Shown here piece by piece: positions 1 through 64,000 of a stretch of 64,000 nt of DNA; positions within the stretch are counted from its first letter, which is position 1; each line of letters starts with the position of its first letter. The stretch spans positions 116,387-180,386 of the forward strand of contig CAXHRJ010000001.1 in the NCBI GenBank assembly GCA_964018915.1, read 5' to 3'. The notes under the pieces were generated by a model, which saw nothing but the letters and a program-made list of their open reading frames with translations, had not been told where the DNA came from and ran no database searches. The translations under genes were made by a program, and so were the position numbers. This DNA comes from an uncultured Bacilli bacterium. GTDB taxonomy: Bacteria > Bacillota_I > Bacilli_A > RF39 > UBA660.

Positions 1-161
1 TAAACACTGGCCATATCCACTATTAAAGTAACAAATACATCTATTATTAAAGAGGAATAAATTCTATTTTCCAATGTATTCATCTTTCTTTTATTAAAAT
101 AAATTATCGCGATTAATCCAATATAAAAGATACTGGATATTTGAAAAAATAAACTAGTCAT
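1..161 (-). CDS. Window-edge partial ORF: N-terminus of a multi-pass membrane protein; the rest runs off the left edge
   Basis: ATG at 161-159 (minus) follows a GGTGA Shine-Dalgarno (forward tcacc 166-170). The translation MTSLFFQISSIFYIGLIAIIYFNKRKMNTLENRIYSSLIIDVFVTLIVDMASV is hydrophobic and stays open to position 1. It is absent from the ORF track only because it is truncated. Confidence 0.3.
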   Translation of the reverse strand, partial: MTSLFFQISSIFYIGLIAIIYFNKRKMNTLENRIYSSLIIDVFVTLIVDMASV

Positions 162-249
162 AACTTCACCTACTTTAATCTAATAATATTATATCATAGG
201 AAGAATAGAAAGAGTACCCAAAAAGAAAAAAAAGAGTCATTAGACTCTC

Positions 250-1230
250 TTACCACCCTTTAATGTTTTTAATTTTTATTTTTTGGTTACATTCTAATCC
301 ATGAGTAGAAGCAATATTAGGAATAATGTCATAAACGTCATCCCTATGAATGCTACCCTTTTGACATAATCTTTCTAATTGGTTAACTATTGCAGCTCCA
401 TCGATTAAAGCTTTATCATATAAATCCATAAATGATTGTGTGGAACGAATCCCATCATCCATCGGATTAACCCACTCCTCATGGTCCTGATTTAAATAAC
501 GAACGGCTGAAGATGGATTTCTGTGATATGAAAAAGAGCTAGTACCTTTTAATAATGGATCTAAACAATCGAATGCTCTTCTTTTAACACCTGTTCTATC
601 ATACTTTAAGCACTTCATAAAAAGCGCCACTTGAGAGAAAGAATTAAAAAATAATTTACCGCCTGAATGAATTCCGTATGTTGCTTTCAAACTTTCATCT
701 AAAGTGCATATTAAAGCACGTCTAATAAGATTTTTATCAAATGTGAAATCCTTGTGCACAGGATAGGTAGCTGCATTTATTCCCTCTTTTTTAGCCATCA
801 GATAGATATCTAAAAGGTTTTCTACAATTCCATGATACCATGTAGGTCGCTCAGGATTACGAGTATGATCCCCAGCATAATAAATAATCATAGGATGAGT
901 GTAGGCATCTAGTAAATGATGCATCACATATCCTGGCCCAATAAATAGCCTAATTTGTTCATCTTCAATTGCTCCACTATTTTCTGCTGCTTTCAAATAT
1001 TGATAAACAAATTCAGGAAAATGGAATTCTTGCAATAATTCTGAAGCTTCTACATTAGCATTTAAACATTTTTGATTAAATATCTTATAAAAATCATGAT
1101 AAAGCAAAAAATCATGACCTTGAGCAAAAATACTATACTTGTCATAGTTGCCAAAAGATTTCAACGTAGCGGAGCTTAATTTCTCTTTTAAATCCTTATA
1201 AAATATGTGATGTGTTTTGGGACCTGGCAT
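250..1230 (-). CDS. Hypothetical protein, possibly a zinc-dependent phospholipase C-like metallohydrolase
   Basis: 326-aa ORF with His/Asp-rich motifs: GHDFLLYHDF, HHLLDAYTHP, WYHG, HEEW. The function is a guess from motif style only. Confidence 0.4.
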   Translation of the reverse strand: MPGPKTHHIFYKDLKEKLSSATLKSFGNYDKYSIFAQGHDFLLYHDFYKIFNQKCLNANVEASELLQEFHFPEFVYQYLKAAENSGAIEDEQIRLFIGPGYVMHHLLDAYTHPMIIYYAGDHTRNPERPTWYHGIVENLLDIYLMAKKEGINAATYPVHKDFTFDKNLIRRALICTLDESLKATYGIHSGGKLFFNSFSQVALFMKCLKYDRTGVKRRAFDCLDPLLKGTSSFSYHRNPSSAVRYLNQDHEEWVNPMDDGIRSTQSFMDLYDKALIDGAAIVNQLERLCQKGSIHRDDVYDIIPNIASTHGLECNQKIKIKNIKGW

Positions 1231-1233
1231 AAT

Positions 1234-1872
1234 TTATTTTCCCCTTTCATAACCTTTGTATTGATATACTTTAGGCGGATTATTGATACCTTCTTCTGGA
1301 TAATCTCTTGTTAATCCTTCATAAATGATATATTCTTTTAAAACTCGGTAAAAATCAAATGGACGTATATCTTGTGGTCTTTTTCCTTCGAATATCTCAA
1401 TTCCAGATTCTCTAAGAATTGAAGTAGCCCATTGTGAACAAAAATAATGATTCTCTCTTGATAGTCCGAAAGTACCTGTGCATAATAGTGCAACTAATCC
1501 AATATAATTAAATTGAAAGTTGTCTCTTCTTTCCCAATCACGATTCAAGTTGGTGGTAAAAGCCGCTACTTGTTCTAGACTTACACCTAATTGCATAACC
1601 GCTATTTTACTTTTTTCTGGAACACGAGTAAACATATCTTTTCTTATATCTTCTTTAATCATTCCAGAATTAAAAGGATTCCCTATTTCTTTTCGTGCAA
1701 ACGAAATCATATTATTCAACTTACTATCCCTAGATAAAGAAATATGAGAATAGGTATCACCATCATATCTATTCCAAAACTTCAATTTTGCTCGTGCAGT
1801 TATTAATTTTCCTGGCACAGTATCAGTATAACTAGCCACAATATAGATAGATTCCTGATTCATATAAGACAC
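1234..1872 (-). CDS. Hypothetical protein, possibly a permuted papain-like / NlpC-P60 superfamily (YiiX-like) hydrolase
   Basis: 212-aa ORF whose stop lies 3 nt upstream of the next gene's start (likely operon). A His (YSHISL) precedes a Cys (FCSQWAT), the order seen in permuted papain-fold enzymes. Weak evidence. Confidence 0.35.
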   Translation of the reverse strand: MSYMNQESIYIVASYTDTVPGKLITARAKLKFWNRYDGDTYSHISLSRDSKLNNMISFARKEIGNPFNSGMIKEDIRKDMFTRVPEKSKIAVMQLGVSLEQVAAFTTNLNRDWERRDNFQFNYIGLVALLCTGTFGLSRENHYFCSQWATSILRESGIEIFEGKRPQDIRPFDFYRVLKEYIIYEGLTRDYPEEGINNPPKVYQYKGYERGK

Positions 1873-1953
1873 CCCTTCTTTTGCAATTTGCTATACTACC
1901 ATTCTTTTCCTAAAAAGTCAATTTGAAAAGAAGTGAATATTTATTCACCTCTT

Positions 1954-3324
1954 CTATTTCAAATATTCATTTAATAAAGTTGTAAACTCTTCTTGTAACT
2001 CATTTAATCTATTTTCGTCTTTCGCTTCAAAACGTGCTGTTATATTAGGACCAGTGTTAGAGCATCTAACAAGTGCCCATCCATCATTAAATTCTACACG
2101 AATACCATCTACAGTAACCATATCATATCCTTTGTTTATACAGTATTCTTTTATTTTCTCTACTACGTTAAATTTAATTTCATCAGGAGCATGGAATTTT
2201 AATTCTTCTGTTGAATAATAATGATTAATATTATCTAATAGATTACTTATATTTTTATCAGTATTTGATACAATCTCTACTAAACGCATTCCAGCATAAA
2301 TTCCATCATCAAAACCTGGCCATTTATCTCTAAACCAAATATGTCCAGAATATTCTCCACCAAAATCAAAATCTTCTTGATTTATTTTTAAATTCATATA
2401 AGAATTACCAGTTCTAGCCATAACAGTTTCTAAACCTAACTCTTTTAAACCATCAATTAATGTTTTAGAACATTTTACATCATAGATTGCTTTTTTATTT
2501 TTCATAGTATTCGCTATACTACGATATACCATAAGCATAATAAGGTCACTACCAATAATTTCTCCATTTTGGTCTACTAACCCTACTCTATCAGCATCTC
2601 CATCAATCCCAATACCTAAATCATATCCTAATTCTTTTACCTTGTTAGATAAATCTTTCATATTTTCTCTAACACATGGGTCTGGATGATGATTTGGGAA
2701 ATTTGGATCAGAATCACAATACAATAATTCATATTCCACATTAAACATATCTAATATCTTTTTTACAATAATAGATCCAGTTCCATTTCCACAGTCAAAT
2801 ACTACGCGAACTTTCCTATCACCTAATTGGATACTATTTTTAATTTCATTTAAATACTCTGGTTCAATATCTAATTTTTTAGCACTACCTTCTTTTGTGA
2901 TGAAATTTAAGGCATTCGTAAAATCTCTGAATTTAGTAATTGCTTCCCCACAAGCATTTCCATCTAAATTAAATGAAATTTTAAATCCATTATATTCTTT
3001 TGGATTATGGCTTGCTGTAATCATAATACCAGTTTCAATACTATATTTTTTCTTTGCATAATAATACATTGGTGTAGTAACAAGACCTAAGTCTGTAACA
3101 TTTGCGCCACTTTCTACTAATCCCTTAATTAAAGCATTATGTATAATGGGAGAAGAAATACGGTTATCATGCCCTACAACTACATTGTTAACTCCCATTG
3201 CATCAATATAACTAGCAAAACTTCTTCCCATTGTATAGGCAACATCCTCTGTTATATCAGCTTCCCATATTCCCCTAATATCATATTCTCTAAAAATAGT
3301 TTCTGTTATTTTTGTAATTTCCAT
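1954..3324 (-). CDS. Phosphoglucomutase/phosphomannomutase (alpha-D-phosphohexomutase family)
   Basis: Active-site serine loop TASHNPKEYNGFK, metal loop GIDGDADR and sugar loop GGEYSGH. Start moved to the ATG at 3324 (MEITKITE), which follows AAAGGAGGA. This removes the overlap with the upstream recombinase stop. Confidence 0.85.
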   Translation of the reverse strand: MEITKITETIFREYDIRGIWEADITEDVAYTMGRSFASYIDAMGVNNVVVGHDNRISSPIIHNALIKGLVESGANVTDLGLVTTPMYYYAKKKYSIETGIMITASHNPKEYNGFKISFNLDGNACGEAITKFRDFTNALNFITKEGSAKKLDIEPEYLNEIKNSIQLGDRKVRVVFDCGNGTGSIIVKKILDMFNVEYELLYCDSDPNFPNHHPDPCVRENMKDLSNKVKELGYDLGIGIDGDADRVGLVDQNGEIIGSDLIMLMVYRSIANTMKNKKAIYDVKCSKTLIDGLKELGLETVMARTGNSYMNLKINQEDFDFGGEYSGHIWFRDKWPGFDDGIYAGMRLVEIVSNTDKNISNLLDNINHYYSTEELKFHAPDEIKFNVVEKIKEYCINKGYDMVTVDGIRVEFNDGWALVRCSNTGPNITARFEAKDENRLNELQEEFTTLLNEYLK

Positions 3325-3334
3325 AAATCCTCCT

Positions 3335-4213
3335 TTAATCCCCATGTGGGTGAAACTCTTGATAATTTTCTTTTAAATGTTCATTAGATATATGCGTATA
3401 AATTTGTGTTGTAGAAATATCACTATGTCCTAGTAACTCTTGAATACTTCTTAAATCTGCTCCATGATTTAGTAAATGGGTTGCAAAAGAATGTCTCAGC
3501 GTATGTGGTGACAATTCCTTTTTAATGTCAGCTTCTTGAGCCCTTGCCTTAATGATTTTAAAAAATCCCTGTCTAGTCATCTTTTTCCCATGATTATTTA
3601 AAAATAAGAAATCATTATAATCTCGTTTTAACATAGAAGATCGATAATCCTGCAAATAAATAGTGAGGTAACGAAGAGCATACTCTCCTAAAGGAACAAT
3701 TCTTTCCTTACTACCTTTTCCCATTGTTCTTACTGTCGCACTTTCTAAATCAATATCTTGAAGGCGTAAATTTACCAGTTCAGAAACACGTATCCCTGTC
3801 GCATATAAGACTTCTAACATCGCTTTATTACGATAGCAAAAAGCATCTCTTAATGGTATTTCTAATAAACTATTTACTTCCTCTTCTGTAAGTGTATGAG
3901 GAAGACTTTTCTTAAGTTTAGGAATTTCAATATTCTCCATAGGATTTTTAGTTACCACTTTATCAATAAGCAAAAATTTATAAAAGGACTTAAAACAAGA
4001 AATAACTCTTGATATACTTCTTTCATTTAAACCTTCTTTTGATAATTCTTTTAAATAATTGTGAATATCTACTTCTTTAATTTTAGAAATATCCTTTTTT
4101 ATAAATTCTTGAAACTTTAGTAAATCTCTTTCATAAGCTTCTATTGTATTCTTACTATACTTTTTTTCTATCAAAAGATAACTTCTAAAGTTTTTGATTT
4201 CCTCTTGTATCAT
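3335..4213 (-). CDS. xerD: Tyrosine recombinase, XerD/XerC type (chromosome dimer resolution)
   Basis: C-terminal catalytic region HTLRHSFATHLLNHGADLRSIQELLGHSDISTTQIYTH, N-terminal SAM-like core-binding domain, 292 aa. XerD versus XerC cannot be settled by eye. Confidence 0.75.
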   Translation of the reverse strand: MIQEEIKNFRSYLLIEKKYSKNTIEAYERDLLKFQEFIKKDISKIKEVDIHNYLKELSKEGLNERSISRVISCFKSFYKFLLIDKVVTKNPMENIEIPKLKKSLPHTLTEEEVNSLLEIPLRDAFCYRNKAMLEVLYATGIRVSELVNLRLQDIDLESATVRTMGKGSKERIVPLGEYALRYLTIYLQDYRSSMLKRDYNDFLFLNNHGKKMTRQGFFKIIKARAQEADIKKELSPHTLRHSFATHLLNHGADLRSIQELLGHSDISTTQIYTHISNEHLKENYQEFHPHGD

Positions 4214-4331
4214 ATGAGTATCCTATCCTTACAAACTCATTATATCACAAATCTTTATCTTCCCACAATACATTCTATATCAAACATTTGTATTTACTAC
4301 TTTGTTATGATACAATAATTGTGGTGATTAG

Positions 4332-5552
4332 ATGAATACAGAACCTTTAGCAATTCAAATGCGACCAAAATGTATTAGCGAAGTGATTGGCCAAAAACAT
4401 TTGATTGGAGAAAATAAAGTGATTTATAATCTAGTAAAAAATAAAAAAATATTCTCTATGATATTTTATGGGAAACCAGGAATTGGAAAAACTACGATTG
4501 CTACTGCTATTGTAAAAGAATTAGATATCCCATATAGATTATTAAATGCTACTATCAATAATAAAAAGGATTTTGATACGGTTATAGCAGAGGCTAAAAT
4601 GTATCATGGAATGGTTGTCTTAATGGATGAAATTCATAGACTCAATAAAGATAAACAGGACTTACTTCTTCCCTATTTAGAGAATGGTCTTATTACTTTA
4701 ATAGGTATGACTACTTCTAATCCTTATCATAAAATAAACCCAGCAATTCGTAGTAGATGTCAAATATTTGAATTAAAAGAATTAGAAGTAGAAGATGTTA
4801 TAGAGGGCTTAAAAAGAGCATGTACTGCAGACTATTTACCAAACATCCGAATTGATGAGGACAGCTTAAAACATATTGCTACTCTAAGTGGTGGGGATAT
4901 GCGAAATGCCTACAATCTTCTAGAAATGGCTTATTATTCTAGTACAGAAGGAAATGTAACATTAGATGTTATTAAAACAATTAATAGTAAACCTGTATTT
5001 TTTCACGATAAAAACGAAGATGGTCATTATGATGTTATTAGTGCGTTTCAAAAAAGCATTAGAGGGTCTGATGTAAACGCTGCACTATACTATTTAGGAA
5101 GACTAATTGAAGCAGAAGATTTAGATATTATTTATAGAAGAATGACAGTCATTGCTTATGAAGATATTGGTCTTGCTAATCCTAGTATGGGACTTAGAGT
5201 AGATGCCTGCATTAATGCCTGTGAAAGAATTGGATTACCAGAAGCTAGAATTCCTCTTTCTGTAATGGTAATTGATTTAGCTTTATCCCCTAAATCTAAT
5301 AGTGCTTATCTAGCGTTAGATGAAGTTTTAAAAGATATTGAAACTGGTAACACTGGAAATGTTCCTAATCACATCAAAACAAATTCTCCTGATTATAAAT
5401 ACCCTCATAATTATCCTCATGCATATGTAAAGCAACAATATCTACCAGATAAAATCAGAAACAGAAAATATTATACGCCTAAAGAAACTAGCAAATATGA
5501 AAGAGACTTAAAAAAAGTGTATGAAGCATTAGAAAAGATGTCAAAAAACTGA
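4332..5552 (+). CDS. rarA: Replication-associated recombination protein A (MgsA/RarA AAA+ ATPase)
   Basis: Walker A GKPGIGKTT, Walker B VVLMDEIHR, sensor SRCQIF, and a C-terminal MgsA domain (YDVISAFQKSIRGSD, YPH..Y). Confidence 0.9.
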   Translation: MNTEPLAIQMRPKCISEVIGQKHLIGENKVIYNLVKNKKIFSMIFYGKPGIGKTTIATAIVKELDIPYRLLNATINNKKDFDTVIAEAKMYHGMVVLMDEIHRLNKDKQDLLLPYLENGLITLIGMTTSNPYHKINPAIRSRCQIFELKELEVEDVIEGLKRACTADYLPNIRIDEDSLKHIATLSGGDMRNAYNLLEMAYYSSTEGNVTLDVIKTINSKPVFFHDKNEDGHYDVISAFQKSIRGSDVNAALYYLGRLIEAEDLDIIYRRMTVIAYEDIGLANPSMGLRVDACINACERIGLPEARIPLSVMVIDLALSPKSNSAYLALDEVLKDIETGNTGNVPNHIKTNSPDYKYPHNYPHAYVKQQYLPDKIRNRKYYTPKETSKYERDLKKVYEALEKMSKN

Positions 5553-5565
5553 CATCTTTTTTTAT
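5534..5565. terminator. Intrinsic terminator shared by the convergent rarA (+) and HD-domain (-) genes
   Basis: Stem aaagatgtc (5534-5542) pairs with gacatcttt (5551-5559), followed by a T-run. It overlaps the rarA TGA stop (5550-5552). Confidence 0.6.
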
Positions 5566-5572
5566 TAATAAA

Positions 5573-7225
5573 TTATTCTATTACTTTTTGCTTATTTTTT
5601 AATCTAATAGATGCTTCTTCCTCTGTAAAATAGTAGCCCAAACTATCAGAAAGTAGCATCAAAGCATCCTTTCGAATCAAAGGATTAGAAGTATACATAG
5701 AAATATACGCAAGGATTTGGTTCACACCCATTCCGTAGAGACATGCATGTTCCCCAATGGATACATTAGCGTTTATACTAGCAACATATTTTTTTAATGC
5801 ATCAATTACATCTACATCGCTTGGAAATCTAGGTGCTAGCCTTTCAAACATATAGTTATCTTTTAAAAGTTCACTATTAATCTCTTGTAGTAACGCTTCT
5901 CTCAATTCTTTTTCTGATGATAATTCATTTGGAATTTTGAAAGTATAAGAAATCGTTTCAGAAAATACAGTGCCTTCTTCTAACCTTCCTACACAGTCTT
6001 TATAATCAATCTCTTGTTCTCCTTTTAAGAAAGTAATATTTTCATCTTCTTTAGATTTGTAAATAGTAAAACAATTATCAACGTAAAAATCTTCTTGACC
6101 TGTTTGTTTTCTATTCATAGCAATATCATAAAATCTTTCATAATCTTGGAATGATGCCATTACTAATATACAGTCTCTAGTTAAAGATGGATTATCTAAG
6201 AGAAGGAGTAATTGAAATGCTCTTTCAAAATGATAATCGCCAAAAGAATAATACTCACTTAAGTTTATATTCGCTTGATCTCTTTTCATATGCCTAACAA
6301 ATAATAAAAAGCGTGCAATTTCTTCTTGGATAGATAAAGGGAGAGCCTTAAATAGTTTTTGTTTACTAGAAACTACAGTAGAAACGTTTTCGCCAATCCT
6401 TTTTAAAAGTAAATCGTCCAATACGCGTTTTGGTGATTGATAAACTTCATAATTTTCTCTTCTAATGCGAATAAAATCATCCATTTCGCGAAAACAACTA
6501 TAATCAAAATAGACTTTTCCATTTCTTAATATAATACTATCAAAAATCTTATATATACTATCTGCAACATCATAGAAATTGTCTTGTTTCTCTTCTCCAT
6601 TCATTAAATAAGTATCCATGATTAAGAAAGCAGCCCTATCCAAATCAAATATCCCTTCTAATAAAGCGCTTAATCCATACTTGTCATATTTTTTAAAATG
6701 AATTAATCTATCCGTTAATCCTGGGTAAATACCTTCTAATATAGAATGCAATTGTTCATCTTCTACAAGAGTTCTCTTTCCTATATCCTCATGCATCCCT
6801 TTATAACCATTTACCATTTGTTCAAATGGATGAGAAAATGGTCCATGACCAATATCATGAATTAATAAAAATACTAAAAAAGCTATTTTTGTTTTATTAT
6901 CAATAATATATCCTTTTTTCTCTAATGTAGAAAGTAAATCTACTCCTAAAGATTGTGCAAATACCATATGGTCTAATCTTGTATCAGTCATTCTTGGATG
7001 TTCCTTATAGCTATGAGCTGTCTGTATTTTTTCATTCGCCATTTTCATAGGCTCCGTAGAAATAATATTCATAAAAGGTAATGGTAAAAAGATTTCTTTT
7101 CTTGGAATTGGACAAAAAGTATGGGGATAGGAAAAGAAACCATAATTGGTATTAGTTCCTTGAAATAAATCTTGATAAAATTTGGTCAACTCTCCATTAC
7201 TTACTACCATTCTTGAATATTTCAT
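5573..7225 (-). CDS. HD-domain protein, SAMHD1/dNTP triphosphohydrolase-like, with a long uncharacterised C-terminal extension
   Basis: RLDHMVFAQSLG, then HDIGHGPFSH, then DLDRAAFLIMDTY. These motifs and their order match the COG1078-type HD phosphohydrolase pattern. About 300 further residues carry no recognisable motif. Confidence 0.7.
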   Translation of the reverse strand: MKYSRMVVSNGELTKFYQDLFQGTNTNYGFFSYPHTFCPIPRKEIFLPLPFMNIISTEPMKMANEKIQTAHSYKEHPRMTDTRLDHMVFAQSLGVDLLSTLEKKGYIIDNKTKIAFLVFLLIHDIGHGPFSHPFEQMVNGYKGMHEDIGKRTLVEDEQLHSILEGIYPGLTDRLIHFKKYDKYGLSALLEGIFDLDRAAFLIMDTYLMNGEEKQDNFYDVADSIYKIFDSIILRNGKVYFDYSCFREMDDFIRIRRENYEVYQSPKRVLDDLLLKRIGENVSTVVSSKQKLFKALPLSIQEEIARFLLFVRHMKRDQANINLSEYYSFGDYHFERAFQLLLLLDNPSLTRDCILVMASFQDYERFYDIAMNRKQTGQEDFYVDNCFTIYKSKEDENITFLKGEQEIDYKDCVGRLEEGTVFSETISYTFKIPNELSSEKELREALLQEINSELLKDNYMFERLAPRFPSDVDVIDALKKYVASINANVSIGEHACLYGMGVNQILAYISMYTSNPLIRKDALMLLSDSLGYYFTEEEASIRLKNKQKVIE

Positions 7226-7986
7226 GCTTTGTACCTCTTAATATAACTTTTAGCAACTTGCTCATAAGAGGAATCACCCGTTAGAACAACATCAAATTCT
7301 TTTTGAAATTCTGTCAAACTATGAGTATCTGTATCACAGAAACCCACAGAAATCGTATCTAAATGTTGGCCCATTCTCTTATCTTCTATTTGATCTCCAA
7401 ATAATAGACCTTTCTTCTTTCCTTTTATCTCAGGATAAGATAACATGCATTTATTAAGAGAATGCAATATTGGTTCTTTCACGCCCATAATTCTGCCATT
7501 TTCATAAATTAGAAAATTAGAATGAATAGTAATATTGTCATATAAACATCCAACGCTTTGTAAGTATTTTTCTATAAAATTTCCAATCCCTGCACTGACG
7601 ATTACCACAGGAACTCCTAGTTCATTCATCCTACCTAAAAACGGCTTTACATCTCTTCTTAATTTCAATCCATTGGAGTTAGCAAAAATTTGGTCTATGG
7701 TTTCTTCATAAATATGATATTTACTTAAAAGAAGAGCTATTTCCCTAAACCACTTTTCCATCATTTTGGATTTTTCATCAAATGGAATTGTCTGATCTAT
7801 TTCTATTGGTCGATAATAATGGTAGATATCTAAACTTTCTTTAGCATATCTTGAATCTACATAAGGACTCTCTTCTAATAATCCCCAACAAGTAGAACTA
7901 TCATGTTCCGTTAAAGTTCTATCAAAGTCTGCTAAAACAAACATTTCTTTTGGATTCAATATCTCATATTTACGTATAAAAATCAT
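7222..7986 (-). CDS. HAD-superfamily hydrolase, pyrimidine 5'-nucleotidase (UMPH-1)-like
   Basis: HAD motif I DFDRTLT, motif II VVIVSAG, distal GD..ED acidic motif. Its stop overlaps the HD gene start as ATGA (7222-7225). Confidence 0.6.
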   Translation of the reverse strand: MIFIRKYEILNPKEMFVLADFDRTLTEHDSSTCWGLLEESPYVDSRYAKESLDIYHYYRPIEIDQTIPFDEKSKMMEKWFREIALLLSKYHIYEETIDQIFANSNGLKLRRDVKPFLGRMNELGVPVVIVSAGIGNFIEKYLQSVGCLYDNITIHSNFLIYENGRIMGVKEPILHSLNKCMLSYPEIKGKKKGLLFGDQIEDKRMGQHLDTISVGFCDTDTHSLTEFQKEFDVVLTGDSSYEQVAKSYIKRYKA

Positions 7987-8041
7987 ACAATCACCTCTAA
8001 TAGTAATCTATTATACGAATTTCTAATCAAAATGGCAAGCG

Positions 8042-8974
8042 TTATACTTCTAATAATAGAAGTTCTAAACCTAGTACAGGTTCTATTTTTCCTGTTTTAA
8101 TATGGATATCTAACTCTGACAATTGTTTCATATAAGAGAGTAATAAACTTGTCTTATACTTTAATCCAGATTGAATAGCAAGTTTTACTGGATAAATATG
8201 AACCCCTAATGTAGAAGAAATATCTTGCTGAGAATATCCAAGACGAGTTAATTCTGTAGCTTGATACATAAGCCTAAATTTACTAGCCAACAAAGCAATA
8301 ATTTTAATAGGCTCCTCTCCTTCTTTTATCATTTCTTGATACATTGTCAAAGCCTTTCCTTTTTCTTTTTGAATAATAAAGTCGATAAATTTAAAAATAT
8401 CAGTATCTATGGTTACAGTAGTTAGAGATAAAATATCCTCTTTTGTTATTTCTTTTTCGTCTATTTTATATAGTTTCAGCTTATTTGCCTCTTCTTTTAG
8501 AATGGTTAATTCCTCTCCAACTCGCTCTTGAAATAATCGTACACTAGTTTTATCAATTTTATATCCTTCAAACATTTCTTCTATTTCAGTAAGAGGATTG
8601 GAAGTTGTAAGTTCTTTTAAAACACCGACCTCTTTTATTGCTTTTGTTATTTTTTTAGTATTATCCACTGTAGCATTATGATTTAAAAATATTAAAATAG
8701 TAGATGGATTTGGTTGCTTTAAATATGGTAGCAATTGATTTATCTCTTCTTCAGTACCTTTTCCTCTATTAAAAAGTAAAGCATTATCCACAATAACTCC
8801 TTTTTTATCAGAAAAGAAAGATACTGTTTCACAATCTTCTAAAATCTTAGAGAGACTATCAACTGTATAATCATAACGTACTACATTAATCATTTCTAAA
8901 CCATTTTTTTCTATAATTTTATCGATTTCTTTTTCTAATAAATAGTTCTCTGTTCCATACAATAAATAGTTCAT
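8042..8974 (-). CDS. holA: DNA polymerase III subunit delta
   Basis: 310 aa. The N-terminus MNYLLYGTENYLLEKEIDKI is typical of HolA. The C-terminal helical domain has an SKFRLMYQ-type segment. Confidence 0.75.
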   Translation of the reverse strand: MNYLLYGTENYLLEKEIDKIIEKNGLEMINVVRYDYTVDSLSKILEDCETVSFFSDKKGVIVDNALLFNRGKGTEEEINQLLPYLKQPNPSTILIFLNHNATVDNTKKITKAIKEVGVLKELTTSNPLTEIEEMFEGYKIDKTSVRLFQERVGEELTILKEEANKLKLYKIDEKEITKEDILSLTTVTIDTDIFKFIDFIIQKEKGKALTMYQEMIKEGEEPIKIIALLASKFRLMYQATELTRLGYSQQDISSTLGVHIYPVKLAIQSGLKYKTSLLLSYMKQLSELDIHIKTGKIEPVLGLELLLLEV

Positions 8975-9033
8975 ACTTCACCTCATTGTAATATCATTAT
9001 AACATAAAAGGAAGAAAAATTTCCTTCTTCTTC

Positions 9034-11979
9034 CTATTTTTCTATTTCTTCTAATTTAACACTTACGAGCTTACTAACTCCACTTTCTTGCATTGTAATT
9101 CCATATAAAGTATCAGCAAATTCCATAGTTTTCTTTTTATGAGTAATTACGATAAACTGTGTTTTTGATTTTAAAGATTGTAAATATTCACCAAAAGATT
9201 CTACATTTACTTCGTCTAATGCTGCTTCAACCTCATCTAAAATACAAAATGGCATTGGCCTAGTCTTTAAAATTGCAAATAATAAACTAATAGCCGTGAA
9301 TGTTTTTTCGCCCCCACTTAATAGAGAAATACTTTTCAAACTCTTTCCTGGAGGAGAGGCAACAATTTCAATACCTGTTTCTAACATATTTGTCGGATCC
9401 GTCAGTTTTAAGGAAGCAGTTCCTCCTTTAAACAATTCTTTAAAAGTCTCAGCAAAATGTTTATTAATGATTTCAAAGGTCTTAGCAAAATTTGTTTCCA
9501 TTACTCTATCCATTTCTTTAATAATATCTAATAATGTATTTTCTGCCTTTACTAAATCTTCTTGCTGACTTATCAAAAATTCATATCTCTCACTTACTCT
9601 ATCATATTCTTCTGGTGCCTGTTGATTAATAGGACCTAAATCCCTAATCTTTCGTTTAAGGGAACTAACCTGTGTTCTTGCTTCATTTGTAGGAATTGGA
9701 AGTACAAAATTCTCTTTTGCATACTCATAAGTCATGCTGTATGTTTCACTTAATAAATTTAATAAATTATCTAATTTAACATCACTCCGATTGACTTCAA
9801 TTTCTAGTTCTTTCATTTCTTTCGTTTTCTCTAAGTAAAGAGCATTATCCTTCTTAACAAAATGTTCAAATTCTGCTAATTCATCTGCTATTTTAGATTT
9901 TTCATTTTGATAATAATTTAATTCATTAGCTACTTTCTCTTTTTCATTTAATGCTTCATAATACTCTTTTAAAATATTATCTTCTTCTTCACTCAATGAA
10001 TTATTAATAACACTATTGGTACCAGATAGTGTATTTTTAGTTTCCTCTATCTTTTCACGCAATTGCTCTATTTTCTTATTTTTTTCTCTTACTTCTTCTT
10101 CTAAACGAATATTATCACGACTCGCCAAATAATATTCATCCTCTTTGGCTTTCAACTCATAATCACAACTATTTAATCCTTCCTCTAATGATTGAATAGT
10201 TTTATTTTGAGCATCTTTTTCCTTTACCAATGTTTCTAATTCTTGCTTTTCACTTAACGTATTTTTTTGTTTATTTTCTCCACCCGTTAAAGATCCCCCT
10301 ACATGAAGTAATTCTCCATCTAATGTGACCATACGGTATTTATACCCCAACTTTTTATTTAGGATATTTGCATTATCCAAGGTATCCATTACTAAAATAG
10401 TCCCTAATTGATTACTAATAATTTTATCGTATTTAGAATCATTTTGAACAAGATTAGCTGCTATCTCAACAAAGCCTTTTTCGTTTTTGATAATATCATA
10501 AATTCTAGAATCTAATAGTTTTCCTTCAATAACATTAAGAGGAAAGAAAGTCGCTCTTCCTATCTTATTAGTCTTTAAATAGTTAATAGCTTCTTTCGCA
10601 CATAATTCATTATCTACAACAATATAGTTAGATGCTCCTCCTAAAGCGGTAGAAATGGCTGTCATAAAACGATTTTCTACTTCCATTAGATTTCCTATTG
10701 TATTATGAATTCCATTTAATTTTGGGTGATTTAAAACACTTTTTACAGCATATGGCAAAGAGGAACCATTCTCAATACTATCTTCTAAAGAACTAATTTT
10801 TGTATCCAATATTTTTTGATTACGAATAAAAGAGGTTAATTTCTCTTCTAATTTCTGTCTGTCTATTTTTTTTGAACGAATACTAGTTTCCAATTCCTCT
10901 TTTTTAGAACGATATTTCTCTAATTCTTTTAATACATTTTCAATTTCCATCTCATAGCTTTTTAATTCATTTTCATATTTTAATTCTGCTTCTTTTAATT
11001 CTAAAACTGTATTATGTAATTTCGCATCATCCACTTCATATTTTTTACGTTCTAACAAAATTTCTTTTTGACTATTAATTTTCTCTACTTTTGTAGTCCA
11101 GTCTAAAAGAGATTTTTGAAGACTATTTACTTTATCTACAATCCCCTGTTCTTTTTGCTTATATTCTACTATCTGTGCTTCAAATTTTGAATTATGGGTA
11201 GAAATACTTGTAAGTTCTAAAGTAAGGGCATTGACCCTTTCTTTGTTCTCTTGGTATTTCTCATTTAAATTTGTTATATCTTCTGTTACAAGAGCTACTT
11301 CTAAATTCTTTAATGTATTGGATAATTCAAAATACTCTAATGCTTTTTGTTTCTGTTCCCTTAAAGGCTCTACTTGAATTTCTAATTCCTTTATAATGTC
11401 TTCAACACGTTTCATATTATCATGAGTGCGTTCTAATTTTCTTAAAGCCTCTTCTTTTCTCTTTTTATATTTTAAAACACCAGCAGCTTCCTCAAACATA
11501 CTTCTTCTATCTACTGGTTTATTGCTTAAAATTTCATCTATTTTTCCTTGCCCTATAATATTGAAAGATTCTTTTCCTATACCACTATCCATCAATAAAT
11601 CTGCTACATCCTTTAATCTTACTTTTTCATTATTAATAAAGAATTCGTTAGTACCATCCTTATAAAGTCTTCTTTTAATAGCAATTTCTTCAAAAGAGAG
11701 TGGCAAATAATTATCGTGGTTATCAAAAACTAAAGTAACAGTAGCTGTTCCCATAGCTGAGCGGCTTTTACTACCTGCAAATATAACATCTGTCATATTA
11801 CCATCCCCACGCAATGACTTAACAGACTGTTCACCTAATACCCATCTAATCGCATCTACTACATTGCTCTTACCACTTCCATTTGGTCCTACAATTCCAG
11901 CAATATTCTGCTCTAAATCGATTACTATACTATCAGCAAATGATTTAAAACCTTGCGCAATAATTTTCTTTAAGTACAT
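9034..11979 (-). CDS. smc: Chromosome segregation protein SMC (compact form, about 981 aa)
   Basis: Start MYLKKIIAQGFKSFA, Walker A GPNGSGKSN, hinge region (NYIVVDNE..GRATFFPLN), signature LSGGEKT, Walker B FCILDEVEAALD. Start moved to the ATG at 11979, which follows GGTGG. Confidence 0.9.
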   Translation of the reverse strand: MYLKKIIAQGFKSFADSIVIDLEQNIAGIVGPNGSGKSNVVDAIRWVLGEQSVKSLRGDGNMTDVIFAGSKSRSAMGTATVTLVFDNHDNYLPLSFEEIAIKRRLYKDGTNEFFINNEKVRLKDVADLLMDSGIGKESFNIIGQGKIDEILSNKPVDRRSMFEEAAGVLKYKKRKEEALRKLERTHDNMKRVEDIIKELEIQVEPLREQKQKALEYFELSNTLKNLEVALVTEDITNLNEKYQENKERVNALTLELTSISTHNSKFEAQIVEYKQKEQGIVDKVNSLQKSLLDWTTKVEKINSQKEILLERKKYEVDDAKLHNTVLELKEAELKYENELKSYEMEIENVLKELEKYRSKKEELETSIRSKKIDRQKLEEKLTSFIRNQKILDTKISSLEDSIENGSSLPYAVKSVLNHPKLNGIHNTIGNLMEVENRFMTAISTALGGASNYIVVDNELCAKEAINYLKTNKIGRATFFPLNVIEGKLLDSRIYDIIKNEKGFVEIAANLVQNDSKYDKIISNQLGTILVMDTLDNANILNKKLGYKYRMVTLDGELLHVGGSLTGGENKQKNTLSEKQELETLVKEKDAQNKTIQSLEEGLNSCDYELKAKEDEYYLASRDNIRLEEEVREKNKKIEQLREKIEETKNTLSGTNSVINNSLSEEEDNILKEYYEALNEKEKVANELNYYQNEKSKIADELAEFEHFVKKDNALYLEKTKEMKELEIEVNRSDVKLDNLLNLLSETYSMTYEYAKENFVLPIPTNEARTQVSSLKRKIRDLGPINQQAPEEYDRVSERYEFLISQQEDLVKAENTLLDIIKEMDRVMETNFAKTFEIINKHFAETFKELFKGGTASLKLTDPTNMLETGIEIVASPPGKSLKSISLLSGGEKTFTAISLLFAILKTRPMPFCILDEVEAALDEVNVESFGEYLQSLKSKTQFIVITHKKKTMEFADTLYGITMQESGVSKLVSVKLEEIEK

Positions 11980-12035
11980 CTTAACCACCATCTTCTATCT
12001 TTTTCATTATATCAGAAAATCCTTATTTTCACAAT

Positions 12036-12056
12036 AAAAAAGGGATAAATCCCTTT
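12036..12056 (-). terminator. Intrinsic terminator downstream of the GT4-ApbE fusion gene
   Basis: On the minus strand: aaggg ... ccctt hairpin followed by TTTTTTATT. Confidence 0.5.
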
Positions 12057-12194
12057 GCATTGTTAGCTAGTTACTTTCCTATATTTTACATTTTTAAATT
12101 TCTTTCAATTTCACTAATTAAAAATAGTAATACGGATGGTCTAAATCTCAAAAAAGCATATGATTTCTCATATGCTTTTAGTAAGCCTACTTGT

Positions 12195-14261
12195 TTATGA
12201 TTGAAAGAAATTATAGAAATTATCTGTAATGACTGTTTTTTCCTCACCATTAGATAAATAAGCCCAAATAACTGCAAAATTGGTATTAGTATCTATATAT
12301 TTTTTACCTTCTTCACCACGCATTAGAAATAGAGTAGTTGCTATGGCTTCTGTATCTCTTACTGATTTTCCTAAAACAGTAACACCTACTACATTTTCAG
12401 CTGGTTTACGGGTATCAGGATCTATCATTGTTCCATAATCTTTTCCATCATATTTATATGCATTTTGATAAATCCCTTTTGTTACAATAACACCGTTAGT
12501 AAAGCGAATGTTGGTAAGTAATTCTTCATTATTGTCTTTAAATGGACTAGCAATCGCTACCAAATATTTTTCACCTTCTATATAATGATCTCCTGCAGCT
12601 ATGACAGATGATGCATTAATAAGGTAAATATTTAAATGATTGTCTTCTAAATATTCTATTACTTCTTCTGTTGCATATCCTAATTTAATAGTATCTAAAT
12701 CAATATTTGACTGATTATTCTTTATAGTATTATTTCCAAGTAATTCTATATCTTTAATATCTATACTTCCAGCACTTTCTAATTCCTTTGAAGTTGGAAT
12801 CCCTATCCCTTTTTCTCGATAACTAGACCAAATATCAGTAACATTTCCTAGATTAATATTTAATTTGCCATTACTTTTCTCATACCAATTTTTTCCATAT
12901 CGAAGCATTTTATATAAATCTTCCTCAACTGTAATAGTTTCTTCCTCTGTTGAATGATGATGAATTTCATAAAGTATACTACCTTCCTTACGACTAGTTA
13001 GTCTATCATACTTTCCATAAATATCCTCTATCTTGTCTAACTCTTTTTCCGCCTTTTTTGAAGATTTACTATAGAGAGTCACATCAATTTTAGTATCTAA
13101 AGCATCTATAGTTCTTGTATATTTTTCTAATGGAATAGTAGCCTGTTTTTGACAAATAAATAGAAAAATAGTCGTTATAATAATTCCTAACGTAATAAAT
13201 ATTCCCAGTAACTTATTTTTCTTTCTAGTTCTTCTTTCTTCTTCTAATTTCTCTTTGTCAATTGGTATAGATAGTACTTCTTTATAAGTATCAATTAATT
13301 CTTTCCCTACTGCTTTTACATCTTTTTTCTTTGCTTCTTTATATCCATTTTCTGTTAAATCTGGTAATTTTTTATTCATTATTTTTTTAATTTTATCTTC
13401 GAAGTCGTCTAAATCTTTCGCTTTATAAACCACTTCATTTTCTTTATATTCTTCAAATACTGGAATATCTCTAATAAGAGTTGGAATCTTTGAAGTTAAT
13501 GCTTCAATAATTGGAATTCCTTCTGTCTCTTCCAAAGTTGGAAATAAATATAAATCAGCTCCACTTAAAGCACTTTTAATTACAGAAGACTCTACATATC
13601 CTGCAAAACAAAGATTAGGAAGCTTTGTATGAACAGCCTTTTTTATCTCTCTTGGAGATGCCCAAAGTGGACTGTAGCCAAACCAAATAAACTTATATTC
13701 TGGCAAACGTTTTGCAAGTTCTACAAAATCTAAAATACCCTTTCTTTTTATATATAATCCAATGCCAACAATTACTTTATCTGTATCCTTATAACCATAT
13801 TGTTTTCTAAACTCTGAACCCGCTTTCTCATTACGCTCAAAAAATTTAGTATCTACTCCATTACTAATCGCTTTAATTGGTCTTTCCATATTGTAATTTA
13901 ATAGAAGTCGTTTAGAGTATTCTGTTGGCGTAATAATGTAGTCCCCTAATTTATAACAAGTAATTAACCACTTTTTAAATAGTGGTGAAACTAGATTGCT
14001 GAAAAGAAAAGAATTTCTAAAATCTTCTTCTGTAGAATGAGCATGATATACAATTCGTTTTCCTTTTCTTTTGGCTTTTTTCGCATAGAAATAAGATTTT
14101 GGACCATAAAAATTAATATGTAGGATATCATAATTATCTTTTAAATTGGTTGTATATTCAATTTTATTATCCTCTAAAGATTTTTTCTGATGTCCAATGG
14201 CTTTCCCTAAACCAGATTTACTAATAGCCTTTAAACCCTCTGTATAAAGAAGTATTTTCAT
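12195..14261 (-). CDS. Fusion protein: N-terminal GT4 (retaining, glycolipid-synthase-like) glycosyltransferase, one TM helix, and a C-terminal ApbE-like (FAD:protein FMN transferase family) domain
   Basis: GT4 EX7E motif EETEGIPIIEA. TM helix LLGIFITLGIIITTIFLFI at about aa 350-370. ApbE-like blocks: DTKIDVTLY, IDLDTIKLGYATEEV, LINASSVIAAGDHY, MIDPDTRKP, VTVLGKSVRDTEAIATTLFLM. Confidence 0.7.
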   Translation of the reverse strand: MKILLYTEGLKAISKSGLGKAIGHQKKSLEDNKIEYTTNLKDNYDILHINFYGPKSYFYAKKAKRKGKRIVYHAHSTEEDFRNSFLFSNLVSPLFKKWLITCYKLGDYIITPTEYSKRLLLNYNMERPIKAISNGVDTKFFERNEKAGSEFRKQYGYKDTDKVIVGIGLYIKRKGILDFVELAKRLPEYKFIWFGYSPLWASPREIKKAVHTKLPNLCFAGYVESSVIKSALSGADLYLFPTLEETEGIPIIEALTSKIPTLIRDIPVFEEYKENEVVYKAKDLDDFEDKIKKIMNKKLPDLTENGYKEAKKKDVKAVGKELIDTYKEVLSIPIDKEKLEEERRTRKKNKLLGIFITLGIIITTIFLFICQKQATIPLEKYTRTIDALDTKIDVTLYSKSSKKAEKELDKIEDIYGKYDRLTSRKEGSILYEIHHHSTEEETITVEEDLYKMLRYGKNWYEKSNGKLNINLGNVTDIWSSYREKGIGIPTSKELESAGSIDIKDIELLGNNTIKNNQSNIDLDTIKLGYATEEVIEYLEDNHLNIYLINASSVIAAGDHYIEGEKYLVAIASPFKDNNEELLTNIRFTNGVIVTKGIYQNAYKYDGKDYGTMIDPDTRKPAENVVGVTVLGKSVRDTEAIATTLFLMRGEEGKKYIDTNTNFAVIWAYLSNGEEKTVITDNFYNFFQS

Positions 14262-14289
14262 ATTATCACCAACTTCATTATAACATAAG

Positions 14290-14514
14290 TCAATCTAATT
14301 TAACAAGTATCACATCTTTTCCTATCTTCTCAATTTGATTCCATTTGATTTCTACAATATTACTGCTAAAAAGGGAAACTAAAAATCTATATTTTTCTAC
14401 TAATATGCCATTCATATTCCCATTAGAATCAATACTAACATCAATAATGTTCCCTATTTTTTTACCGTCACTAATATCTACTACATCTTTCTCTTGCAAA
14501 TCAGAAATCTTCAT
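14290..14514 (-). CDS. YlmC/YmxH-family PRC-barrel protein (sporulation-associated)
   Basis: 74 aa. MKISDLQEKDVVDISDGKKIGNIIDVSIDSNGN..GILV matches the family's characteristic N-terminus. Confidence 0.7.
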   Translation of the reverse strand: MKISDLQEKDVVDISDGKKIGNIIDVSIDSNGNMNGILVEKYRFLVSLFSSNIVEIKWNQIEKIGKDVILVKLD

Positions 14515-14556
14515 ACTACCACCAATATAATTTTATGGTATAAAAAAAGATTTAGA

Positions 14557-15093
14557 CTAATTAAACGCTAAATCCTCTTTTCCATTCCATTTCATACGAA
14601 TAAGCATTCTTTGAACATCATCAATGTTGTATCTCATATATCTTTCTTTTTCTATATATAAAGCATATACATAAGTATGAGTACCAGTTAGCTCCATTAC
14701 ACTAAAATAGTATTGAGTTTCTACTCCATCAATTGTCCCACCATAAAGAGCTGAATAAATTTTACGATCAGATAACTCATTTACTTTATATTTCTTTACT
14801 AATCTATGTTCATCCATCTTAGACATTTCTTCCTCTATTTTTTTATCTAATAGTTCAGAGGCAGAAGTTCCATCTAAATCTGATTGATGATAAGTATCAA
14901 TCACTAGATTAGCAGTTGGCTTTGATAACGCTAAATCGTTATCATTACTATCTACTTGTACCCAAACCTTTGGAAGTACAAACTCTATGTTATTATCATC
15001 TAATAAATATAATGTCTTTCTAGATAACGTATTACACCCTGTTAAACTTACTGCTAAAAGTAAAAGTATACTTATTTTTCTTATTTTTTTCAT
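14557..15093 (-). CDS. Putative lipoprotein of unknown function
   Basis: Signal peptide with lipobox: MKKIRKISILLLLAVSLTGC. Confidence 0.6.
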   Translation of the reverse strand: MKKIRKISILLLLAVSLTGCNTLSRKTLYLLDDNNIEFVLPKVWVQVDSNDNDLALSKPTANLVIDTYHQSDLDGTSASELLDKKIEEEMSKMDEHRLVKKYKVNELSDRKIYSALYGGTIDGVETQYYFSVMELTGTHTYVYALYIEKERYMRYNIDDVQRMLIRMKWNGKEDLAFN

Positions 15094-15192
15094 ACCCTAT
15101 TCCCCCTTTTTTACATTATAGTTTTCTATTATATTATAAAGTATGTAAAAAAGCAAGAAAAATATACATGAAATAGCTAAAAATTGGTAATA

Positions 15193-16026
15193 TTATAGAA
15201 ATATTTTTAAAAAATCGTTTGGAATTTTAGTCTGAAATTTATATTCTTTATGATTTTTTGGATATTCAAAAGATAATTCATAAGCATGGAGCATTAATCT
15301 ACTAGCTCCATCTTTTATTCCATATTTTTTATCTCCTACCACAGGAGTATTATTCTCTTTCATATGTACTCTAATCTGATTCTTTCTTCCTGTTTTTAGT
15401 GCTATATCTACTAGAGAATAATCATCGGTTGCATTCATAGTATGATAATAAGTTATCGCTAATTTTCCACCTTTCCCACTGTGCACGAATGTATTTTTTT
15501 CTTCTATTAAATAACTTTCTATTTTTCCATCTCGCTTCAAAGTGCCATGAACAACTGCTACATATTTTCTAGATTTTACAATTTCATTCCAGTTTTCTTG
15601 TAAAATATTTTTAACATCCTCCCTTTTAGCAAAAAGTACAATTCCTGACGTTTCTTTATCTAGTCTATGAACTACAAATACTTTTTCCCTTTTTTGATGA
15701 AGATAATCATATACTTGATGATATAAAGTAGAAGCCTTTTCTTTTTCTGTTCCAACCGTTAAAAGCCCACTTTTCTTATTTACCACTAAAAACATATCAT
15801 CTTCATAGATGATAGAAAATGGGACATCCATAATCTTTTCAGTGGTAAGTAATACCTCATCATTTTTCTTTAATAAATAAGGAAGCTTAGGCTTGTGGCC
15901 ATTCACTGTAATTTGTTTATGTTCAATCATACTCTTTAATTTTTTATTAGAATAGTCTGTATTTTTACTTAAATATGCTAATAAATCTATCTCTTCTTTT
16001 ACTCTTATAATTCTTTTCATACGCAC
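15193..16026 (-). CDS. RluA-family 23S rRNA/tRNA pseudouridine synthase
   Basis: Catalytic motif HRLDKETSGIVLFAK, downstream KNQIRVH motif, N-terminal S4-like segment. Confidence 0.85.
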   Translation of the reverse strand: MRMKRIIRVKEEIDLLAYLSKNTDYSNKKLKSMIEHKQITVNGHKPKLPYLLKKNDEVLLTTEKIMDVPFSIIYEDDMFLVVNKKSGLLTVGTEKEKASTLYHQVYDYLHQKREKVFVVHRLDKETSGIVLFAKREDVKNILQENWNEIVKSRKYVAVVHGTLKRDGKIESYLIEEKNTFVHSGKGGKLAITYYHTMNATDDYSLVDIALKTGRKNQIRVHMKENNTPVVGDKKYGIKDGASRLMLHAYELSFEYPKNHKEYKFQTKIPNDFLKIFL

Positions 16027-16072
16027 TCCTTAGTACCATTATATCTTGATTTTCTAAAATTACAAGAAAAAA

Positions 16073-16771
16073 CTAACTTTCTAATAAAGAAGTTAGTTCT
16101 TTCATTTTCTCATTATCCATAGCAGGTACCCCCTCTAATGGATAAAGAATATTTAATTTTTTATATTTTTCTACTCCATATAAATGATATGGTAATAGTT
16201 CCACTTTTTCTACTTTTGAAAATTGTTTTACAAATTCTTTTAATTCCAATATATTTTCTTCTGTATCATTCATCCCTGGAACAATTACTTGCCTAATCCA
16301 CAGTGGAATTTCTAACTTTTTTACAATCTCTACAAAATTATTAAACGTATTCATAGGATGACCTGTTATCGTTTCATAATCGGTTTCATTAATAGCTTTA
16401 ACATCTAGAATTACCAAATCTGTATACTTTAAAATTTCTTCATATTGACCTATCCCAACACCAGCTGTATCAATAGCAGTATGAAGACCAATCTCTTTTA
16501 ATTTTTTCAAACAGTCTATCAAAAACTCAGGTTGTAATAAAGGCTCTCCACCACTAAAAGTAATTCCACCATTTTTATAATAACTCATATTTTTTTTAGC
16601 TCGTTCTACTATTTCACCACTAGTTATAGTAGTACCGCCTAGTCTGTTCCATGTCTCAGGATTATGGCAATAAAGACATCTTAATTTACAACCACGAGTA
16701 AATACTACCATACGAATACCAGGGCCATCTACTAGGCCCATGGTTTCGATAGAATCAATATATCCTTCCAT
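16073..16771 (-). CDS. pflA: Pyruvate formate-lyase activating enzyme (radical SAM)
   Basis: Radical SAM cluster motif CKLRCLYCHNPE and a GGITFSGGEPLLQ SAM-binding segment. It lies directly downstream of pflB with a 1-nt overlap. Confidence 0.9.
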   Translation of the reverse strand: MEGYIDSIETMGLVDGPGIRMVVFTRGCKLRCLYCHNPETWNRLGGTTITSGEIVERAKKNMSYYKNGGITFSGGEPLLQPEFLIDCLKKLKEIGLHTAIDTAGVGIGQYEEILKYTDLVILDVKAINETDYETITGHPMNTFNNFVEIVKKLEIPLWIRQVIVPGMNDTEENILELKEFVKQFSKVEKVELLPYHLYGVEKYKKLNILYPLEGVPAMDNEKMKELTSLLES

Positions 16772-19011
16772 TAGATAGTTCCGTGGAAAGTACGATTAAT
16801 AACTTCTTGTTGTTGTTCTCTACTTAAACGGTTAAAACGTACAGCATAACCAGATACACGAATTGTAAGTGTTGGATACTTATCTGGATTTTCCATAGCA
16901 TCCATTAATGTCTCACGGTTAAGAACATTTACATTAAGATGTTGTGAACCACGAGTAAAATATCCATCCATTAAATTTACTAAGTTATTAACTTGTTCTT
17001 CTTGTGAATGTCCAAGTGCATTTGGAACAATTGAGAATGTATTTGAAATACCATCTTCACAACAATCCTTATAAGCAATTTTAGCAACACTATTTAAAGA
17101 AGCAATAGCCCCATTTGCATCTCTTCCATGCATTGGATTAGCACCAGGTGCAAAGGCTTCTCCAGCTTTTCTTCCATCTGGTGTAGAACCAGTTTTCTTA
17201 CCATATACTACATTAGAAGTAATTGTTAAGATAGATAAAGTTGGACGAGCTCCTTTATATAATGGATGAGAAGCTAATTTGTCATAGAATTTTTGTGCTA
17301 ATTCAACACCAATTGAATCTACTCTATCATCATCATTACCATATTTAGGAAAATCTCCCTCTACTTCAAAATCAACAGCAATTCCTTCTTCATTACGAAT
17401 TGGTTTTACTTTTGCATACTTAATAGCAGATAAAGAGTCTACTGCTACTGAGAAACCAGCAATACCAAATGCCATTAATTTTTCAGGATCTGTATCATGA
17501 AGCGCTAATTGTCCTGCCTCATAAGCATATTTATCATGCATATAGTGAATGATATTCATAGAATCTACATAAGTCTTTGCTACTTTATCTAACATTCTAT
17601 CATAAGCAGCAACTACTTTATCATAATCTAATACTTCATCGGTCATCTTCTCGAATCCTTCAACGATAAGACCACCTTTTACTTCATCTTCACCACCATT
17701 AATGGCATATAATAGGGCTTTTGCTAAATTACAACGAGCTCCAAAGAATTGCATTTGTTTTCCTACTGTCATAGCAGATACACAACATGCAATCGCATAA
17801 TCAGAACCATGTAATGGTCTCATTTCTTCATCATTTTCATATTGAATAGAATCTGTTAAAATAGAAATTTTTGCGCAGAATTTTTTGAAGTTTTCTGGCA
17901 ATCTATCAGACCATAAAATTGTCATATTTGGTTCTGGTGCCGATGATAAATTGATTAGTGTATGTAAGTAACGGAATGAGTTTTTAGTAACTAAAGATTT
18001 TCCGTTTTCTAACATACCACCAATAGACTCTGTTACCCAAGTAGGATCTCCAGCAAATAAATCATTGTATTCTGGAGTTCTTAAGTGTCTAGCAATTCTT
18101 AATTTAATAATGAATTGATCAATTAACTCTTGAGCAGCTTCTTCTGTTAAAACACCTTCTTCAATATCTCTTTCAATATAGATATCTAAGAAAGTAGAAG
18201 TTCTACCTAAACTCATAGCTGCACCATTATTTTCTTTAATAGCAGCTAAATATCCAAAATAAGTCCATTGAATAGCCTCTTTCGCATCTTTTGCTGGATT
18301 AGAAATATCAAATCCATACTTAGAAGCCATCTCTTTAATTTCATTTAAAGCACTGATTTGCATACTTACTTCTTCTCTTAAACGAATCGTATACTCATCA
18401 ATTGGTCTGTTTTCTAATGTAATTAAATCTTCTTTTTTCTTCTCTATTAAATAGTCAATACCATATAAAGCAACACGGCGGTAATCACCTATGATTCTTC
18501 CTCTACCATAGGCATCAGGAAGTCCTGTTAACAATCCAACATGTCTTGCCTTTTTAATATCTGTTGTATAAGCAGAAAATACACCATCATTATGTGTTCT
18601 ACGATAAGTATTAAAATGTTTTTTTACTTCTTCATCTAACTCATAATTGTAAGCAGCTAAAGCTTGCTCTACCATACGCATTCCACCATATGGATTTACA
18701 ATTCTCTTTAAAGGCGCATCTGTCTGTAATCCTACAATTACCTCATTTTCTTTGTCGATATATCCAGCTTCAAAATTGTTAATTCCTGAAACTTTAGATA
18801 CTTCCACATCTAAAATTCCTTTTTCTAATTCTTTTTTTAGAAGATCTTCACAAATTGACCATACTTTTTTGGTTTTGTCTGTTGGCCCTGCTAAAAAGGA
18901 ATCATCCCCAACATATTCTTTGTAGTTCTCTTCAATAAATTTCGCTACATTAACGGATTCTTTCCAATCATTGCCTTGGAATTTTCTCCATTCATTTTCA
19001 AAATTATTCAT
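16771..19011 (-). CDS. pflB: Formate C-acetyltransferase (pyruvate formate-lyase)
   Basis: Glycyl-radical motif [11 protein letters not shown] near the C-terminus, active-site IACCVSAM, 746 aa. Confidence 0.95.
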
Positions 19012-19111
19012 AATTATACCTCCAGTCCGACTCTTTCATTATAACATATTTTTATTTAAAATTACAATGAAAAAACCTATAAATATATAAATTTACTCAA
19101 ATTTATGAAAC

Positions 19112-19888
19112 CTATAAAATTTTCTTTTTCATTTGTTCAATCCCACTCTTTTCAAGTCTTGAAATTTGAGCTTGACTAATCCCTAATTCTTCACTTAATT
19201 CCATCTGTGTTTTTCCATATACATACCTAGATTGAATAACGTATCTTTCTTTTTCTTTTAATAGACCTAAGGCCTCTTTTAAACTAAGACGTTCCTCCCA
19301 AGAATAATTTTTTCCAGTCTTATCTTCTAGCTGATCACAAAGATAAATGATATCCCCACCATCATTGTATATGGGCTCAAACATACTAGTAGTTTCCTTT
19401 AAAGAATCAAGTGCTAAAACAACTTCATATTCTTCTATTCCTAATTTTTCACTTAAAAGAGAAATAGATGGTTCCTTTCCTAATTCAGCAGTTAATTCTT
19501 CTTTTAACTTGGAAAGTTTATATGCTAAATCTTTAATACTTCTAGCAATTCTCACACTATTGTTATCCCTCAAATATCTTTTTACCTCTCCTAATATCAT
19601 AGGAACAGCATAGGTAGAAAATTTAACATCATAGCTTAAATCAAAATTATCTATGGCCTTAATTAATCCTATGCATCCTACTTGAAATAAATCATCCATA
19701 TTGTCTATTCTGTTATTATATTTTTTTAGGATGGAAAGAACCAATTTCAAATTTCCTTCAATTAATTTCTCTTTAGCTAGCTCATCACCATCTTGAAATT
19801 GATGAAACAAGGCTACCATTTCCTCATTTGTTAAAACTTTAATATCCGCAGTATTCACGCCACATATTTCTACTTTATGACGTGCCAT
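19112..19888 (-). CDS. sigG: Sporulation sigma factor SigG (forespore late sigma)
   Basis: ARHKVEICGVNTADIKVLTNEEM..., DDLFQVGCIGLIKAIDNFD, KFSTYAVPMILGEVKRYLRDN, FEPIYNDGGD and GISQAQISRLEK closely parallel B. subtilis SigG. Start moved to the ATG at 19888, which follows AAAGGAGA. Confidence 0.85.
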   Translation of the reverse strand: MARHKVEICGVNTADIKVLTNEEMVALFHQFQDGDELAKEKLIEGNLKLVLSILKKYNNRIDNMDDLFQVGCIGLIKAIDNFDLSYDVKFSTYAVPMILGEVKRYLRDNNSVRIARSIKDLAYKLSKLKEELTAELGKEPSISLLSEKLGIEEYEVVLALDSLKETTSMFEPIYNDGGDIIYLCDQLEDKTGKNYSWEERLSLKEALGLLKEKERYVIQSRYVYGKTQMELSEELGISQAQISRLEKSGIEQMKKKIL

Positions 19889-19952
19889 ATATTCTCCTTT
19901 CATCTCTGTTTTGAGACAATTTTCAGAAAAATATACAATTCTTTAGAATTTC

Positions 19953-19979
19953 AAAAAAAAAGTCTAATTTAGACTTTTT
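19953..19979. terminator. Bidirectional intrinsic terminator between the membrane-protein gene and sigG
   Basis: A-run, then stem agtcta (19961-19966) / tagact (19970-19975), then T-run. Confidence 0.55.
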
Positions 19980-20064
19980 AACTTACAATAACTTTGCTGT
20001 TACTAATACTACTATATCGACTAAAAAGAGTATTAAAACTGTCCAAAATAAAATATTAACCTTC

Positions 20065-20568
20065 TTAGGACCCAGTTTTTTTTACAGTCCATTCAAAGAT
20101 TGGCTGTAATAAGTATAGGAATAATACTCCACCAATTCCAAAGCGAATCGATGGGGATAAGGCTATTCTAGCTTGAAAGTTATATTTATAAACTGCATAA
20201 GTTTGCCAAGGCCATGAACCCATAACCATTTCACATAAATAGGAAGTAACAAGTTCTACAGCAGTCGCTACTAGCATACATAAAAGGAAAACTACAGGGA
20301 TCAATAGTATTTTTCGCAAGAAGGACTTCTTTTTTATCATTACTCCACAATTTCCACAAAAAGCAGAACTATTATTTCTTGGTGTACCACAATAAAATGT
20401 ATACAATGGTAAAAAACATCCAATTATGACAAGTATAACCCTTGCAAGAAATCCCAGATAAAAATTTCTATTTCCTTTTGAAATTTCCAACTGAAATCCT
20501 TGCTTTTGAGTAGGCGTGGAATAATCTGTTGTTCCTATATTCATTTGATTTTGGTTCATAAAATTCAC
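20065..20568 (-). CDS. Membrane protein, 'putative ABC-transporter type IV' (PF06541-like) fold, with a polar N-terminal extension
   Basis: The C-terminal half (ELVTSYLCEMVMGSWPWQTY..NFQARIALSPSIRFGIGGV) resembles that family. The N-terminal half is diverged. Confidence 0.45.
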   Translation of the reverse strand: MNFMNQNQMNIGTTDYSTPTQKQGFQLEISKGNRNFYLGFLARVILVIIGCFLPLYTFYCGTPRNNSSAFCGNCGVMIKKKSFLRKILLIPVVFLLCMLVATAVELVTSYLCEMVMGSWPWQTYAVYKYNFQARIALSPSIRFGIGGVLFLYLLQPIFEWTVKKTGS

Positions 20569-20644
20569 TCCTTTATTATGAGTTCATTGTAACATACTAC
20601 TCTAATTCTATCAGCATTCTCTATAAAAACAATACTATGCTTTA

Positions 20645-20668
20645 CACAAAAAACGAGTTACACTCGTT
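20645..20668 (-). terminator. Intrinsic terminator overlapping the 3' end of the exonuclease gene
   Basis: On the minus strand: aacgagt gta actcgtt followed by TTTTTTG. The stem includes the last codons and the stop. Confidence 0.5.
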
Positions 20669-21254
20669 TATTTAGTAATATTCTTGGAATACGGCCTAAT
20701 TCCTCTAATGTAGTGATGTTCTTTTCATTTAATTTCTTTAGCATTTCATAAAGAATAAGACTTGTTCCCTCTGAATCATAATCTGCCCTATGATGCTTGT
20801 TTTCATCCCAAGTAATTTTATAACGTTCCATTAATACTGTTAGATTATGGTATCTTTCACTTGGTTCTAAATATCTAGATAAACCTAGTGTATCAATAAC
20901 ATTAAAATTAAAAGAGCCTAAATTGTATTTAAAATATGCCATTTTTATAAATGATAAATCGAATTTAGCATTATGAGCAACTAAAATATCGTTTCCAACC
21001 CATGAAATAAATTTTTTGACAACATCTTCCTCTAAAGGTTTACCAACTAACATATCATCAGTGATATTTGTGATTCTAATAATTTCATCACTCAATTTGA
21101 TACCTGGATTAATTAACTCATCAAATCTATCTACGATTTCATTATTTTTTACTCTCACAGCACCTATCTCTATAATAGAATTTCCATCTTTAGGATCTAA
21201 ACCAGTTGTTTCTAAATCAAATACAACATAAGTTTCTTCTAATAATTTATTCAT
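20658..21254 (-). CDS. DEDDh 3'-5' exonuclease (DnaQ / PolC-exonuclease-like)
   Basis: ExoI VVFDLETTGL, ExoII VAHNAKFDLSF, ExoIII HRADYD. Confidence 0.85.
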   Translation of the reverse strand: MNKLLEETYVVFDLETTGLDPKDGNSIIEIGAVRVKNNEIVDRFDELINPGIKLSDEIIRITNITDDMLVGKPLEEDVVKKFISWVGNDILVAHNAKFDLSFIKMAYFKYNLGSFNFNVIDTLGLSRYLEPSERYHNLTVLMERYKITWDENKHHRADYDSEGTSLILYEMLKKLNEKNITTLEELGRIPRILLNKRV

Positions 21255-21270
21255 ACATCCTCCTAAAACA

Positions 21271-21448
21271 AAAAAATGCCAAAAGGTAGGCGTCCACTAA
21301 CGAATAAAACCTGTTCTACCAGGTGGGTGTCTTGCATTAGGCTTTAGGATTCTCCAATAAATTGAAGTTTTCAACACCACCTAAACACGCTGACTCCCAA
21401 TACGTTAATTAGTAGGTTTTTCAAAAAAGACAAACCATACCTTCTAGC
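21271..21448 (-). ncRNA. Candidate small RNA of about 178 nt with 6S-RNA-like rod architecture (ends approximate)
   Basis: Own promoter (see next feature) and no ORF. The 5' and 3' arms pair in register: aaggta/tacctt, acta..acg/cgttagt, aggtggtgt/acacc(c)acct. A roughly 20/18-nt internal bubble lies between the helices. A T7 run ends the element. Confidence 0.4.
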
Positions 21449-21454
21449 AATTTA

Positions 21455-21484
21455 ACTATATCATTTTTAGAATATTCTTGTCAA
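21455..21484 (-). promoter_or_regulatory. Sigma-A-type promoter for the sRNA candidate
   Basis: On the minus strand: TTGACA (21484-21479), 18-nt spacer ending in TGA (extended -10), TATAGT (21460-21455). Confidence 0.5.
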
Positions 21485-21519
21485 CTAGGCAGCGAAAAAT
21501 TAATAAATTTTAATAACAA

Positions 21520-21897
21520 TTATTTTTGTCTAACCGCTTCCATTTGTTGACTTCTCCTATCCATTATGGCATCCATTTCTTCTGGGGTAAATGTAACTCC
21601 TACATTTTGGCTCTCCCTTGCAACAGCGTTCAATAACATAAATAATTCTGCTTGATCTATATTGCTAGGAAGAAGTGACTCTATATCTGATAAATTCTTA
21701 CTAGCAATAGCATAATGTGTTTGAAAGTATCCGTCAAAACTATCAAATACTCCTGCTGGTAAGGTAATACCATTAAAACAAATACTAGAGCGAGAGTCTG
21801 CTACTCCTAATGTTTGAAGTGCTTTCAATTGAGTAAAAGTAGTCTGTACATCTCCACCTGGAAGAACTCTAAAGTCTATTGCATGATTCCTATTCAT
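21520..21897 (-). CDS. Hypothetical protein (125 aa), last gene of the SPFH/zinc-ribbon cluster
   Basis: ORF with an AGGTGG SD 8 nt upstream of the ATG at 21897. No recognisable motif. GC looks higher than surrounding intergenic DNA. Confidence 0.5.
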   Translation of the reverse strand: MNRNHAIDFRVLPGGDVQTTFTQLKALQTLGVADSRSSICFNGITLPAGVFDSFDGYFQTHYAIASKNLSDIESLLPSNIDQAELFMLLNAVARESQNVGVTFTPEEMDAIMDRRSQQMEAVRQK

Positions 21898-21970
21898 TAT
21901 ACTCACCACCTATCGTAAATTCATTATATCATAAAAAGACAATATATTATATATTATCTTTTCACTTTTC

Positions 21971-23302
21971 TTATTCAGCAGCAGTTCCACATTCTACACA
22001 GAACTTTGCACCTTCTGCAAGAGCTGCACCACAATTAGCACATTTCTTTTCTTCTGGCTGTGTAGCTTCTTCCACTACACTTTCAGTAGCTACAGCAGTT
22101 CCACATTCTACACAGAACTTTGCTCCTTCTGCAAGAGTTGCACCGCAATTAGCGCATTTCTTTTCTTCTACTGGAGTTGGCTCTACAGCTTCTACTCCAC
22201 AATCAGAACAGAATTTTCCTGTAACAGCTTTTCCACATTGTGGACAAACTTTTCCAGTTGCTGGTGCAGTATTTGTCTCTGGTGTTGCAGTTGCTGCATA
22301 TGGATCATAACTTTGTGTAGCAGCTCCTTGGTTAGGTGCAAAAGCATTTTGCATTACTCCTGTACCCATTCCACCAGATGCCATATTCATCATTCCAATA
22401 CCCATGAATCCGTTAGCTGCACCATTAGCATTTCCAGCCGCTGTTTCCATAACATTAAGAACTCTTCCTTGTTGCATCATTGAATTAGAATTGTGTTCAT
22501 ATTCATCAATCTTCTTCTCTGATTCCTCATCTAATGTTACAGATTCTACAACGAATCCAACTAATTTAATTCCTCTATTACGAATTGGTTCATCGAATAC
22601 TTTCTCATCCATAATAGTTTTAATTTCATCAGTATTACTTGGTAACTCAAGAACTGGTACTTTATGATTACTGTTTCCTAATTCATTTAAAATATTTTGG
22701 AAAGCAGCAATAACCTCAGATGACATTTGGTCAATCAAAGTATCTTTCTTTACCACATCAGCAGTACCTGCAAATGCTCTCATAAATACAGATGGTTCAA
22801 AAATTTGGAAAGTATATTTTCCATAACATCTTACTTTCACTCTTAAAGGATTCAAAGATCCAGTCATTTGATTTGGAATAGCATGAGACCAATCTTGGAA
22901 AGGAATTGGAGAAGCTGTACCAAATTTATTATCCATAATTTCTTTTACATTGAAATAGAATACTGCTTGTTCTTTAGCAGGTGTTCCATTATATGTAAAT
23001 CTTTGCCACATTTCTTTGAATACAGCACCAAATTGTCCACCAAAGAACGATGGAGATGATGATGCATCAAAAGTATAAGTTCCTTCCTCTGCTGTAGCAT
23101 CTACTACTGCTCCTGAATCATAGATTACAGCAACTTGGCCAGGTGCTACTATAATATTACTTCCTTTTGAAATTTGACCACTTGGTGTAGTCTTTTTTAC
23201 CATTAATGTGTCAGAGTCCATGTCGTCACATTTAATCAGGTCTTGCCATTGATCGCCTAATGTGCTTCCGACAGCTCCAACTGCGGCTTTAATTAAACCC
23301 AT
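21971..23302 (-). CDS. SPFH-domain protein of the YdjI ('virion core protein-like', COG4260) type with three C-terminal zinc ribbons
   Basis: N-terminus MGLIKAAVGAVGSTLGDQWQDLIKCD is typical of YdjI-like proteins. C-terminal ribbons: CPQCGKAVTGKFCSDCG, CANCGATLAEGAKFCVECG, CANCGAALAEGAKFCVECG. Confidence 0.7.
   Translation of the reverse strand: MGLIKAAVGAVGSTLGDQWQDLIKCDDMDSDTLMVKKTTPSGQISKGSNIIVAPGQVAVIYDSGAVVDATAEEGTYTFDASSSPSFFGGQFGAVFKEMWQRFTYNGTPAKEQAVFYFNVKEIMDNKFGTASPIPFQDWSHAIPNQMTGSLNPLRVKVRCYGKYTFQIFEPSVFMRAFAGTADVVKKDTLIDQMSSEVIAAFQNILNELGNSNHKVPVLELPSNTDEIKTIMDEKVFDEPIRNRGIKLVGFVVESVTLDEESEKKIDEYEHNSNSMMQQGRVLNVMETAAGNANGAANGFMGIGMMNMASGGMGTGVMQNAFAPNQGAATQSYDPYAATATPETNTAPATGKVCPQCGKAVTGKFCSDCGVEAVEPTPVEEKKCANCGATLAEGAKFCVECGTAVATESVVEEATQPEEKKCANCGAALAEGAKFCVECGTAAE
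21979..22169. repeat. Tandem in-frame duplication (114-nt period, 77-nt core copies at 21979-22055 and 22093-22169)
   Basis: The two 77-nt cores differ at about 5 positions. They encode the duplicated EKKCANCGA.LAEGAKFCVECGTA zinc ribbon. Confidence 0.9.
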
Positions 23303-23318
23303 TCTAATACCTTCTTTC

Positions 23319-24074
23319 TTAAAATTCTACATAGGAACTGCATTCCCATGATTTTAAATTAACTTCCTTCACCGTAGTTCCACAGTAATCGCAATATTTG
23401 TGGCCTAATGCTTTAATTGCTGCTCCACAGTTTGGGCAATTAATTGCTAAAACTTTTGCAGATTTATCTACCTTTGCTTCATCATATACATATATGAATT
23501 TACACTGGTATCTTGTCTGCTTCTTATATTTCGTAAAGTCGCTTAGGACTTTTTCAACTTTTTTCTTTTGATAATAATATTCTAATGAAACAGAAACTGT
23601 AATAGTTGCCATTCCATTTTTCTTTTCATATTGATAAATTGCAAATTTATGAAAATGAATATCATCATATCTTTCTGATATATTAGATGTTGCATAGTCT
23701 TCAATCACTTTTTGAACATTTCCATACAAAAGTGGCAAAGAAGAGACTTCTTCTATATCCTTATTTTCTATCGCACTAAAAACTTTCCTCAATGCTTTTT
23801 CTGTTTTATTATAAAGTTCTTGTTCATTAAAATCTGGAAAATCTTTACGAATATTCGGCAGAAGCAAAGAAGTCATTCCAGATATGCTACGGGCTCTCGT
23901 ACTATCTTCCTCACGTATCCTAGCTACTTCCTCTGCCATATCGCTAAATGAATTGGCTTTAAAGCCCATTTTTTTCATCATTAACTTAACTCTTCCATAA
24001 AGAATAAGAGCAATGATACCAAGAAATAAAACAACCCCTAATATAACTCCTAATATAATCGCTAATATATGCAT
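23319..24074 (-). CDS. Single-pass membrane protein with a Tim44-like domain and a C-terminal zinc ribbon
   Basis: N-terminal TM helix ILAIILGVILGVVLFLGIIALIL. The central region resembles the Tim44-like/SnoaL fold (by eye). C-terminal ribbon CPNCGAAIKALGHKYCDYCG. Confidence 0.55.
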   Translation of the reverse strand: MHILAIILGVILGVVLFLGIIALILYGRVKLMMKKMGFKANSFSDMAEEVARIREEDSTRARSISGMTSLLLPNIRKDFPDFNEQELYNKTEKALRKVFSAIENKDIEEVSSLPLLYGNVQKVIEDYATSNISERYDDIHFHKFAIYQYEKKNGMATITVSVSLEYYYQKKKVEKVLSDFTKYKKQTRYQCKFIYVYDEAKVDKSAKVLAINCPNCGAAIKALGHKYCDYCGTTVKEVNLKSWECSSYVEF

Positions 24075-24088
24075 GTTTTATTTCCTTC

Positions 24089-26095
24089 CTAAAACTTAAA
24101 TCCACACATAATACAAATTGGACATTCTGGTTTTAGTTTCACACCACATACTGGACAAATCTTCTCAGCTGGTGGAAGATTACTTTCCACTGGTCTAAGT
24201 AATGAGCCACCTGTAGAATTTGCCTGAAAGATTGCAATTGGCTCTGCTGGTTGCTGTGGCGTATACATTTGACCAGAAGGAATCGCATTCATAGGAGGAT
24301 TCCCATAATTCATGTTTGGCTGTAGACTTGGGGCCATATTCATAGGTTGTGGCACTGGTGTCTGTGGTGTATTTACTACTGGAGCCCCCATAAAAATATT
24401 AGTTGGTGGAACCATACCACTAGATTGACTAAACGTATTACTAGTTGGATTACTTGGAACAACATCTGTAAAAAACGTCTGACGAATTCCCATTGCTTCT
24501 GCCCTAGTCATTGTTGGATTTACTTGCGGAATCGGTTGCAATGGTACTGGAACAATTTCTGGTTCTATAGGTTTTGGCTCTGGTTCTGGAGATTTTCCAG
24601 GAGCCTTAGTTAGAACCCCAACTGGAAGTTGACTTGGCTCAGCAATGTTCATACTGACAATTTGATCAACTCTTGTTCCACTTTCTACTACTTCTTGTTG
24701 CCTTAATCCTTGCATAGCAAATTCAGAAATGTTTACTTCTGGAACTTCTACTGCATCCACTGTTTCTGCCGCTGGTAAAGTTATCTCTGGAATGTTTGCC
24801 AAAGATGGTAAACTACCTTCCCCAAAAGGATTTGCTGCTTGTATTGGTAAGCTTTCTTTTTCTTCTACTGAAATAGCAGGTTGTTGTGAATTAACTACAG
24901 AAGTTTTCTCCGTTTCGATGGATGGCTGTGGTAATATAGGTGAAATCACTGGTGGGGCTAATGGATTTATTTCCTGAATACTAACCTCATCACTTCCTAC
25001 ATTCAAATTCTCAGATGGTAAATTTGGTATTTCTATCTTCTCTTCCTCCACAGAAAGCTGATTTTCTAAGTTAGAAGTTGTGTCTTTCTTTTGCTTTTGA
25101 AAATCATATCTTCTATTTATTGGAATAGGTCCAAGTCCCTCTGTAATAGGTTCAGCTGCTTCTAATACCACATCGTGAATAACGATTGTTGGTTCTTCTT
25201 CAATAGGTTCTTCCTCAACAATTTCGTCTACTGTCTCTTCCTTTATTTCCTCAACTGGTTCTAAAAGTAAACTTTCCTTTGGCGAAGTTTCTAAAGAGGC
25301 ATTTAAAGTATCATAATCTATAGAAGACTCTTCTTTAGAAGTTACCTGTTCCTCTGGTTCTGGTTCAGCAGAAGTTTCCACTACAGGTTCCAACTTAGGT
25401 TCCTCTGCTACATTATTTTTATATAAACTATTGTAATCAAAAGTTAAATCGTCAGCTGTTGGTAATACCCTATTCAAATCCTCCACTTCATTATTAGATG
25501 GTCCAATATCTAAATCTTTCAGATTCTTTTTAGGCTTTTCTTCTACTTTAGAAATAGATGTTTCTCTAATAACAGTAGGAGGAGCAATTTTATCCATAAC
25601 TCCCATATCCATTAAGGACATTGCTGATAGACTCGTATCAACAGTTGATACTTCAACTGCATCTAAAGAAAAACCTTTTGGTAATTCTACAGGCTCTAAT
25701 TCATAATCGCCCACTCCATCTATATCAATATAACAAAGCGCTAATAACGGAATAAATATTGGAGGTAACAAGCAAAGACCTAACTTCATAAATATTCCTT
25801 TACGACAATAATTTCCGAGTTTCCATCCTATAATAATCATCATAACTGGAATACCAACTAAATTTACAAAAGGGATTAACATAACAAATATCATCCATAC
25901 TGGGATTCCTAGTGTATCTATTAATGTCATTATATTATAAATAGGAATTAGACCTTTCCATGCCTTGACTCTTATTTTATAGAAGATAATAGTTAATGAT
26001 AAAAACATAGTAGCTATAAATATAGCCAAAACAATAATAGCAAAGGTGGTATTGTTCTTTATTAGTTCTAAAAATAGATTAAAAGTCTCACCCAT
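24089..26095 (-). CDS. Multi-pass membrane protein (DUF5684-like N-terminus) with an approximately 450-aa P/E/V-rich low-complexity region and a C-terminal zinc ribbon
   Basis: N-terminal motif WKGLIPIYNIMTLIDTLGIPVWMIFVMLIPFVNLVG. Long PEPEPKPIEPEIVPVPLQPIPQ-type low complexity. Final ribbon CPVCGVKLKPECPICIMCG. Confidence 0.55.
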   Translation of the reverse strand: MGETFNLFLELIKNNTTFAIIVLAIFIATMFLSLTIIFYKIRVKAWKGLIPIYNIMTLIDTLGIPVWMIFVMLIPFVNLVGIPVMMIIIGWKLGNYCRKGIFMKLGLCLLPPIFIPLLALCYIDIDGVGDYELEPVELPKGFSLDAVEVSTVDTSLSAMSLMDMGVMDKIAPPTVIRETSISKVEEKPKKNLKDLDIGPSNNEVEDLNRVLPTADDLTFDYNSLYKNNVAEEPKLEPVVETSAEPEPEEQVTSKEESSIDYDTLNASLETSPKESLLLEPVEEIKEETVDEIVEEEPIEEEPTIVIHDVVLEAAEPITEGLGPIPINRRYDFQKQKKDTTSNLENQLSVEEEKIEIPNLPSENLNVGSDEVSIQEINPLAPPVISPILPQPSIETEKTSVVNSQQPAISVEEKESLPIQAANPFGEGSLPSLANIPEITLPAAETVDAVEVPEVNISEFAMQGLRQQEVVESGTRVDQIVSMNIAEPSQLPVGVLTKAPGKSPEPEPKPIEPEIVPVPLQPIPQVNPTMTRAEAMGIRQTFFTDVVPSNPTSNTFSQSSGMVPPTNIFMGAPVVNTPQTPVPQPMNMAPSLQPNMNYGNPPMNAIPSGQMYTPQQPAEPIAIFQANSTGGSLLRPVESNLPPAEKICPVCGVKLKPECPICIMCGFKF

Positions 26096-26129
26096 ACAAT
26101 CTTCCTTCCTATTCTTTTACACTATTAAT

Positions 26130-26158
26130 AGTTTATCATAAATCGACTTCAAGTTCAA
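26130..26158 (-). promoter_or_regulatory. Possible sigma-A promoter for the zinc-ribbon/SPFH operon
   Basis: On the minus strand: TTGAAC (26158-26153), 17-nt spacer ending in TGA, TAAACT (26135-26130). Confidence 0.35.
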
Positions 26159-26171
26159 TAAAATTTCAAAG

Positions 26172-26202
26172 AAAAAAGTATTGATTATATGCAATACTTT
26201 TT
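26172..26202 (-). terminator. Intrinsic terminator after aspS
   Basis: On the minus strand: aaagtattg catataat caatacttt followed by TTTCTTT, immediately after the aspS TAG stop. Confidence 0.6.
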
Positions 26203-26209
26203 CTATCAT

Positions 26210-27952
26210 CTATTTTTTCAAAGAAATATGTAATTCTTCTAATTGCTTTTCAGCAACAATATTTGGTGCTTCACTCATCAAACAAGAGGCACTTGCAGTT
26301 TTAGGAAACGCAATAACATCTCTAATATTTTCTGTTTCAGCTAAAAGCATAGTTAAACGGTCCAATCCAAAAGCCAAACCACCATGTGGAGGAGTTCCAT
26401 ATTTTAAAGCATCTACAAAGAATCCAAACTTTTCTTTAATTTCTTCGTCCTTTAATCCTAATGCCTCAAACATCTTATTCTGTACTTCTTGATTATGAAT
26501 ACGAATAGAACCTCCACCAGCTTCATAACCATTGATAACAATGTCATAAGCTTTTGAATAGCAATTTCCCGGATCACTAATTAATTTATTTACATCCTCG
26601 TCCTTTGGAGAAGTAAATGGGTGATGGCAAGCTACAAACCTACCTTCTTCTTCACTATATTCAAATGAAGGGAAATCTACTACCCATAACATTTCATATT
26701 TCGTTTTATCAATTAGTTCTAAATCTCTACCTAATTTTAGACGTAAGGCACCAAGACTTGTCTTTACAATCTCTTTCTTACCAGAAATAATAAATACCAT
26801 ATCATTCTTTTCTAGCTGCAAAGCACTAATGATTTCAGACTTTTCTTTATCACTTAACAATTTAGCAATACTTCCAGTCATTTCTTCTTCAAGTTTTAAG
26901 TATGCCAAACCACCAGCACGATAAGTTTTTACATAATCTGTCAATTTATCTATTTCTTTACGAGAATATTTATCAGCACAATTTTTAGCCACTATTGCAT
27001 TAATCATTCCATTTTCTTCTAATACCGCTTTTAAGAAAGCAATTTCGGTATTAGTAAATATAGAGCTGATTTCTTCTATTGGCATATCAAATCTTAAATC
27101 TGGCTTATCTGATCCATATAAATTGATAGCATCTGTATATTTCATTCTTCTAAGAGGAAGTGACACCTCTATTCCTTTTGCTTCCTTAAAAACAGAAGCT
27201 ACTAAACGTTCTGCTACATCCATAACATCGTCTTCTTCGACAAAACTCATTTCTATATCTATCTGTGTAAATTCTGGTTGTCTATCAGCCCTTAAATCCT
27301 CATCACGGAAACATTTGGCAATTTGAAAATACTTTTCCATTCCACCTACCATTAACAACTGTTTAAATATTTGTGGAGATTGTGGCAAAGCATAAAACTT
27401 TCCATCATTCACACGTGAAGGCACAAGGTAGTCACGTGCTCCTTCTGGAGTAGATTTGCAAAGAATTGGTGTTTCAATTTCTAAGAATCCTTCCTTATCT
27501 AAAAAGTTTCTAGTAGCAAGAGCGATTTTATGACGTAATCTCATAATTTCTTGCAATCTAGTTCTTCTTAAATCTAGATATCTATACTTTAATCTAGTAT
27601 CCTCTAAAGCAGTAGTATCCTCGCTAACTTCAAATGGTAATTCTAAAGAAGTATTTAAAATAGTTAGTCCTTCTACTTGTACTTCAATTTCTCCCGTTGC
27701 TAACTTATCATTCTTGCTCTCTCTTTCTAAAACGGTTCCTTCTACTTTTAAAACATATTCATTTCTTACTGTTTCTGCCATTTCATAAACAGCATCTTCT
27801 GGACGAACTACTAATTGAACAATTCCACTACGGTCTCTTAAATCAATAAAAAGTAATCCCCCTAAATTTCTTTTTTTTGCTACCCATCCATAAAGTTCTA
27901 CTGTTTCTCCTACATTCTTCTTGGATAATGTCACATTTTGAATCTTTTTCAT
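26210..27952 (-). CDS. aspS: Aspartate--tRNA ligase
   Basis: 580 aa. OB-fold N-terminus (LYGWVAKKRNLGGLLFIDLRDRSG), class II motifs (FRDEDLRADRQPEFTQID, GGGSIRIH, GLAFGLDRL). Confidence 0.95.
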   Translation of the reverse strand: MKKIQNVTLSKKNVGETVELYGWVAKKRNLGGLLFIDLRDRSGIVQLVVRPEDAVYEMAETVRNEYVLKVEGTVLERESKNDKLATGEIEVQVEGLTILNTSLELPFEVSEDTTALEDTRLKYRYLDLRRTRLQEIMRLRHKIALATRNFLDKEGFLEIETPILCKSTPEGARDYLVPSRVNDGKFYALPQSPQIFKQLLMVGGMEKYFQIAKCFRDEDLRADRQPEFTQIDIEMSFVEEDDVMDVAERLVASVFKEAKGIEVSLPLRRMKYTDAINLYGSDKPDLRFDMPIEEISSIFTNTEIAFLKAVLEENGMINAIVAKNCADKYSRKEIDKLTDYVKTYRAGGLAYLKLEEEMTGSIAKLLSDKEKSEIISALQLEKNDMVFIISGKKEIVKTSLGALRLKLGRDLELIDKTKYEMLWVVDFPSFEYSEEEGRFVACHHPFTSPKDEDVNKLISDPGNCYSKAYDIVINGYEAGGGSIRIHNQEVQNKMFEALGLKDEEIKEKFGFFVDALKYGTPPHGGLAFGLDRLTMLLAETENIRDVIAFPKTASASCLMSEAPNIVAEKQLEELHISLKK

Positions 27953-27970
27953 AATACCCTCCTAACAAAT

Positions 27971-28140
27971 AAAAAAATCCTATAAAGATAGGGACGAATA
28001 CTCGCGGTGCCACCCTACTTCATAGAATTTCTATGCTCTTTCATTTCTTTAACGCAGAATTACGGTTATTTAACGTTTGGTGTCTTCTAATTCACTATAA
28101 ACTGATTTTCACCAACCATCAGCTCTCTACATTACAGGAA
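27971..28140 (-). promoter_or_regulatory. T-box riboswitch leader with an Asp (GAC) specifier, controlling aspS
   Basis: On the minus strand: AGAGAGC...GGTGAAA stem I elements (about 28128-28100). Candidate specifier GAC followed by A (forward gtc 28082-28084). T-box sequence GTAGGGTGGCACCGCGAG (about 28019-28002). Terminator tccctat cttt ataggat plus T7 (27994-27971). Confidence 0.8.
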
Positions 28141-28186
28141 AAATTATACTCCTCCAAACAAATAATACATACATTTTAATCCTTTT

Positions 28187-29506
28187 TTAAGAATTTGTCA
28201 ATCTCTCAATTACTTCTTCTACTGTAATTAAATCTTGACTACCAGTAACCATATCTTTAAAAGCTACCTTAGACTCTTTAACCTCATTCTCTCCAATTAC
28301 TAGTACATAAGGAATTTCAAGTCTATCTGCATATTTCATTTTTTGCTTCATTCCCTTATCCTGATAATAAACATCTGTTTTAATACCACTATTTCTTAAT
28401 TTACTAGCTGTTTCTAAAACATAGTTATTATTTTCCTTATCCATTGGAACAATGAGAACTTGACTAATTGTATTCTTACTCTCTCCAACTAAACCAATCT
28501 CTTTTAATTGAGAAAACAATCTAGTAAGTCCTATAGAAATACCAACTCCTGGTAAATGCTCACTAGTGTAGTAGTCTGCTAAATTCTCATATCTACCACC
28601 AGAACAAATACTTCCTAGTTTTGGATATTCATCTAATATCGTTTCATAAACTGTGCCTGTATAATAATCAAGTCCACGTGCTATGGTTAAATCAATTTTA
28701 AAGTAATCCTCATCCATAGCAAAACTTCTTAAAGATTTAATAACAGTTTCCAATTCGGATAAACCTATTTTAAATGTCTCACATTCTATTTTCAATGCTT
28801 TTAAAGAAGATAATTTCTCATCATTTGTTCCAGTAATTTCTAAAAATGCTAATATTTGATCAATTTGATTCATATTCAAATTGAGATTTCCTAGTTCTTC
28901 CTTAACAGCATCCCTACCAATTTTATCTATTTTATCAATGATTCTTAAAACATCAGATGAGATTTCCAATAGCCCTAAATTTTCAAAAAATCCATTTAAA
29001 ACTTTTCGGTTATTAATACGAATTGTAAATTTTCCTAAATTTAGTTTTTTAAATACCTCATAAATAACAGATGGAATTTCAGCATCATAAATTAAATCCA
29101 ATGTATCATTTCCAATGATATCGATATCACATTGATAAAACTCTCTGAATCTTCCTTTTTGTGGCCTTTCTCCCCTAAATACTTTAGATATTTGATAGCG
29201 CTTAAAAGGGAATATCAAATCATTATAATGCCCTGCTACATAACGTGCTAAAGGAACAGTTAAATCAAAACGTAAAGATAAATCTGTCTCCCCTTTGAAA
29301 AAACGATATATTTGTTTTTCTGTTTCTCCTCCTGCTTTTGCAAGTAACACCTCTGACAATTCTATTGTCGGAGTATCTAGTGGTAAAAAACCAAATTCTT
29401 CATAGACACTTCTAATAGTATCTACCATTTTGTTAAACATAATTTGATCTTGTGGTAATAATTCCATAAAACCTGGTAAGGTTCTTGGTTCTACTTTTTC
29501 TTTCAT
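28187..29506 (-). CDS. hisS: Histidine--tRNA ligase
   Basis: 439 aa. Class II motifs YRFFKGE..LRFDLTVPLARY, FRGERPQKGRFREFYQCD, GGRYENL, and a C-terminal anticodon-binding domain. Confidence 0.9.
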   Translation of the reverse strand: MKEKVEPRTLPGFMELLPQDQIMFNKMVDTIRSVYEEFGFLPLDTPTIELSEVLLAKAGGETEKQIYRFFKGETDLSLRFDLTVPLARYVAGHYNDLIFPFKRYQISKVFRGERPQKGRFREFYQCDIDIIGNDTLDLIYDAEIPSVIYEVFKKLNLGKFTIRINNRKVLNGFFENLGLLEISSDVLRIIDKIDKIGRDAVKEELGNLNLNMNQIDQILAFLEITGTNDEKLSSLKALKIECETFKIGLSELETVIKSLRSFAMDEDYFKIDLTIARGLDYYTGTVYETILDEYPKLGSICSGGRYENLADYYTSEHLPGVGISIGLTRLFSQLKEIGLVGESKNTISQVLIVPMDKENNNYVLETASKLRNSGIKTDVYYQDKGMKQKMKYADRLEIPYVLVIGENEVKESKVAFKDMVTGSQDLITVEEVIERLTNS

Positions 29507-29629
29507 TCTAATCTCCTCTTTCTATATTTTTTCTTTTTTTATAGAGATTTAATGTCGAAAATGTACCTCACTAAATTTTTTTACCCACTCTTTAATTCCT
29601 AATTTCATGATTCACCTCATAATACTATT

Positions 29630-29658
29630 AGTATATAGATTTTTTCTAAAATAGTCAA
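29630..29658 (-). promoter_or_regulatory. Sigma-A-type promoter for hisS
   Basis: On the minus strand: TTGACT (29658-29653, overlapping the upstream gene's stop), 17-nt spacer, TATACT (29635-29630). Confidence 0.45.
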
Positions 29659-30494
29659 TCTTTCATAACTTTAACATAACGTCCTGATAAAGTATCTTCT
29701 ACTAAAACCCCTAATTCACTTAATACTTGATCTCTCTTTTCTTTGGATTCATACCATTTAGTTTTACTAGTATCTGCATTTTTATAAAAGATTCCATGCT
29801 TGATTGCTAGTCTTAATAATTTAAAACGATTACCTCTTTTTTCTCCATAAGGATATTCCTTTACAATTTCTAACAGATTTATACTATTGGCAAGTAAGGG
29901 TTGAATATTATTTTGAAAAGTTAAATACATCCCAAACCGCATATCTACAAATTCATCTGGAGAAGGCCCCATATAAATATTTTTTTCTCTTTTTATTATT
30001 GGGTATGACTGATTCTCTGATATACAAAATATGCTTTGCAATCCATAACTATTTACTAATAATAAATCTGTACTAAGAAATGTAATAAATTCAGCTTCTA
30101 AAACAGTAGTAGAGGTGGCCTTATGAATAAGACGCATCTCTGTATCAACTTGATCAATATGATGAGTAAATGAATATACTTTTGTCACATCTGATGAAAA
30201 AAAGTGGCTGGCAGCTTCTGTAATATCCAATCTTGAAATTTCTATTTCTCCTGTACGATAATTTAAAACTCTAAAACTATTGTAATCGCCAGTTATTAAC
30301 GCAAGATCTAAATTATTATCCTTTACAATTACAAGTTCTTTATTGTCATCATAGAATCCAACAACTTGATAACCATATTGAGTAAAATACTCTCTTAGCA
30401 TTTGAGCCGTTGAAAAAACAGAAAAAGCTGAAAAATCATTTTCTGACACGATTCCATTTTTCCCTTGAATTCCAATTACTGGTTCTATAGTCAT
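29655..30494 (-). CDS. Hypothetical protein (279 aa), no recognisable motif
   Basis: Long ORF in the same orientation as its neighbours. No TM helix, signal peptide or catalytic motif seen. Confidence 0.5.
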   Translation of the reverse strand: MTIEPVIGIQGKNGIVSENDFSAFSVFSTAQMLREYFTQYGYQVVGFYDDNKELVIVKDNNLDLALITGDYNSFRVLNYRTGEIEISRLDITEAASHFFSSDVTKVYSFTHHIDQVDTEMRLIHKATSTTVLEAEFITFLSTDLLLVNSYGLQSIFCISENQSYPIIKREKNIYMGPSPDEFVDMRFGMYLTFQNNIQPLLANSINLLEIVKEYPYGEKRGNRFKLLRLAIKHGIFYKNADTSKTKWYESKEKRDQVLSELGVLVEDTLSGRYVKVMKD

Positions 30495-30557
30495 AATCCA
30501 AACTCCTTGTGGGTGCTATTATACCATAGGAATTTAAAAATGACAACAAAAAAGAAA

Positions 30558-31652
30558 CTAAGCCTTTTTTTCTTGTTTGCTAGTTTCTTTTATTTCCTTG
30601 ATACTATCACTAATAGAATCCCAATAATATCTATATGTTGTTACTAAAATAATGGCAACTGGGAAAGAAATAAAAATTCCCATAATTCCAAAAATCATAC
30701 TTCCAGCTGACATGACAAATATAGTAAGTAAGGGATGAATAGAGTTCGTTTTCCCATATACTGCTGGATTAATCACATAACTATCTAAGCTAGATAATAG
30801 GAAAAATGTAATTAACGTTCTCACAAATAACCCAGGACTTACTACAAACGCTGTAATAGCTGCTATACAGTTACATGCAATTCCTCCAAAATAAGGAATC
30901 ATATTAGCAACACCTGCTAAAAAACCAAGTAGCATTGCATTTGGATGACCTATAATAGAATAGGCTATTCCATATTCTACTACAGAAATAATCATTACTT
31001 GTACCAAGCCACTTAAATAATTTTTCATACCAATATCCAAGGCTTTTACAAAACTATATGTTTTCTTTTGTTTTTTCTTAAAGAATTTTTTAACCTCAGC
31101 TCTAATTTTATCCATATCAATTAAAAAGTATACATAGGCAGCCATTCCAAAAAATACTTTTCCTAAGAAATTGATGGATGTTCCAATTAAATTGATAGCA
31201 CCATTCGATACATATTTCGTAATATCTGTCATTATCTTTTGAAATTGTTCATTTAATGTTCCTTGAAGCTCAGAAAGATTAATATCCCAATCTTTTAATG
31301 ATAATTCATTTAAAAACTCTGAAATTCCTGAAAATAAACCAGATAATTGTCCAACTAAGACATTTGTCACCATATAACCAACAAAAACAATGAGTGCTAA
31401 TTCAATAAACAGTAATAGACCTATCGCTAATCCTTTTGGCATTCCCTTAGATTGTAGTTTTAAAACAATAGGCTGCGTAGCATATGCTAAAGCAAAGGCT
31501 ATTACAAAAGGAGTTATAATCGAAATAAATTTATTAACACCATCTATCCATAAGTTTCCAGTCCAATAAATCAAACATACAATAAGTGCTATTAAAGCTA
31601 AATTTACTAATTTATAATCTATTCTTTCTCTTTTAAGCATGGTTTTCCTCAC
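30558..31652 (-). CDS. AI-2E family transporter (PerM/UPF0118)
   Basis: About 8 TM segments and the typical central soluble insert. The IPYFGG and SAGSMIFGIMGIFISFPV segments match the family's style. Confidence 0.7.
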   Translation of the reverse strand: MRKTMLKRERIDYKLVNLALIALIVCLIYWTGNLWIDGVNKFISIITPFVIAFALAYATQPIVLKLQSKGMPKGLAIGLLLFIELALIVFVGYMVTNVLVGQLSGLFSGISEFLNELSLKDWDINLSELQGTLNEQFQKIMTDITKYVSNGAINLIGTSINFLGKVFFGMAAYVYFLIDMDKIRAEVKKFFKKKQKKTYSFVKALDIGMKNYLSGLVQVMIISVVEYGIAYSIIGHPNAMLLGFLAGVANMIPYFGGIACNCIAAITAFVVSPGLFVRTLITFFLLSSLDSYVINPAVYGKTNSIHPLLTIFVMSAGSMIFGIMGIFISFPVAIILVTTYRYYWDSISDSIKEIKETSKQEKKA

Positions 31653-32085
31653 TCTCTAAAAGGATAGTAATTGGCCCATCATTTGTAATTTCTACTTTCA
31701 TATCTGCACCAAAAACTCCTGTTTCCACTTTTACCCCATTATCTCTTAATTTTTGATTAAAAAGCTCATAGAACTTTACTGCATCACCACCTGGCATAGC
31801 ATCTATATAACTAGGACGATTCCCTTTTCTAGCATTTCCATATAAAGTAAACTGAGAAATGCTTAAAACATCTCCTCCAACATCTAATAACGATTTATTC
31901 ATAACACCATCTTCGTCATCAAAGATTCTTAAATTTAACACTTTCTTTACCATATAGTCAATTTCTTTTTCAGTATCTCCTACTTTAAATCCTACTAGCA
32001 AAACAACACCTTTTTCAATATCTCCAGTTACTCTTTCTTCTACAGTTACTCTAGAATGTAGACTTCTTTGCACTACTACTCTCAT
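31633..32085 (-). CDS. dtd: D-aminoacyl-tRNA deacylase
   Basis: MRVVVQRS...GVVLLVGF, SQFTLYGNARKGNRPSY, NDGPITILLES. TAATG overlap with the relA stop. Confidence 0.9.
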   Translation of the reverse strand: MRVVVQRSLHSRVTVEERVTGDIEKGVVLLVGFKVGDTEKEIDYMVKKVLNLRIFDDEDGVMNKSLLDVGGDVLSISQFTLYGNARKGNRPSYIDAMPGGDAVKFYELFNQKLRDNGVKVETGVFGADMKVEITNDGPITILLESEENHA

Positions 32086-34256
32086 TAGTGGATAACCCTT
32101 TCTACTTGCACAATACTACTAATTGTACGTAAATCATTCATAAATTTTTCTAACAATTCATTATTACTTGCTAATACGTTTAATGTAAACATGTAGTTGC
32201 CACTAGATTGAATTGTATTGATACTTTGAATACTGATATCACTACTTGATGTCTTAGAAATAATAGCAAGTAACAAGTCCTTATTTTCACTAGCACGTAC
32301 TAAAATATCAGTAGAATATTTTTTAGAAATTTCATTATTCCAAGATACCTCGATAATACGTTCTTCTAAGTCACTAATATTTGGGCAAGTAGTACGATGA
32401 ACATTAATACCATTGCCTTTTGAAATATATCCTACTATTTCATCTCCTGGTATTGGCTTACAGCAAGAAGCAATATTTACTTTTATTTCGTCTATTCCTT
32501 CTACAATAATATCATGTTTAACATTAACTTTTTTATTCTCTCCCTTAGTTACCTTATCTAAGATAATCTCTTCTTTTGTCCGAGAATCATTTGTATAACT
32601 ATTTACAACTGAAACAGAAGTTAATTTTCCATTTCCAATATTGATATGCAATTCATTCATATCTCCTACATGGAATTCCTCTAAGATACCTGCAATTACT
32701 TCATTACTATAAAATTCAGCAAAAGGTATTTTTCTTTTACGAACCTCTTTTTGTAATAGTTCTGCACCTGTTTTTAAATATTCTTCTTTATCTATTTTAT
32801 TATAAAAACTCTTAATTTTATTTTTTGCTTGAGATGTATAAGCCATATCAATCCATTCTCTAGATGGGCCAGAGGAATTTTTATTAGTATTGATCTTAAT
32901 GATGTCACCATCATTTAAAACATAATCTAGGGGAACAATATTTCCATTTACAAGCGCACCAACCATAGTATCGCCTACACCACTATGAACACGATAAGCA
33001 AAATCTATTGGAGTTGCTCCCTGTGGTAATTCTATAACATCACCTTTAGGGGTAAATACATAAATTGTATTCTTTAATACATCTTCCTCTATTGTGCGAA
33101 CAAATTCTTCATCATTCACATTTTCATCTTTTAACTCTATAATTTCTCTAAAAAATTGAAGCTTTTGTTCCATCGCATTTTGCATGCTAGCCTTTACATT
33201 ACTTCCTTTTTCTTTATAAGACCAATGAGAAGCTATTCCATGTTCTGCAATCTCATCCATCTCATAAGTACGAATCTGAATTTCAAATAAATACCCTTCT
33301 AAACCGAATACGGTTGTATGTAAAGATTGATACATATTCGTTTTAGGCATTGCTACATAATCTTTAAATCTTTTTGGTATTGGTCTATATACAGAGTGAA
33401 TAATACCCAATACTTGATAACATTCTTGCTCTGTTGTAACAAACACACGAAGTGCTAACAAATCATAAATGTCACTAAATCTTTTCCCCTTATCCAACTT
33501 TTTATAAATACTATAAATGCTTTTAGCTCTACCTTTAATTTCATGCTTAATATTATTTTTTGTTAAAAGTTCTGATACCTTAGACATCATCTCATTAACA
33601 ATTCGGTCTCTTTCCTTTCGGGTCTGATTTAATTTTTCAACAATAGAAAAATAAACATCAGGCTTGTAATAGCGTAAGCATAAATCTTCTAATTCACTTT
33701 TAATTTGATTCATACCTAAGCGATGAGCAATTGGAGTTAAAATATCCAGAGTTTCTTTCGCCTTATCTTTTTGTTTTTTCTCAGATAATATCCATAAAGT
33801 ACGCATATTATGGAGTCTATCTGCTAACTTAATAATCAAAATACGAACATCTTCACTAAGACCAACTAAAATCTTTCTATGATTAGCAATCATTGCTTCA
33901 TTATCACAAGTAAACTTAAGCTTATTAATTTTCGTTACACCATTAACTAAATCTGCTATCTCTTTTCCAAACTTTTTTTCAACTTCTTCATAAGTACAAT
34001 CACAGTCTTCAATCGTATCATGAAGAATCGCTGCACAAATAGTTGCCGCATCTGCATTAATATCTGATAATATGTAAGCTACATTTAATGGATGAACAAT
34101 ATATTCTTCTCCAGTTAATCTCTTTTGACCAAAGTGTTTTTCATAAGCAAATAAATAAGCACTAGAAATTAATTTTCTTTCATCTTTTTTTGTAATGTAT
34201 GTACAAACCTTCTCATACAATTCATCAAATGTCAATTTTGGATTATCTTTTCTCAT
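32085..34256 (-). CDS. relA: Bifunctional (p)ppGpp synthetase/hydrolase (long RSH)
   Basis: HD hydrolase (HPLNVAYIL..LHDTIED), synthetase (YRPIPKRFKDYVAMPKTNMYQSLHT, EIQIRT), TGS (VFTPKGDVIELPQGATPIDFAY), and a C-terminal ACT-like region. Confidence 0.95.
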   Translation of the reverse strand: MRKDNPKLTFDELYEKVCTYITKKDERKLISSAYLFAYEKHFGQKRLTGEEYIVHPLNVAYILSDINADAATICAAILHDTIEDCDCTYEEVEKKFGKEIADLVNGVTKINKLKFTCDNEAMIANHRKILVGLSEDVRILIIKLADRLHNMRTLWILSEKKQKDKAKETLDILTPIAHRLGMNQIKSELEDLCLRYYKPDVYFSIVEKLNQTRKERDRIVNEMMSKVSELLTKNNIKHEIKGRAKSIYSIYKKLDKGKRFSDIYDLLALRVFVTTEQECYQVLGIIHSVYRPIPKRFKDYVAMPKTNMYQSLHTTVFGLEGYLFEIQIRTYEMDEIAEHGIASHWSYKEKGSNVKASMQNAMEQKLQFFREIIELKDENVNDEEFVRTIEEDVLKNTIYVFTPKGDVIELPQGATPIDFAYRVHSGVGDTMVGALVNGNIVPLDYVLNDGDIIKINTNKNSSGPSREWIDMAYTSQAKNKIKSFYNKIDKEEYLKTGAELLQKEVRKRKIPFAEFYSNEVIAGILEEFHVGDMNELHINIGNGKLTSVSVVNSYTNDSRTKEEIILDKVTKGENKKVNVKHDIIVEGIDEIKVNIASCCKPIPGDEIVGYISKGNGINVHRTTCPNISDLEERIIEVSWNNEISKKYSTDILVRASENKDLLLAIISKTSSSDISIQSINTIQSSGNYMFTLNVLASNNELLEKFMNDLRTISSIVQVERVIH

Positions 34257-34445
34257 CTTTTCACCTTATTCTACATATAATCTTTTACTATTTATGGATA
34301 ATAGGACTGAAACTTTAAGTGAAGCAATTAAATAGTAGCATAGATAGTTTGTTTGCTTCCCTGTAAGATATCCCATTTTTTCATAAAATTACCTATTTTA
34401 AATTATAGCACAACTACCTCCATTAATAAAGACGAAAAAAAGGAA

Positions 34446-36869
34446 TTAACAATTAATTCCTTTTACTTTTAATTCTTCTGCTTCTTCTTTTGTATCTACT
34501 TCATACCATTTTTTCTTTTCTGGTTTTCCAATTCTTCTTTTTTCAATTAAATACCATACATGAAGTGCGATAAATAAGGAAGAATAAGTTCCAGCCAATA
34601 ATCCAATTAATAAAGCATAATTGAAATTAAGAATTTCATGAGATCCTAGAAAGATTAATGAAATTACTGGTAATAAGGTAGTAAGTGAAGTAAGAAGGCT
34701 TCGATTAATTACTTCTTTCAAAGTAACATCTACTAAATTCTTTAACTCTTCTACACTTTTAATTTTATTTTTATAAAGTTTCTCTTTATTTTCTCTAGCC
34801 CTATCAAACGCTACTATAGTGTTATTGATAGAATATCCAACAATTGATAGGATTGCTGCAATAAAGATAGTTGTAACTTCCAATTTGAATAAACTAAAAC
34901 AAATAACTACAACTAATATATCATGAGTTAACGCTATAACAGAACTAATACCATAGCTAAAAGTAAATCTTAATGTTACATAAATAATCAATCCTATGCA
35001 AGCAAAAATTAATGATTTAATCGCATTCTCTAGTAACTGCTTTTTAACAATATTAGATACAGCACCAATAGAGGTTGTAGCATCTTCATATTTCTCAGTA
35101 AAATATTTTTCTACTTTCTCATTATCACTAGCCTCAAAGATATCAGATACAGTAAGATAAACAGACTTATCATCAATTTCTTCTATTTTATCAATATGAT
35201 ATCCTAATTTTTCCATATCTTTAGTAACTTCCTCTTTTGTTAATTCTGTAGAGGCTGTTAAGGAAATACTAGATCCGCCTTTAAAATCAATTCCTAAATT
35301 AAACCCTTTTTGGCTGAAATAAATGCCACCTACTACTAATAGGATAACTGTTATTGTAACTAGCCTTGGATTCCATTTTGTAAATGATATTTTTTCAAAA
35401 ACACTTCTCTTCTCTAAATTTTTAATTCCTAAGAATGATCTATATTTATTTTCAAAAATACCACTTTTCACAAACATACCTAAAAGTAGTCTCATAATAA
35501 ATACCATAACAAATAAAGTTACTATAATACTTATGATAAACATAGTAGCAAATCCCTTAACACTACTTTCACCAAAGATAAATAGAATAATACAAGCAAT
35601 AAAAGTTGTAATATTAGAATCCATTATAGAACTTAACGAATTTTTATTTCCCTTTTTAAAAGATTCTTCTAATGTATGCTTATTTCTCAATTCTTCTTTA
35701 ATTCTAGTAAAACTAATTACACAAGCATCTACTGCCATACCAATACCGATTACAACGGCTGCTATAGATGGCAACGTAAGTCTACCACCAATCATATTAA
35801 AGAATAAGAATACAAGAGCTGTATAAACAACAATTCCTACGCTGGCTACAAATCCACTAAAATGATAGATGCCAATAAGCACAATCATAATAGCAACGAT
35901 TCCTATAATTCCTGCAAAAAAAGTCTTTTGTAATGCATCTTCACCAAAAGAAGCATTTACTGTTCTTGAAGAAATCTCTGATAATTTGGTTGGTAGACTA
36001 CCATTATTAATTAATTCTGCTAATGACCTTGCTTCTTCTAAGGTAAAAGAACCACTTAACATTACATTATTAGTTGTAAGCTCGCTTTGAATAGTTGCCG
36101 CTGATAAACAGTGTGAGCTACTGTCTACCCCACATGTTTCTTTATCTTTTGAATAAGAGTCTTTTCCCTCTTCAAAATCAAGCCAAATAACCATAACATC
36201 CCCAGCTTTTCTTACTTCTTCAGTTTTTTCATGAAAAGTTTCAATATCTGCAATATCTAATTGTAAATAATAGTTGTTTAAATCATTTTCACTTTGACCA
36301 ACTTTTACCCCATTAGGCGCTAAAACATCAGCTCCCATTAAAAGTTCATCTTTACTATTTCTAAATGTTAAACTAGCCATTTTGCTAAGTGTGTTTTTAG
36401 CTTCTTTCTCATCAGTAACCCCAGCTAATTGAACACGGATATTATCTCCTTCAATAGAAATTTCTGGTTCACTAACACCTAAAATGTCAATACGTCTATT
36501 AATAATTTTATAAGTACTATTAATCATATCACTAGTAACTTTACCACCATCAATACTATCTATTTTGTATAAAATTTCAAATCCACCTTGTAAATCTAAT
36601 CCAAATTTTGTTGATTTAAACAATGGATATAGAGAAGCAGAACAAATTACTGCAATTAAAATAGTCATTACAAGTGCACCTATAAAGCTCTTTCTACGAG
36701 CTTTTTTAGCGCGAATTTCTCTCTCTTCTTTTTTAGAAGAAAATTCTACTTTAACAGTTTTTTCTTTTTTCTCTTTCTTTTCAACTTTTTCTTCTAATAC
36801 TTCTGTATCGTTTTCTACTACTTTATTAGAAGGATTCTTTTTTATTTCTCTTTTTTTCTTTTTTGCCAT
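34446..36869 (-). CDS. secDF: Protein translocase subunit SecDF (fused)
   Basis: 807 aa. SecD periplasmic region (LGLDLQGG) and a second GIDFKGG start typical of SecF. 12 TM segments. Confidence 0.9.
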   Translation of the reverse strand: MAKKKKREIKKNPSNKVVENDTEVLEEKVEKKEKKEKTVKVEFSSKKEEREIRAKKARRKSFIGALVMTILIAVICSASLYPLFKSTKFGLDLQGGFEILYKIDSIDGGKVTSDMINSTYKIINRRIDILGVSEPEISIEGDNIRVQLAGVTDEKEAKNTLSKMASLTFRNSKDELLMGADVLAPNGVKVGQSENDLNNYYLQLDIADIETFHEKTEEVRKAGDVMVIWLDFEEGKDSYSKDKETCGVDSSSHCLSAATIQSELTTNNVMLSGSFTLEEARSLAELINNGSLPTKLSEISSRTVNASFGEDALQKTFFAGIIGIVAIMIVLIGIYHFSGFVASVGIVVYTALVFLFFNMIGGRLTLPSIAAVVIGIGMAVDACVISFTRIKEELRNKHTLEESFKKGNKNSLSSIMDSNITTFIACIILFIFGESSVKGFATMFIISIIVTLFVMVFIMRLLLGMFVKSGIFENKYRSFLGIKNLEKRSVFEKISFTKWNPRLVTITVILLVVGGIYFSQKGFNLGIDFKGGSSISLTASTELTKEEVTKDMEKLGYHIDKIEEIDDKSVYLTVSDIFEASDNEKVEKYFTEKYEDATTSIGAVSNIVKKQLLENAIKSLIFACIGLIIYVTLRFTFSYGISSVIALTHDILVVVICFSLFKLEVTTIFIAAILSIVGYSINNTIVAFDRARENKEKLYKNKIKSVEELKNLVDVTLKEVINRSLLTSLTTLLPVISLIFLGSHEILNFNYALLIGLLAGTYSSLFIALHVWYLIEKRRIGKPEKKKWYEVDTKEEAEELKVKGINC

Positions 36870-36878
36870 ACTATCACC

Positions 36879-37121
36879 CTATCTACTATTGTTTGATTTG
36901 TATTGATAAATATTTTCATTAGACGCATTTAAAATATCATCTACCATTTGATGTAATGATAAATCGTTTGCTGAAGCCCATTTGATATTACTCAAATAAC
37001 TCCAAATATCTTTTTTCTCTATCCCTTCATAACCTTTTCTTTTCAATTCAGAAATCTTAACTGATAAAGCAGGTTCTAACCGATTATAGAGTTGTTTTAG
37101 GTCTTGAAACTCAATCTCCAT
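36879..37121 (-). CDS. ComN-like post-transcriptional regulator (YrzD family)
   Basis: 80-aa protein lying between spoVB and secDF, as in B. subtilis. Carries the KKDIWSYLSNIKW segment. Confidence 0.6.
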   Translation of the reverse strand: MEIEFQDLKQLYNRLEPALSVKISELKRKGYEGIEKKDIWSYLSNIKWASANDLSLHQMVDDILNASNENIYQYKSNNSR

Positions 37122-37188
37122 TTCTATTCCCCCACACTTTTACATACAATATTATATACTAAAATAGTATCTTTTGAAAAGGAGAAAC

Positions 37189-38478
37189 ATGAAAAAAAGT
37201 AAATTTATTCAATCTAGTATTCTATTATTAATAGGTGGATTCTTAACAAAAATATTAGGAATGCTTGTAAAAATTGTATTAACAAGAAAAATTGGGACAT
37301 TAGGAATGGGTCTACATTCTCTTTTAATGCCAACTTTCATGCTCTTTTTATCTATTAGTGGTATGGGGCTTTCAACCGCCCTTAATGTACTAATTGCAAC
37401 AGATAAGTACAATAACAAAAATTTACTAATTACATCCTTATTTCTTTCTTTTTGTGTGAACTTTCTAATTGCCATTGTCATTTTATTTGGTGGAAATTGG
37501 ATAGTAAATTCTTTACTTCATGAAAAAATATTATATTATCCATTACTCTCTATTATATTTGTACTTCCTTTTATATCTGTTTCCAACGTTTTTAGAAGTT
37601 ACTATTTTGCGAAAGAAAGAATGATTCCTCATGTGGTTAGTAATATCTTAGAAGATTTGTGGAAACTACTACTTATCATTTTTGGAATAAATCTCTTCTT
37701 AGGATCTATGGAACAGGCCTTAACCTTCCTAATGATGACAAATATTCTATGTGAATTTTCTTCCATTGTAATATTTTTATTTTGTTTTCCTAAATTTCAT
37801 TTAACAAAAGATGATTTTAAATTAAAAATAGAAACTTTTAAAGCCATTTTTAAAATATCTATCCCTACTACTTTATCTAGATTAGTAGGTTCAATTACTT
37901 ATTTTCTAGAACCTGTTATTCTTACCACCTTATTACTAAAGCTAGGATACGAAAAAAATACAATTATCACAGAATATGGTATTATCAATGGTTATGTACT
38001 ACCTGTATTAATGCTTCCTTCTTTCTTTACAAATGCCATCTCACAAGCCCTAATGCCAATAATTAGTAAATTCTATCACAAAAAAGATTATTCTTATGTA
38101 AAAAGGAAATTATGGCAAGCATTAGGTTTTTCTATTATTATTGGTCTTAGTTATTCAATTCTTTGTTTTTTCTATCATAAAGAGCTTCTGCAATTCTTAT
38201 ATCAGACAAAAGAAGGAAGTAGATATATTCTCTTTTTAATTCCAATTTTCTTTATCTATTATTTAGAGGGTCCTTTGCTTACTACATTACAGGCAATGAA
38301 TAAAGCCAAAATTAACTTAAAAATATCACTTATTAATTTTTTTATTAGAACAATTCTATTGGCTATATTAACATCACTTTCTATTGGTATGTATGGTCTA
38401 TTAATTGCTTTAAGTATCAATGTTCTTTTTACTGTCATTTATTCCTCTTACAAAGTTCAACAATCTTTACATTTCTAA
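37189..38478 (+). CDS. spoVB: Stage V sporulation protein B-like MOP-superfamily flippase
   Basis: Polytopic MOP/MurJ-like protein with N-terminus KSKFIQSSILLLIGGFLTKILGM. Conserved position next to comN-secDF. Start moved to the ATG at 37189, which follows AAAGGAGA. Confidence 0.7.
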   Translation: MKKSKFIQSSILLLIGGFLTKILGMLVKIVLTRKIGTLGMGLHSLLMPTFMLFLSISGMGLSTALNVLIATDKYNNKNLLITSLFLSFCVNFLIAIVILFGGNWIVNSLLHEKILYYPLLSIIFVLPFISVSNVFRSYYFAKERMIPHVVSNILEDLWKLLLIIFGINLFLGSMEQALTFLMMTNILCEFSSIVIFLFCFPKFHLTKDDFKLKIETFKAIFKISIPTTLSRLVGSITYFLEPVILTTLLLKLGYEKNTIITEYGIINGYVLPVLMLPSFFTNAISQALMPIISKFYHKKDYSYVKRKLWQALGFSIIIGLSYSILCFFYHKELLQFLYQTKEGSRYILFLIPIFFIYYLEGPLLTTLQAMNKAKINLKISLINFFIRTILLAILTSLSIGMYGLLIALSINVLFTVIYSSYKVQQSLHF

Positions 38479-38514
38479 AAAACCGTTATATAATGATAAT
38501 AGAGGAGAGTAGAT

Positions 38515-39330
38515 ATGATGTACGATGATGAATTAAATGTTCCTGAATTTACGGGCAAAAGAGAATTTTCCCCTAAACACCTAGCACCACGGGAAAGAAA
38601 AACACCTCTTGGAACTATTCGCAATATATGTGAATCAGCACTTGCTAGAACAAAAAAAAGAAAAATTAGAAAGCGTAGAATAGATGCGCCTGCATTAATA
38701 GTTAGTTTCGCTTTAGGAGCAACTTTAACCTTAGGAGGAGTTAACCTAGCAAATACTTTTACTCCAGCAGATCCACAGTCTTCTATACCTGATGGCTATA
38801 TTTTAACTAAAATTACTGATACAGTAGAATTAGGAGATACAATTACTGGAATTGCTAATGAATACTATAATGCAACTACTTATACTGGAATATTTACTAC
38901 CCCTATTGATTATAAAGCCGCCATACTAGAACAAAATAGCCTAAATGACCATACCACTATTAGACCTGGCGATGCTGTAGAAATACCAGTAGTAGTAAGC
39001 GAAAATAATGAATTCTATGTACAAATCCAAGTAGTGAAAGAAGAAATTAGAAAAATCGAAGAAGAAGATTTATGGGTTGATTATGTATTAAAACCTGGGG
39101 AAGGAATTCTCTCTTTAGCCGCTAAAGCAAGTGGCTCTGTAAATGAGACTTATTTAATTGCTGATAAAATAAGAGCTCAAAATAGTGATGCTAATTTTTG
39201 GTATGGGGAAACTGTTTCTATTATGAATCCTCAACTTGGACAATTGAAAATACAACTAAATGAATTGGAACAAGCTTTAGTAGAATCATTAAAGGTTAAT
39301 GAAAATGTAGAAACAAACAAACTTCGTTAA
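38515..39330 (+). CDS. Membrane-anchored hypothetical protein with LysM-like segments
   Basis: TM helix ALIVSFALGATLTLGGV. LysM-like stretches VELGDTITGIANEYY and VLKPGEGILSLAAKA. Weak evidence. Confidence 0.4.
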   Translation: MMYDDELNVPEFTGKREFSPKHLAPRERKTPLGTIRNICESALARTKKRKIRKRRIDAPALIVSFALGATLTLGGVNLANTFTPADPQSSIPDGYILTKITDTVELGDTITGIANEYYNATTYTGIFTTPIDYKAAILEQNSLNDHTTIRPGDAVEIPVVVSENNEFYVQIQVVKEEIRKIEEEDLWVDYVLKPGEGILSLAAKASGSVNETYLIADKIRAQNSDANFWYGETVSIMNPQLGQLKIQLNELEQALVESLKVNENVETNKLR

Positions 39331-39358
39331 AAAAATCAGGATATCCTGATTTTTATTT
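39331..39358. terminator. Bidirectional intrinsic terminator between the LysM-like gene (+) and folD (-)
   Basis: A-run, then atcagga (39335-39341) / tcctgat (39344-39350), then T-run. Confidence 0.6.
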
Positions 39359-40195
39359 TGTCGTTGGCTTATTATTGTAACAAGTAACAATATTCTCAAG
39401 TAGCATAGCAACTGTCATTGGGCCTACTCCTTTTGGAACAGGTGTGATATAAGATGCTTTTTTTTCAACTTTTTCAAAATCTACATCCCCGCATAATTTA
39501 CCATCTACACGGTTTACCCCAACGTCTATAACAACCGCATCGTCTTTTACCATATCTGCTGTTATCATTTTAGGAGATCCTACTGCAGCTACCAAAATAT
39601 CTGCCTGTTTTGTAATAGATTTTAAATCCACCGTTTTACTATGACATACAGTAACTGTTGCATCCTTTGCCAACATCAAAGTGGCTAATGGCTTACCAAC
39701 TAGTTTTCCCCTACCAACAATTACAACATGCTTACCCTCTATAGGAATTTCATATTCTTCTAATATTCTCATGACACCGAGTGGGGTGCAAGGAACAAGC
39801 GTTTTTCTACCATTTATCATTCTTCCAGTATTGATATCAGTTAGACCATCAACGTCTTTACTGTTACTAATAGAATTTGCTATTCTCTTTTCATTATAAC
39901 GCTCTGGCAAGGGTAATTGAACTAAAATTCCATTGACATAATCATCATTATTTAATTCTTTAATTTTATTAATTATTGTTAATTCTGGAGTATCTGCATC
40001 AAACTTATAATGCCTAAAATAAACACCTACTGCATTGCATGCTTTTTCTTTTCTCTTAATATAGGAATTACTAGCAGGATCATCCCCCACCTGAATAACT
40101 GCTACACTAGGTCTTATCATGCAACTTTTTAACTGTTGTTTCATTTCATCCTGAATTTTTAAACTTAATGCTTCTCCATCCATAATTGTACTCAT
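39353..40195 (-). CDS. folD: Bifunctional methylenetetrahydrofolate dehydrogenase/methenyl-THF cyclohydrolase
   Basis: SNSYIKRKEKAC, DVDGLT, VVIVGRGKLVGKPLATLM, PVPKGVGPMTVAMLL. Confidence 0.95.
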   Translation of the reverse strand: MSTIMDGEALSLKIQDEMKQQLKSCMIRPSVAVIQVGDDPASNSYIKRKEKACNAVGVYFRHYKFDADTPELTIINKIKELNNDDYVNGILVQLPLPERYNEKRIANSISNSKDVDGLTDINTGRMINGRKTLVPCTPLGVMRILEEYEIPIEGKHVVIVGRGKLVGKPLATLMLAKDATVTVCHSKTVDLKSITKQADILVAAVGSPKMITADMVKDDAVVIDVGVNRVDGKLCGDVDFEKVEKKASYITPVPKGVGPMTVAMLLENIVTCYNNKPTTK

Positions 40196-40320
40196 ATTAT
40201 CACCTCTAAATGTTGTTGGTAGTGTTTTTGCCTACCATCTACCTTAATTATAGCAAAAAAGAGTAAAAATCAAACAAAAAAATGCACAGTTTACATTTTT
40301 TGTTAAAAATAGTGTAAAGT

Positions 40321-40350
40321 AAAAGAAAAACTACAAATTTATTGTAGTTT
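40321..40350 (-). terminator. Intrinsic terminator overlapping the tagH 3' end
   Basis: On the minus strand: aaactacaa taaat ttgtagttt followed by TTCTTTT. Confidence 0.5.
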
Positions 40351-41095
40351 TTTGTTCCATAAATTTTTTATATTTAGGTAAAACTTCTTCTACTGGACCA
40401 TGTTCCATAAAACAACCATCATTAATCCATAGCACCTCATTGCATAAAGAAGCGATAGTATCCATATTATGAGAAACAATTAAAACAGTACGATGTTCAT
40501 CTGAAATAAGCTCTTTCATTTTATTATAACTTTTCTCTTTAAACTGAGCATCTCCAACACTTAAAACTTCATCAATTAACATAATATCAGTCTCCAAAAT
40601 AGCAGTAATTGCAAACGCTAATTTAGAATACATACCTGAAGAATATGTCTTTACAGGTTTGTAGATAAAGTCCCCAATGTCAGCAAATTCTATGATTTCT
40701 TTTTCCTTAGCTTTAATTTGCTCTTCAGAAAATCCTAAAAGCATACCAGATAAATAAATATTTTCTTTCCCAGTAAGTTTCTTATTGAAACCAACTCCTA
40801 TTGACAACAATGATACTGAATTTCCATGTAAATCAATCATTCCTTTATCTGGAGAAAATATTCCTGCTATTGCTCTTAACATAGTAGATTTACCAGACCC
40901 ATTTCGGCCAACTATTCCAAGAATCTTGCCTTCTTCCAATTCAAAATTAATTCCTTTTAGGGCTGGAAACAGTTCTACTCTAGATTTTAACTTTGCCCAA
41001 GAAGCACGTATTGAAGTCTTTTTAAGACCACGGTATGTTATATGCAAATCTTGTACAGTAACAGATATCTTTTTACTATTTTCATTATTTTTCAT
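40331..41095 (-). CDS. tagH: Teichoic-acid export ABC transporter, ATP-binding subunit
   Basis: Walker A GRNGSGKST, signature YSSGMYSKL (the TagH/Wzt-type variant), Walker B IMLIDEVLSVGD. Paired with the tagG-like permease. Confidence 0.85.
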   Translation of the reverse strand: MKNNENSKKISVTVQDLHITYRGLKKTSIRASWAKLKSRVELFPALKGINFELEEGKILGIVGRNGSGKSTMLRAIAGIFSPDKGMIDLHGNSVSLLSIGVGFNKKLTGKENIYLSGMLLGFSEEQIKAKEKEIIEFADIGDFIYKPVKTYSSGMYSKLAFAITAILETDIMLIDEVLSVGDAQFKEKSYNKMKELISDEHRTVLIVSHNMDTIASLCNEVLWINDGCFMEHGPVEEVLPKYKKFMEQKTTINL

Positions 41096-41883
41096 TAAAT
41101 CACCTTCGCATAACTATTTTCATTTTTATGAATAACATGAACACCTACCATACATAGTAAAATACCAACAATTAACCATATACCTAGTCCTTCAAAACTT
41201 GGTAATCTTTGTTCCAAGGCTACTTTTCTCAGCTCATTCATACAAAAAGCAATAGGATTCAGTCTTAATAAGAAAAATACTAGTGTAGGACTTTTAGATA
41301 ATTTTTTAGAAATATTATAGAATACTCCTGATAAATAAAACACCATCCTTAAACCAATATTTGTAAGATTTGCTAAATCATTCAAAGTGACTCCGAAGTG
41401 CATCAAAAGAAGCCCAATTCCAAAAGTAATAACATATAAAACAATAAAAATTGGGATAAAAAATAGCATATGCCAAGTGAATGGAACATGTTGAAAAATC
41501 ATAAGAGCAATCGCAATTAATAAAGAGATTCCCATTTTAAATACATAGGTAAAAGATTTAGATAAAAGTAAAATATATTTTGGAATATATACTTTGGTAA
41601 CTAAATCCCTATTATTTATAATTAATTTCACGCTACCATTAATCATACGATTAAAAAAATCCCAAGCGGTTAATCCTAAAAAAACAAAAGATGCAAAATA
41701 TTTTTCATCATTTGGAAATACTACACCAAATACAAATGTATAAATTAACATAAAGCAAAGTGGTTCTATAATCCACCAAAGCCAATTTAAATAAGAATCG
41801 GCTACTTCACTTTTTAGTTCTGCTTTAGCAGAATAAACAGCATATTTATAATACTTTTTTATATTACGGAAAAACTTTTTCAT
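41095..41883 (-). CDS. tagG: Teichoic-acid export ABC transporter, permease subunit (ABC-2 type)
   Basis: 6-TM ABC-2 permease with the LNWLWWIIEPL motif near the N-terminus. Start set to the ATG at 41883 (MKKFFRNI), 1 nt after the upstream stop. Confidence 0.8.
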   Translation of the reverse strand: MKKFFRNIKKYYKYAVYSAKAELKSEVADSYLNWLWWIIEPLCFMLIYTFVFGVVFPNDEKYFASFVFLGLTAWDFFNRMINGSVKLIINNRDLVTKVYIPKYILLLSKSFTYVFKMGISLLIAIALMIFQHVPFTWHMLFFIPIFIVLYVITFGIGLLLMHFGVTLNDLANLTNIGLRMVFYLSGVFYNISKKLSKSPTLVFFLLRLNPIAFCMNELRKVALEQRLPSFEGLGIWLIVGILLCMVGVHVIHKNENSYAKVI

Positions 41884-41884
41884 A

Positions 41885-42454
41885 CTAACCCTTCTTTCCA
41901 ATGTAGAAAACACTTAACACTTTTGAAAATTGATATAAAATTTCATTACTTTTCTCCATAGCAATCGTTTTTTCAAACGCCTTACCACCAATAGTAAGTG
42001 CTGCTATTACTCCTGTTGTAACAAGGGAAGAAAGCAGTAATGATACATCCCACATACTAGAAACCGATGTTGCAATTACTACCCCCGCAGAACCAGATAC
42101 AATTCCACAAATATCTCCTATTACATCATTACAGAAAGAAGAAACTTTCCCTGCATTTCTCTTTAACATAACAGCCACTTTAGCAGGCTTTATTTTTCTC
42201 GCACTCATGGAATGAAATGGTGCTTCTTCAGCTGTAGCAACAGCCATCCCTACCATATCAAATAAAACTCCTATTAATATAAATAATAATACTATAATAG
42301 TACTAACTAATAGGCTTGTTTCTTTTAAAGCTACCTCAGATATAAAAGAAAAAGTAACAGATATAGCAAAAGCTAAAAGAGCTAATTCTAACGCCCATAT
42401 ATAATCTTTCCACTTACTGTTTTTCTTACTTTGTTTATTCCCTTTTGTTTTCAA
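41885..42454 (-). CDS. Hypothetical membrane protein (possibly DUF21/CNNM-like TM domain)
   Basis: 189 aa with 4 predicted TM segments. The ATAEEAPFHSMSARK segment is reminiscent of CNNM TM domains. Low certainty. Confidence 0.35.
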   Translation of the reverse strand: MKTKGNKQSKKNSKWKDYIWALELALLAFAISVTFSFISEVALKETSLLVSTIIVLLFILIGVLFDMVGMAVATAEEAPFHSMSARKIKPAKVAVMLKRNAGKVSSFCNDVIGDICGIVSGSAGVVIATSVSSMWDVSLLLSSLVTTGVIAALTIGGKAFEKTIAMEKSNEILYQFSKVLSVFYIGKKG

Positions 42455-42514
42455 AATAATCCCCTTCTATATACAATATTTTCATTCTACATAATTTTCA
42501 TTCTTTTGTCAATT

Positions 42515-43465
42515 TTAATGCTTTCTATTTTTCTCTGTCTCTTTCACAATATATACAGGTCTAGCCTTTGTTTCCAAATAAGTTTTTGCTAAATATTGCC
42601 CAATAATTCCTGTACAGAATAGTTGAACACCACCTACTAAGAAGATAATACATGCTAAACTTGGCCAACCACTAACTGGATCTCCCCAAATTAATGTTTT
42701 AAGAATAATAACTATTATCATAACAAAAGCGATGAAACAGAATAATACTCCAATAATAGCAGCTAATACAAGTGGCACTGTAGAAAAAGCAGTTATGCCA
42801 TCTAATGCATAAGAAAACAGTTTCCAGAAACTCCATTTTGTCGTTCCAGCTACTCGCTCTTGATTCTCAAACTCAATCCATTTAGTATCAAAACCAACAA
42901 AACTGAATAATCCTTTAGAGTATCTATTATATTCCTTCATAGATAAAATAGCATCTACCATTTGTCTAGTCATTAATCTAAAATCTCTAGCACCTGCTAC
43001 CATTTCCGTTTTAGAAATCGCTCCAATAATACGATAGTACCATTTTGTACAAAACTTTCGGAAGAAAGAATATCCATTTCTAGAGGTACTTTTAGTAGCT
43101 ACACAGTCATATCCCTCTTCCTTAATTAAACGATACATTTCTTCTAATAAATATGGTGGATCTTGTAAATCTACATCCATAGTGGTTACATATTCTCCTG
43201 TTGCATATTCTAATCCTGCAAGCATGGCAGCTTCTTTTCCAAAATTTCTTGAAAAAGAAACATATCGAACTTTTTTATCCTGGTTTGATAGTTTTCTAAA
43301 CTCCTCTAACGTTTTATCTTTAGAACCATCATTAACAAAGATTAATTCAAACTCTACTTGTTTTTTCATCTTTTCCATTAGTTTTGACATTTCAGCATAA
43401 AATAATGGTACTGCTTCTTCCTCGTTATAACATGGAATTACTATTGATATTGTTTCTTTTTTCAT
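42515..43465 (-). CDS. GT2 polyprenol-phosphate glycosyltransferase (GtrB/CsbB-like)
   Basis: ISIVIPCYNEEEA, VNDGSKD, MDVDLQDPP, and two C-terminal TM helices, as in GtrB. Confidence 0.8.
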   Translation of the reverse strand: MKKETISIVIPCYNEEEAVPLFYAEMSKLMEKMKKQVEFELIFVNDGSKDKTLEEFRKLSNQDKKVRYVSFSRNFGKEAAMLAGLEYATGEYVTTMDVDLQDPPYLLEEMYRLIKEEGYDCVATKSTSRNGYSFFRKFCTKWYYRIIGAISKTEMVAGARDFRLMTRQMVDAILSMKEYNRYSKGLFSFVGFDTKWIEFENQERVAGTTKWSFWKLFSYALDGITAFSTVPLVLAAIIGVLFCFIAFVMIIVIILKTLIWGDPVSGWPSLACIIFLVGGVQLFCTGIIGQYLAKTYLETKARPVYIVKETEKNRKH

Positions 43466-44981
43466 ATATTACTCCTTCTCTATTTCTACGTTTCAATAAA
43501 ACATATTTAAATTCTATATTCTCAAAAACTTGATCAACCACTTTTATTACTTCATAATTTTCATGCAAATAAGGAATACCTGTTTCATAAGCATTTCTCT
43601 TCTTTCTTATACGAATAATAACAAATTCTGTATTTTTATTTTTAATCGCATTTCTCTGGGCATCCTCATTATCAGGAAAAGCGTCATAATTAATATTAAT
43701 TTTTTCAAAATACTTTTCTGTAGGTAAAATATCTGCCACTGTATAAAATCCACCATCGATATTACCGTAATAAAGAAGTGTTGGATTTTTTTCTTGATTC
43801 ATAATATCTGAGAAAATAAACTGCGCTAAGTTTTCTTTCTTGGTACCAAGAAAATAAGTATTGGGGCTTAATACATAGACAAACATCCATAATATGGTAA
43901 CAACAAACACTGTTACATATTTCATAGGAATATATATTCTAGCACAAATATTAGAAACAGATATTCCAAATAAGACAACAAATGGACTCATTACAAAGAA
44001 ATAGTACAAATGATTCTTTAACCCAATATAATTGAAGAAAAATGTAAATAGAAATAAGACAAATATTCCTACTTTTAACCATTTTTTAATTACCACTTTA
44101 TCTTTCAGCATAGTAATCATTCCAATGAATAAAGTAAACATATAAATAGAATTCCTATTCATGTTTTGTTTCAAAAGTTTCCACAATGTTTGAATTCTGT
44201 CCCAAAATGGTACAGTAGCCTCTGCTTTTGGATACAAAACAATGTTCAAATAAAAATAAACATCCCATAAATCTTTTAAAGATCCCATCATTAAGAAATA
44301 AATAAGAACTGGAAAAGTTACTATCAATATTCCACATAAATAAGCCAAAATAATTTGAACTATTTTCTTATATTGTTTACTTATTAGTAGTAAGAGTCCT
44401 AAAAAGAAAACCCAACCAATCCAAAATCCTAGTAAAATAAATTTTGTCCAAAGTACTATGCCTACAATAATACCTTCCCAAAAGTATAGCTTTGAAGTTT
44501 CTTCCAAGTATCTCTTATCTTTCATTAAGTATAAAAAATGATACAAACTAATTATAAAGCAAGGAAGTAGCAACTCTTCACAGCTTCCTCCGTGGGTAAA
44601 AGAAGGCATCGTAAGAAAAACTGCTAGTAAAAACGGTGATGTTGGATAAAACTGTTTTTCTCTTCCATATAATCTTAATATTTTATAATAATAACAAAGT
44701 ACTAAAGCAAATGAAAAAATCTCTAACAGAAAAATTCCAAGAAACGTCTTATTAGATAATAAGTAACCAATTCCATATACAAAATATAAAATGGGTCCTT
44801 TCTGCTCAAATAAATCACGATATGGTACCAATCCATTCATAAGCCCTTTACCCATTGTAAAAAAAGCATTCGCATCTACCCAATCATTCATTGGATAAAG
44901 TGGTGATGATTTAGTCCCAATCCATAAAAAAAGTAATGACAAAAAGATTGAATAAATAATTACTTTTCTCCACGATTTCAT
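43425..44981 (-). CDS. GT-C-fold polytopic membrane glycosyltransferase (ArnT/PMT-like)
   Basis: 518 aa with at least 10 TM segments. First extracytoplasmic loop has an acidic motif (PMNDWVDANAFF). It sits directly upstream of the GtrB-like gene. Confidence 0.6.
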   Translation of the reverse strand: MKSWRKVIIYSIFLSLLFLWIGTKSSPLYPMNDWVDANAFFTMGKGLMNGLVPYRDLFEQKGPILYFVYGIGYLLSNKTFLGIFLLEIFSFALVLCYYYKILRLYGREKQFYPTSPFLLAVFLTMPSFTHGGSCEELLLPCFIISLYHFLYLMKDKRYLEETSKLYFWEGIIVGIVLWTKFILLGFWIGWVFFLGLLLLISKQYKKIVQIILAYLCGILIVTFPVLIYFLMMGSLKDLWDVYFYLNIVLYPKAEATVPFWDRIQTLWKLLKQNMNRNSIYMFTLFIGMITMLKDKVVIKKWLKVGIFVLFLFTFFFNYIGLKNHLYYFFVMSPFVVLFGISVSNICARIYIPMKYVTVFVVTILWMFVYVLSPNTYFLGTKKENLAQFIFSDIMNQEKNPTLLYYGNIDGGFYTVADILPTEKYFEKININYDAFPDNEDAQRNAIKNKNTEFVIIRIRKKRNAYETGIPYLHENYEVIKVVDQVFENIEFKYVLLKRRNREGVIYEKRNNINSNSML

Positions 44982-45116
44982 AAATACTCCTAGCCATTAA
45001 AAGTATACCATCTTTTTCCTTAAAACTCAACTATTTGCTACGATAGCAAGCTTTCATTTCTATTCTACTTATAAATTTTATCATTATAGGTAAATGCTTT
45101 TTTTCAAAAAATGAAA

Positions 45117-45148
45117 AAATAAAACGAAAAAAGGACCAATGGTCCTTT
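45117..45148 (-). terminator. Intrinsic terminator ending the large non-coding unit
   Basis: On the minus strand: aaaggacc att ggtccttt followed by TTTCGTTTTATTTTTT. Confidence 0.75.
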
Positions 45149-45742
45149 ATTTACCTCTTTAATGGCTATTAATATAGTTAACTTTACGTCATAGGTCAAG
45201 CAGAATTTCTCTAGTTTCCACATCACGTTACCATGATTGCGGTTCCCCTTTAAGGAAACTAATACATCGTCACCGAATGTATGGCTTGATTGCCACTTAG
45301 TACGCACTGCAATCCTATATTACACAACACTCTAGGAGTTTTCCTCACCAACTGTCCATTGTTAGTTCTTTTTTGCAACATATGTTTCAAGCAGCGATAC
45401 ATAACTAGTTCTAGCTAAAAATTAGTTATGCTGAACAACTATCCCCATATCTCACTCAAGGCAAGCTACACTACCCATAACTTTCGCCACGAAGTAGGTT
45501 CAAGCCTTACCTGTATTTTATCCATCAACTTACGTGTATAGGTAAAACACATAATAAGGTCTCCATGAATGCTGGGTCGTTTACGTATGCCATTACGGAC
45601 GCCCAACACTCTACCTTCCAGCATCCACCCCAAACTGGGCGTAAGAAGCAAACACCAGAAGTTTCACAGATGTGCTCTTTAACAGCTTTTTAATTCTGTC
45701 TTCACAATGAACATTATTGACTAGAATAATGTGCCACCAATG
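45125..45742 (-). ncRNA. Candidate large structured non-coding RNA of about 620 nt; class not identified; ends approximate
   Basis: It is bracketed by a consensus promoter and an intrinsic terminator. It holds only 61- and 67-aa ORFs, neither with an SD. GC is 58/120 (48 %) in 45541-45660 versus 14/60 (23 %) in 45781-45840 (hand counts). It has many perfect local helices, e.g. cattatt/aataatg, acgccca/tgggcgt, cataacta/tagttatg and atacat/atgtat. Confidence 0.6.
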
Positions 45743-45748
45743 ACTAAC

Positions 45749-45777
45749 ATTTTATCAAAAAATACTGAACTTGTCAA
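45749..45777 (-). promoter_or_regulatory. Near-consensus sigma-A promoter driving the large non-coding unit
   Basis: On the minus strand: TTGACA (45777-45772), exactly 17 nt, TAAAAT (45754-45749). Confidence 0.7.
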
Positions 45778-45819
45778 ATTGGCAAATTCAGTATCTATTA
45801 TATGTATTTACAAAAAAAA

Positions 45820-46839
45820 TTATACTTCCCATTTCATAACTGTTTTAAAGTCGTTATTTCGATCAGATTCAAAAGCTTTCGTCATATCATTAATAGAATG
45901 AACCACCACTTCCTCTGAAATGATTTTCTCTAAATATTCATGAGTTTCTGGATATTCTTCCAAAAATTTAATCGCAGCATCAAAATCTTCATAGCCGCTT
46001 CTACTATTTCCTAAAAGAGTAATTCCTTTTTCCAATACCATACGAGTATTGATTCCTACTAAATCTTCTGATACCCCCATTAAAGCAATAGAGCCTTGTG
46101 GGTTAATTATGTCAATAATTTGATTGATAGCACTCTCAGCGCCTGTTCCACCAACACATTCAAAAGCATGATCTACAGTTAAACTTTCTGGAACTTCACT
46201 AACTACATAAGTTTCATCTGCAAAAGGAAAATATTGCAATTTATTCCAATTTGTACCAAATACTACTATTTTAGCGTTTGGAAAAATCTTTTTAAGAATA
46301 AGCGCAGTTACATAACCGACACTTCCACATCCCCAAATTCCTAGAGTTTGCTTTTTTAAATGACTGTATTGGTTAAAATGTTCAATCGCATTCATCGTAA
46401 CACTCATAAGTTCCAATAAAACAGCAATTCTATCATCAATATTATGATAAGGAATAATTCTATCCCTATCCATTAATACAACAGACTGCATAAAACCATC
46501 AAAACCACTAGCTCTAAATTTGCTACTACGCAAATAGTTTTCTTTCACAATACTATCATGCTCAATAGGAGTATTTGGAATCATTACAACCTTGGTTCCT
46601 GGTGCAAAATCTCCCTTAGTATCTTTAAGTACTACGCCAACTGCCTCATGTATTAAACACATAGGAAGTTTTTTGGCTAATACCTTTGGATCCCTTTTCC
46701 CTTGATAGTATCTTTCATCTGCTGCACAAATAGACAAATATAGCGGTCTTACTATAACTGTATTTTCATTTTCTACTTCCTCAACAAAGTCTATTCCAAT
46801 TCTCTTAGGAGATTGTAATCTATAGTGATAATTAATCAT
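45820..46839 (-). CDS. tarJ: Ribulose-5-phosphate reductase (ribitol-5-phosphate dehydrogenase)
   Basis: Matches S. aureus TarJ along its length: VIVRPLYLSICAADERYY, KLPMCLIHEAVG, GTKVVMIPNTP, FGIWGCGSVGY, DHAFECVGG, GSIALMGVSE, VLEKGITLLGNSRSG. Confidence 0.9.
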   Translation of the reverse strand: MINYHYRLQSPKRIGIDFVEEVENENTVIVRPLYLSICAADERYYQGKRDPKVLAKKLPMCLIHEAVGVVLKDTKGDFAPGTKVVMIPNTPIEHDSIVKENYLRSSKFRASGFDGFMQSVVLMDRDRIIPYHNIDDRIAVLLELMSVTMNAIEHFNQYSHLKKQTLGIWGCGSVGYVTALILKKIFPNAKIVVFGTNWNKLQYFPFADETYVVSEVPESLTVDHAFECVGGTGAESAINQIIDIINPQGSIALMGVSEDLVGINTRMVLEKGITLLGNSRSGYEDFDAAIKFLEEYPETHEYLEKIISEEVVVHSINDMTKAFESDRNNDFKTVMKWEV

Positions 46840-47548
46840 GATTTAATCCTACTTCCAAAATAGCATTCGCTAATTTTAAGTCATGCATTGTAGTTACTTT
46901 TAAGTTATATTCCTCACCACGCACAAATCCCACGTCTTTTCCCTTTACAACAAAGATCTTACAAGCATCTGTCAATATCTCTTTTTCTTCACTTGTTAAA
47001 GTCTCAAAGGTTGACATCAATTCTTTGATTTTAAATGTTTGTGGAGTTTGACCTAGATATAGGAAATCTCTTCTAGGAATATTACTCAATACTTTACCGT
47101 CTAATGATTCTACTATAGTGTCAGCAGCAGGAATAATGGTATCAACTGCATCATATTTTTTCACACCCTTAATATTATCAGTAATAATTCTATAATCAAC
47201 AAACGGTCTTACAGCATCATGAGTAATAATAACATCTTTTTCTGTTAGCCCAAAAGTATCTTCAATATAATGACAACCATTCATAATGGTACCATTTCTA
47301 TCTTTTCCGCCTTCTATAATAACAATTTTGTCATTAGGTCCAATATATTTTAAAACTAAATCACTCATATACCCCATCCAATCCTTTGGACATCCAATTA
47401 ATACTTTAGCTATTTCTGGAACCAATAAAAATTGTTCTACTGTATGAATGATAATAGGTTTATCTCCTAACATTAGAAATTGTTTTGGCATGTCGGTATT
47501 TCCCATTCGTTTACCAACACCACCTGCTAATATTTCTGCATAAATCAT
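46832..47548 (-). CDS. tarI: D-ribitol-5-phosphate cytidylyltransferase
   Basis: MIYAEILAGGVGKRMGNTDMPKQFL..KPIIIHT parallels TarI (IspD family). Start moved to the ATG at 47548, which follows GGTGA. It overlaps the tarJ start. Confidence 0.9.
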   Translation of the reverse strand: MIYAEILAGGVGKRMGNTDMPKQFLMLGDKPIIIHTVEQFLLVPEIAKVLIGCPKDWMGYMSDLVLKYIGPNDKIVIIEGGKDRNGTIMNGCHYIEDTFGLTEKDVIITHDAVRPFVDYRIITDNIKGVKKYDAVDTIIPAADTIVESLDGKVLSNIPRRDFLYLGQTPQTFKIKELMSTFETLTSEEKEILTDACKIFVVKGKDVGFVRGEEYNLKVTTMHDLKLANAILEVGLNHD

Positions 47549-47655
47549 AAATTCACCACTTTCTGAATTCATTATATCATGAATGCTTAAAATAAACAAC
47601 AAACGAAAAGACGAATAAAAATCCGTCTTCTATGTAAATTTACACTCTCTAATTT

Positions 47656-48819
47656 TTATTTTTCTCTAGCTTTCTTACTAATGGCTTCTTTCAAAAGCAA
47701 AAGTATTCTTTTACAAACTTTATAATCTGTTTGATTAATATACTTTTGACTAAATTGTTTTACCCTATCTAAAGAATATTCCTCTTTTTCAATTGCCTTT
47801 AATATTACTTTAGAATCCTCACTTATTAACCCTGGAAGTTCTTTCTTAAAATCTGTATAAAAATTTCTAGTTTCTACATAATCATCATAATCATAGGTAT
47901 AGAAATATAGAGGTTTTGTTAACAAGGATGCTTCATAGACAATAGCTGAATAATCACTAATAATGTAATCCGCAATCATAAGCATATCTCTAGAGGAAAA
48001 ATCAGAATCCCAAATAACTCTTTCATCATGCTTTTCAAGTTTCGTAAGTGGATGTGGTTTTATAATTAAGTTATATTTGGAATAATTTACATTATCAATT
48101 AATTCTTGGATTTTTTCTTCTTTCTCTGCTTTTCTAAAAGTTGGTACATATACAATATTTTTCTTATCTTTCAAAATAGGATATTTTTTTATAATATTCT
48201 GTTTTTTATTCTCAATATATTCCTTGTCTGTAAGAATGTCCACAACTGGTAGTGGCATCACTATCATCGATTCTTTTTGATAACCAAAAGCTTCTGCGAA
48301 ATAAGGAACACATACCTCACTACTTGCAAAAATATAATCATACCCCTTATGCATTTTCATAGTAGTAGATAGTTCTTTCTTTTCCTCTGACGTCATTTGC
48401 TTTCCTAATGCAGAAGTGCTCGTATCAGTTTCAACAACACTATAGCCGAATTTCTTTAAAGCACCCATTGCATGCCACATCTGTATTACTACTAAATTTT
48501 TCTTATGTTTTAATAAACTAACCACTATACAATAAGTGTCTAATATTACAACTTTAGAGGTAGCTATATGATACATTTGTTTAAACATATGAAAAATATA
48601 CTTTACTTTATTTTTTAAACCAGGTTGTAATTTGTGTGCTAAAATAGCATATTTATATTCTCCATCTATATCAATTTCCTGCGCCAAGAGTTCAAAATCA
48701 AGGGGTGGTGTATTAGATTGCCTACTAATCATAGTAATCTTATTTTTTGTTGGAAAAAGTTTCAAAAAGAAATAAATGATTTTAAGTATCAAGATTGCGC
48801 ATTTTAAAAGTATATTCAT
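47656..48819 (-). CDS. CDP-glycerol/CDP-ribitol (poly)alditol-phosphate transferase, TagB/TagF family
   Basis: Family blocks QMWHAMGALKKFG, YVPTFR, KPHP, ISDYSAIVYEASLL. Confidence 0.8.
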   Translation of the reverse strand: MNILLKCAILILKIIYFFLKLFPTKNKITMISRQSNTPPLDFELLAQEIDIDGEYKYAILAHKLQPGLKNKVKYIFHMFKQMYHIATSKVVILDTYCIVVSLLKHKKNLVVIQMWHAMGALKKFGYSVVETDTSTSALGKQMTSEEKKELSTTMKMHKGYDYIFASSEVCVPYFAEAFGYQKESMIVMPLPVVDILTDKEYIENKKQNIIKKYPILKDKKNIVYVPTFRKAEKEEKIQELIDNVNYSKYNLIIKPHPLTKLEKHDERVIWDSDFSSRDMLMIADYIISDYSAIVYEASLLTKPLYFYTYDYDDYVETRNFYTDFKKELPGLISEDSKVILKAIEKEEYSLDRVKQFSQKYINQTDYKVCKRILLLLKEAISKKAREK

Positions 48820-48820
48820 A

Positions 48821-49975
48821 TTACTTCCCTTCTAGAAAGTAATCAACAACACGTTTTGTCGCATTTCCATCGCATGCAGAACAAAAATAGTCATTGAATT
48901 TCTTAATTTTCTCTTTATCTATCGTCGCTTTAGAAATAGCTTCTACTAGTTCTTCCATATTGGTTGCAGATACACCATAGTTATATTTTTCAAATGGGTA
49001 ATAAAAATCTCTAGCTGAAACATAATCTTCCATATCTGGAACATAAAAAATAATCGGTTTTTGAAAAAAAGAATATTCATAAATAACAGAAGAATAATCT
49101 GTTATTAAAATATCTGTAATAAACAATAAATCATTAATCTCCCTTTCACTTGTCAAGTCTAAATAAAAACTATTATTTGAAAAATCATAATCAGGTCTAT
49201 TTTTTATAAAAGGATGTAATTTAATAATGCAAACATAATCTTTGCTGAATTTTTTCTCTAGTTCTTCAAAATCAACCCATGAAAAATCATAATAAGCAGA
49301 ACCCTGACCATTTCCTCTAAAAGTTGGGGCAAACATAATAACTTTTTTTTCACTTAGTGTTGGGTATTTGGAATAAATTTTTTCCTTAATATCTACACTA
49401 TACTCCTGATCAAAGAAAATATCTGTTCTAGGAATCCCTAGTGCATGAACTTTCTCAATATCAATACCAAATGCTTCTGCATAATTTTTTCTAATAGATT
49501 CACTACTTACTATGGTTCCCGTATAGTTACGATGAGTCAAATTATAAGAGGTTGGACCTCCAGGTTTTCCCATACGAGAATATCCAACTGTTTTAAAAGC
49601 ACCCATTGCATGCCATAATTGAATCAATTGTTTGCTCTTCTTAAGCTTTATAGGATAAATAAGTGGATAGAAATCATCAACAAAAACATATTTAGATTTT
49701 GCTAAATGATAAACTATGCGAAACATATTCTTTATACTACGTTTTTCTTTCAAAGTTTTTTTAAAGATACCTGTTATTTGATATTTGTTTCGCTTTTCAA
49801 TTTCTTCTTTTACGTATAAAAAGTTGCCAGAAAAGTCTATCCTTGAATCTGATAAAAAGAGCACATGAGTATCCTTTTCCTTAACAAATAGCTGAAAAAT
49901 TGGATACATAATCACATAAAATCCCATTCTAACTTTTTGCAAAAATATTTTTTTCTTATCTTTTTTATCTTCCAT
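48821..49975 (-). CDS. CDP-glycerol/CDP-ribitol (poly)alditol-phosphate transferase, TagB/TagF family (paralogue)
   Basis: QLWHAMGAFKTVG, FAPTFR, KLHP, ITDYSSVIYEYSFF. Confidence 0.8.
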   Translation of the reverse strand: MEDKKDKKKIFLQKVRMGFYVIMYPIFQLFVKEKDTHVLFLSDSRIDFSGNFLYVKEEIEKRNKYQITGIFKKTLKEKRSIKNMFRIVYHLAKSKYVFVDDFYPLIYPIKLKKSKQLIQLWHAMGAFKTVGYSRMGKPGGPTSYNLTHRNYTGTIVSSESIRKNYAEAFGIDIEKVHALGIPRTDIFFDQEYSVDIKEKIYSKYPTLSEKKVIMFAPTFRGNGQGSAYYDFSWVDFEELEKKFSKDYVCIIKLHPFIKNRPDYDFSNNSFYLDLTSEREINDLLFITDILITDYSSVIYEYSFFQKPIIFYVPDMEDYVSARDFYYPFEKYNYGVSATNMEELVEAISKATIDKEKIKKFNDYFCSACDGNATKRVVDYFLEGK

Positions 49976-51659
49976 TTTTTACCACCTTAAACCTACTTGC
50001 TTCTATATAATTTTTTCGCATTTTTCCAAACGGTAATACATATCTAATGTTTTTATCTGTTATTAATGTATTACAATTTAAAATTTGTATTTTATATTGA
50101 AAACCAGTTCCTTTATTTGTAAATATCTTTTTACTCTTATCCTTTAAGTATTCCTGATATAAACTTGAATTTTCATCACAAAAATAAATATTGGCACCTT
50201 TCCCTCTCCACCAAAGAAAAGAAAGAAAATTAATAACTAAAAATTTCAAAGGTTTTTTTATTCTAAATTTGTTAATAAATCTATGATAAAATTTTCTTTT
50301 TTGAAAAATTACTTCTTTATTTACTAAAACTTGGTAATTATCAATAACTTTATGAGTAGCACACCATTCTACATTTTTCACTTCAAGAAGACTTTCTTTT
50401 TCATCCACTAATAACTCAAATTTTACATTTGTAACATTAGAAGAATCAAACTCTAAATAATAATTTCTACTAATAACGTTCTGATACTCCAAACTATTTT
50501 TTGTTTCTAATTTGATTTTCTTGATAAACTGATTTTGATGATAAAGATTAGCATAAACTTCTACGTTCTTATCATAATATAAACCAGTTTTTATTCTTCC
50601 TTCCACTAAAAATTTACTGCCTTTTCTTGTTAAATATGAAATTTCATTGATAGAAGTTAAATTAGAAAAGATTTTTTTTCCATTTACCTCTAATGAGTAG
50701 GTTCCGTCTGTCAATACTTTAGTAGATATTTTCTGCTTAGAAAGCGCTATAATCTCTAATAATAATTCCTTAGATAAATGATTGCAAAACAAAGAAAAAT
50801 CTATTTTTTGTAATTTTGCAGTTACCTTTTCTAAATATTGGTTTCTATTCTCTAATGAAACACCTTGTGGATATAAACAATCTTCCTCTATTCTCCAACG
50901 CATGTTATTCATAACGATACTTTGAATATAAGGGTGATTATCATATTGCATCAATAGTTGCCCATGAAAAGCATATATGGTTTCAAAATCATAATCCTTT
51001 TTTTTAGCGGTAACACTACTAGAATGTTGTCTGTAATAGTAATATGCATTACTAACATATCCTAACTTTTTCTTTTCCATTAATATTTCAGTATTAAATT
51101 TTTCATCTTCTGAATATTTTTGATTAGTATCAAAATAATGTTTCTTGTCATTTTTAATACAAATATTAATTGTCGCCTGTACCAAATAATAATACTCATT
51201 TAAATCATATATTTGATTTGTTTTGCCAAAATCTTTTTGATATCTACTATGCATTTTCTTTCTGCCACTTGGATAAAATAATATAGCTGGATAAGTAACC
51301 ATATCTATTTCATCATAATGATTGTCAAAAAAAGTGCAAACATCTAATAACACATTTTTAGATAAATAGTCATCTGGATCTAAAAATAGAATATATTTTC
51401 CCTTAGATGCTTTAATACCTAAATTTCTAGTATCTGACACTCCACTATTTTGTTTTTCATAGTAAGAAATATTAGAATATTTTCCTTCCCACTTCTTACA
51501 TATATTACCACTATTATCAGTAGATCCATCATTTAATAAAATAATTTCATAATTAGAACTATTCATTGTCTGAGAAAAAATACTACTTAAGCACTTATCT
51601 ATATACTTTTCTACATTATAAACTGGTATTACTACACTAATTTTATAAGAATAATTCAT
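49965..51659 (-). CDS. GT2 glycosyltransferase with a roughly 300-aa C-terminal domain of unknown function
   Basis: ISVVIPVYNVEKYI, LNDGSTDNS, FLDPDD. Confidence 0.75.
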   Translation of the reverse strand: MNYSYKISVVIPVYNVEKYIDKCLSSIFSQTMNSSNYEIILLNDGSTDNSGNICKKWEGKYSNISYYEKQNSGVSDTRNLGIKASKGKYILFLDPDDYLSKNVLLDVCTFFDNHYDEIDMVTYPAILFYPSGRKKMHSRYQKDFGKTNQIYDLNEYYYLVQATINICIKNDKKHYFDTNQKYSEDEKFNTEILMEKKKLGYVSNAYYYYRQHSSSVTAKKKDYDFETIYAFHGQLLMQYDNHPYIQSIVMNNMRWRIEEDCLYPQGVSLENRNQYLEKVTAKLQKIDFSLFCNHLSKELLLEIIALSKQKISTKVLTDGTYSLEVNGKKIFSNLTSINEISYLTRKGSKFLVEGRIKTGLYYDKNVEVYANLYHQNQFIKKIKLETKNSLEYQNVISRNYYLEFDSSNVTNVKFELLVDEKESLLEVKNVEWCATHKVIDNYQVLVNKEVIFQKRKFYHRFINKFRIKKPLKFLVINFLSFLWWRGKGANIYFCDENSSLYQEYLKDKSKKIFTNKGTGFQYKIQILNCNTLITDKNIRYVLPFGKMRKNYIEASRFKVVKNGR

Positions 51660-51729
51660 AAACTCACCTATTCTATTATATCATATATAAAAAGATTAGG
51701 CATCCTTTTTGCCTAATCTTAATATTTCA

Positions 51730-54375
51730 CTAATTTTCGTCTAAGCTTATAATTTCATTATAGACTCTTTCACAATTTTTATTATCATGGAAAGCATAGA
51801 AAGAATTAATCCTATCCTCATACTTTTTCTCCAATTTGCAATCTTTTTCTATCATCTCAATGAGGGCTTTTACAAACTCATCATATTGCTCATAAACAGG
51901 GCCAAATCCCATCTTTTTATAATCGAAATATCCTTGATTATAAATCTGACTTTTATAAAATTCGTCTCGATCTTCTTGATAATAAATGATTGGCTTCTTT
52001 AAATAAGCAAAATCAAAAAAGATACTAGAGTAGTCTGTGATTAATATGCTATTTTCGCAAAATTCTTTTTGATAACTTGTTGATTTTTCTTCTATTTCAA
52101 CATATTCATTTTTCTCAAAATCATCTAATTGACATAGCACATTAGGATGGGGAATAAATCTTAATTTATAATTTTTCTTTTCTAATATACTCAGCAGCCT
52201 TTTATCATTCATCAAATTATTAATAAATTTAAAATAGTCTGATTCTTTAAATTCCTCATTATATAGTCTCTCTCCAGTCGTCTTATCGATTTTTGAGGCC
52301 AAACTACTACGCCAAGTTAAAGATAGCATGATTTTCTTTTTCTTTTGTATTTCTTTTGCCTTCTCTAATAATGTATCATATCTAGGAAGCCCAGTAAGTT
52401 TTACAATTTTAGGTCCATAAGAATAATTGTAATCTAATAATGATTGATATTCTAATGGACAAGTAGTTACAAACATATCTATCTTTTTAGTATTTGTATT
52501 AAGCCATGAGCTTAAATCGTCCTTAATGATACCATGTTGTAAAAAAACAAACTTAAACTGATATTGATCTTGAATATACTTTCCTCCACCTCCCAAAGGA
52601 TTAAAAATATAATCTTCTGCATGAGAAGAAACAATATAATCTGCTCTATGTACCATTAACTTATATTTCTTACTATTTGGATCTATTACTTTTCCTATTT
52701 TTGAGAGTCTTTCATAATCAGGACTATTAGAAGTTAATACAAAATAAACATTTTTCTTTGGATGATTTTCTACCATATATCGGAAGAAATGTTCTCCATT
52801 GTCATCAGCTTTTCCAACCCTATCAGAAATAAGCCATAATTCTTTTCTCTTAAATATTCTAGCCATTTTGGTTACTAATCTAATAGATAAATTTTTAAAC
52901 TTTTTCCCCTTCAATAGTTCTAAGGTATTTCTAACTTCATAATAAAAAGATCTGAAAACATTTCTTCTCTGCTTTCTTAAACAGTAATCTTTTCTAACAA
53001 TCGTTATATTTTTCCCTACATGATGATAACTCTTTGGCAAAAATTCTGTGAAAATACTACCCGTTTTCTTATATTTTGGAAATAAGTATTCCTCCTTTGA
53101 ATAAAAAGCAAGAGTCCCCATTTCTTTTAGAGGAATACTAATATGAATACCAATAAAATCATTAAGAATGCTACCATCAAATGTCTCTTTATTATAATCA
53201 TTAGCTAAAGTATAATATTCTACTTTTAATTCTCTATCATTATTTAATACACGAAAATCCTTTTCAGATACTAGTTTTCTATCTAATCTTCCATAAATAG
53301 AGATTTCTTTTTTTCTAATATAGAAAGAATCAATAAGGATATCTTCCACATCTTCTTTGCTAACAGAAAAACTATTTAAGTATATTTTATCTCCTTCATA
53401 TTTAAGATTAACTTTATTTTTTTTCAATTCTAATAAAAATTTCTTACTAGAGAAATTTAAATGCAAGTGATTAAATAATATTTCATCATCTGTATCCTTG
53501 ATTAAAGTCGATAAAATTTCTGTATATTTTTTACGAACATTTTTATCAATCTCTACAGAAGGGTTGAAAACAACTCGCCAACTCATATCATAAATTACTA
53601 AGTTTTGAATATATTTTATTACTTTTCCAAACTTTTCTTTTGATAAATCATATAAGTATCTATACACTTTTTCAGGTGTCACTAAATACCAATCCACATT
53701 TTTTGTCTGTCGTTGGATTGCAGAATTTCCCTCATATCTTTTTCTATAATAATAAATTGGTCTTTTTAATACTATATATTTTTTTAAATCTAAAAGAATT
53801 TCATTAATGAATTTGTTATCCTCTGAATACTTTATTGATTTATCATAACTATAATTTTTTATTACAGAGCTCTTAACAAATAAAGACGAGGAACTTAACT
53901 GTGGATATTCGTAATCTTCTAAAATATCCACTACTTTATCTTTTATATATTTATAATTTAATGGATGATTCCCTTTTTTAGCATCAAAAAACACCATCTT
54001 ACAACTAAATAAAGAAATGTCAGGATGCTTTTGATAATTAGAATAGACAACTTCAAATGAGTCCTTACTCCATAAATCATCACTATCTAAAAAAGTGGTA
54101 AGCTCCCCTTCTACTAATTTTATTCCATTATTTCTAGCAGCAGAGACCCCTGCATTTTCTTGTTTCATATAAAAGATATTATGGGGATATTGATTCTTAT
54201 ATTTTAAACAAATCTCTTCTGAATTATCAGCAGAACCATCATTAATTAAAATCAACTGAATATTCTTTTCAAAACCAATCGTTTGATTAATAACAGATTC
54301 AATCGTCTCTTCTATATACTTTTCAGCATTATAAACAGGTATGATTACTGAAAACTTAAATTTAACTTCTGCCAT
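51730..54375 (-). CDS. Bifunctional GT2 glycosyltransferase + TagF-family polyol-phosphate polymerase (TarL/TarK-like)
   Basis: N-terminal blocks FSVIIPVYNAEKYI, INDGSADNS, FLDSDD. C-terminal blocks FLQHGIIKDD, LTWR, IPHP, ITDYSSIFFDFAYL. Confidence 0.8.
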   Translation of the reverse strand: MAEVKFKFSVIIPVYNAEKYIEETIESVINQTIGFEKNIQLILINDGSADNSEEICLKYKNQYPHNIFYMKQENAGVSAARNNGIKLVEGELTTFLDSDDLWSKDSFEVVYSNYQKHPDISLFSCKMVFFDAKKGNHPLNYKYIKDKVVDILEDYEYPQLSSSSLFVKSSVIKNYSYDKSIKYSEDNKFINEILLDLKKYIVLKRPIYYYRKRYEGNSAIQRQTKNVDWYLVTPEKVYRYLYDLSKEKFGKVIKYIQNLVIYDMSWRVVFNPSVEIDKNVRKKYTEILSTLIKDTDDEILFNHLHLNFSSKKFLLELKKNKVNLKYEGDKIYLNSFSVSKEDVEDILIDSFYIRKKEISIYGRLDRKLVSEKDFRVLNNDRELKVEYYTLANDYNKETFDGSILNDFIGIHISIPLKEMGTLAFYSKEEYLFPKYKKTGSIFTEFLPKSYHHVGKNITIVRKDYCLRKQRRNVFRSFYYEVRNTLELLKGKKFKNLSIRLVTKMARIFKRKELWLISDRVGKADDNGEHFFRYMVENHPKKNVYFVLTSNSPDYERLSKIGKVIDPNSKKYKLMVHRADYIVSSHAEDYIFNPLGGGGKYIQDQYQFKFVFLQHGIIKDDLSSWLNTNTKKIDMFVTTCPLEYQSLLDYNYSYGPKIVKLTGLPRYDTLLEKAKEIQKKKKIMLSLTWRSSLASKIDKTTGERLYNEEFKESDYFKFINNLMNDKRLLSILEKKNYKLRFIPHPNVLCQLDDFEKNEYVEIEEKSTSYQKEFCENSILITDYSSIFFDFAYLKKPIIYYQEDRDEFYKSQIYNQGYFDYKKMGFGPVYEQYDEFVKALIEMIEKDCKLEKKYEDRINSFYAFHDNKNCERVYNEIISLDEN

Positions 54376-54420
54376 CTATTCACTTCCATTCTTTATATTA
54401 ACATTATAACAAATCCAAAT

Positions 54421-54450
54421 AAAAAAATAAAGGCTTGAAGCCTTTATTTT
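54421..54450. terminator. Bidirectional-looking intrinsic terminator between the SGNH gene and the GT2-TagF gene
   Basis: A7 run, then aaggc (54430-54434) / gcctt (54440-54444), then T-run. Confidence 0.5.
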
Positions 54451-54482
54451 TACTTACGAGCATTGTCTTTTAAATACAATCA

Positions 54483-55256
54483 TTAAATTGTATGTAATTT
54501 ATCTTGTTGTTTTTGGTAATATTCTTTAAGTTGCTGAATAATTACTTTTGAAGTTTCAGCACTATAGTGTAAGCCATCATGGCTCTCAAAACCATTGTTC
54601 AACAAATATGTATATGTATCACAATAATAAATATTATCTTCAGCTACTTCTTTACGAATAAAGTTGTTAAATTCTTTTACCTTTTCATTATCAGACATTG
54701 GTCTATCACCAAATTTTTCAACTTTTAATACTTCCAAATCCAGTGGATTTACAGATTCAAAAATTAAATTATGTTCTTGCCACTTTTCCTTTAATCTTTT
54801 ATATAATCTAACATAATCAGAAGAAGAACAGATTTCTATACCGTCAACCTTTTTTCCTTGTTCCTTGTAGTCTAAATCATTTATTCCTAAATTAAAAAAG
54901 ATTGTATAGTGCTCATTTGGATTTTCCTCCATTAGTTTATCTACTTCTTTTTCTGCCACATCCGTCAAATAATTACAAGTAGCACCATTTTTCGCAATAA
55001 AGGTAATATTCTTATCTTCTACTACTTTAGCAGCAGCATACATCCTTGAATCTCCTATAATAATAATATTAGAAGATTCATACCAAATTGGTTCTTTCTT
55101 TTTATTTCCTGCATCTTGATTTATCTCTACTTCTTTATTTGGCAATTGAATTTTAGCAAGCGCAATTTCTTTATCATACTTTAGTGAATATGGAACTGCA
55201 ATAGCTAAAGTAAGTAGTATAAATAATAATAACATAATATTTGTTTTGTTTTTCAT
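54483..55256 (-). CDS. Membrane-anchored SGNH/GDSL-type hydrolase (copy 1)
   Basis: N-terminal TM anchor. Block I IIIIGDSRMY, block III GINDL, block V DGLHY. Confidence 0.7.
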   Translation of the reverse strand: MKNKTNIMLLLFILLTLAIAVPYSLKYDKEIALAKIQLPNKEVEINQDAGNKKKEPIWYESSNIIIIGDSRMYAAAKVVEDKNITFIAKNGATCNYLTDVAEKEVDKLMEENPNEHYTIFFNLGINDLDYKEQGKKVDGIEICSSSDYVRLYKRLKEKWQEHNLIFESVNPLDLEVLKVEKFGDRPMSDNEKVKEFNNFIRKEVAEDNIYYCDTYTYLLNNGFESHDGLHYSAETSKVIIQQLKEYYQKQQDKLHTI

Positions 55257-55370
55257 TTTTACTTCTCCTTTTTAAAACTTTATACTATAGTTTACTCTTT
55301 TTTTCGTCTTATTACAAGAAAAACTTTATGAAAAAAGACAATCATTCTATAAAAGATTGTCTTTTAATAG

Positions 55371-56909
55371 TTATTTTTTTCTATTTTTCTTCCACTCTTT
55401 ATAATCTACAAATTCTAATTCGGTAGAATCATCTAAACCATAAAATAATTTAAAGCGATGAACAAAAACTTCGTTTCCTGGATTAGGACATTGCATATAT
55501 CTTTGAAATGGTATCTTAGGTAATAATAATTCCATATCAGAATTATGCTTTTGTATATACCTTATACGTTCCATTTCTACTTTAAAGCAATAACCATATA
55601 TACATAATAGAAAACTACAAAAGCATAAAGAAATCATGCATAATACATTATTAAAATACACTGACTCCTTTTCCACAACTGCATCTAACAATTCGCAAAC
55701 TACTAGTACAAATAAAGCATACGTTGGAAAAAAGCATCTTGGTCCTATCGGGGTTACTACTAAAAGTGGAGCAGCTAGGATAACAATTGATGCTATCTCA
55801 AATAGTATTCTTTTCTTCTTACATTCATCCTCTATAGTAATAAATACAATAATCACTAAAGAAATAGCAAAGGCAATAGCTATAATTGCTTCTAAATATA
55901 ATTTATATTTATTATGAATGAAAACATTTGATCCACCTATTACTTTTTTATAAAGAATATAACTTAAAAAGCCAATAACAACAAATGTCGCCATATTCAA
56001 AATATTATATTTCCATCTTTGGGCTTTTTGCTTATTCTTTTTATAAAATCTAAAGACAAGGAACAATGATAATAAACATAAAACAATGTTTAAAAATACA
56101 TTTTGATAAAGAATAAAATCAGCTAGTTCATTAACGAAAGTTCGCAAAAAGCGAATAATAATATTATCTTGCTCTATAGTTCTGTAACCGTCTTCAGCAT
56201 GGAAAATAGTTTGATAGGCCTCATTTGAAAACATCAATATAGCACCTAATATAGAACCAATCATATAAAATATATTTGCAAGGACTATTTTATGTTTCCT
56301 TATAAAGTAGTATATTACAATTCCTATGGATAATAAAACATTATATAAAGTGGCATGTTCAACAAACAAAGAATTTATAAATCCTAGCATTAAAAAAGGA
56401 ACTACCCACCTATTTTTTATTTCTATATCATTATTAGTAAAAATATTTTTATTAAAAGAAAGATAAAATAAGACAATGATAATGGGTATTACATAATTAG
56501 CAAAACCAGAAGTCCAAGCTACTGCTTGCGCTAAAACACTAATAGGCATTGCTAATAATAGAATGATAGCAGACAAAATAATCATTTTGCTACTCTTTAC
56601 TAGTTTTTGAATAAGGTAGACTAATGCCACAAAAGATAATGAAATAACAATAGCTCTTACAATACGATTTCTAGTTAAAAGCATTACCAACAAATTTCCT
56701 ACCCAACGACCATTATAATTAGCAAACAAAGAATTTAGTCTATCTTCACCGATAGAAGTCCCCCATGCCCAATCATCATGGGTATATGGGAAAAAATAAC
56801 TGACCAGTAAAACAATTGCAAATATTGCAATATATATGTAAATATATAGTTTGCTCTGTTTTTCTTGTCTCTTTTCCACTTCTTTCTTTCTACTCATTCT
56901 CTCACTCAC
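55371..56909 (-). CDS. Polytopic membrane protein, probable GT-C-like/Gtr-type surface-polymer modifying enzyme (copy 1)
   Basis: 512 aa with at least 11 TM segments and an FPYTHDDWAWG loop motif. Paralogue of residues about 165-648 of the 58792-60738 product. Confidence 0.5.
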   Translation of the reverse strand: MSERMSRKKEVEKRQEKQSKLYIYIYIAIFAIVLLVSYFFPYTHDDWAWGTSIGEDRLNSLFANYNGRWVGNLLVMLLTRNRIVRAIVISLSFVALVYLIQKLVKSSKMIILSAIILLLAMPISVLAQAVAWTSGFANYVIPIIIVLFYLSFNKNIFTNNDIEIKNRWVVPFLMLGFINSLFVEHATLYNVLLSIGIVIYYFIRKHKIVLANIFYMIGSILGAILMFSNEAYQTIFHAEDGYRTIEQDNIIIRFLRTFVNELADFILYQNVFLNIVLCLLSLFLVFRFYKKNKQKAQRWKYNILNMATFVVIGFLSYILYKKVIGGSNVFIHNKYKLYLEAIIAIAFAISLVIIVFITIEDECKKKRILFEIASIVILAAPLLVVTPIGPRCFFPTYALFVLVVCELLDAVVEKESVYFNNVLCMISLCFCSFLLCIYGYCFKVEMERIRYIQKHNSDMELLLPKIPFQRYMQCPNPGNEVFVHRFKLFYGLDDSTELEFVDYKEWKKNRKK

Positions 56910-57993
56910 TTTCCCTTTTTACTATTATCTTGCTTAATATATAATTCTTTATATTCCAATTTTTTTTCTTAACAAATGATAAAAGTCGTTCTTCTAAGAT
57001 AGAAAATAAGACCGTTATAAACACACCAACAATAGCCATACGTAATGGCGATAGTTTTTTAAAGAAAAATGGAATATAAAAATAGACTGTTATATGATTA
57101 ATAAAAATATATAAGCTAATCTTCTCTAAATAATAAAAGAATTTATTAGACAAAATTTTGAAATCATAAGTTTTTTGACTACTAATAATCAATACAGCGA
57201 TAGAAAGAATAAGAAGCATTACAAATTCATATCTTTTAGCAGAACTTATAAATTGTATAACAAATAAAATACCAAATAGCATGCCCTCTCCAAGCACTGT
57301 TAAAATTATCTTAAATAATTTCGTATATTCTACATCCTTTAGACTCTTGTGAATCAAAAACAAAACCATTCCAATACTAATATCTACTAGCCCTCTAATA
57401 ATAGAAGGATTAAAGGCATAAAACCAATATCTATTTGCGACATCTATTGTTCCATAATTATGATGCAGAAACCCCAACCCTAATACTATGAAAACAGGAC
57501 AAAATAAATAGATAAAATTTTCTTTATGTTTCTTTATAAAAGGATAAAGAATCGTTAAGCCAATTATCATAACACTAAGATACCATAGTTGTCCAAAAAT
57601 TGTTACCTTGCCAACGCCAAGATTTCTAAATAAAAGAAAACTCCAAATTGTATCTACTATTTGTGCAACCGTATAATCTTTATAAGCAACAATTCCTATT
57701 AAATAGATAAGATAGATTATAGTTAATGGCAATAAAAATGTTTTAATTCTAGAAATAGTAAATCTTACTGTCTCTTTCCCAATTGTTTTCTTATCATACT
57801 TTTCATTTAAAACTTTTTTAGCAAAATAAAATCCTGTTACAATAAAATAAAACTCCACTGCTATATATCCCCATCTAAAGATAGGACTTGCGTAATCTAA
57901 ATAAAACTGATTGGTATGAAAGAAGGCTATTACAATTGCAAAAATAAATTTCCAAAGGCTAATAACCCCGTTGCGTGTTTGTTCTTTTTTCAT
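56902..57993 (-). CDS. Acyltransferase family 3 (AT3, OatA/OafA-like) membrane O-acyltransferase
   Basis: 363 aa, 10-TM pattern. N-terminal ISLWKFIFAIVIAFFHT and WYLSVMI motifs are typical of AT3. Confidence 0.7.
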   Translation of the reverse strand: MKKEQTRNGVISLWKFIFAIVIAFFHTNQFYLDYASPIFRWGYIAVEFYFIVTGFYFAKKVLNEKYDKKTIGKETVRFTISRIKTFLLPLTIIYLIYLIGIVAYKDYTVAQIVDTIWSFLLFRNLGVGKVTIFGQLWYLSVMIIGLTILYPFIKKHKENFIYLFCPVFIVLGLGFLHHNYGTIDVANRYWFYAFNPSIIRGLVDISIGMVLFLIHKSLKDVEYTKLFKIILTVLGEGMLFGILFVIQFISSAKRYEFVMLLILSIAVLIISSQKTYDFKILSNKFFYYLEKISLYIFINHITVYFYIPFFFKKLSPLRMAIVGVFITVLFSILEERLLSFVKKKNWNIKNYILSKIIVKRESE

Positions 57994-58829
57994 AATATCT
58001 CCTTATTAATTTCTTTAAAAGAAGGAAAATAAGAAAGATTTTGTGACAATAGTTCTTCCCTTACTTCCTTATTACAACTTTCTATATTCTCAATGATATT
58101 TTTTGAAGTATTATCAGAATAATGTAATCCGTCAGGACTTTCAAAACCATTTTCCAAAAGGAAAGCATAAGTATTGCAGAAAAAAATTTCTTCAGATTCT
58201 ATTTCTCCTCTAATGTTTTGATTAAATTCTTCTATACTGCCATTATTTGTCATTTTTCTTGTTTTAAATTTACCAGTTCTTAGAATTTCTTCATTTACTG
58301 GATTTACAGACGCAAAAAACAAATTATGCTGATTCCATTTCTTTTTAAAATATTTATAATAATCCGCATATTGACTATAATCACAAATATGCTTTCCATC
58401 AGGTGTATTACCAACTTCTATAGAATTTAAATCATTTACTCCTAAATTAAAAACAATTGTAAAATGTTCCTCTGGATTCTCAGCAATCAATTTATCCACT
58501 TCTGGTTCTACAGTTTCCCATAAATAATTGCATGTTACAGCATTTTTAGCTATAAAAGTAAGTCCCTCTTTTTGTACAACCTTACTAGCAGCATACATTC
58601 TCGAATCTCCTACAATAATAATTCTATTACTATCATAATACTTAGGAATAGTTGGACTATTATTTAAGTCTTCATCACCTACTGTTTTTTCTTCTTCTTT
58701 ATTTTTCAATGCCTCCTTTTTATCATAATTATTTGCGATTATAAATAGACTCAAAGTAATTATAAGAAGAAGAAATCCCATAAGAATTTCTCTATTTCTC
58801 ATACTTCTTCTTCCACTCCTTATAATCAA
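57990..58829 (-). CDS. Membrane-anchored SGNH/GDSL-type hydrolase (copy 2)
   Basis: IIIVGDSRMY, GVNDL, DGLHY. A 4-nt overlap with the AT3 gene suggests translational coupling. The true start may be the internal Met at 58802. Confidence 0.7.
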   Translation of the reverse strand: MIIRSGRRSMRNREILMGFLLLIITLSLFIIANNYDKKEALKNKEEEKTVGDEDLNNSPTIPKYYDSNRIIIVGDSRMYAASKVVQKEGLTFIAKNAVTCNYLWETVEPEVDKLIAENPEEHFTIVFNLGVNDLNSIEVGNTPDGKHICDYSQYADYYKYFKKKWNQHNLFFASVNPVNEEILRTGKFKTRKMTNNGSIEEFNQNIRGEIESEEIFFCNTYAFLLENGFESPDGLHYSDNTSKNIIENIESCNKEVREELLSQNLSYFPSFKEINKEIL

Positions 58830-60738
58830 TAAATTCTAATTTTGTATTTTCTCTTAATCCATAAAATTGTCTATATTGTGTTCTAAACCACTCACTTCTT
58901 GGGTTTGGCACCTGCATAAAATTTCCATATGGAATATTAGGCAATATCAATTTTTCCGCTGTTCTATTTTTTTCCATATAAGCTACTCTCTTTTGCTCTA
59001 CCATAAAACAATAACCATAGATTACTAAATAAAAACTAATAATCACATAAGACGCTACTCTAAATATCCATTGTAAATCTATCTTTAATTTTTCTGTAAT
59101 TAAATCTAAAAATTCAGCTGCTACCAGTACAAATAACGCATAAGTTGGAAAAAAGCATCTTGGACCAATTGGTTTTACAATTAAAAGAGGTAAAGAAATC
59201 ATTGCTATACTACCAATTTCAAATAACATTCTTTTCTTTTTTTCACTATTACTAATTGCAACAACAATAATAGAAATAATTGCCACCGCATAAACCAAAA
59301 TTAAAATTCCTTCTATGAAATCCTGATAACTATTTTTGATAAACGGATTGGCACCATTAGTCATCTTTAAGAAAAATTGGTAAGAAATAAAAATAATTAA
59401 AACAAAATTTGCTACCTTTAACAGCACTTTTTTTAAATTACTAATCTTATTCTTTCTAGAGTTATTTAAAAATTGATAAGAAAAAATTAATATAATAAGG
59501 CATAGAACTACATTCAATATAAAATTATTGTTTACTAATAAGTCTTTAAAATCACCAAAATAAGTTTTAATTGCCTTTACAATAAAATTTCCATCTTCTA
59601 TAGAACGATACCCATCTCCTTCTCCAAATAATGTTCTATATCCACTATTAGAAAACATTAGGATACTTCCTAAAATAGACCCAATAAAATAAGCAATATT
59701 TGGTAGTGATACCTTTTTAAATTTTATAAACTGATAGCCCAATAAAAATAATCCTAATAAAAATAAATAAATAGTTAAATGCTCCATGAATAATGTTCCT
59801 GCAAAACCTAAAATTAGGAAAGGAAAGCTCCATAAATGTGATAAATTTTCTAATTTTTCTTGAAATAAAGTTTTATTTTTATAAATTATAAATAATGCCA
59901 CTAACACTGGGGGAACATAATTTGCAAACCCTACTGTCCAAGCGAAACTTTGTGCAAACATTCTAACCGGCATTAATAAAATTAATAATATTGAAAAAAA
60001 TGGAATATATTTATTCTCACCATTTACTAATTTCTTAATACATACAATAATTCCTAACATCGTAAAAGAGATTGTGAGAGACCTTAAAATTCTGACTCTT
60101 GTAAGAAGCATCCCCAAAGAATTTCCTAACCATCTACCATTAAAATTAGAAAATCCGTTTTGCAATCTTTCTAAACCAGTTGTACTTCCCCAATCCCAAT
60201 CATCATGGGTATAAGGGAAAAAGTAACAAAGTACTAATACTAAAAAAAAGAAAACTAGATAAAACCATTGCTCTTTAGTAATTTTTCTTTTTTTTTCTGT
60301 TTTTTCTTTCTTAGAGAAAACAATGAATTTACTTAATACATAATTTCCTACTATTACACTAAATTGCGTCAAAACAGTCCATACAACAACATAAATATTG
60401 GAATTTAACTTTAAATACGTAATAAAGAACCAAAGAATTACAGATTCCATTACTAAAGTAACTATTCTAGAAGAAAAGAATAGAAAGATCTCCTTTAGAA
60501 TTTTCTCATTTTTACTCTTAAATACAAAAGTACGATTTGTAATATATGCAAATACTACTGCTACCACCCAAGATACAATAATAGAGATTTGTAATTGCAA
60601 ACCATCCTTCGCATCTAGTATTGTAAACAGTAAAGCATATTTTACAATTAATGAAATAACAGTTGTAAGTACTCCAATAATAAGGTAATTAATCATTTCT
60701 TGATATTTACCATATACTTCCTTCAATTTTTCTACCAT
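58792..60738 (-). CDS. Fusion of a GtrA-like domain with the FPYTHDDW-type polytopic membrane protein (copy 2)
   Basis: Residues 1-160 have the GtrA pattern (YLIIGVLTTVISL..., NRTFVFKS, SKFIVFS). The remainder parallels the 512-aa paralogue (FPYTHDDWDWG, GPRCFFPTYALFVLV, LEFIDYKEWKK). Confidence 0.6.
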   Translation of the reverse strand: MVEKLKEVYGKYQEMINYLIIGVLTTVISLIVKYALLFTILDAKDGLQLQISIIVSWVVAVVFAYITNRTFVFKSKNEKILKEIFLFFSSRIVTLVMESVILWFFITYLKLNSNIYVVVWTVLTQFSVIVGNYVLSKFIVFSKKEKTEKKRKITKEQWFYLVFFFLVLVLCYFFPYTHDDWDWGSTTGLERLQNGFSNFNGRWLGNSLGMLLTRVRILRSLTISFTMLGIIVCIKKLVNGENKYIPFFSILLILLMPVRMFAQSFAWTVGFANYVPPVLVALFIIYKNKTLFQEKLENLSHLWSFPFLILGFAGTLFMEHLTIYLFLLGLFLLGYQFIKFKKVSLPNIAYFIGSILGSILMFSNSGYRTLFGEGDGYRSIEDGNFIVKAIKTYFGDFKDLLVNNNFILNVVLCLIILIFSYQFLNNSRKNKISNLKKVLLKVANFVLIIFISYQFFLKMTNGANPFIKNSYQDFIEGILILVYAVAIISIIVVAISNSEKKKRMLFEIGSIAMISLPLLIVKPIGPRCFFPTYALFVLVAAEFLDLITEKLKIDLQWIFRVASYVIISFYLVIYGYCFMVEQKRVAYMEKNRTAEKLILPNIPYGNFMQVPNPRSEWFRTQYRQFYGLRENTKLEFIDYKEWKKKYEK

Positions 60739-60760
60739 AAATAACTCTCCTTTTTGATAA

Positions 60761-61876
60761 CTACTTTTTCTTTTTCACAGTTGCTTTCTTTTTCTTAACT
60801 GATTTTTCTACCACTTCTTTTTTCTCTTCTTCTTTTTGTTTTTCTTCGTTGTGTCGAGAAAGAATTACATCTGTTTTGAAAGCAAATATAAATACGCAAA
60901 ATAGTAATATCCCATAAAGAATATATCCTAATACAGCATCCACTAATACATACACAATAGAAGCTGCTGAAAATAAACTTGTTGCTACGTAAATAATAAT
61001 TACTGTCATTTTTTGACTTAAATTTCTCTTTAGTAGTTGGTGATGGATATGCATCTTATCTGGTTTAGAAATACTTTCTCCTTTTAGTTTTCTCCTAATA
61101 ATTGCAAATAATGTATCAGATATTGGAATGGTTAACAAAAGAAGTGGAACGATAATAGATGTTAACATTACATTTTTATATTTTAATAAGGTAATAACTG
61201 CCATTATGAAACCTAAAAACATAGAACCAGAATCGCCCATAAAGATAGATGCTGGATTAAAATTATAAAACAAGAACCCTAAGCAACTGCCAAACATAAT
61301 AAATGATAAAATAAAAGCTAATTCAAATTGTCCTTTACAGGTTGCGATAATACCAATAGTTAAAAAGAATATAGCGGATATACCACCTGCTAAGCCATCT
61401 AAACCATCAATTAAATTAATACAATTGATACATCCTAAAATAAAAAATATAGTAACAGGATAAGCAAATATACCAAAGTCCACATAAAGGCCAAAAGCAC
61501 TTAACTCTTTTAGTAAAATGCCACCATAAAAAACTACCACTAGTGTTGCAAATAGCTGTCCTAAAAATTTATGACTAGCTTTTAGTGGCTTAATATCATC
61601 TACTACTCCAGTTAAAACGATGATAAAACTACCAATTAAAATAGAGTTCATAATAGGAGTTGATTCCCCAAATATCATATAGCCAAGTAAAAATCCAATA
61701 TAAATAGCTAGACCGCCTAAGCGTGGAATAGGTACAGAATGAACCTTCCTAGCATTTGGTATATCCATAGCTCCTACATGATTCGCAAGTGCTTTAATAA
61801 ATGGCATAATAGCTGTCACTACTAAGCAAGGAATCATTATTAAAGAAAAAATTTTGAGTGCAAGTTCTTGATTCAT
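60761..61876 (-). CDS. tagO: Undecaprenyl-phosphate N-acetylglucosaminyl-1-phosphate transferase (MraY/WecA family)
   Basis: GVVDDIKPL, NLIDGLDGLAGG, FMGDSGSMFLGF, and the HIHH motif. It ends in a Lys-rich C-terminal tail. Confidence 0.85.
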   Translation of the reverse strand: MNQELALKIFSLIMIPCLVVTAIMPFIKALANHVGAMDIPNARKVHSVPIPRLGGLAIYIGFLLGYMIFGESTPIMNSILIGSFIIVLTGVVDDIKPLKASHKFLGQLFATLVVVFYGGILLKELSAFGLYVDFGIFAYPVTIFFILGCINCINLIDGLDGLAGGISAIFFLTIGIIATCKGQFELAFILSFIMFGSCLGFLFYNFNPASIFMGDSGSMFLGFIMAVITLLKYKNVMLTSIIVPLLLLTIPISDTLFAIIRRKLKGESISKPDKMHIHHQLLKRNLSQKMTVIIIYVATSLFSAASIVYVLVDAVLGYILYGILLFCVFIFAFKTDVILSRHNEEKQKEEEKKEVVEKSVKKKKATVKKKK

Positions 61877-62009
61877 AAAAAATCACCTATTTCAAATTAT
61901 AGCACAACTTACAATATTTTACTATATTTCTGTCAATATCTGTCAGTTTTAAAGAAGTTAAACTTTATTTCTCCTTACTTTTTTTGTATAATGATATTAG
62001 GTGGTATAT

Positions 62010-63095
62010 ATGAAAGATAAAGAAACCGACAAAATTGAAAAAACTTCAGACTTTCTAGATTTAATGTCTAGAAGTGAAAGAAAAGCTTGGGAACGAGCAC
62101 AAAAAGACGATCAACCAAAAGAAGAAAGCAAAGAAATGAAACATGCGAAAGAAGAAGTAGAAGAAAAGACAACTTCTAGACAAGAGAAATATAAACTTAA
62201 TCAAGAAGATAAGGAAGTAAAAAGAGTCTTAAAAGATAATAAGCCGTTAAAACCTATTGGAAACGATCAAATGGAAAATACACAAAGTATTAAAGCAGTC
62301 GAGGAGGAAGAACTTCAAGTTGGTGAGCTTGGAAAGACACAACACTTTCTAAATATGACACAAGAAATTGCTAGTGCTTTGGGAGAAAATGTACAAGATA
62401 ATTTATTTGAAGAAAAAAAAGAGGATTCTAAATTTAATCCTATCACTTGGATTGGACTTTTAATTATTTTCTGCTTTGGATACTTCATTTATCTAGTTAT
62501 TAGTTCTGGTTATGACGAAGAATTACTACTATTAATTGATAGTGGCTTTCTTTTAGGAATTATTTTCTTTTTTGGTCTTTCCATTATTTCTAATAAAAAA
62601 TGGACTAAAGTATTCTCTATTTTCAATTTTTTAATTATTTTAGCATTCATTGGAACAAATTCATTTCTATTATATGATTGGAATACTATCAAAGAAAAAG
62701 AAGAAGCGCAAGAACCTATCGTTGAAAAAACAAAAAGTTATGTTTTATCTTGCACATCAGAAAATATTGCTATCGAAGTAAAAGCAAAAGATAATAACAT
62801 CACGAAAATAGAAAAAAAACTAATATATGCTAATGAAGAAGAACTAAAAGATATCGCCAAAATATTTGAAAATACTGAAGGAATAACTACCCAAATAGAA
62901 GAAAAAAGTTTATTGATTACATTTGACTTTGAAACATTGGATGTTAATCAATATAAAATTGTTATGAGAAATTATTTAGAATATTATCGTAATAATAGTG
63001 ATTTTACTTATGTAGAAGATGATAAATTGCTTTACAATACCTATAAAGAAACGGAATTAAAAAACTTTGAATGTACAGAAAAAGAAGAATCATAA
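62010..63095 (+). CDS. Hypothetical membrane protein (charged N-terminus, 3 TM segments, C-terminal globular domain)
   Basis: The ATG at 62010 follows AGGTGG. TM helices lie around aa 150-230. No catalytic motif. Confidence 0.5.
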   Translation: MKDKETDKIEKTSDFLDLMSRSERKAWERAQKDDQPKEESKEMKHAKEEVEEKTTSRQEKYKLNQEDKEVKRVLKDNKPLKPIGNDQMENTQSIKAVEEEELQVGELGKTQHFLNMTQEIASALGENVQDNLFEEKKEDSKFNPITWIGLLIIFCFGYFIYLVISSGYDEELLLLIDSGFLLGIIFFFGLSIISNKKWTKVFSIFNFLIILAFIGTNSFLLYDWNTIKEKEEAQEPIVEKTKSYVLSCTSENIAIEVKAKDNNITKIEKKLIYANEEELKDIAKIFENTEGITTQIEEKSLLITFDFETLDVNQYKIVMRNYLEYYRNNSDFTYVEDDKLLYNTYKETELKNFECTEKEES

Positions 63096-64000
63096 CGATT
63101 CTTCTTTATTTTTTATTTTTCTTACCTTGCTACATAGAATTAATAGAAATACCATAATGATTAAACTTGATCCACTAATTACTACTATTAGAAATAAAAA
63201 TCTGTTATTTTTATTCTCTAGTTCCTCTACTTTGGTATTATCATATCTTTGAAGGGTGCCTTCTTCTTCATCATAAGAATACCAATTGGTATCCCCTGTT
63301 TGAATATTAACACCATATACTAGTGGGTAAGTATCGTTAGAATTAATATAGACAGTTATTTCTTGTTCCCCTAATAAAATAGAATCCTTTTTGTCAAACC
63401 CCTTTGGAATTTCTTTATCATCTGGAGCTATTGGATAAAGAGTAATTCCTCCAAACATAATTTCTTCATATTTCTCATAAACTCCATTATCCTCCATAAT
63501 ATAGAAATTAATATTACTGTCTTCATCTTTTAAAGCTACTAAGCGATAACCAGTAATAGAAGATTCAAAAGCAGGAACTTCTTCCCCATTAATCATCGTA
63601 ACCGTCTCTTCAAATGTAGAAGGAATTGTTAATCCTTCTTTTTTTCTTACAACAGAATATTTTTTTCCATCTATAGTAATATTAATAGGATTTAATTCTT
63701 TTACAGTAGCGTGAATTACATAGTTTTTAGCATTTCCATTCTCTGCTGTCACTGTAATTGTAATATCGTTACTTCCCTCATTTAAAGAATAGTTTCCCCC
63801 ACCCTTTAAAGAAGCTTTAGAATCTTCTTTGTCTGCTTTTACGTTAATAGAACGAACATCATTTTCAAGTTCTAAAGAATATTCCAAAGTATTTTTATCA
63901 AACTTTGGTGATAACTCATATCCATCAACTGATAGTGATTTTAAATTATTGTTAGAAGAATAGGATGCCTGTAATTGTTGTTGAGTAATAATATTAATAG
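63090..64000 (-). CDS. Partial CDS (5' end outside the window): surface protein with a cadherin-like beta-sandwich domain and a C-terminal TM anchor
   Basis: The frame stays open to position 64000 (…NNLKSLSVDGYELSPKFDKNTLEYSLE…). The pattern LSVDGYELSPKF…Y…NDITITVTAENGNAKNYVI is typical of that domain. TM anchor FLFLIVVISGSSLIIMVFLLIL. The 'Met' at 63887 in the ORF track is an internal TTG (Leu). Confidence 0.6.
   Translation of the reverse strand, partial: INIITQQQLQASYSSNNNLKSLSVDGYELSPKFDKNTLEYSLELENDVRSINVKADKEDSKASLKGGGNYSLNEGSNDITITVTAENGNAKNYVIHATVKELNPINITIDGKKYSVVRKKEGLTIPSTFEETVTMINGEEVPAFESSITGYRLVALKDEDSNINFYIMEDNGVYEKYEEIMFGGITLYPIAPDDKEIPKGFDKKDSILLGEQEITVYINSNDTYPLVYGVNIQTGDTNWYSYDEEEGTLQRYDNTKVEELENKNNRFLFLIVVISGSSLIIMVFLLILCSKVRKIKNKEESL

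Follow-up and report, generated by a model that had tools for sequence, protein, structure and literature searches.

An OLE RNA Gene and a Predicted oapA Gene Separated by Two Glycosyltransferase Genes in a Teichoic Acid Locus of an Uncultured Gut Bacilli Bacterium

Introduction

OLE RNA is a large bacterial noncoding RNA that was described in 2006 and has been reported from more than 2,800 genomes, those of uncultured gut Bacillota among them. By analogy with the work on Halalkalibacterium halodurans, an OLE RNA would be expected to fold as a compact dimer, held at the cell membrane by a dimer of the CNNM-like membrane protein OapA. OapB, an SBB/KOW protein, and OapC, a protein of the L7Ae type, would join this particle, and the ribonucleoprotein would help the cell to cope with short-chain alcohols, cold, excess Mg2+, and poor carbon sources. 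In H. halodurans, ole is part of a long polycistronic transcript, and a membrane-spanning portion of the RNA has been proposed on the basis of recent cryo-EM work (PMC12265935). Variant OLE RNAs have been described in gut lineages with reduced genomes, namely, TANB77 (variant 1) and RF39 (variant 2) (Fernando and Breaker 2024).

Here we analyze a stretch of 64,000 nucleotides (referred to as the window) from an uncultured Bacilli bacterium (GenBank assembly GCA_964018915.1, contig CAXHRJ010000001.1). An earlier note on this DNA, made from the sequence alone, had pointed to a stand-alone, structured, noncoding RNA of about 0.6 kb, in the size class of OLE, ROOL, and GOLLD, and had suggested that it might be a new large RNA. 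The stand-alone RNA is there, but it is an ordinary copy of OLE, an RNA that is already known, and it does not represent a new class. The features of the locus are listed in Table 1.

Table 1. Positions of the ole locus features in the window, in order along the forward strand
Feature	Position	Strand	Basis or remark
folD	39353-40195		past tagG/tagH
tagG/tagH-like teichoic acid export ABC transporter	permease 41095-41913; ATPase 40331-41095	-	directly 3' of oapA
oapA (OLE-associated protein A), predicted; 189 aa, TTG start	41885-42454	-	DxxxD, fold, neighborhood
Predicted long helices of OapA	residues 6-41, 47-73, 100-134, 138-166		AlphaFold
GT2 glycosyltransferase, 316 aa, PgfS/ArnC-like, polyprenyl-phosphate sugar synthase type	42515-43465	-	PF00535, E 7.6e-33
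Polytopic membrane protein, 518 aa, GT-C-type glycosyltransferase by homologues	43425-44981	-	between ole and oapA
Promoter-like site ahead of GT-C gene	45030-45002	-	with TG
Intrinsic terminator of ole	45148-45120	-	8-bp stem, 3-nt loop, T run
ole, OLE RNA gene (Rfam RF01071), full-length type, 608 nt	45146-45753	-	cmscan
P13-type hairpin, candidate primary OapB site	45262-45282	-	AUACAU-U-CG-[GUGA]-CG-AUGUAU; sequence and Rfam alignment
Predicted long-range helix, two sides	about 45728-45721 and 45279-45272 (A2 columns 34-41 and 514-521)		RNAalifold
Sigma-A-type promoter of ole	45777-45749	-	TTGACA-17-TAAAAT, 11/12 matches, TG extended -10
tarJ-like alcohol dehydrogenase	45820-46839	-	directly upstream of ole
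tarI, ribitol-5-phosphate cytidylyltransferase	46832-47602	-	upstream of ole; NF001183, 352 bits
Stand-alone DUF6056 protein	55371-56909	-	
GtrA-like flippase domain fused to DUF6056	58792-60738	-	

Results and Discussion

The noncoding segment encodes an OLE RNA

When the whole window was searched against Rfam 15 with the curated thresholds, three matches were obtained. One of these, to the OLE family, reached 384.6 bits (the gathering score is 50) with an E value of 1.9e-109 and covered positions 1 to 616 of the 616 positions of the model without truncation. The segment is almost certainly an ole gene, and the OLE (ornate, large, extremophilic) RNA that it specifies is of the full-length type. 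The earlier note had proposed an Rfam scan and had named reclassification into a known family as one of its outcomes, which is what happened.

Other RNA families did not account for the segment. ROOL, GOLLD, raiA, RNase P, and tmRNA were not matched at gathering score anywhere in the window, nor at an E value of ≤1 in a permissive Rfam scan of positions 45050 to 45850 (801 nt). The same permissive scan yielded mir-268, OrzO-P, and MicX at chance level, far below threshold. ROOL, GOLLD, and the raiA motif are like the window RNA in size class and complex structure. They differ from it in that their families were unmatched and that their typical prophage or tRNA cluster contexts are absent from the window, in agreement with what the earlier note had said of the context.

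Homologues of the RNA are widespread among related loci. Relatives of the candidate partner protein OapA, described below, were collected from bacterial assemblies at one genome per species, which provided 80 loci. nhmmer found a homologue of the window RNA in 77 of these, always on the same strand as the oapA homologue, and two of the homologues that were rechecked in Rfam matched OLE with 373.8 and 362.9 bits. The window RNA and 34 homologues were aligned with MAFFT (alignment A2, 35 sequences, not fitted to structure or model), and about 190 columns were invariant even with Clostridia-type homologues included. RNAalifold predicted 146 pairs from the 35 RNAs, 92 of which keep their pairing through compensatory changes on both sides, and the covariation term was -26.7 kcal/mol. 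The RNA is real, conserved, and structured. Thus, both conservation and covariation in relatives, which the earlier note had suggested as checks, were found.

Aligned to the family consensus, the window RNA retains most of the OLE helices and the extended invariant blocks. The only clear loss, and one point at which it differs from classical OLE RNAs, is a 12-nt hairpin at model positions 424 to 435, which is also missing in most of the Bacilli relatives in alignment A2. Several of the local helices listed in the earlier note are present in the family consensus (GACAG/CUGUU, the CAGCAUAACUA/UAGUUAUG hairpin, AUACAU/AUGUAU, and the GGC-GAAA-GUU hairpin), whereas acgccca/tgggcgt and gtttcc/ggggaac, also from that list, are absent from the consensus pairing, in which GCCCA forms a loop and the partner of AGUUUCC is GGAAACU, at a more downstream position.

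[quoted passage not shown] The P13-type hairpin of the window RNA has a GUGA loop and a 1-nt bulge, as that description requires; to judge from its sequence, the hairpin to which OapB binds in the model organism is preserved intact here. It is followed by a second GNRA hairpin (GUAA), at about positions 45223 to 45236.

The variant OLE RNAs resemble the window RNA in that their hosts are uncultured gut Bacillota known from metagenome assemblies only. However, the window RNA retains the region that is shortened or lost in the variants, with an Rfam alignment that spans the whole model, and it has the OapB-binding loop, which is often missing from variant 1. Because the whole model is covered and the OapB loop is kept, the window RNA is of the full-length type rather than a trimmed variant. 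The assignment to OLE holds on every defining feature that could be tested, and nothing counts against the family.

Two further observations concern the architecture of the RNA. RNAalifold predicted a long-range helix that joins the invariant UAUUCUAG near the 5' end to CUAGAGUG, also invariant, which lies about 390 nt farther downstream. This helix is missing from the Rfam consensus line, and both of its sides are nearly invariant, so that there is no covariation signal either way. A CUAG palindrome is found within both UAUUCUAG and CUAGAGUG, and the published OapA-binding palindromes may be the counterpart. The second observation is that the OLE RNAs of the two closest species (L005, positions 3277 to 3869, and L006, positions 3279 to 3872) are about 21 nt shorter at one hairpin tip (A2 columns 254 to 276), which is kept in the window RNA and in most other relatives. 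The absence of this tip from the two closest relatives points to recent size variation in that arm of OLE.

A predicted oapA gene is present in the same locus

The predicted oapA gene is 2.7 kb downstream of ole on the same strand, with two genes in between; in OLE loci generally, oapA is most often the next gene downstream. Its 189-aa product had no match in Pfam or NCBIfam, PF01595 included, even at an E value of ≤10, and therefore the gene is easily overlooked. The 518-aa product of one of the two intervening genes likewise had no Pfam or NCBIfam match at an E value of ≤10, and neither protein had a match in a sequence search of the PDB. Because the domain and PDB sequence searches were empty, the identities of these two proteins were drawn from homologues, structure prediction, and gene neighborhood.

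A DxxxD motif is a distinctive feature of OapA (PMC11332333). This motif is present in the 189-aa protein as D109-V-I-G-D113 and is invariant in all 24 sequences of an alignment of the protein with its homologues (alignment A1). A weak match to PF01595 (CNNM domain) was observed in some homologues. An AlphaFold model computed on the 24 sequences (pLDDT of 80) has four long helices and several short ones. The top five Foldseek matches of this model in the PDB, 7M1T_B (E value of 7.7e-4), 7M1T_A, 7M1U_A, 7CFF, and 7CFG, are membrane domains of CNNM/CorB/CorC magnesium transporters, and 7M1U is the published top structural match of H. halodurans OapA (PMC11332333). OLE was upstream of the oapA homologue and on the same strand in 77 of the 80 related species, and the two were separated by no more than 400 nt in 65 of the 80 (median, 92 nt). 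By its motif, its predicted CNNM/CorB-like fold, and its gene neighborhood, the 189-aa ORF is predicted to be OapA. The published definition of OapA is a protein of about 190 aa with four membrane helices, a DxxxD motif, a CNNM-like fold, and linkage to ole (PMC11332333, PMC12265935), and the window protein agrees on these points. A published trait that sets OapA apart from true CNNM domains is the lack of a conserved proline typical of the latter.

In two loci, L012 (oapA homologue at 8001 to 8534) and L033 (5522 to 6070), no OLE was found by nhmmer or Rfam within the DNA examined, which extended 8 kb upstream of the oapA homologue in L012 and 5.5 kb in L033, the latter being a whole 10.4-kb contig. 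In these genomes, ole may be farther off or on a different contig; alternatively, oapA may occur here in the absence of OLE RNA.

No oapB or oapC gene was found among the window ORFs of 90 aa or more, nor among five short intergenic ORFs read by eye. Linkage of oapB and oapC to ole is not expected; given an RNA of the full-length type with an intact P13 site, both genes would be predicted to occur in the full assembly.

Predicted envelope polymer genes surround and separate ole and oapA

The locus is like that of H. halodurans in its RNA (about 600 nt, with invariant blocks, covarying helices, and the GNRA-plus-bulge OapB hairpin), in a DxxxD-containing, CNNM-like predicted OapA encoded in the same locus and on the same strand, and in the presence of folD nearby. 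It differs in that ole has its own promoter and terminator rather than being transcribed in a long polycistronic message. It also differs from the classical ole locus, in which the neighbors are isoprenoid, DNA repair, and related genes, in that the neighbors here are teichoic acid genes and two glycosyltransferase genes part ole from oapA.

Homologues of the 518-aa protein match PF13231 (PMT_2) or PF27757, and one of them is named 'Glycosyltransferase RgtA/B/C/D-like'. The 316-aa GT2 protein scored 314 bits with the NCBIfam PgfS model and 165 bits with the ArnC-like model, both below the curated cutoffs. In the two closest species, both of which are rabbit gut MAGs (L005 and L006), the gene order is ole, GT-C, GT-C, GT2, oapA, tagG, tagH, and folD. 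This split layout, common to the window and the two closest species, must therefore be inherited rather than an assembly artifact.

Positions 39 to 62 kb of the window form one envelope polymer locus. It includes genes for a TagO-like GT4 protein, the GtrA-DUF6056 fusion, the second DUF6056 protein, an acyltransferase, a GDSL esterase, and four TarL/TarF-type phosphotransferases, followed by tarI and tarJ and then by ole, the GT-C and GT2 genes, oapA, and tagG/tagH. Both DUF6056 proteins probably represent additional transferases of the GT-C type, with the flippase partner built in. Similar neighbors recur elsewhere: tagG/tagH is 3' of oapA in 6 of the 80 related species, in the order oapA-tagG-tagH (L005, L006, L007, L010, L013, and L051), and a CsbB/PgfS-like GT2 gene is no more than 8 kb away in 12 of the 80.

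The ole and oapA genes are at least 1 kb apart (1 to 6 kb) in 10 of the 80 related loci. The gap contains GT-C and GT2 genes in L005 and L006 and a GT2 gene in L077; in L026 it contains genes for a 477-aa protein without assignment, a GT2 protein, and two small EamA-type membrane proteins. One orthologous polysaccharide deacetylase (about 415 aa, PF01522, 58 to 68% identity between species) is encoded in the gap in L008, L009, L014, L015, and L027, accompanied in L027 by a sulfatase-family (LtaS-like) enzyme and in L009 by an AMP-binding enzyme and a hybrid histidine kinase. In L051, the intervening gene encodes an acyltransferase-3-like protein whose score is below the Pfam cutoff. Thus, where ole and oapA are split, the annotatable genes in the gap mostly modify cell envelope polymers.

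One possible reading of these arrangements, which we consider unlikely, is that a functional coupling exists in this gut Bacilli lineage between the OLE particle and the pathways that make or modify wall teichoic acid or other envelope polymers. Such a coupling is compatible with the identity of the RNA as OLE and would add to it, and it would explain the placement of ole-oapA and the recurrent gap genes. The pair sits inside a wall teichoic acid cluster in the window, tagG/tagH and GT2 genes recur near it in other species, and glycosylating, deacetylating, and acylating genes are found exactly between ole and oapA in what would be about four independent events. The cell wall genes dltE and yqhY are among the published ole neighbors, and contact of the RNA with the wall has been speculated on (PMC12265935, PMC11332333). 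However, the loci are phylogenetically related, and the evidence is thin because it comes down to about four insertions and one clade-level placement in a teichoic acid cluster when counted as evolutionary events. Furthermore, plain adjacency of ole and oapA without such genes is the arrangement in 65 of the 80 species, the gap in L009 holds genes of other kinds as well, and envelope loci are hot spots of gene shuffling. In the literature searched, no paper was found that names OLE RNA together with teichoic acid. The earlier note had also suggested a possible link to cell envelope biogenesis; the neighborhood evidence leans that way, yet it is weak and phylogenetically correlated, and the idea itself is already in the OLE literature.

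ole is predicted to be a self-contained transcription unit

The ole gene lies in 838 nt without genes (positions 44982 to 45819), between the start of the 518-aa gene at 44981 and the stop of the tarJ-like gene at 45820. The earlier note had described this gap as lacking a credible coding sequence and as containing a near-perfect sigma-A promoter, followed about 620 nt downstream by a clean intrinsic terminator, and all three descriptions were confirmed. The promoter is the top-scoring promoter-like site of the region. It is kept at the equivalent place in L005 (3254 to 3282) and in the more distant relative L013 (7203 to 7231). The terminator hairpin (45148 to 45130, minus strand) consists of AAAGGACC-ATT-GGTCCTTT and is followed by a T run; it is the one terminator-like site observed in the region, compared with 0.3 expected from shuffled sequence. 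The equivalent hairpin 3' of OLE in L013 is at 7824 to 7841, also followed by a T run, and that of L005 (3868 to 3886) was reported on the opposite strand only. With a strong sigma-A promoter and an intrinsic terminator of its own, ole is most likely transcribed as a separate and abundant RNA of about 0.6 kb.

The RNA is upstream of the GT-C/GT2/oapA genes on the same strand, and read-through of the terminator is possible, an arrangement that would also be expected of a cis-acting 5' leader or riboswitch-like element governing the downstream operon. We regard this as very improbable. A strong intrinsic terminator ends the RNA, a separate promoter-like site precedes the GT-C gene, and quite different genes follow the same RNA in relatives. 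In addition, OLE has been described as the RNA of a trans-acting particle (PMC12265935). The oapA gene is probably transcribed from the promoter-like site preceding the GT-C gene. Even in L013, where ole and oapA are adjacent, oapA has a promoter-like site of its own.

Between promoter and terminator, the segment is GC enriched over about 610 nt and contains stop codons in every frame. The OLE RNA is 39% GC, compared with 29.6% for the whole window, and the GC fraction within the segment is 0.40 to 0.43 versus 0.26 to 0.30 in the flanks. The earlier note's count of 58 G or C residues among the 120 positions from 45541 to 45660 was exact, but its count for the 60 nt directly upstream of the promoter was 14, which on recounting was 13. 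The two short ORFs that it listed as the only ones, of 61 and 67 aa, are both present in the segment and offer the one reason to consider a decayed protein-coding gene or a small-protein locus. The chance that this is what the segment represents is negligible. Each of the six frames has 10 to 20 stop codons in the window segment and 8 to 26 in the homologous segments from five relatives, and the longest open stretch differs from relative to relative. Conservation tracks base pairing and not codons, and according to the earlier note, neither ORF has a ribosome-binding site.

Just as negligible is the prospect of a new giant structured RNA unrelated to OLE, ROOL, GOLLD, RNase P, and tmRNA, which had only the impression of an unsuitable genomic context in its favor and has against it the full-length covariance model match and the predicted oapA gene in the locus. 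The earlier note had set OLE aside for want of an oapA-like neighbor, wrongly, because the predicted oapA gene is present 2.7 kb downstream.

Host and other features of the window

The window comes from an uncultured gut bacterium of low GC content in the class Bacilli, and the closest loci come from records labeled as uncultured Bacilli gut MAGs. Its sequence is also found, without differences, in assembly GCA_965646225.1. The window encodes pyruvate formate-lyase and its activase, and the host is therefore probably anaerobic. A Bacillota host, typically anaerobic or extremophilic, is the habit of the OLE family, and the window host agrees with it. Bacilli-type ole-oapA pairs were also found in assemblies labeled as Roseburia, Bacteroidaceae, Muribaculaceae, or 'Candidatus Scybalousia' (L013, L015, L033, L039, L052, L055, L064, L066, L080, and L084). 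'Candidatus Scybalousia' belongs to the Bacteroidales in the NCBI taxonomy. The assemblies with such labels are probably mislabeled or contaminated bins.

The window contains two further RNAs, a T-box leader (27987 to 28165, minus strand, 117.6 bits) and a 6S RNA (21272 to 21453, minus strand, 78 bits). The T-box lies between hisS (28187 to 29506) and aspS (26210 to 27952) and thus seems to regulate aspS alone rather than both genes. A 688-aa protein (12195 to 14261, minus strand) has the unusual combination of a GT4/GT1-type glycosyltransferase (residues 42 to 311) fused to an ApbE flavin-transferase domain (residues 388 to 665). Two small intergenic genes were noted as well. The 74-aa product of one (14290 to 14514, minus strand) looks by eye like the YlmC/YmxH sporulation protein family, and the 80-aa product of the other (36879 to 37121, minus strand) has an identical copy in L001 with a match to PF13797 (post-transcriptional regulator).

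Implications

In annotation terms, the noncoding region between tarJ and the GT-C gene becomes ole and the hypothetical 189-aa gene becomes the predicted oapA. The lack of an adjacent oapA gene is no ground for excluding OLE, as demonstrated by the related species in which the two genes are 1 to 6 kb apart. That envelope modification genes recur in the neighborhood of ole and oapA and in the gap between them is a minor clue to the role of the OLE particle. If the OLE particle were coupled to envelope polymer synthesis or modification in these bacteria, the locus would support, at the genomic level, the published proposal that OLE RNA senses the cell wall or makes contact with it, and would offer a way of testing that proposal.
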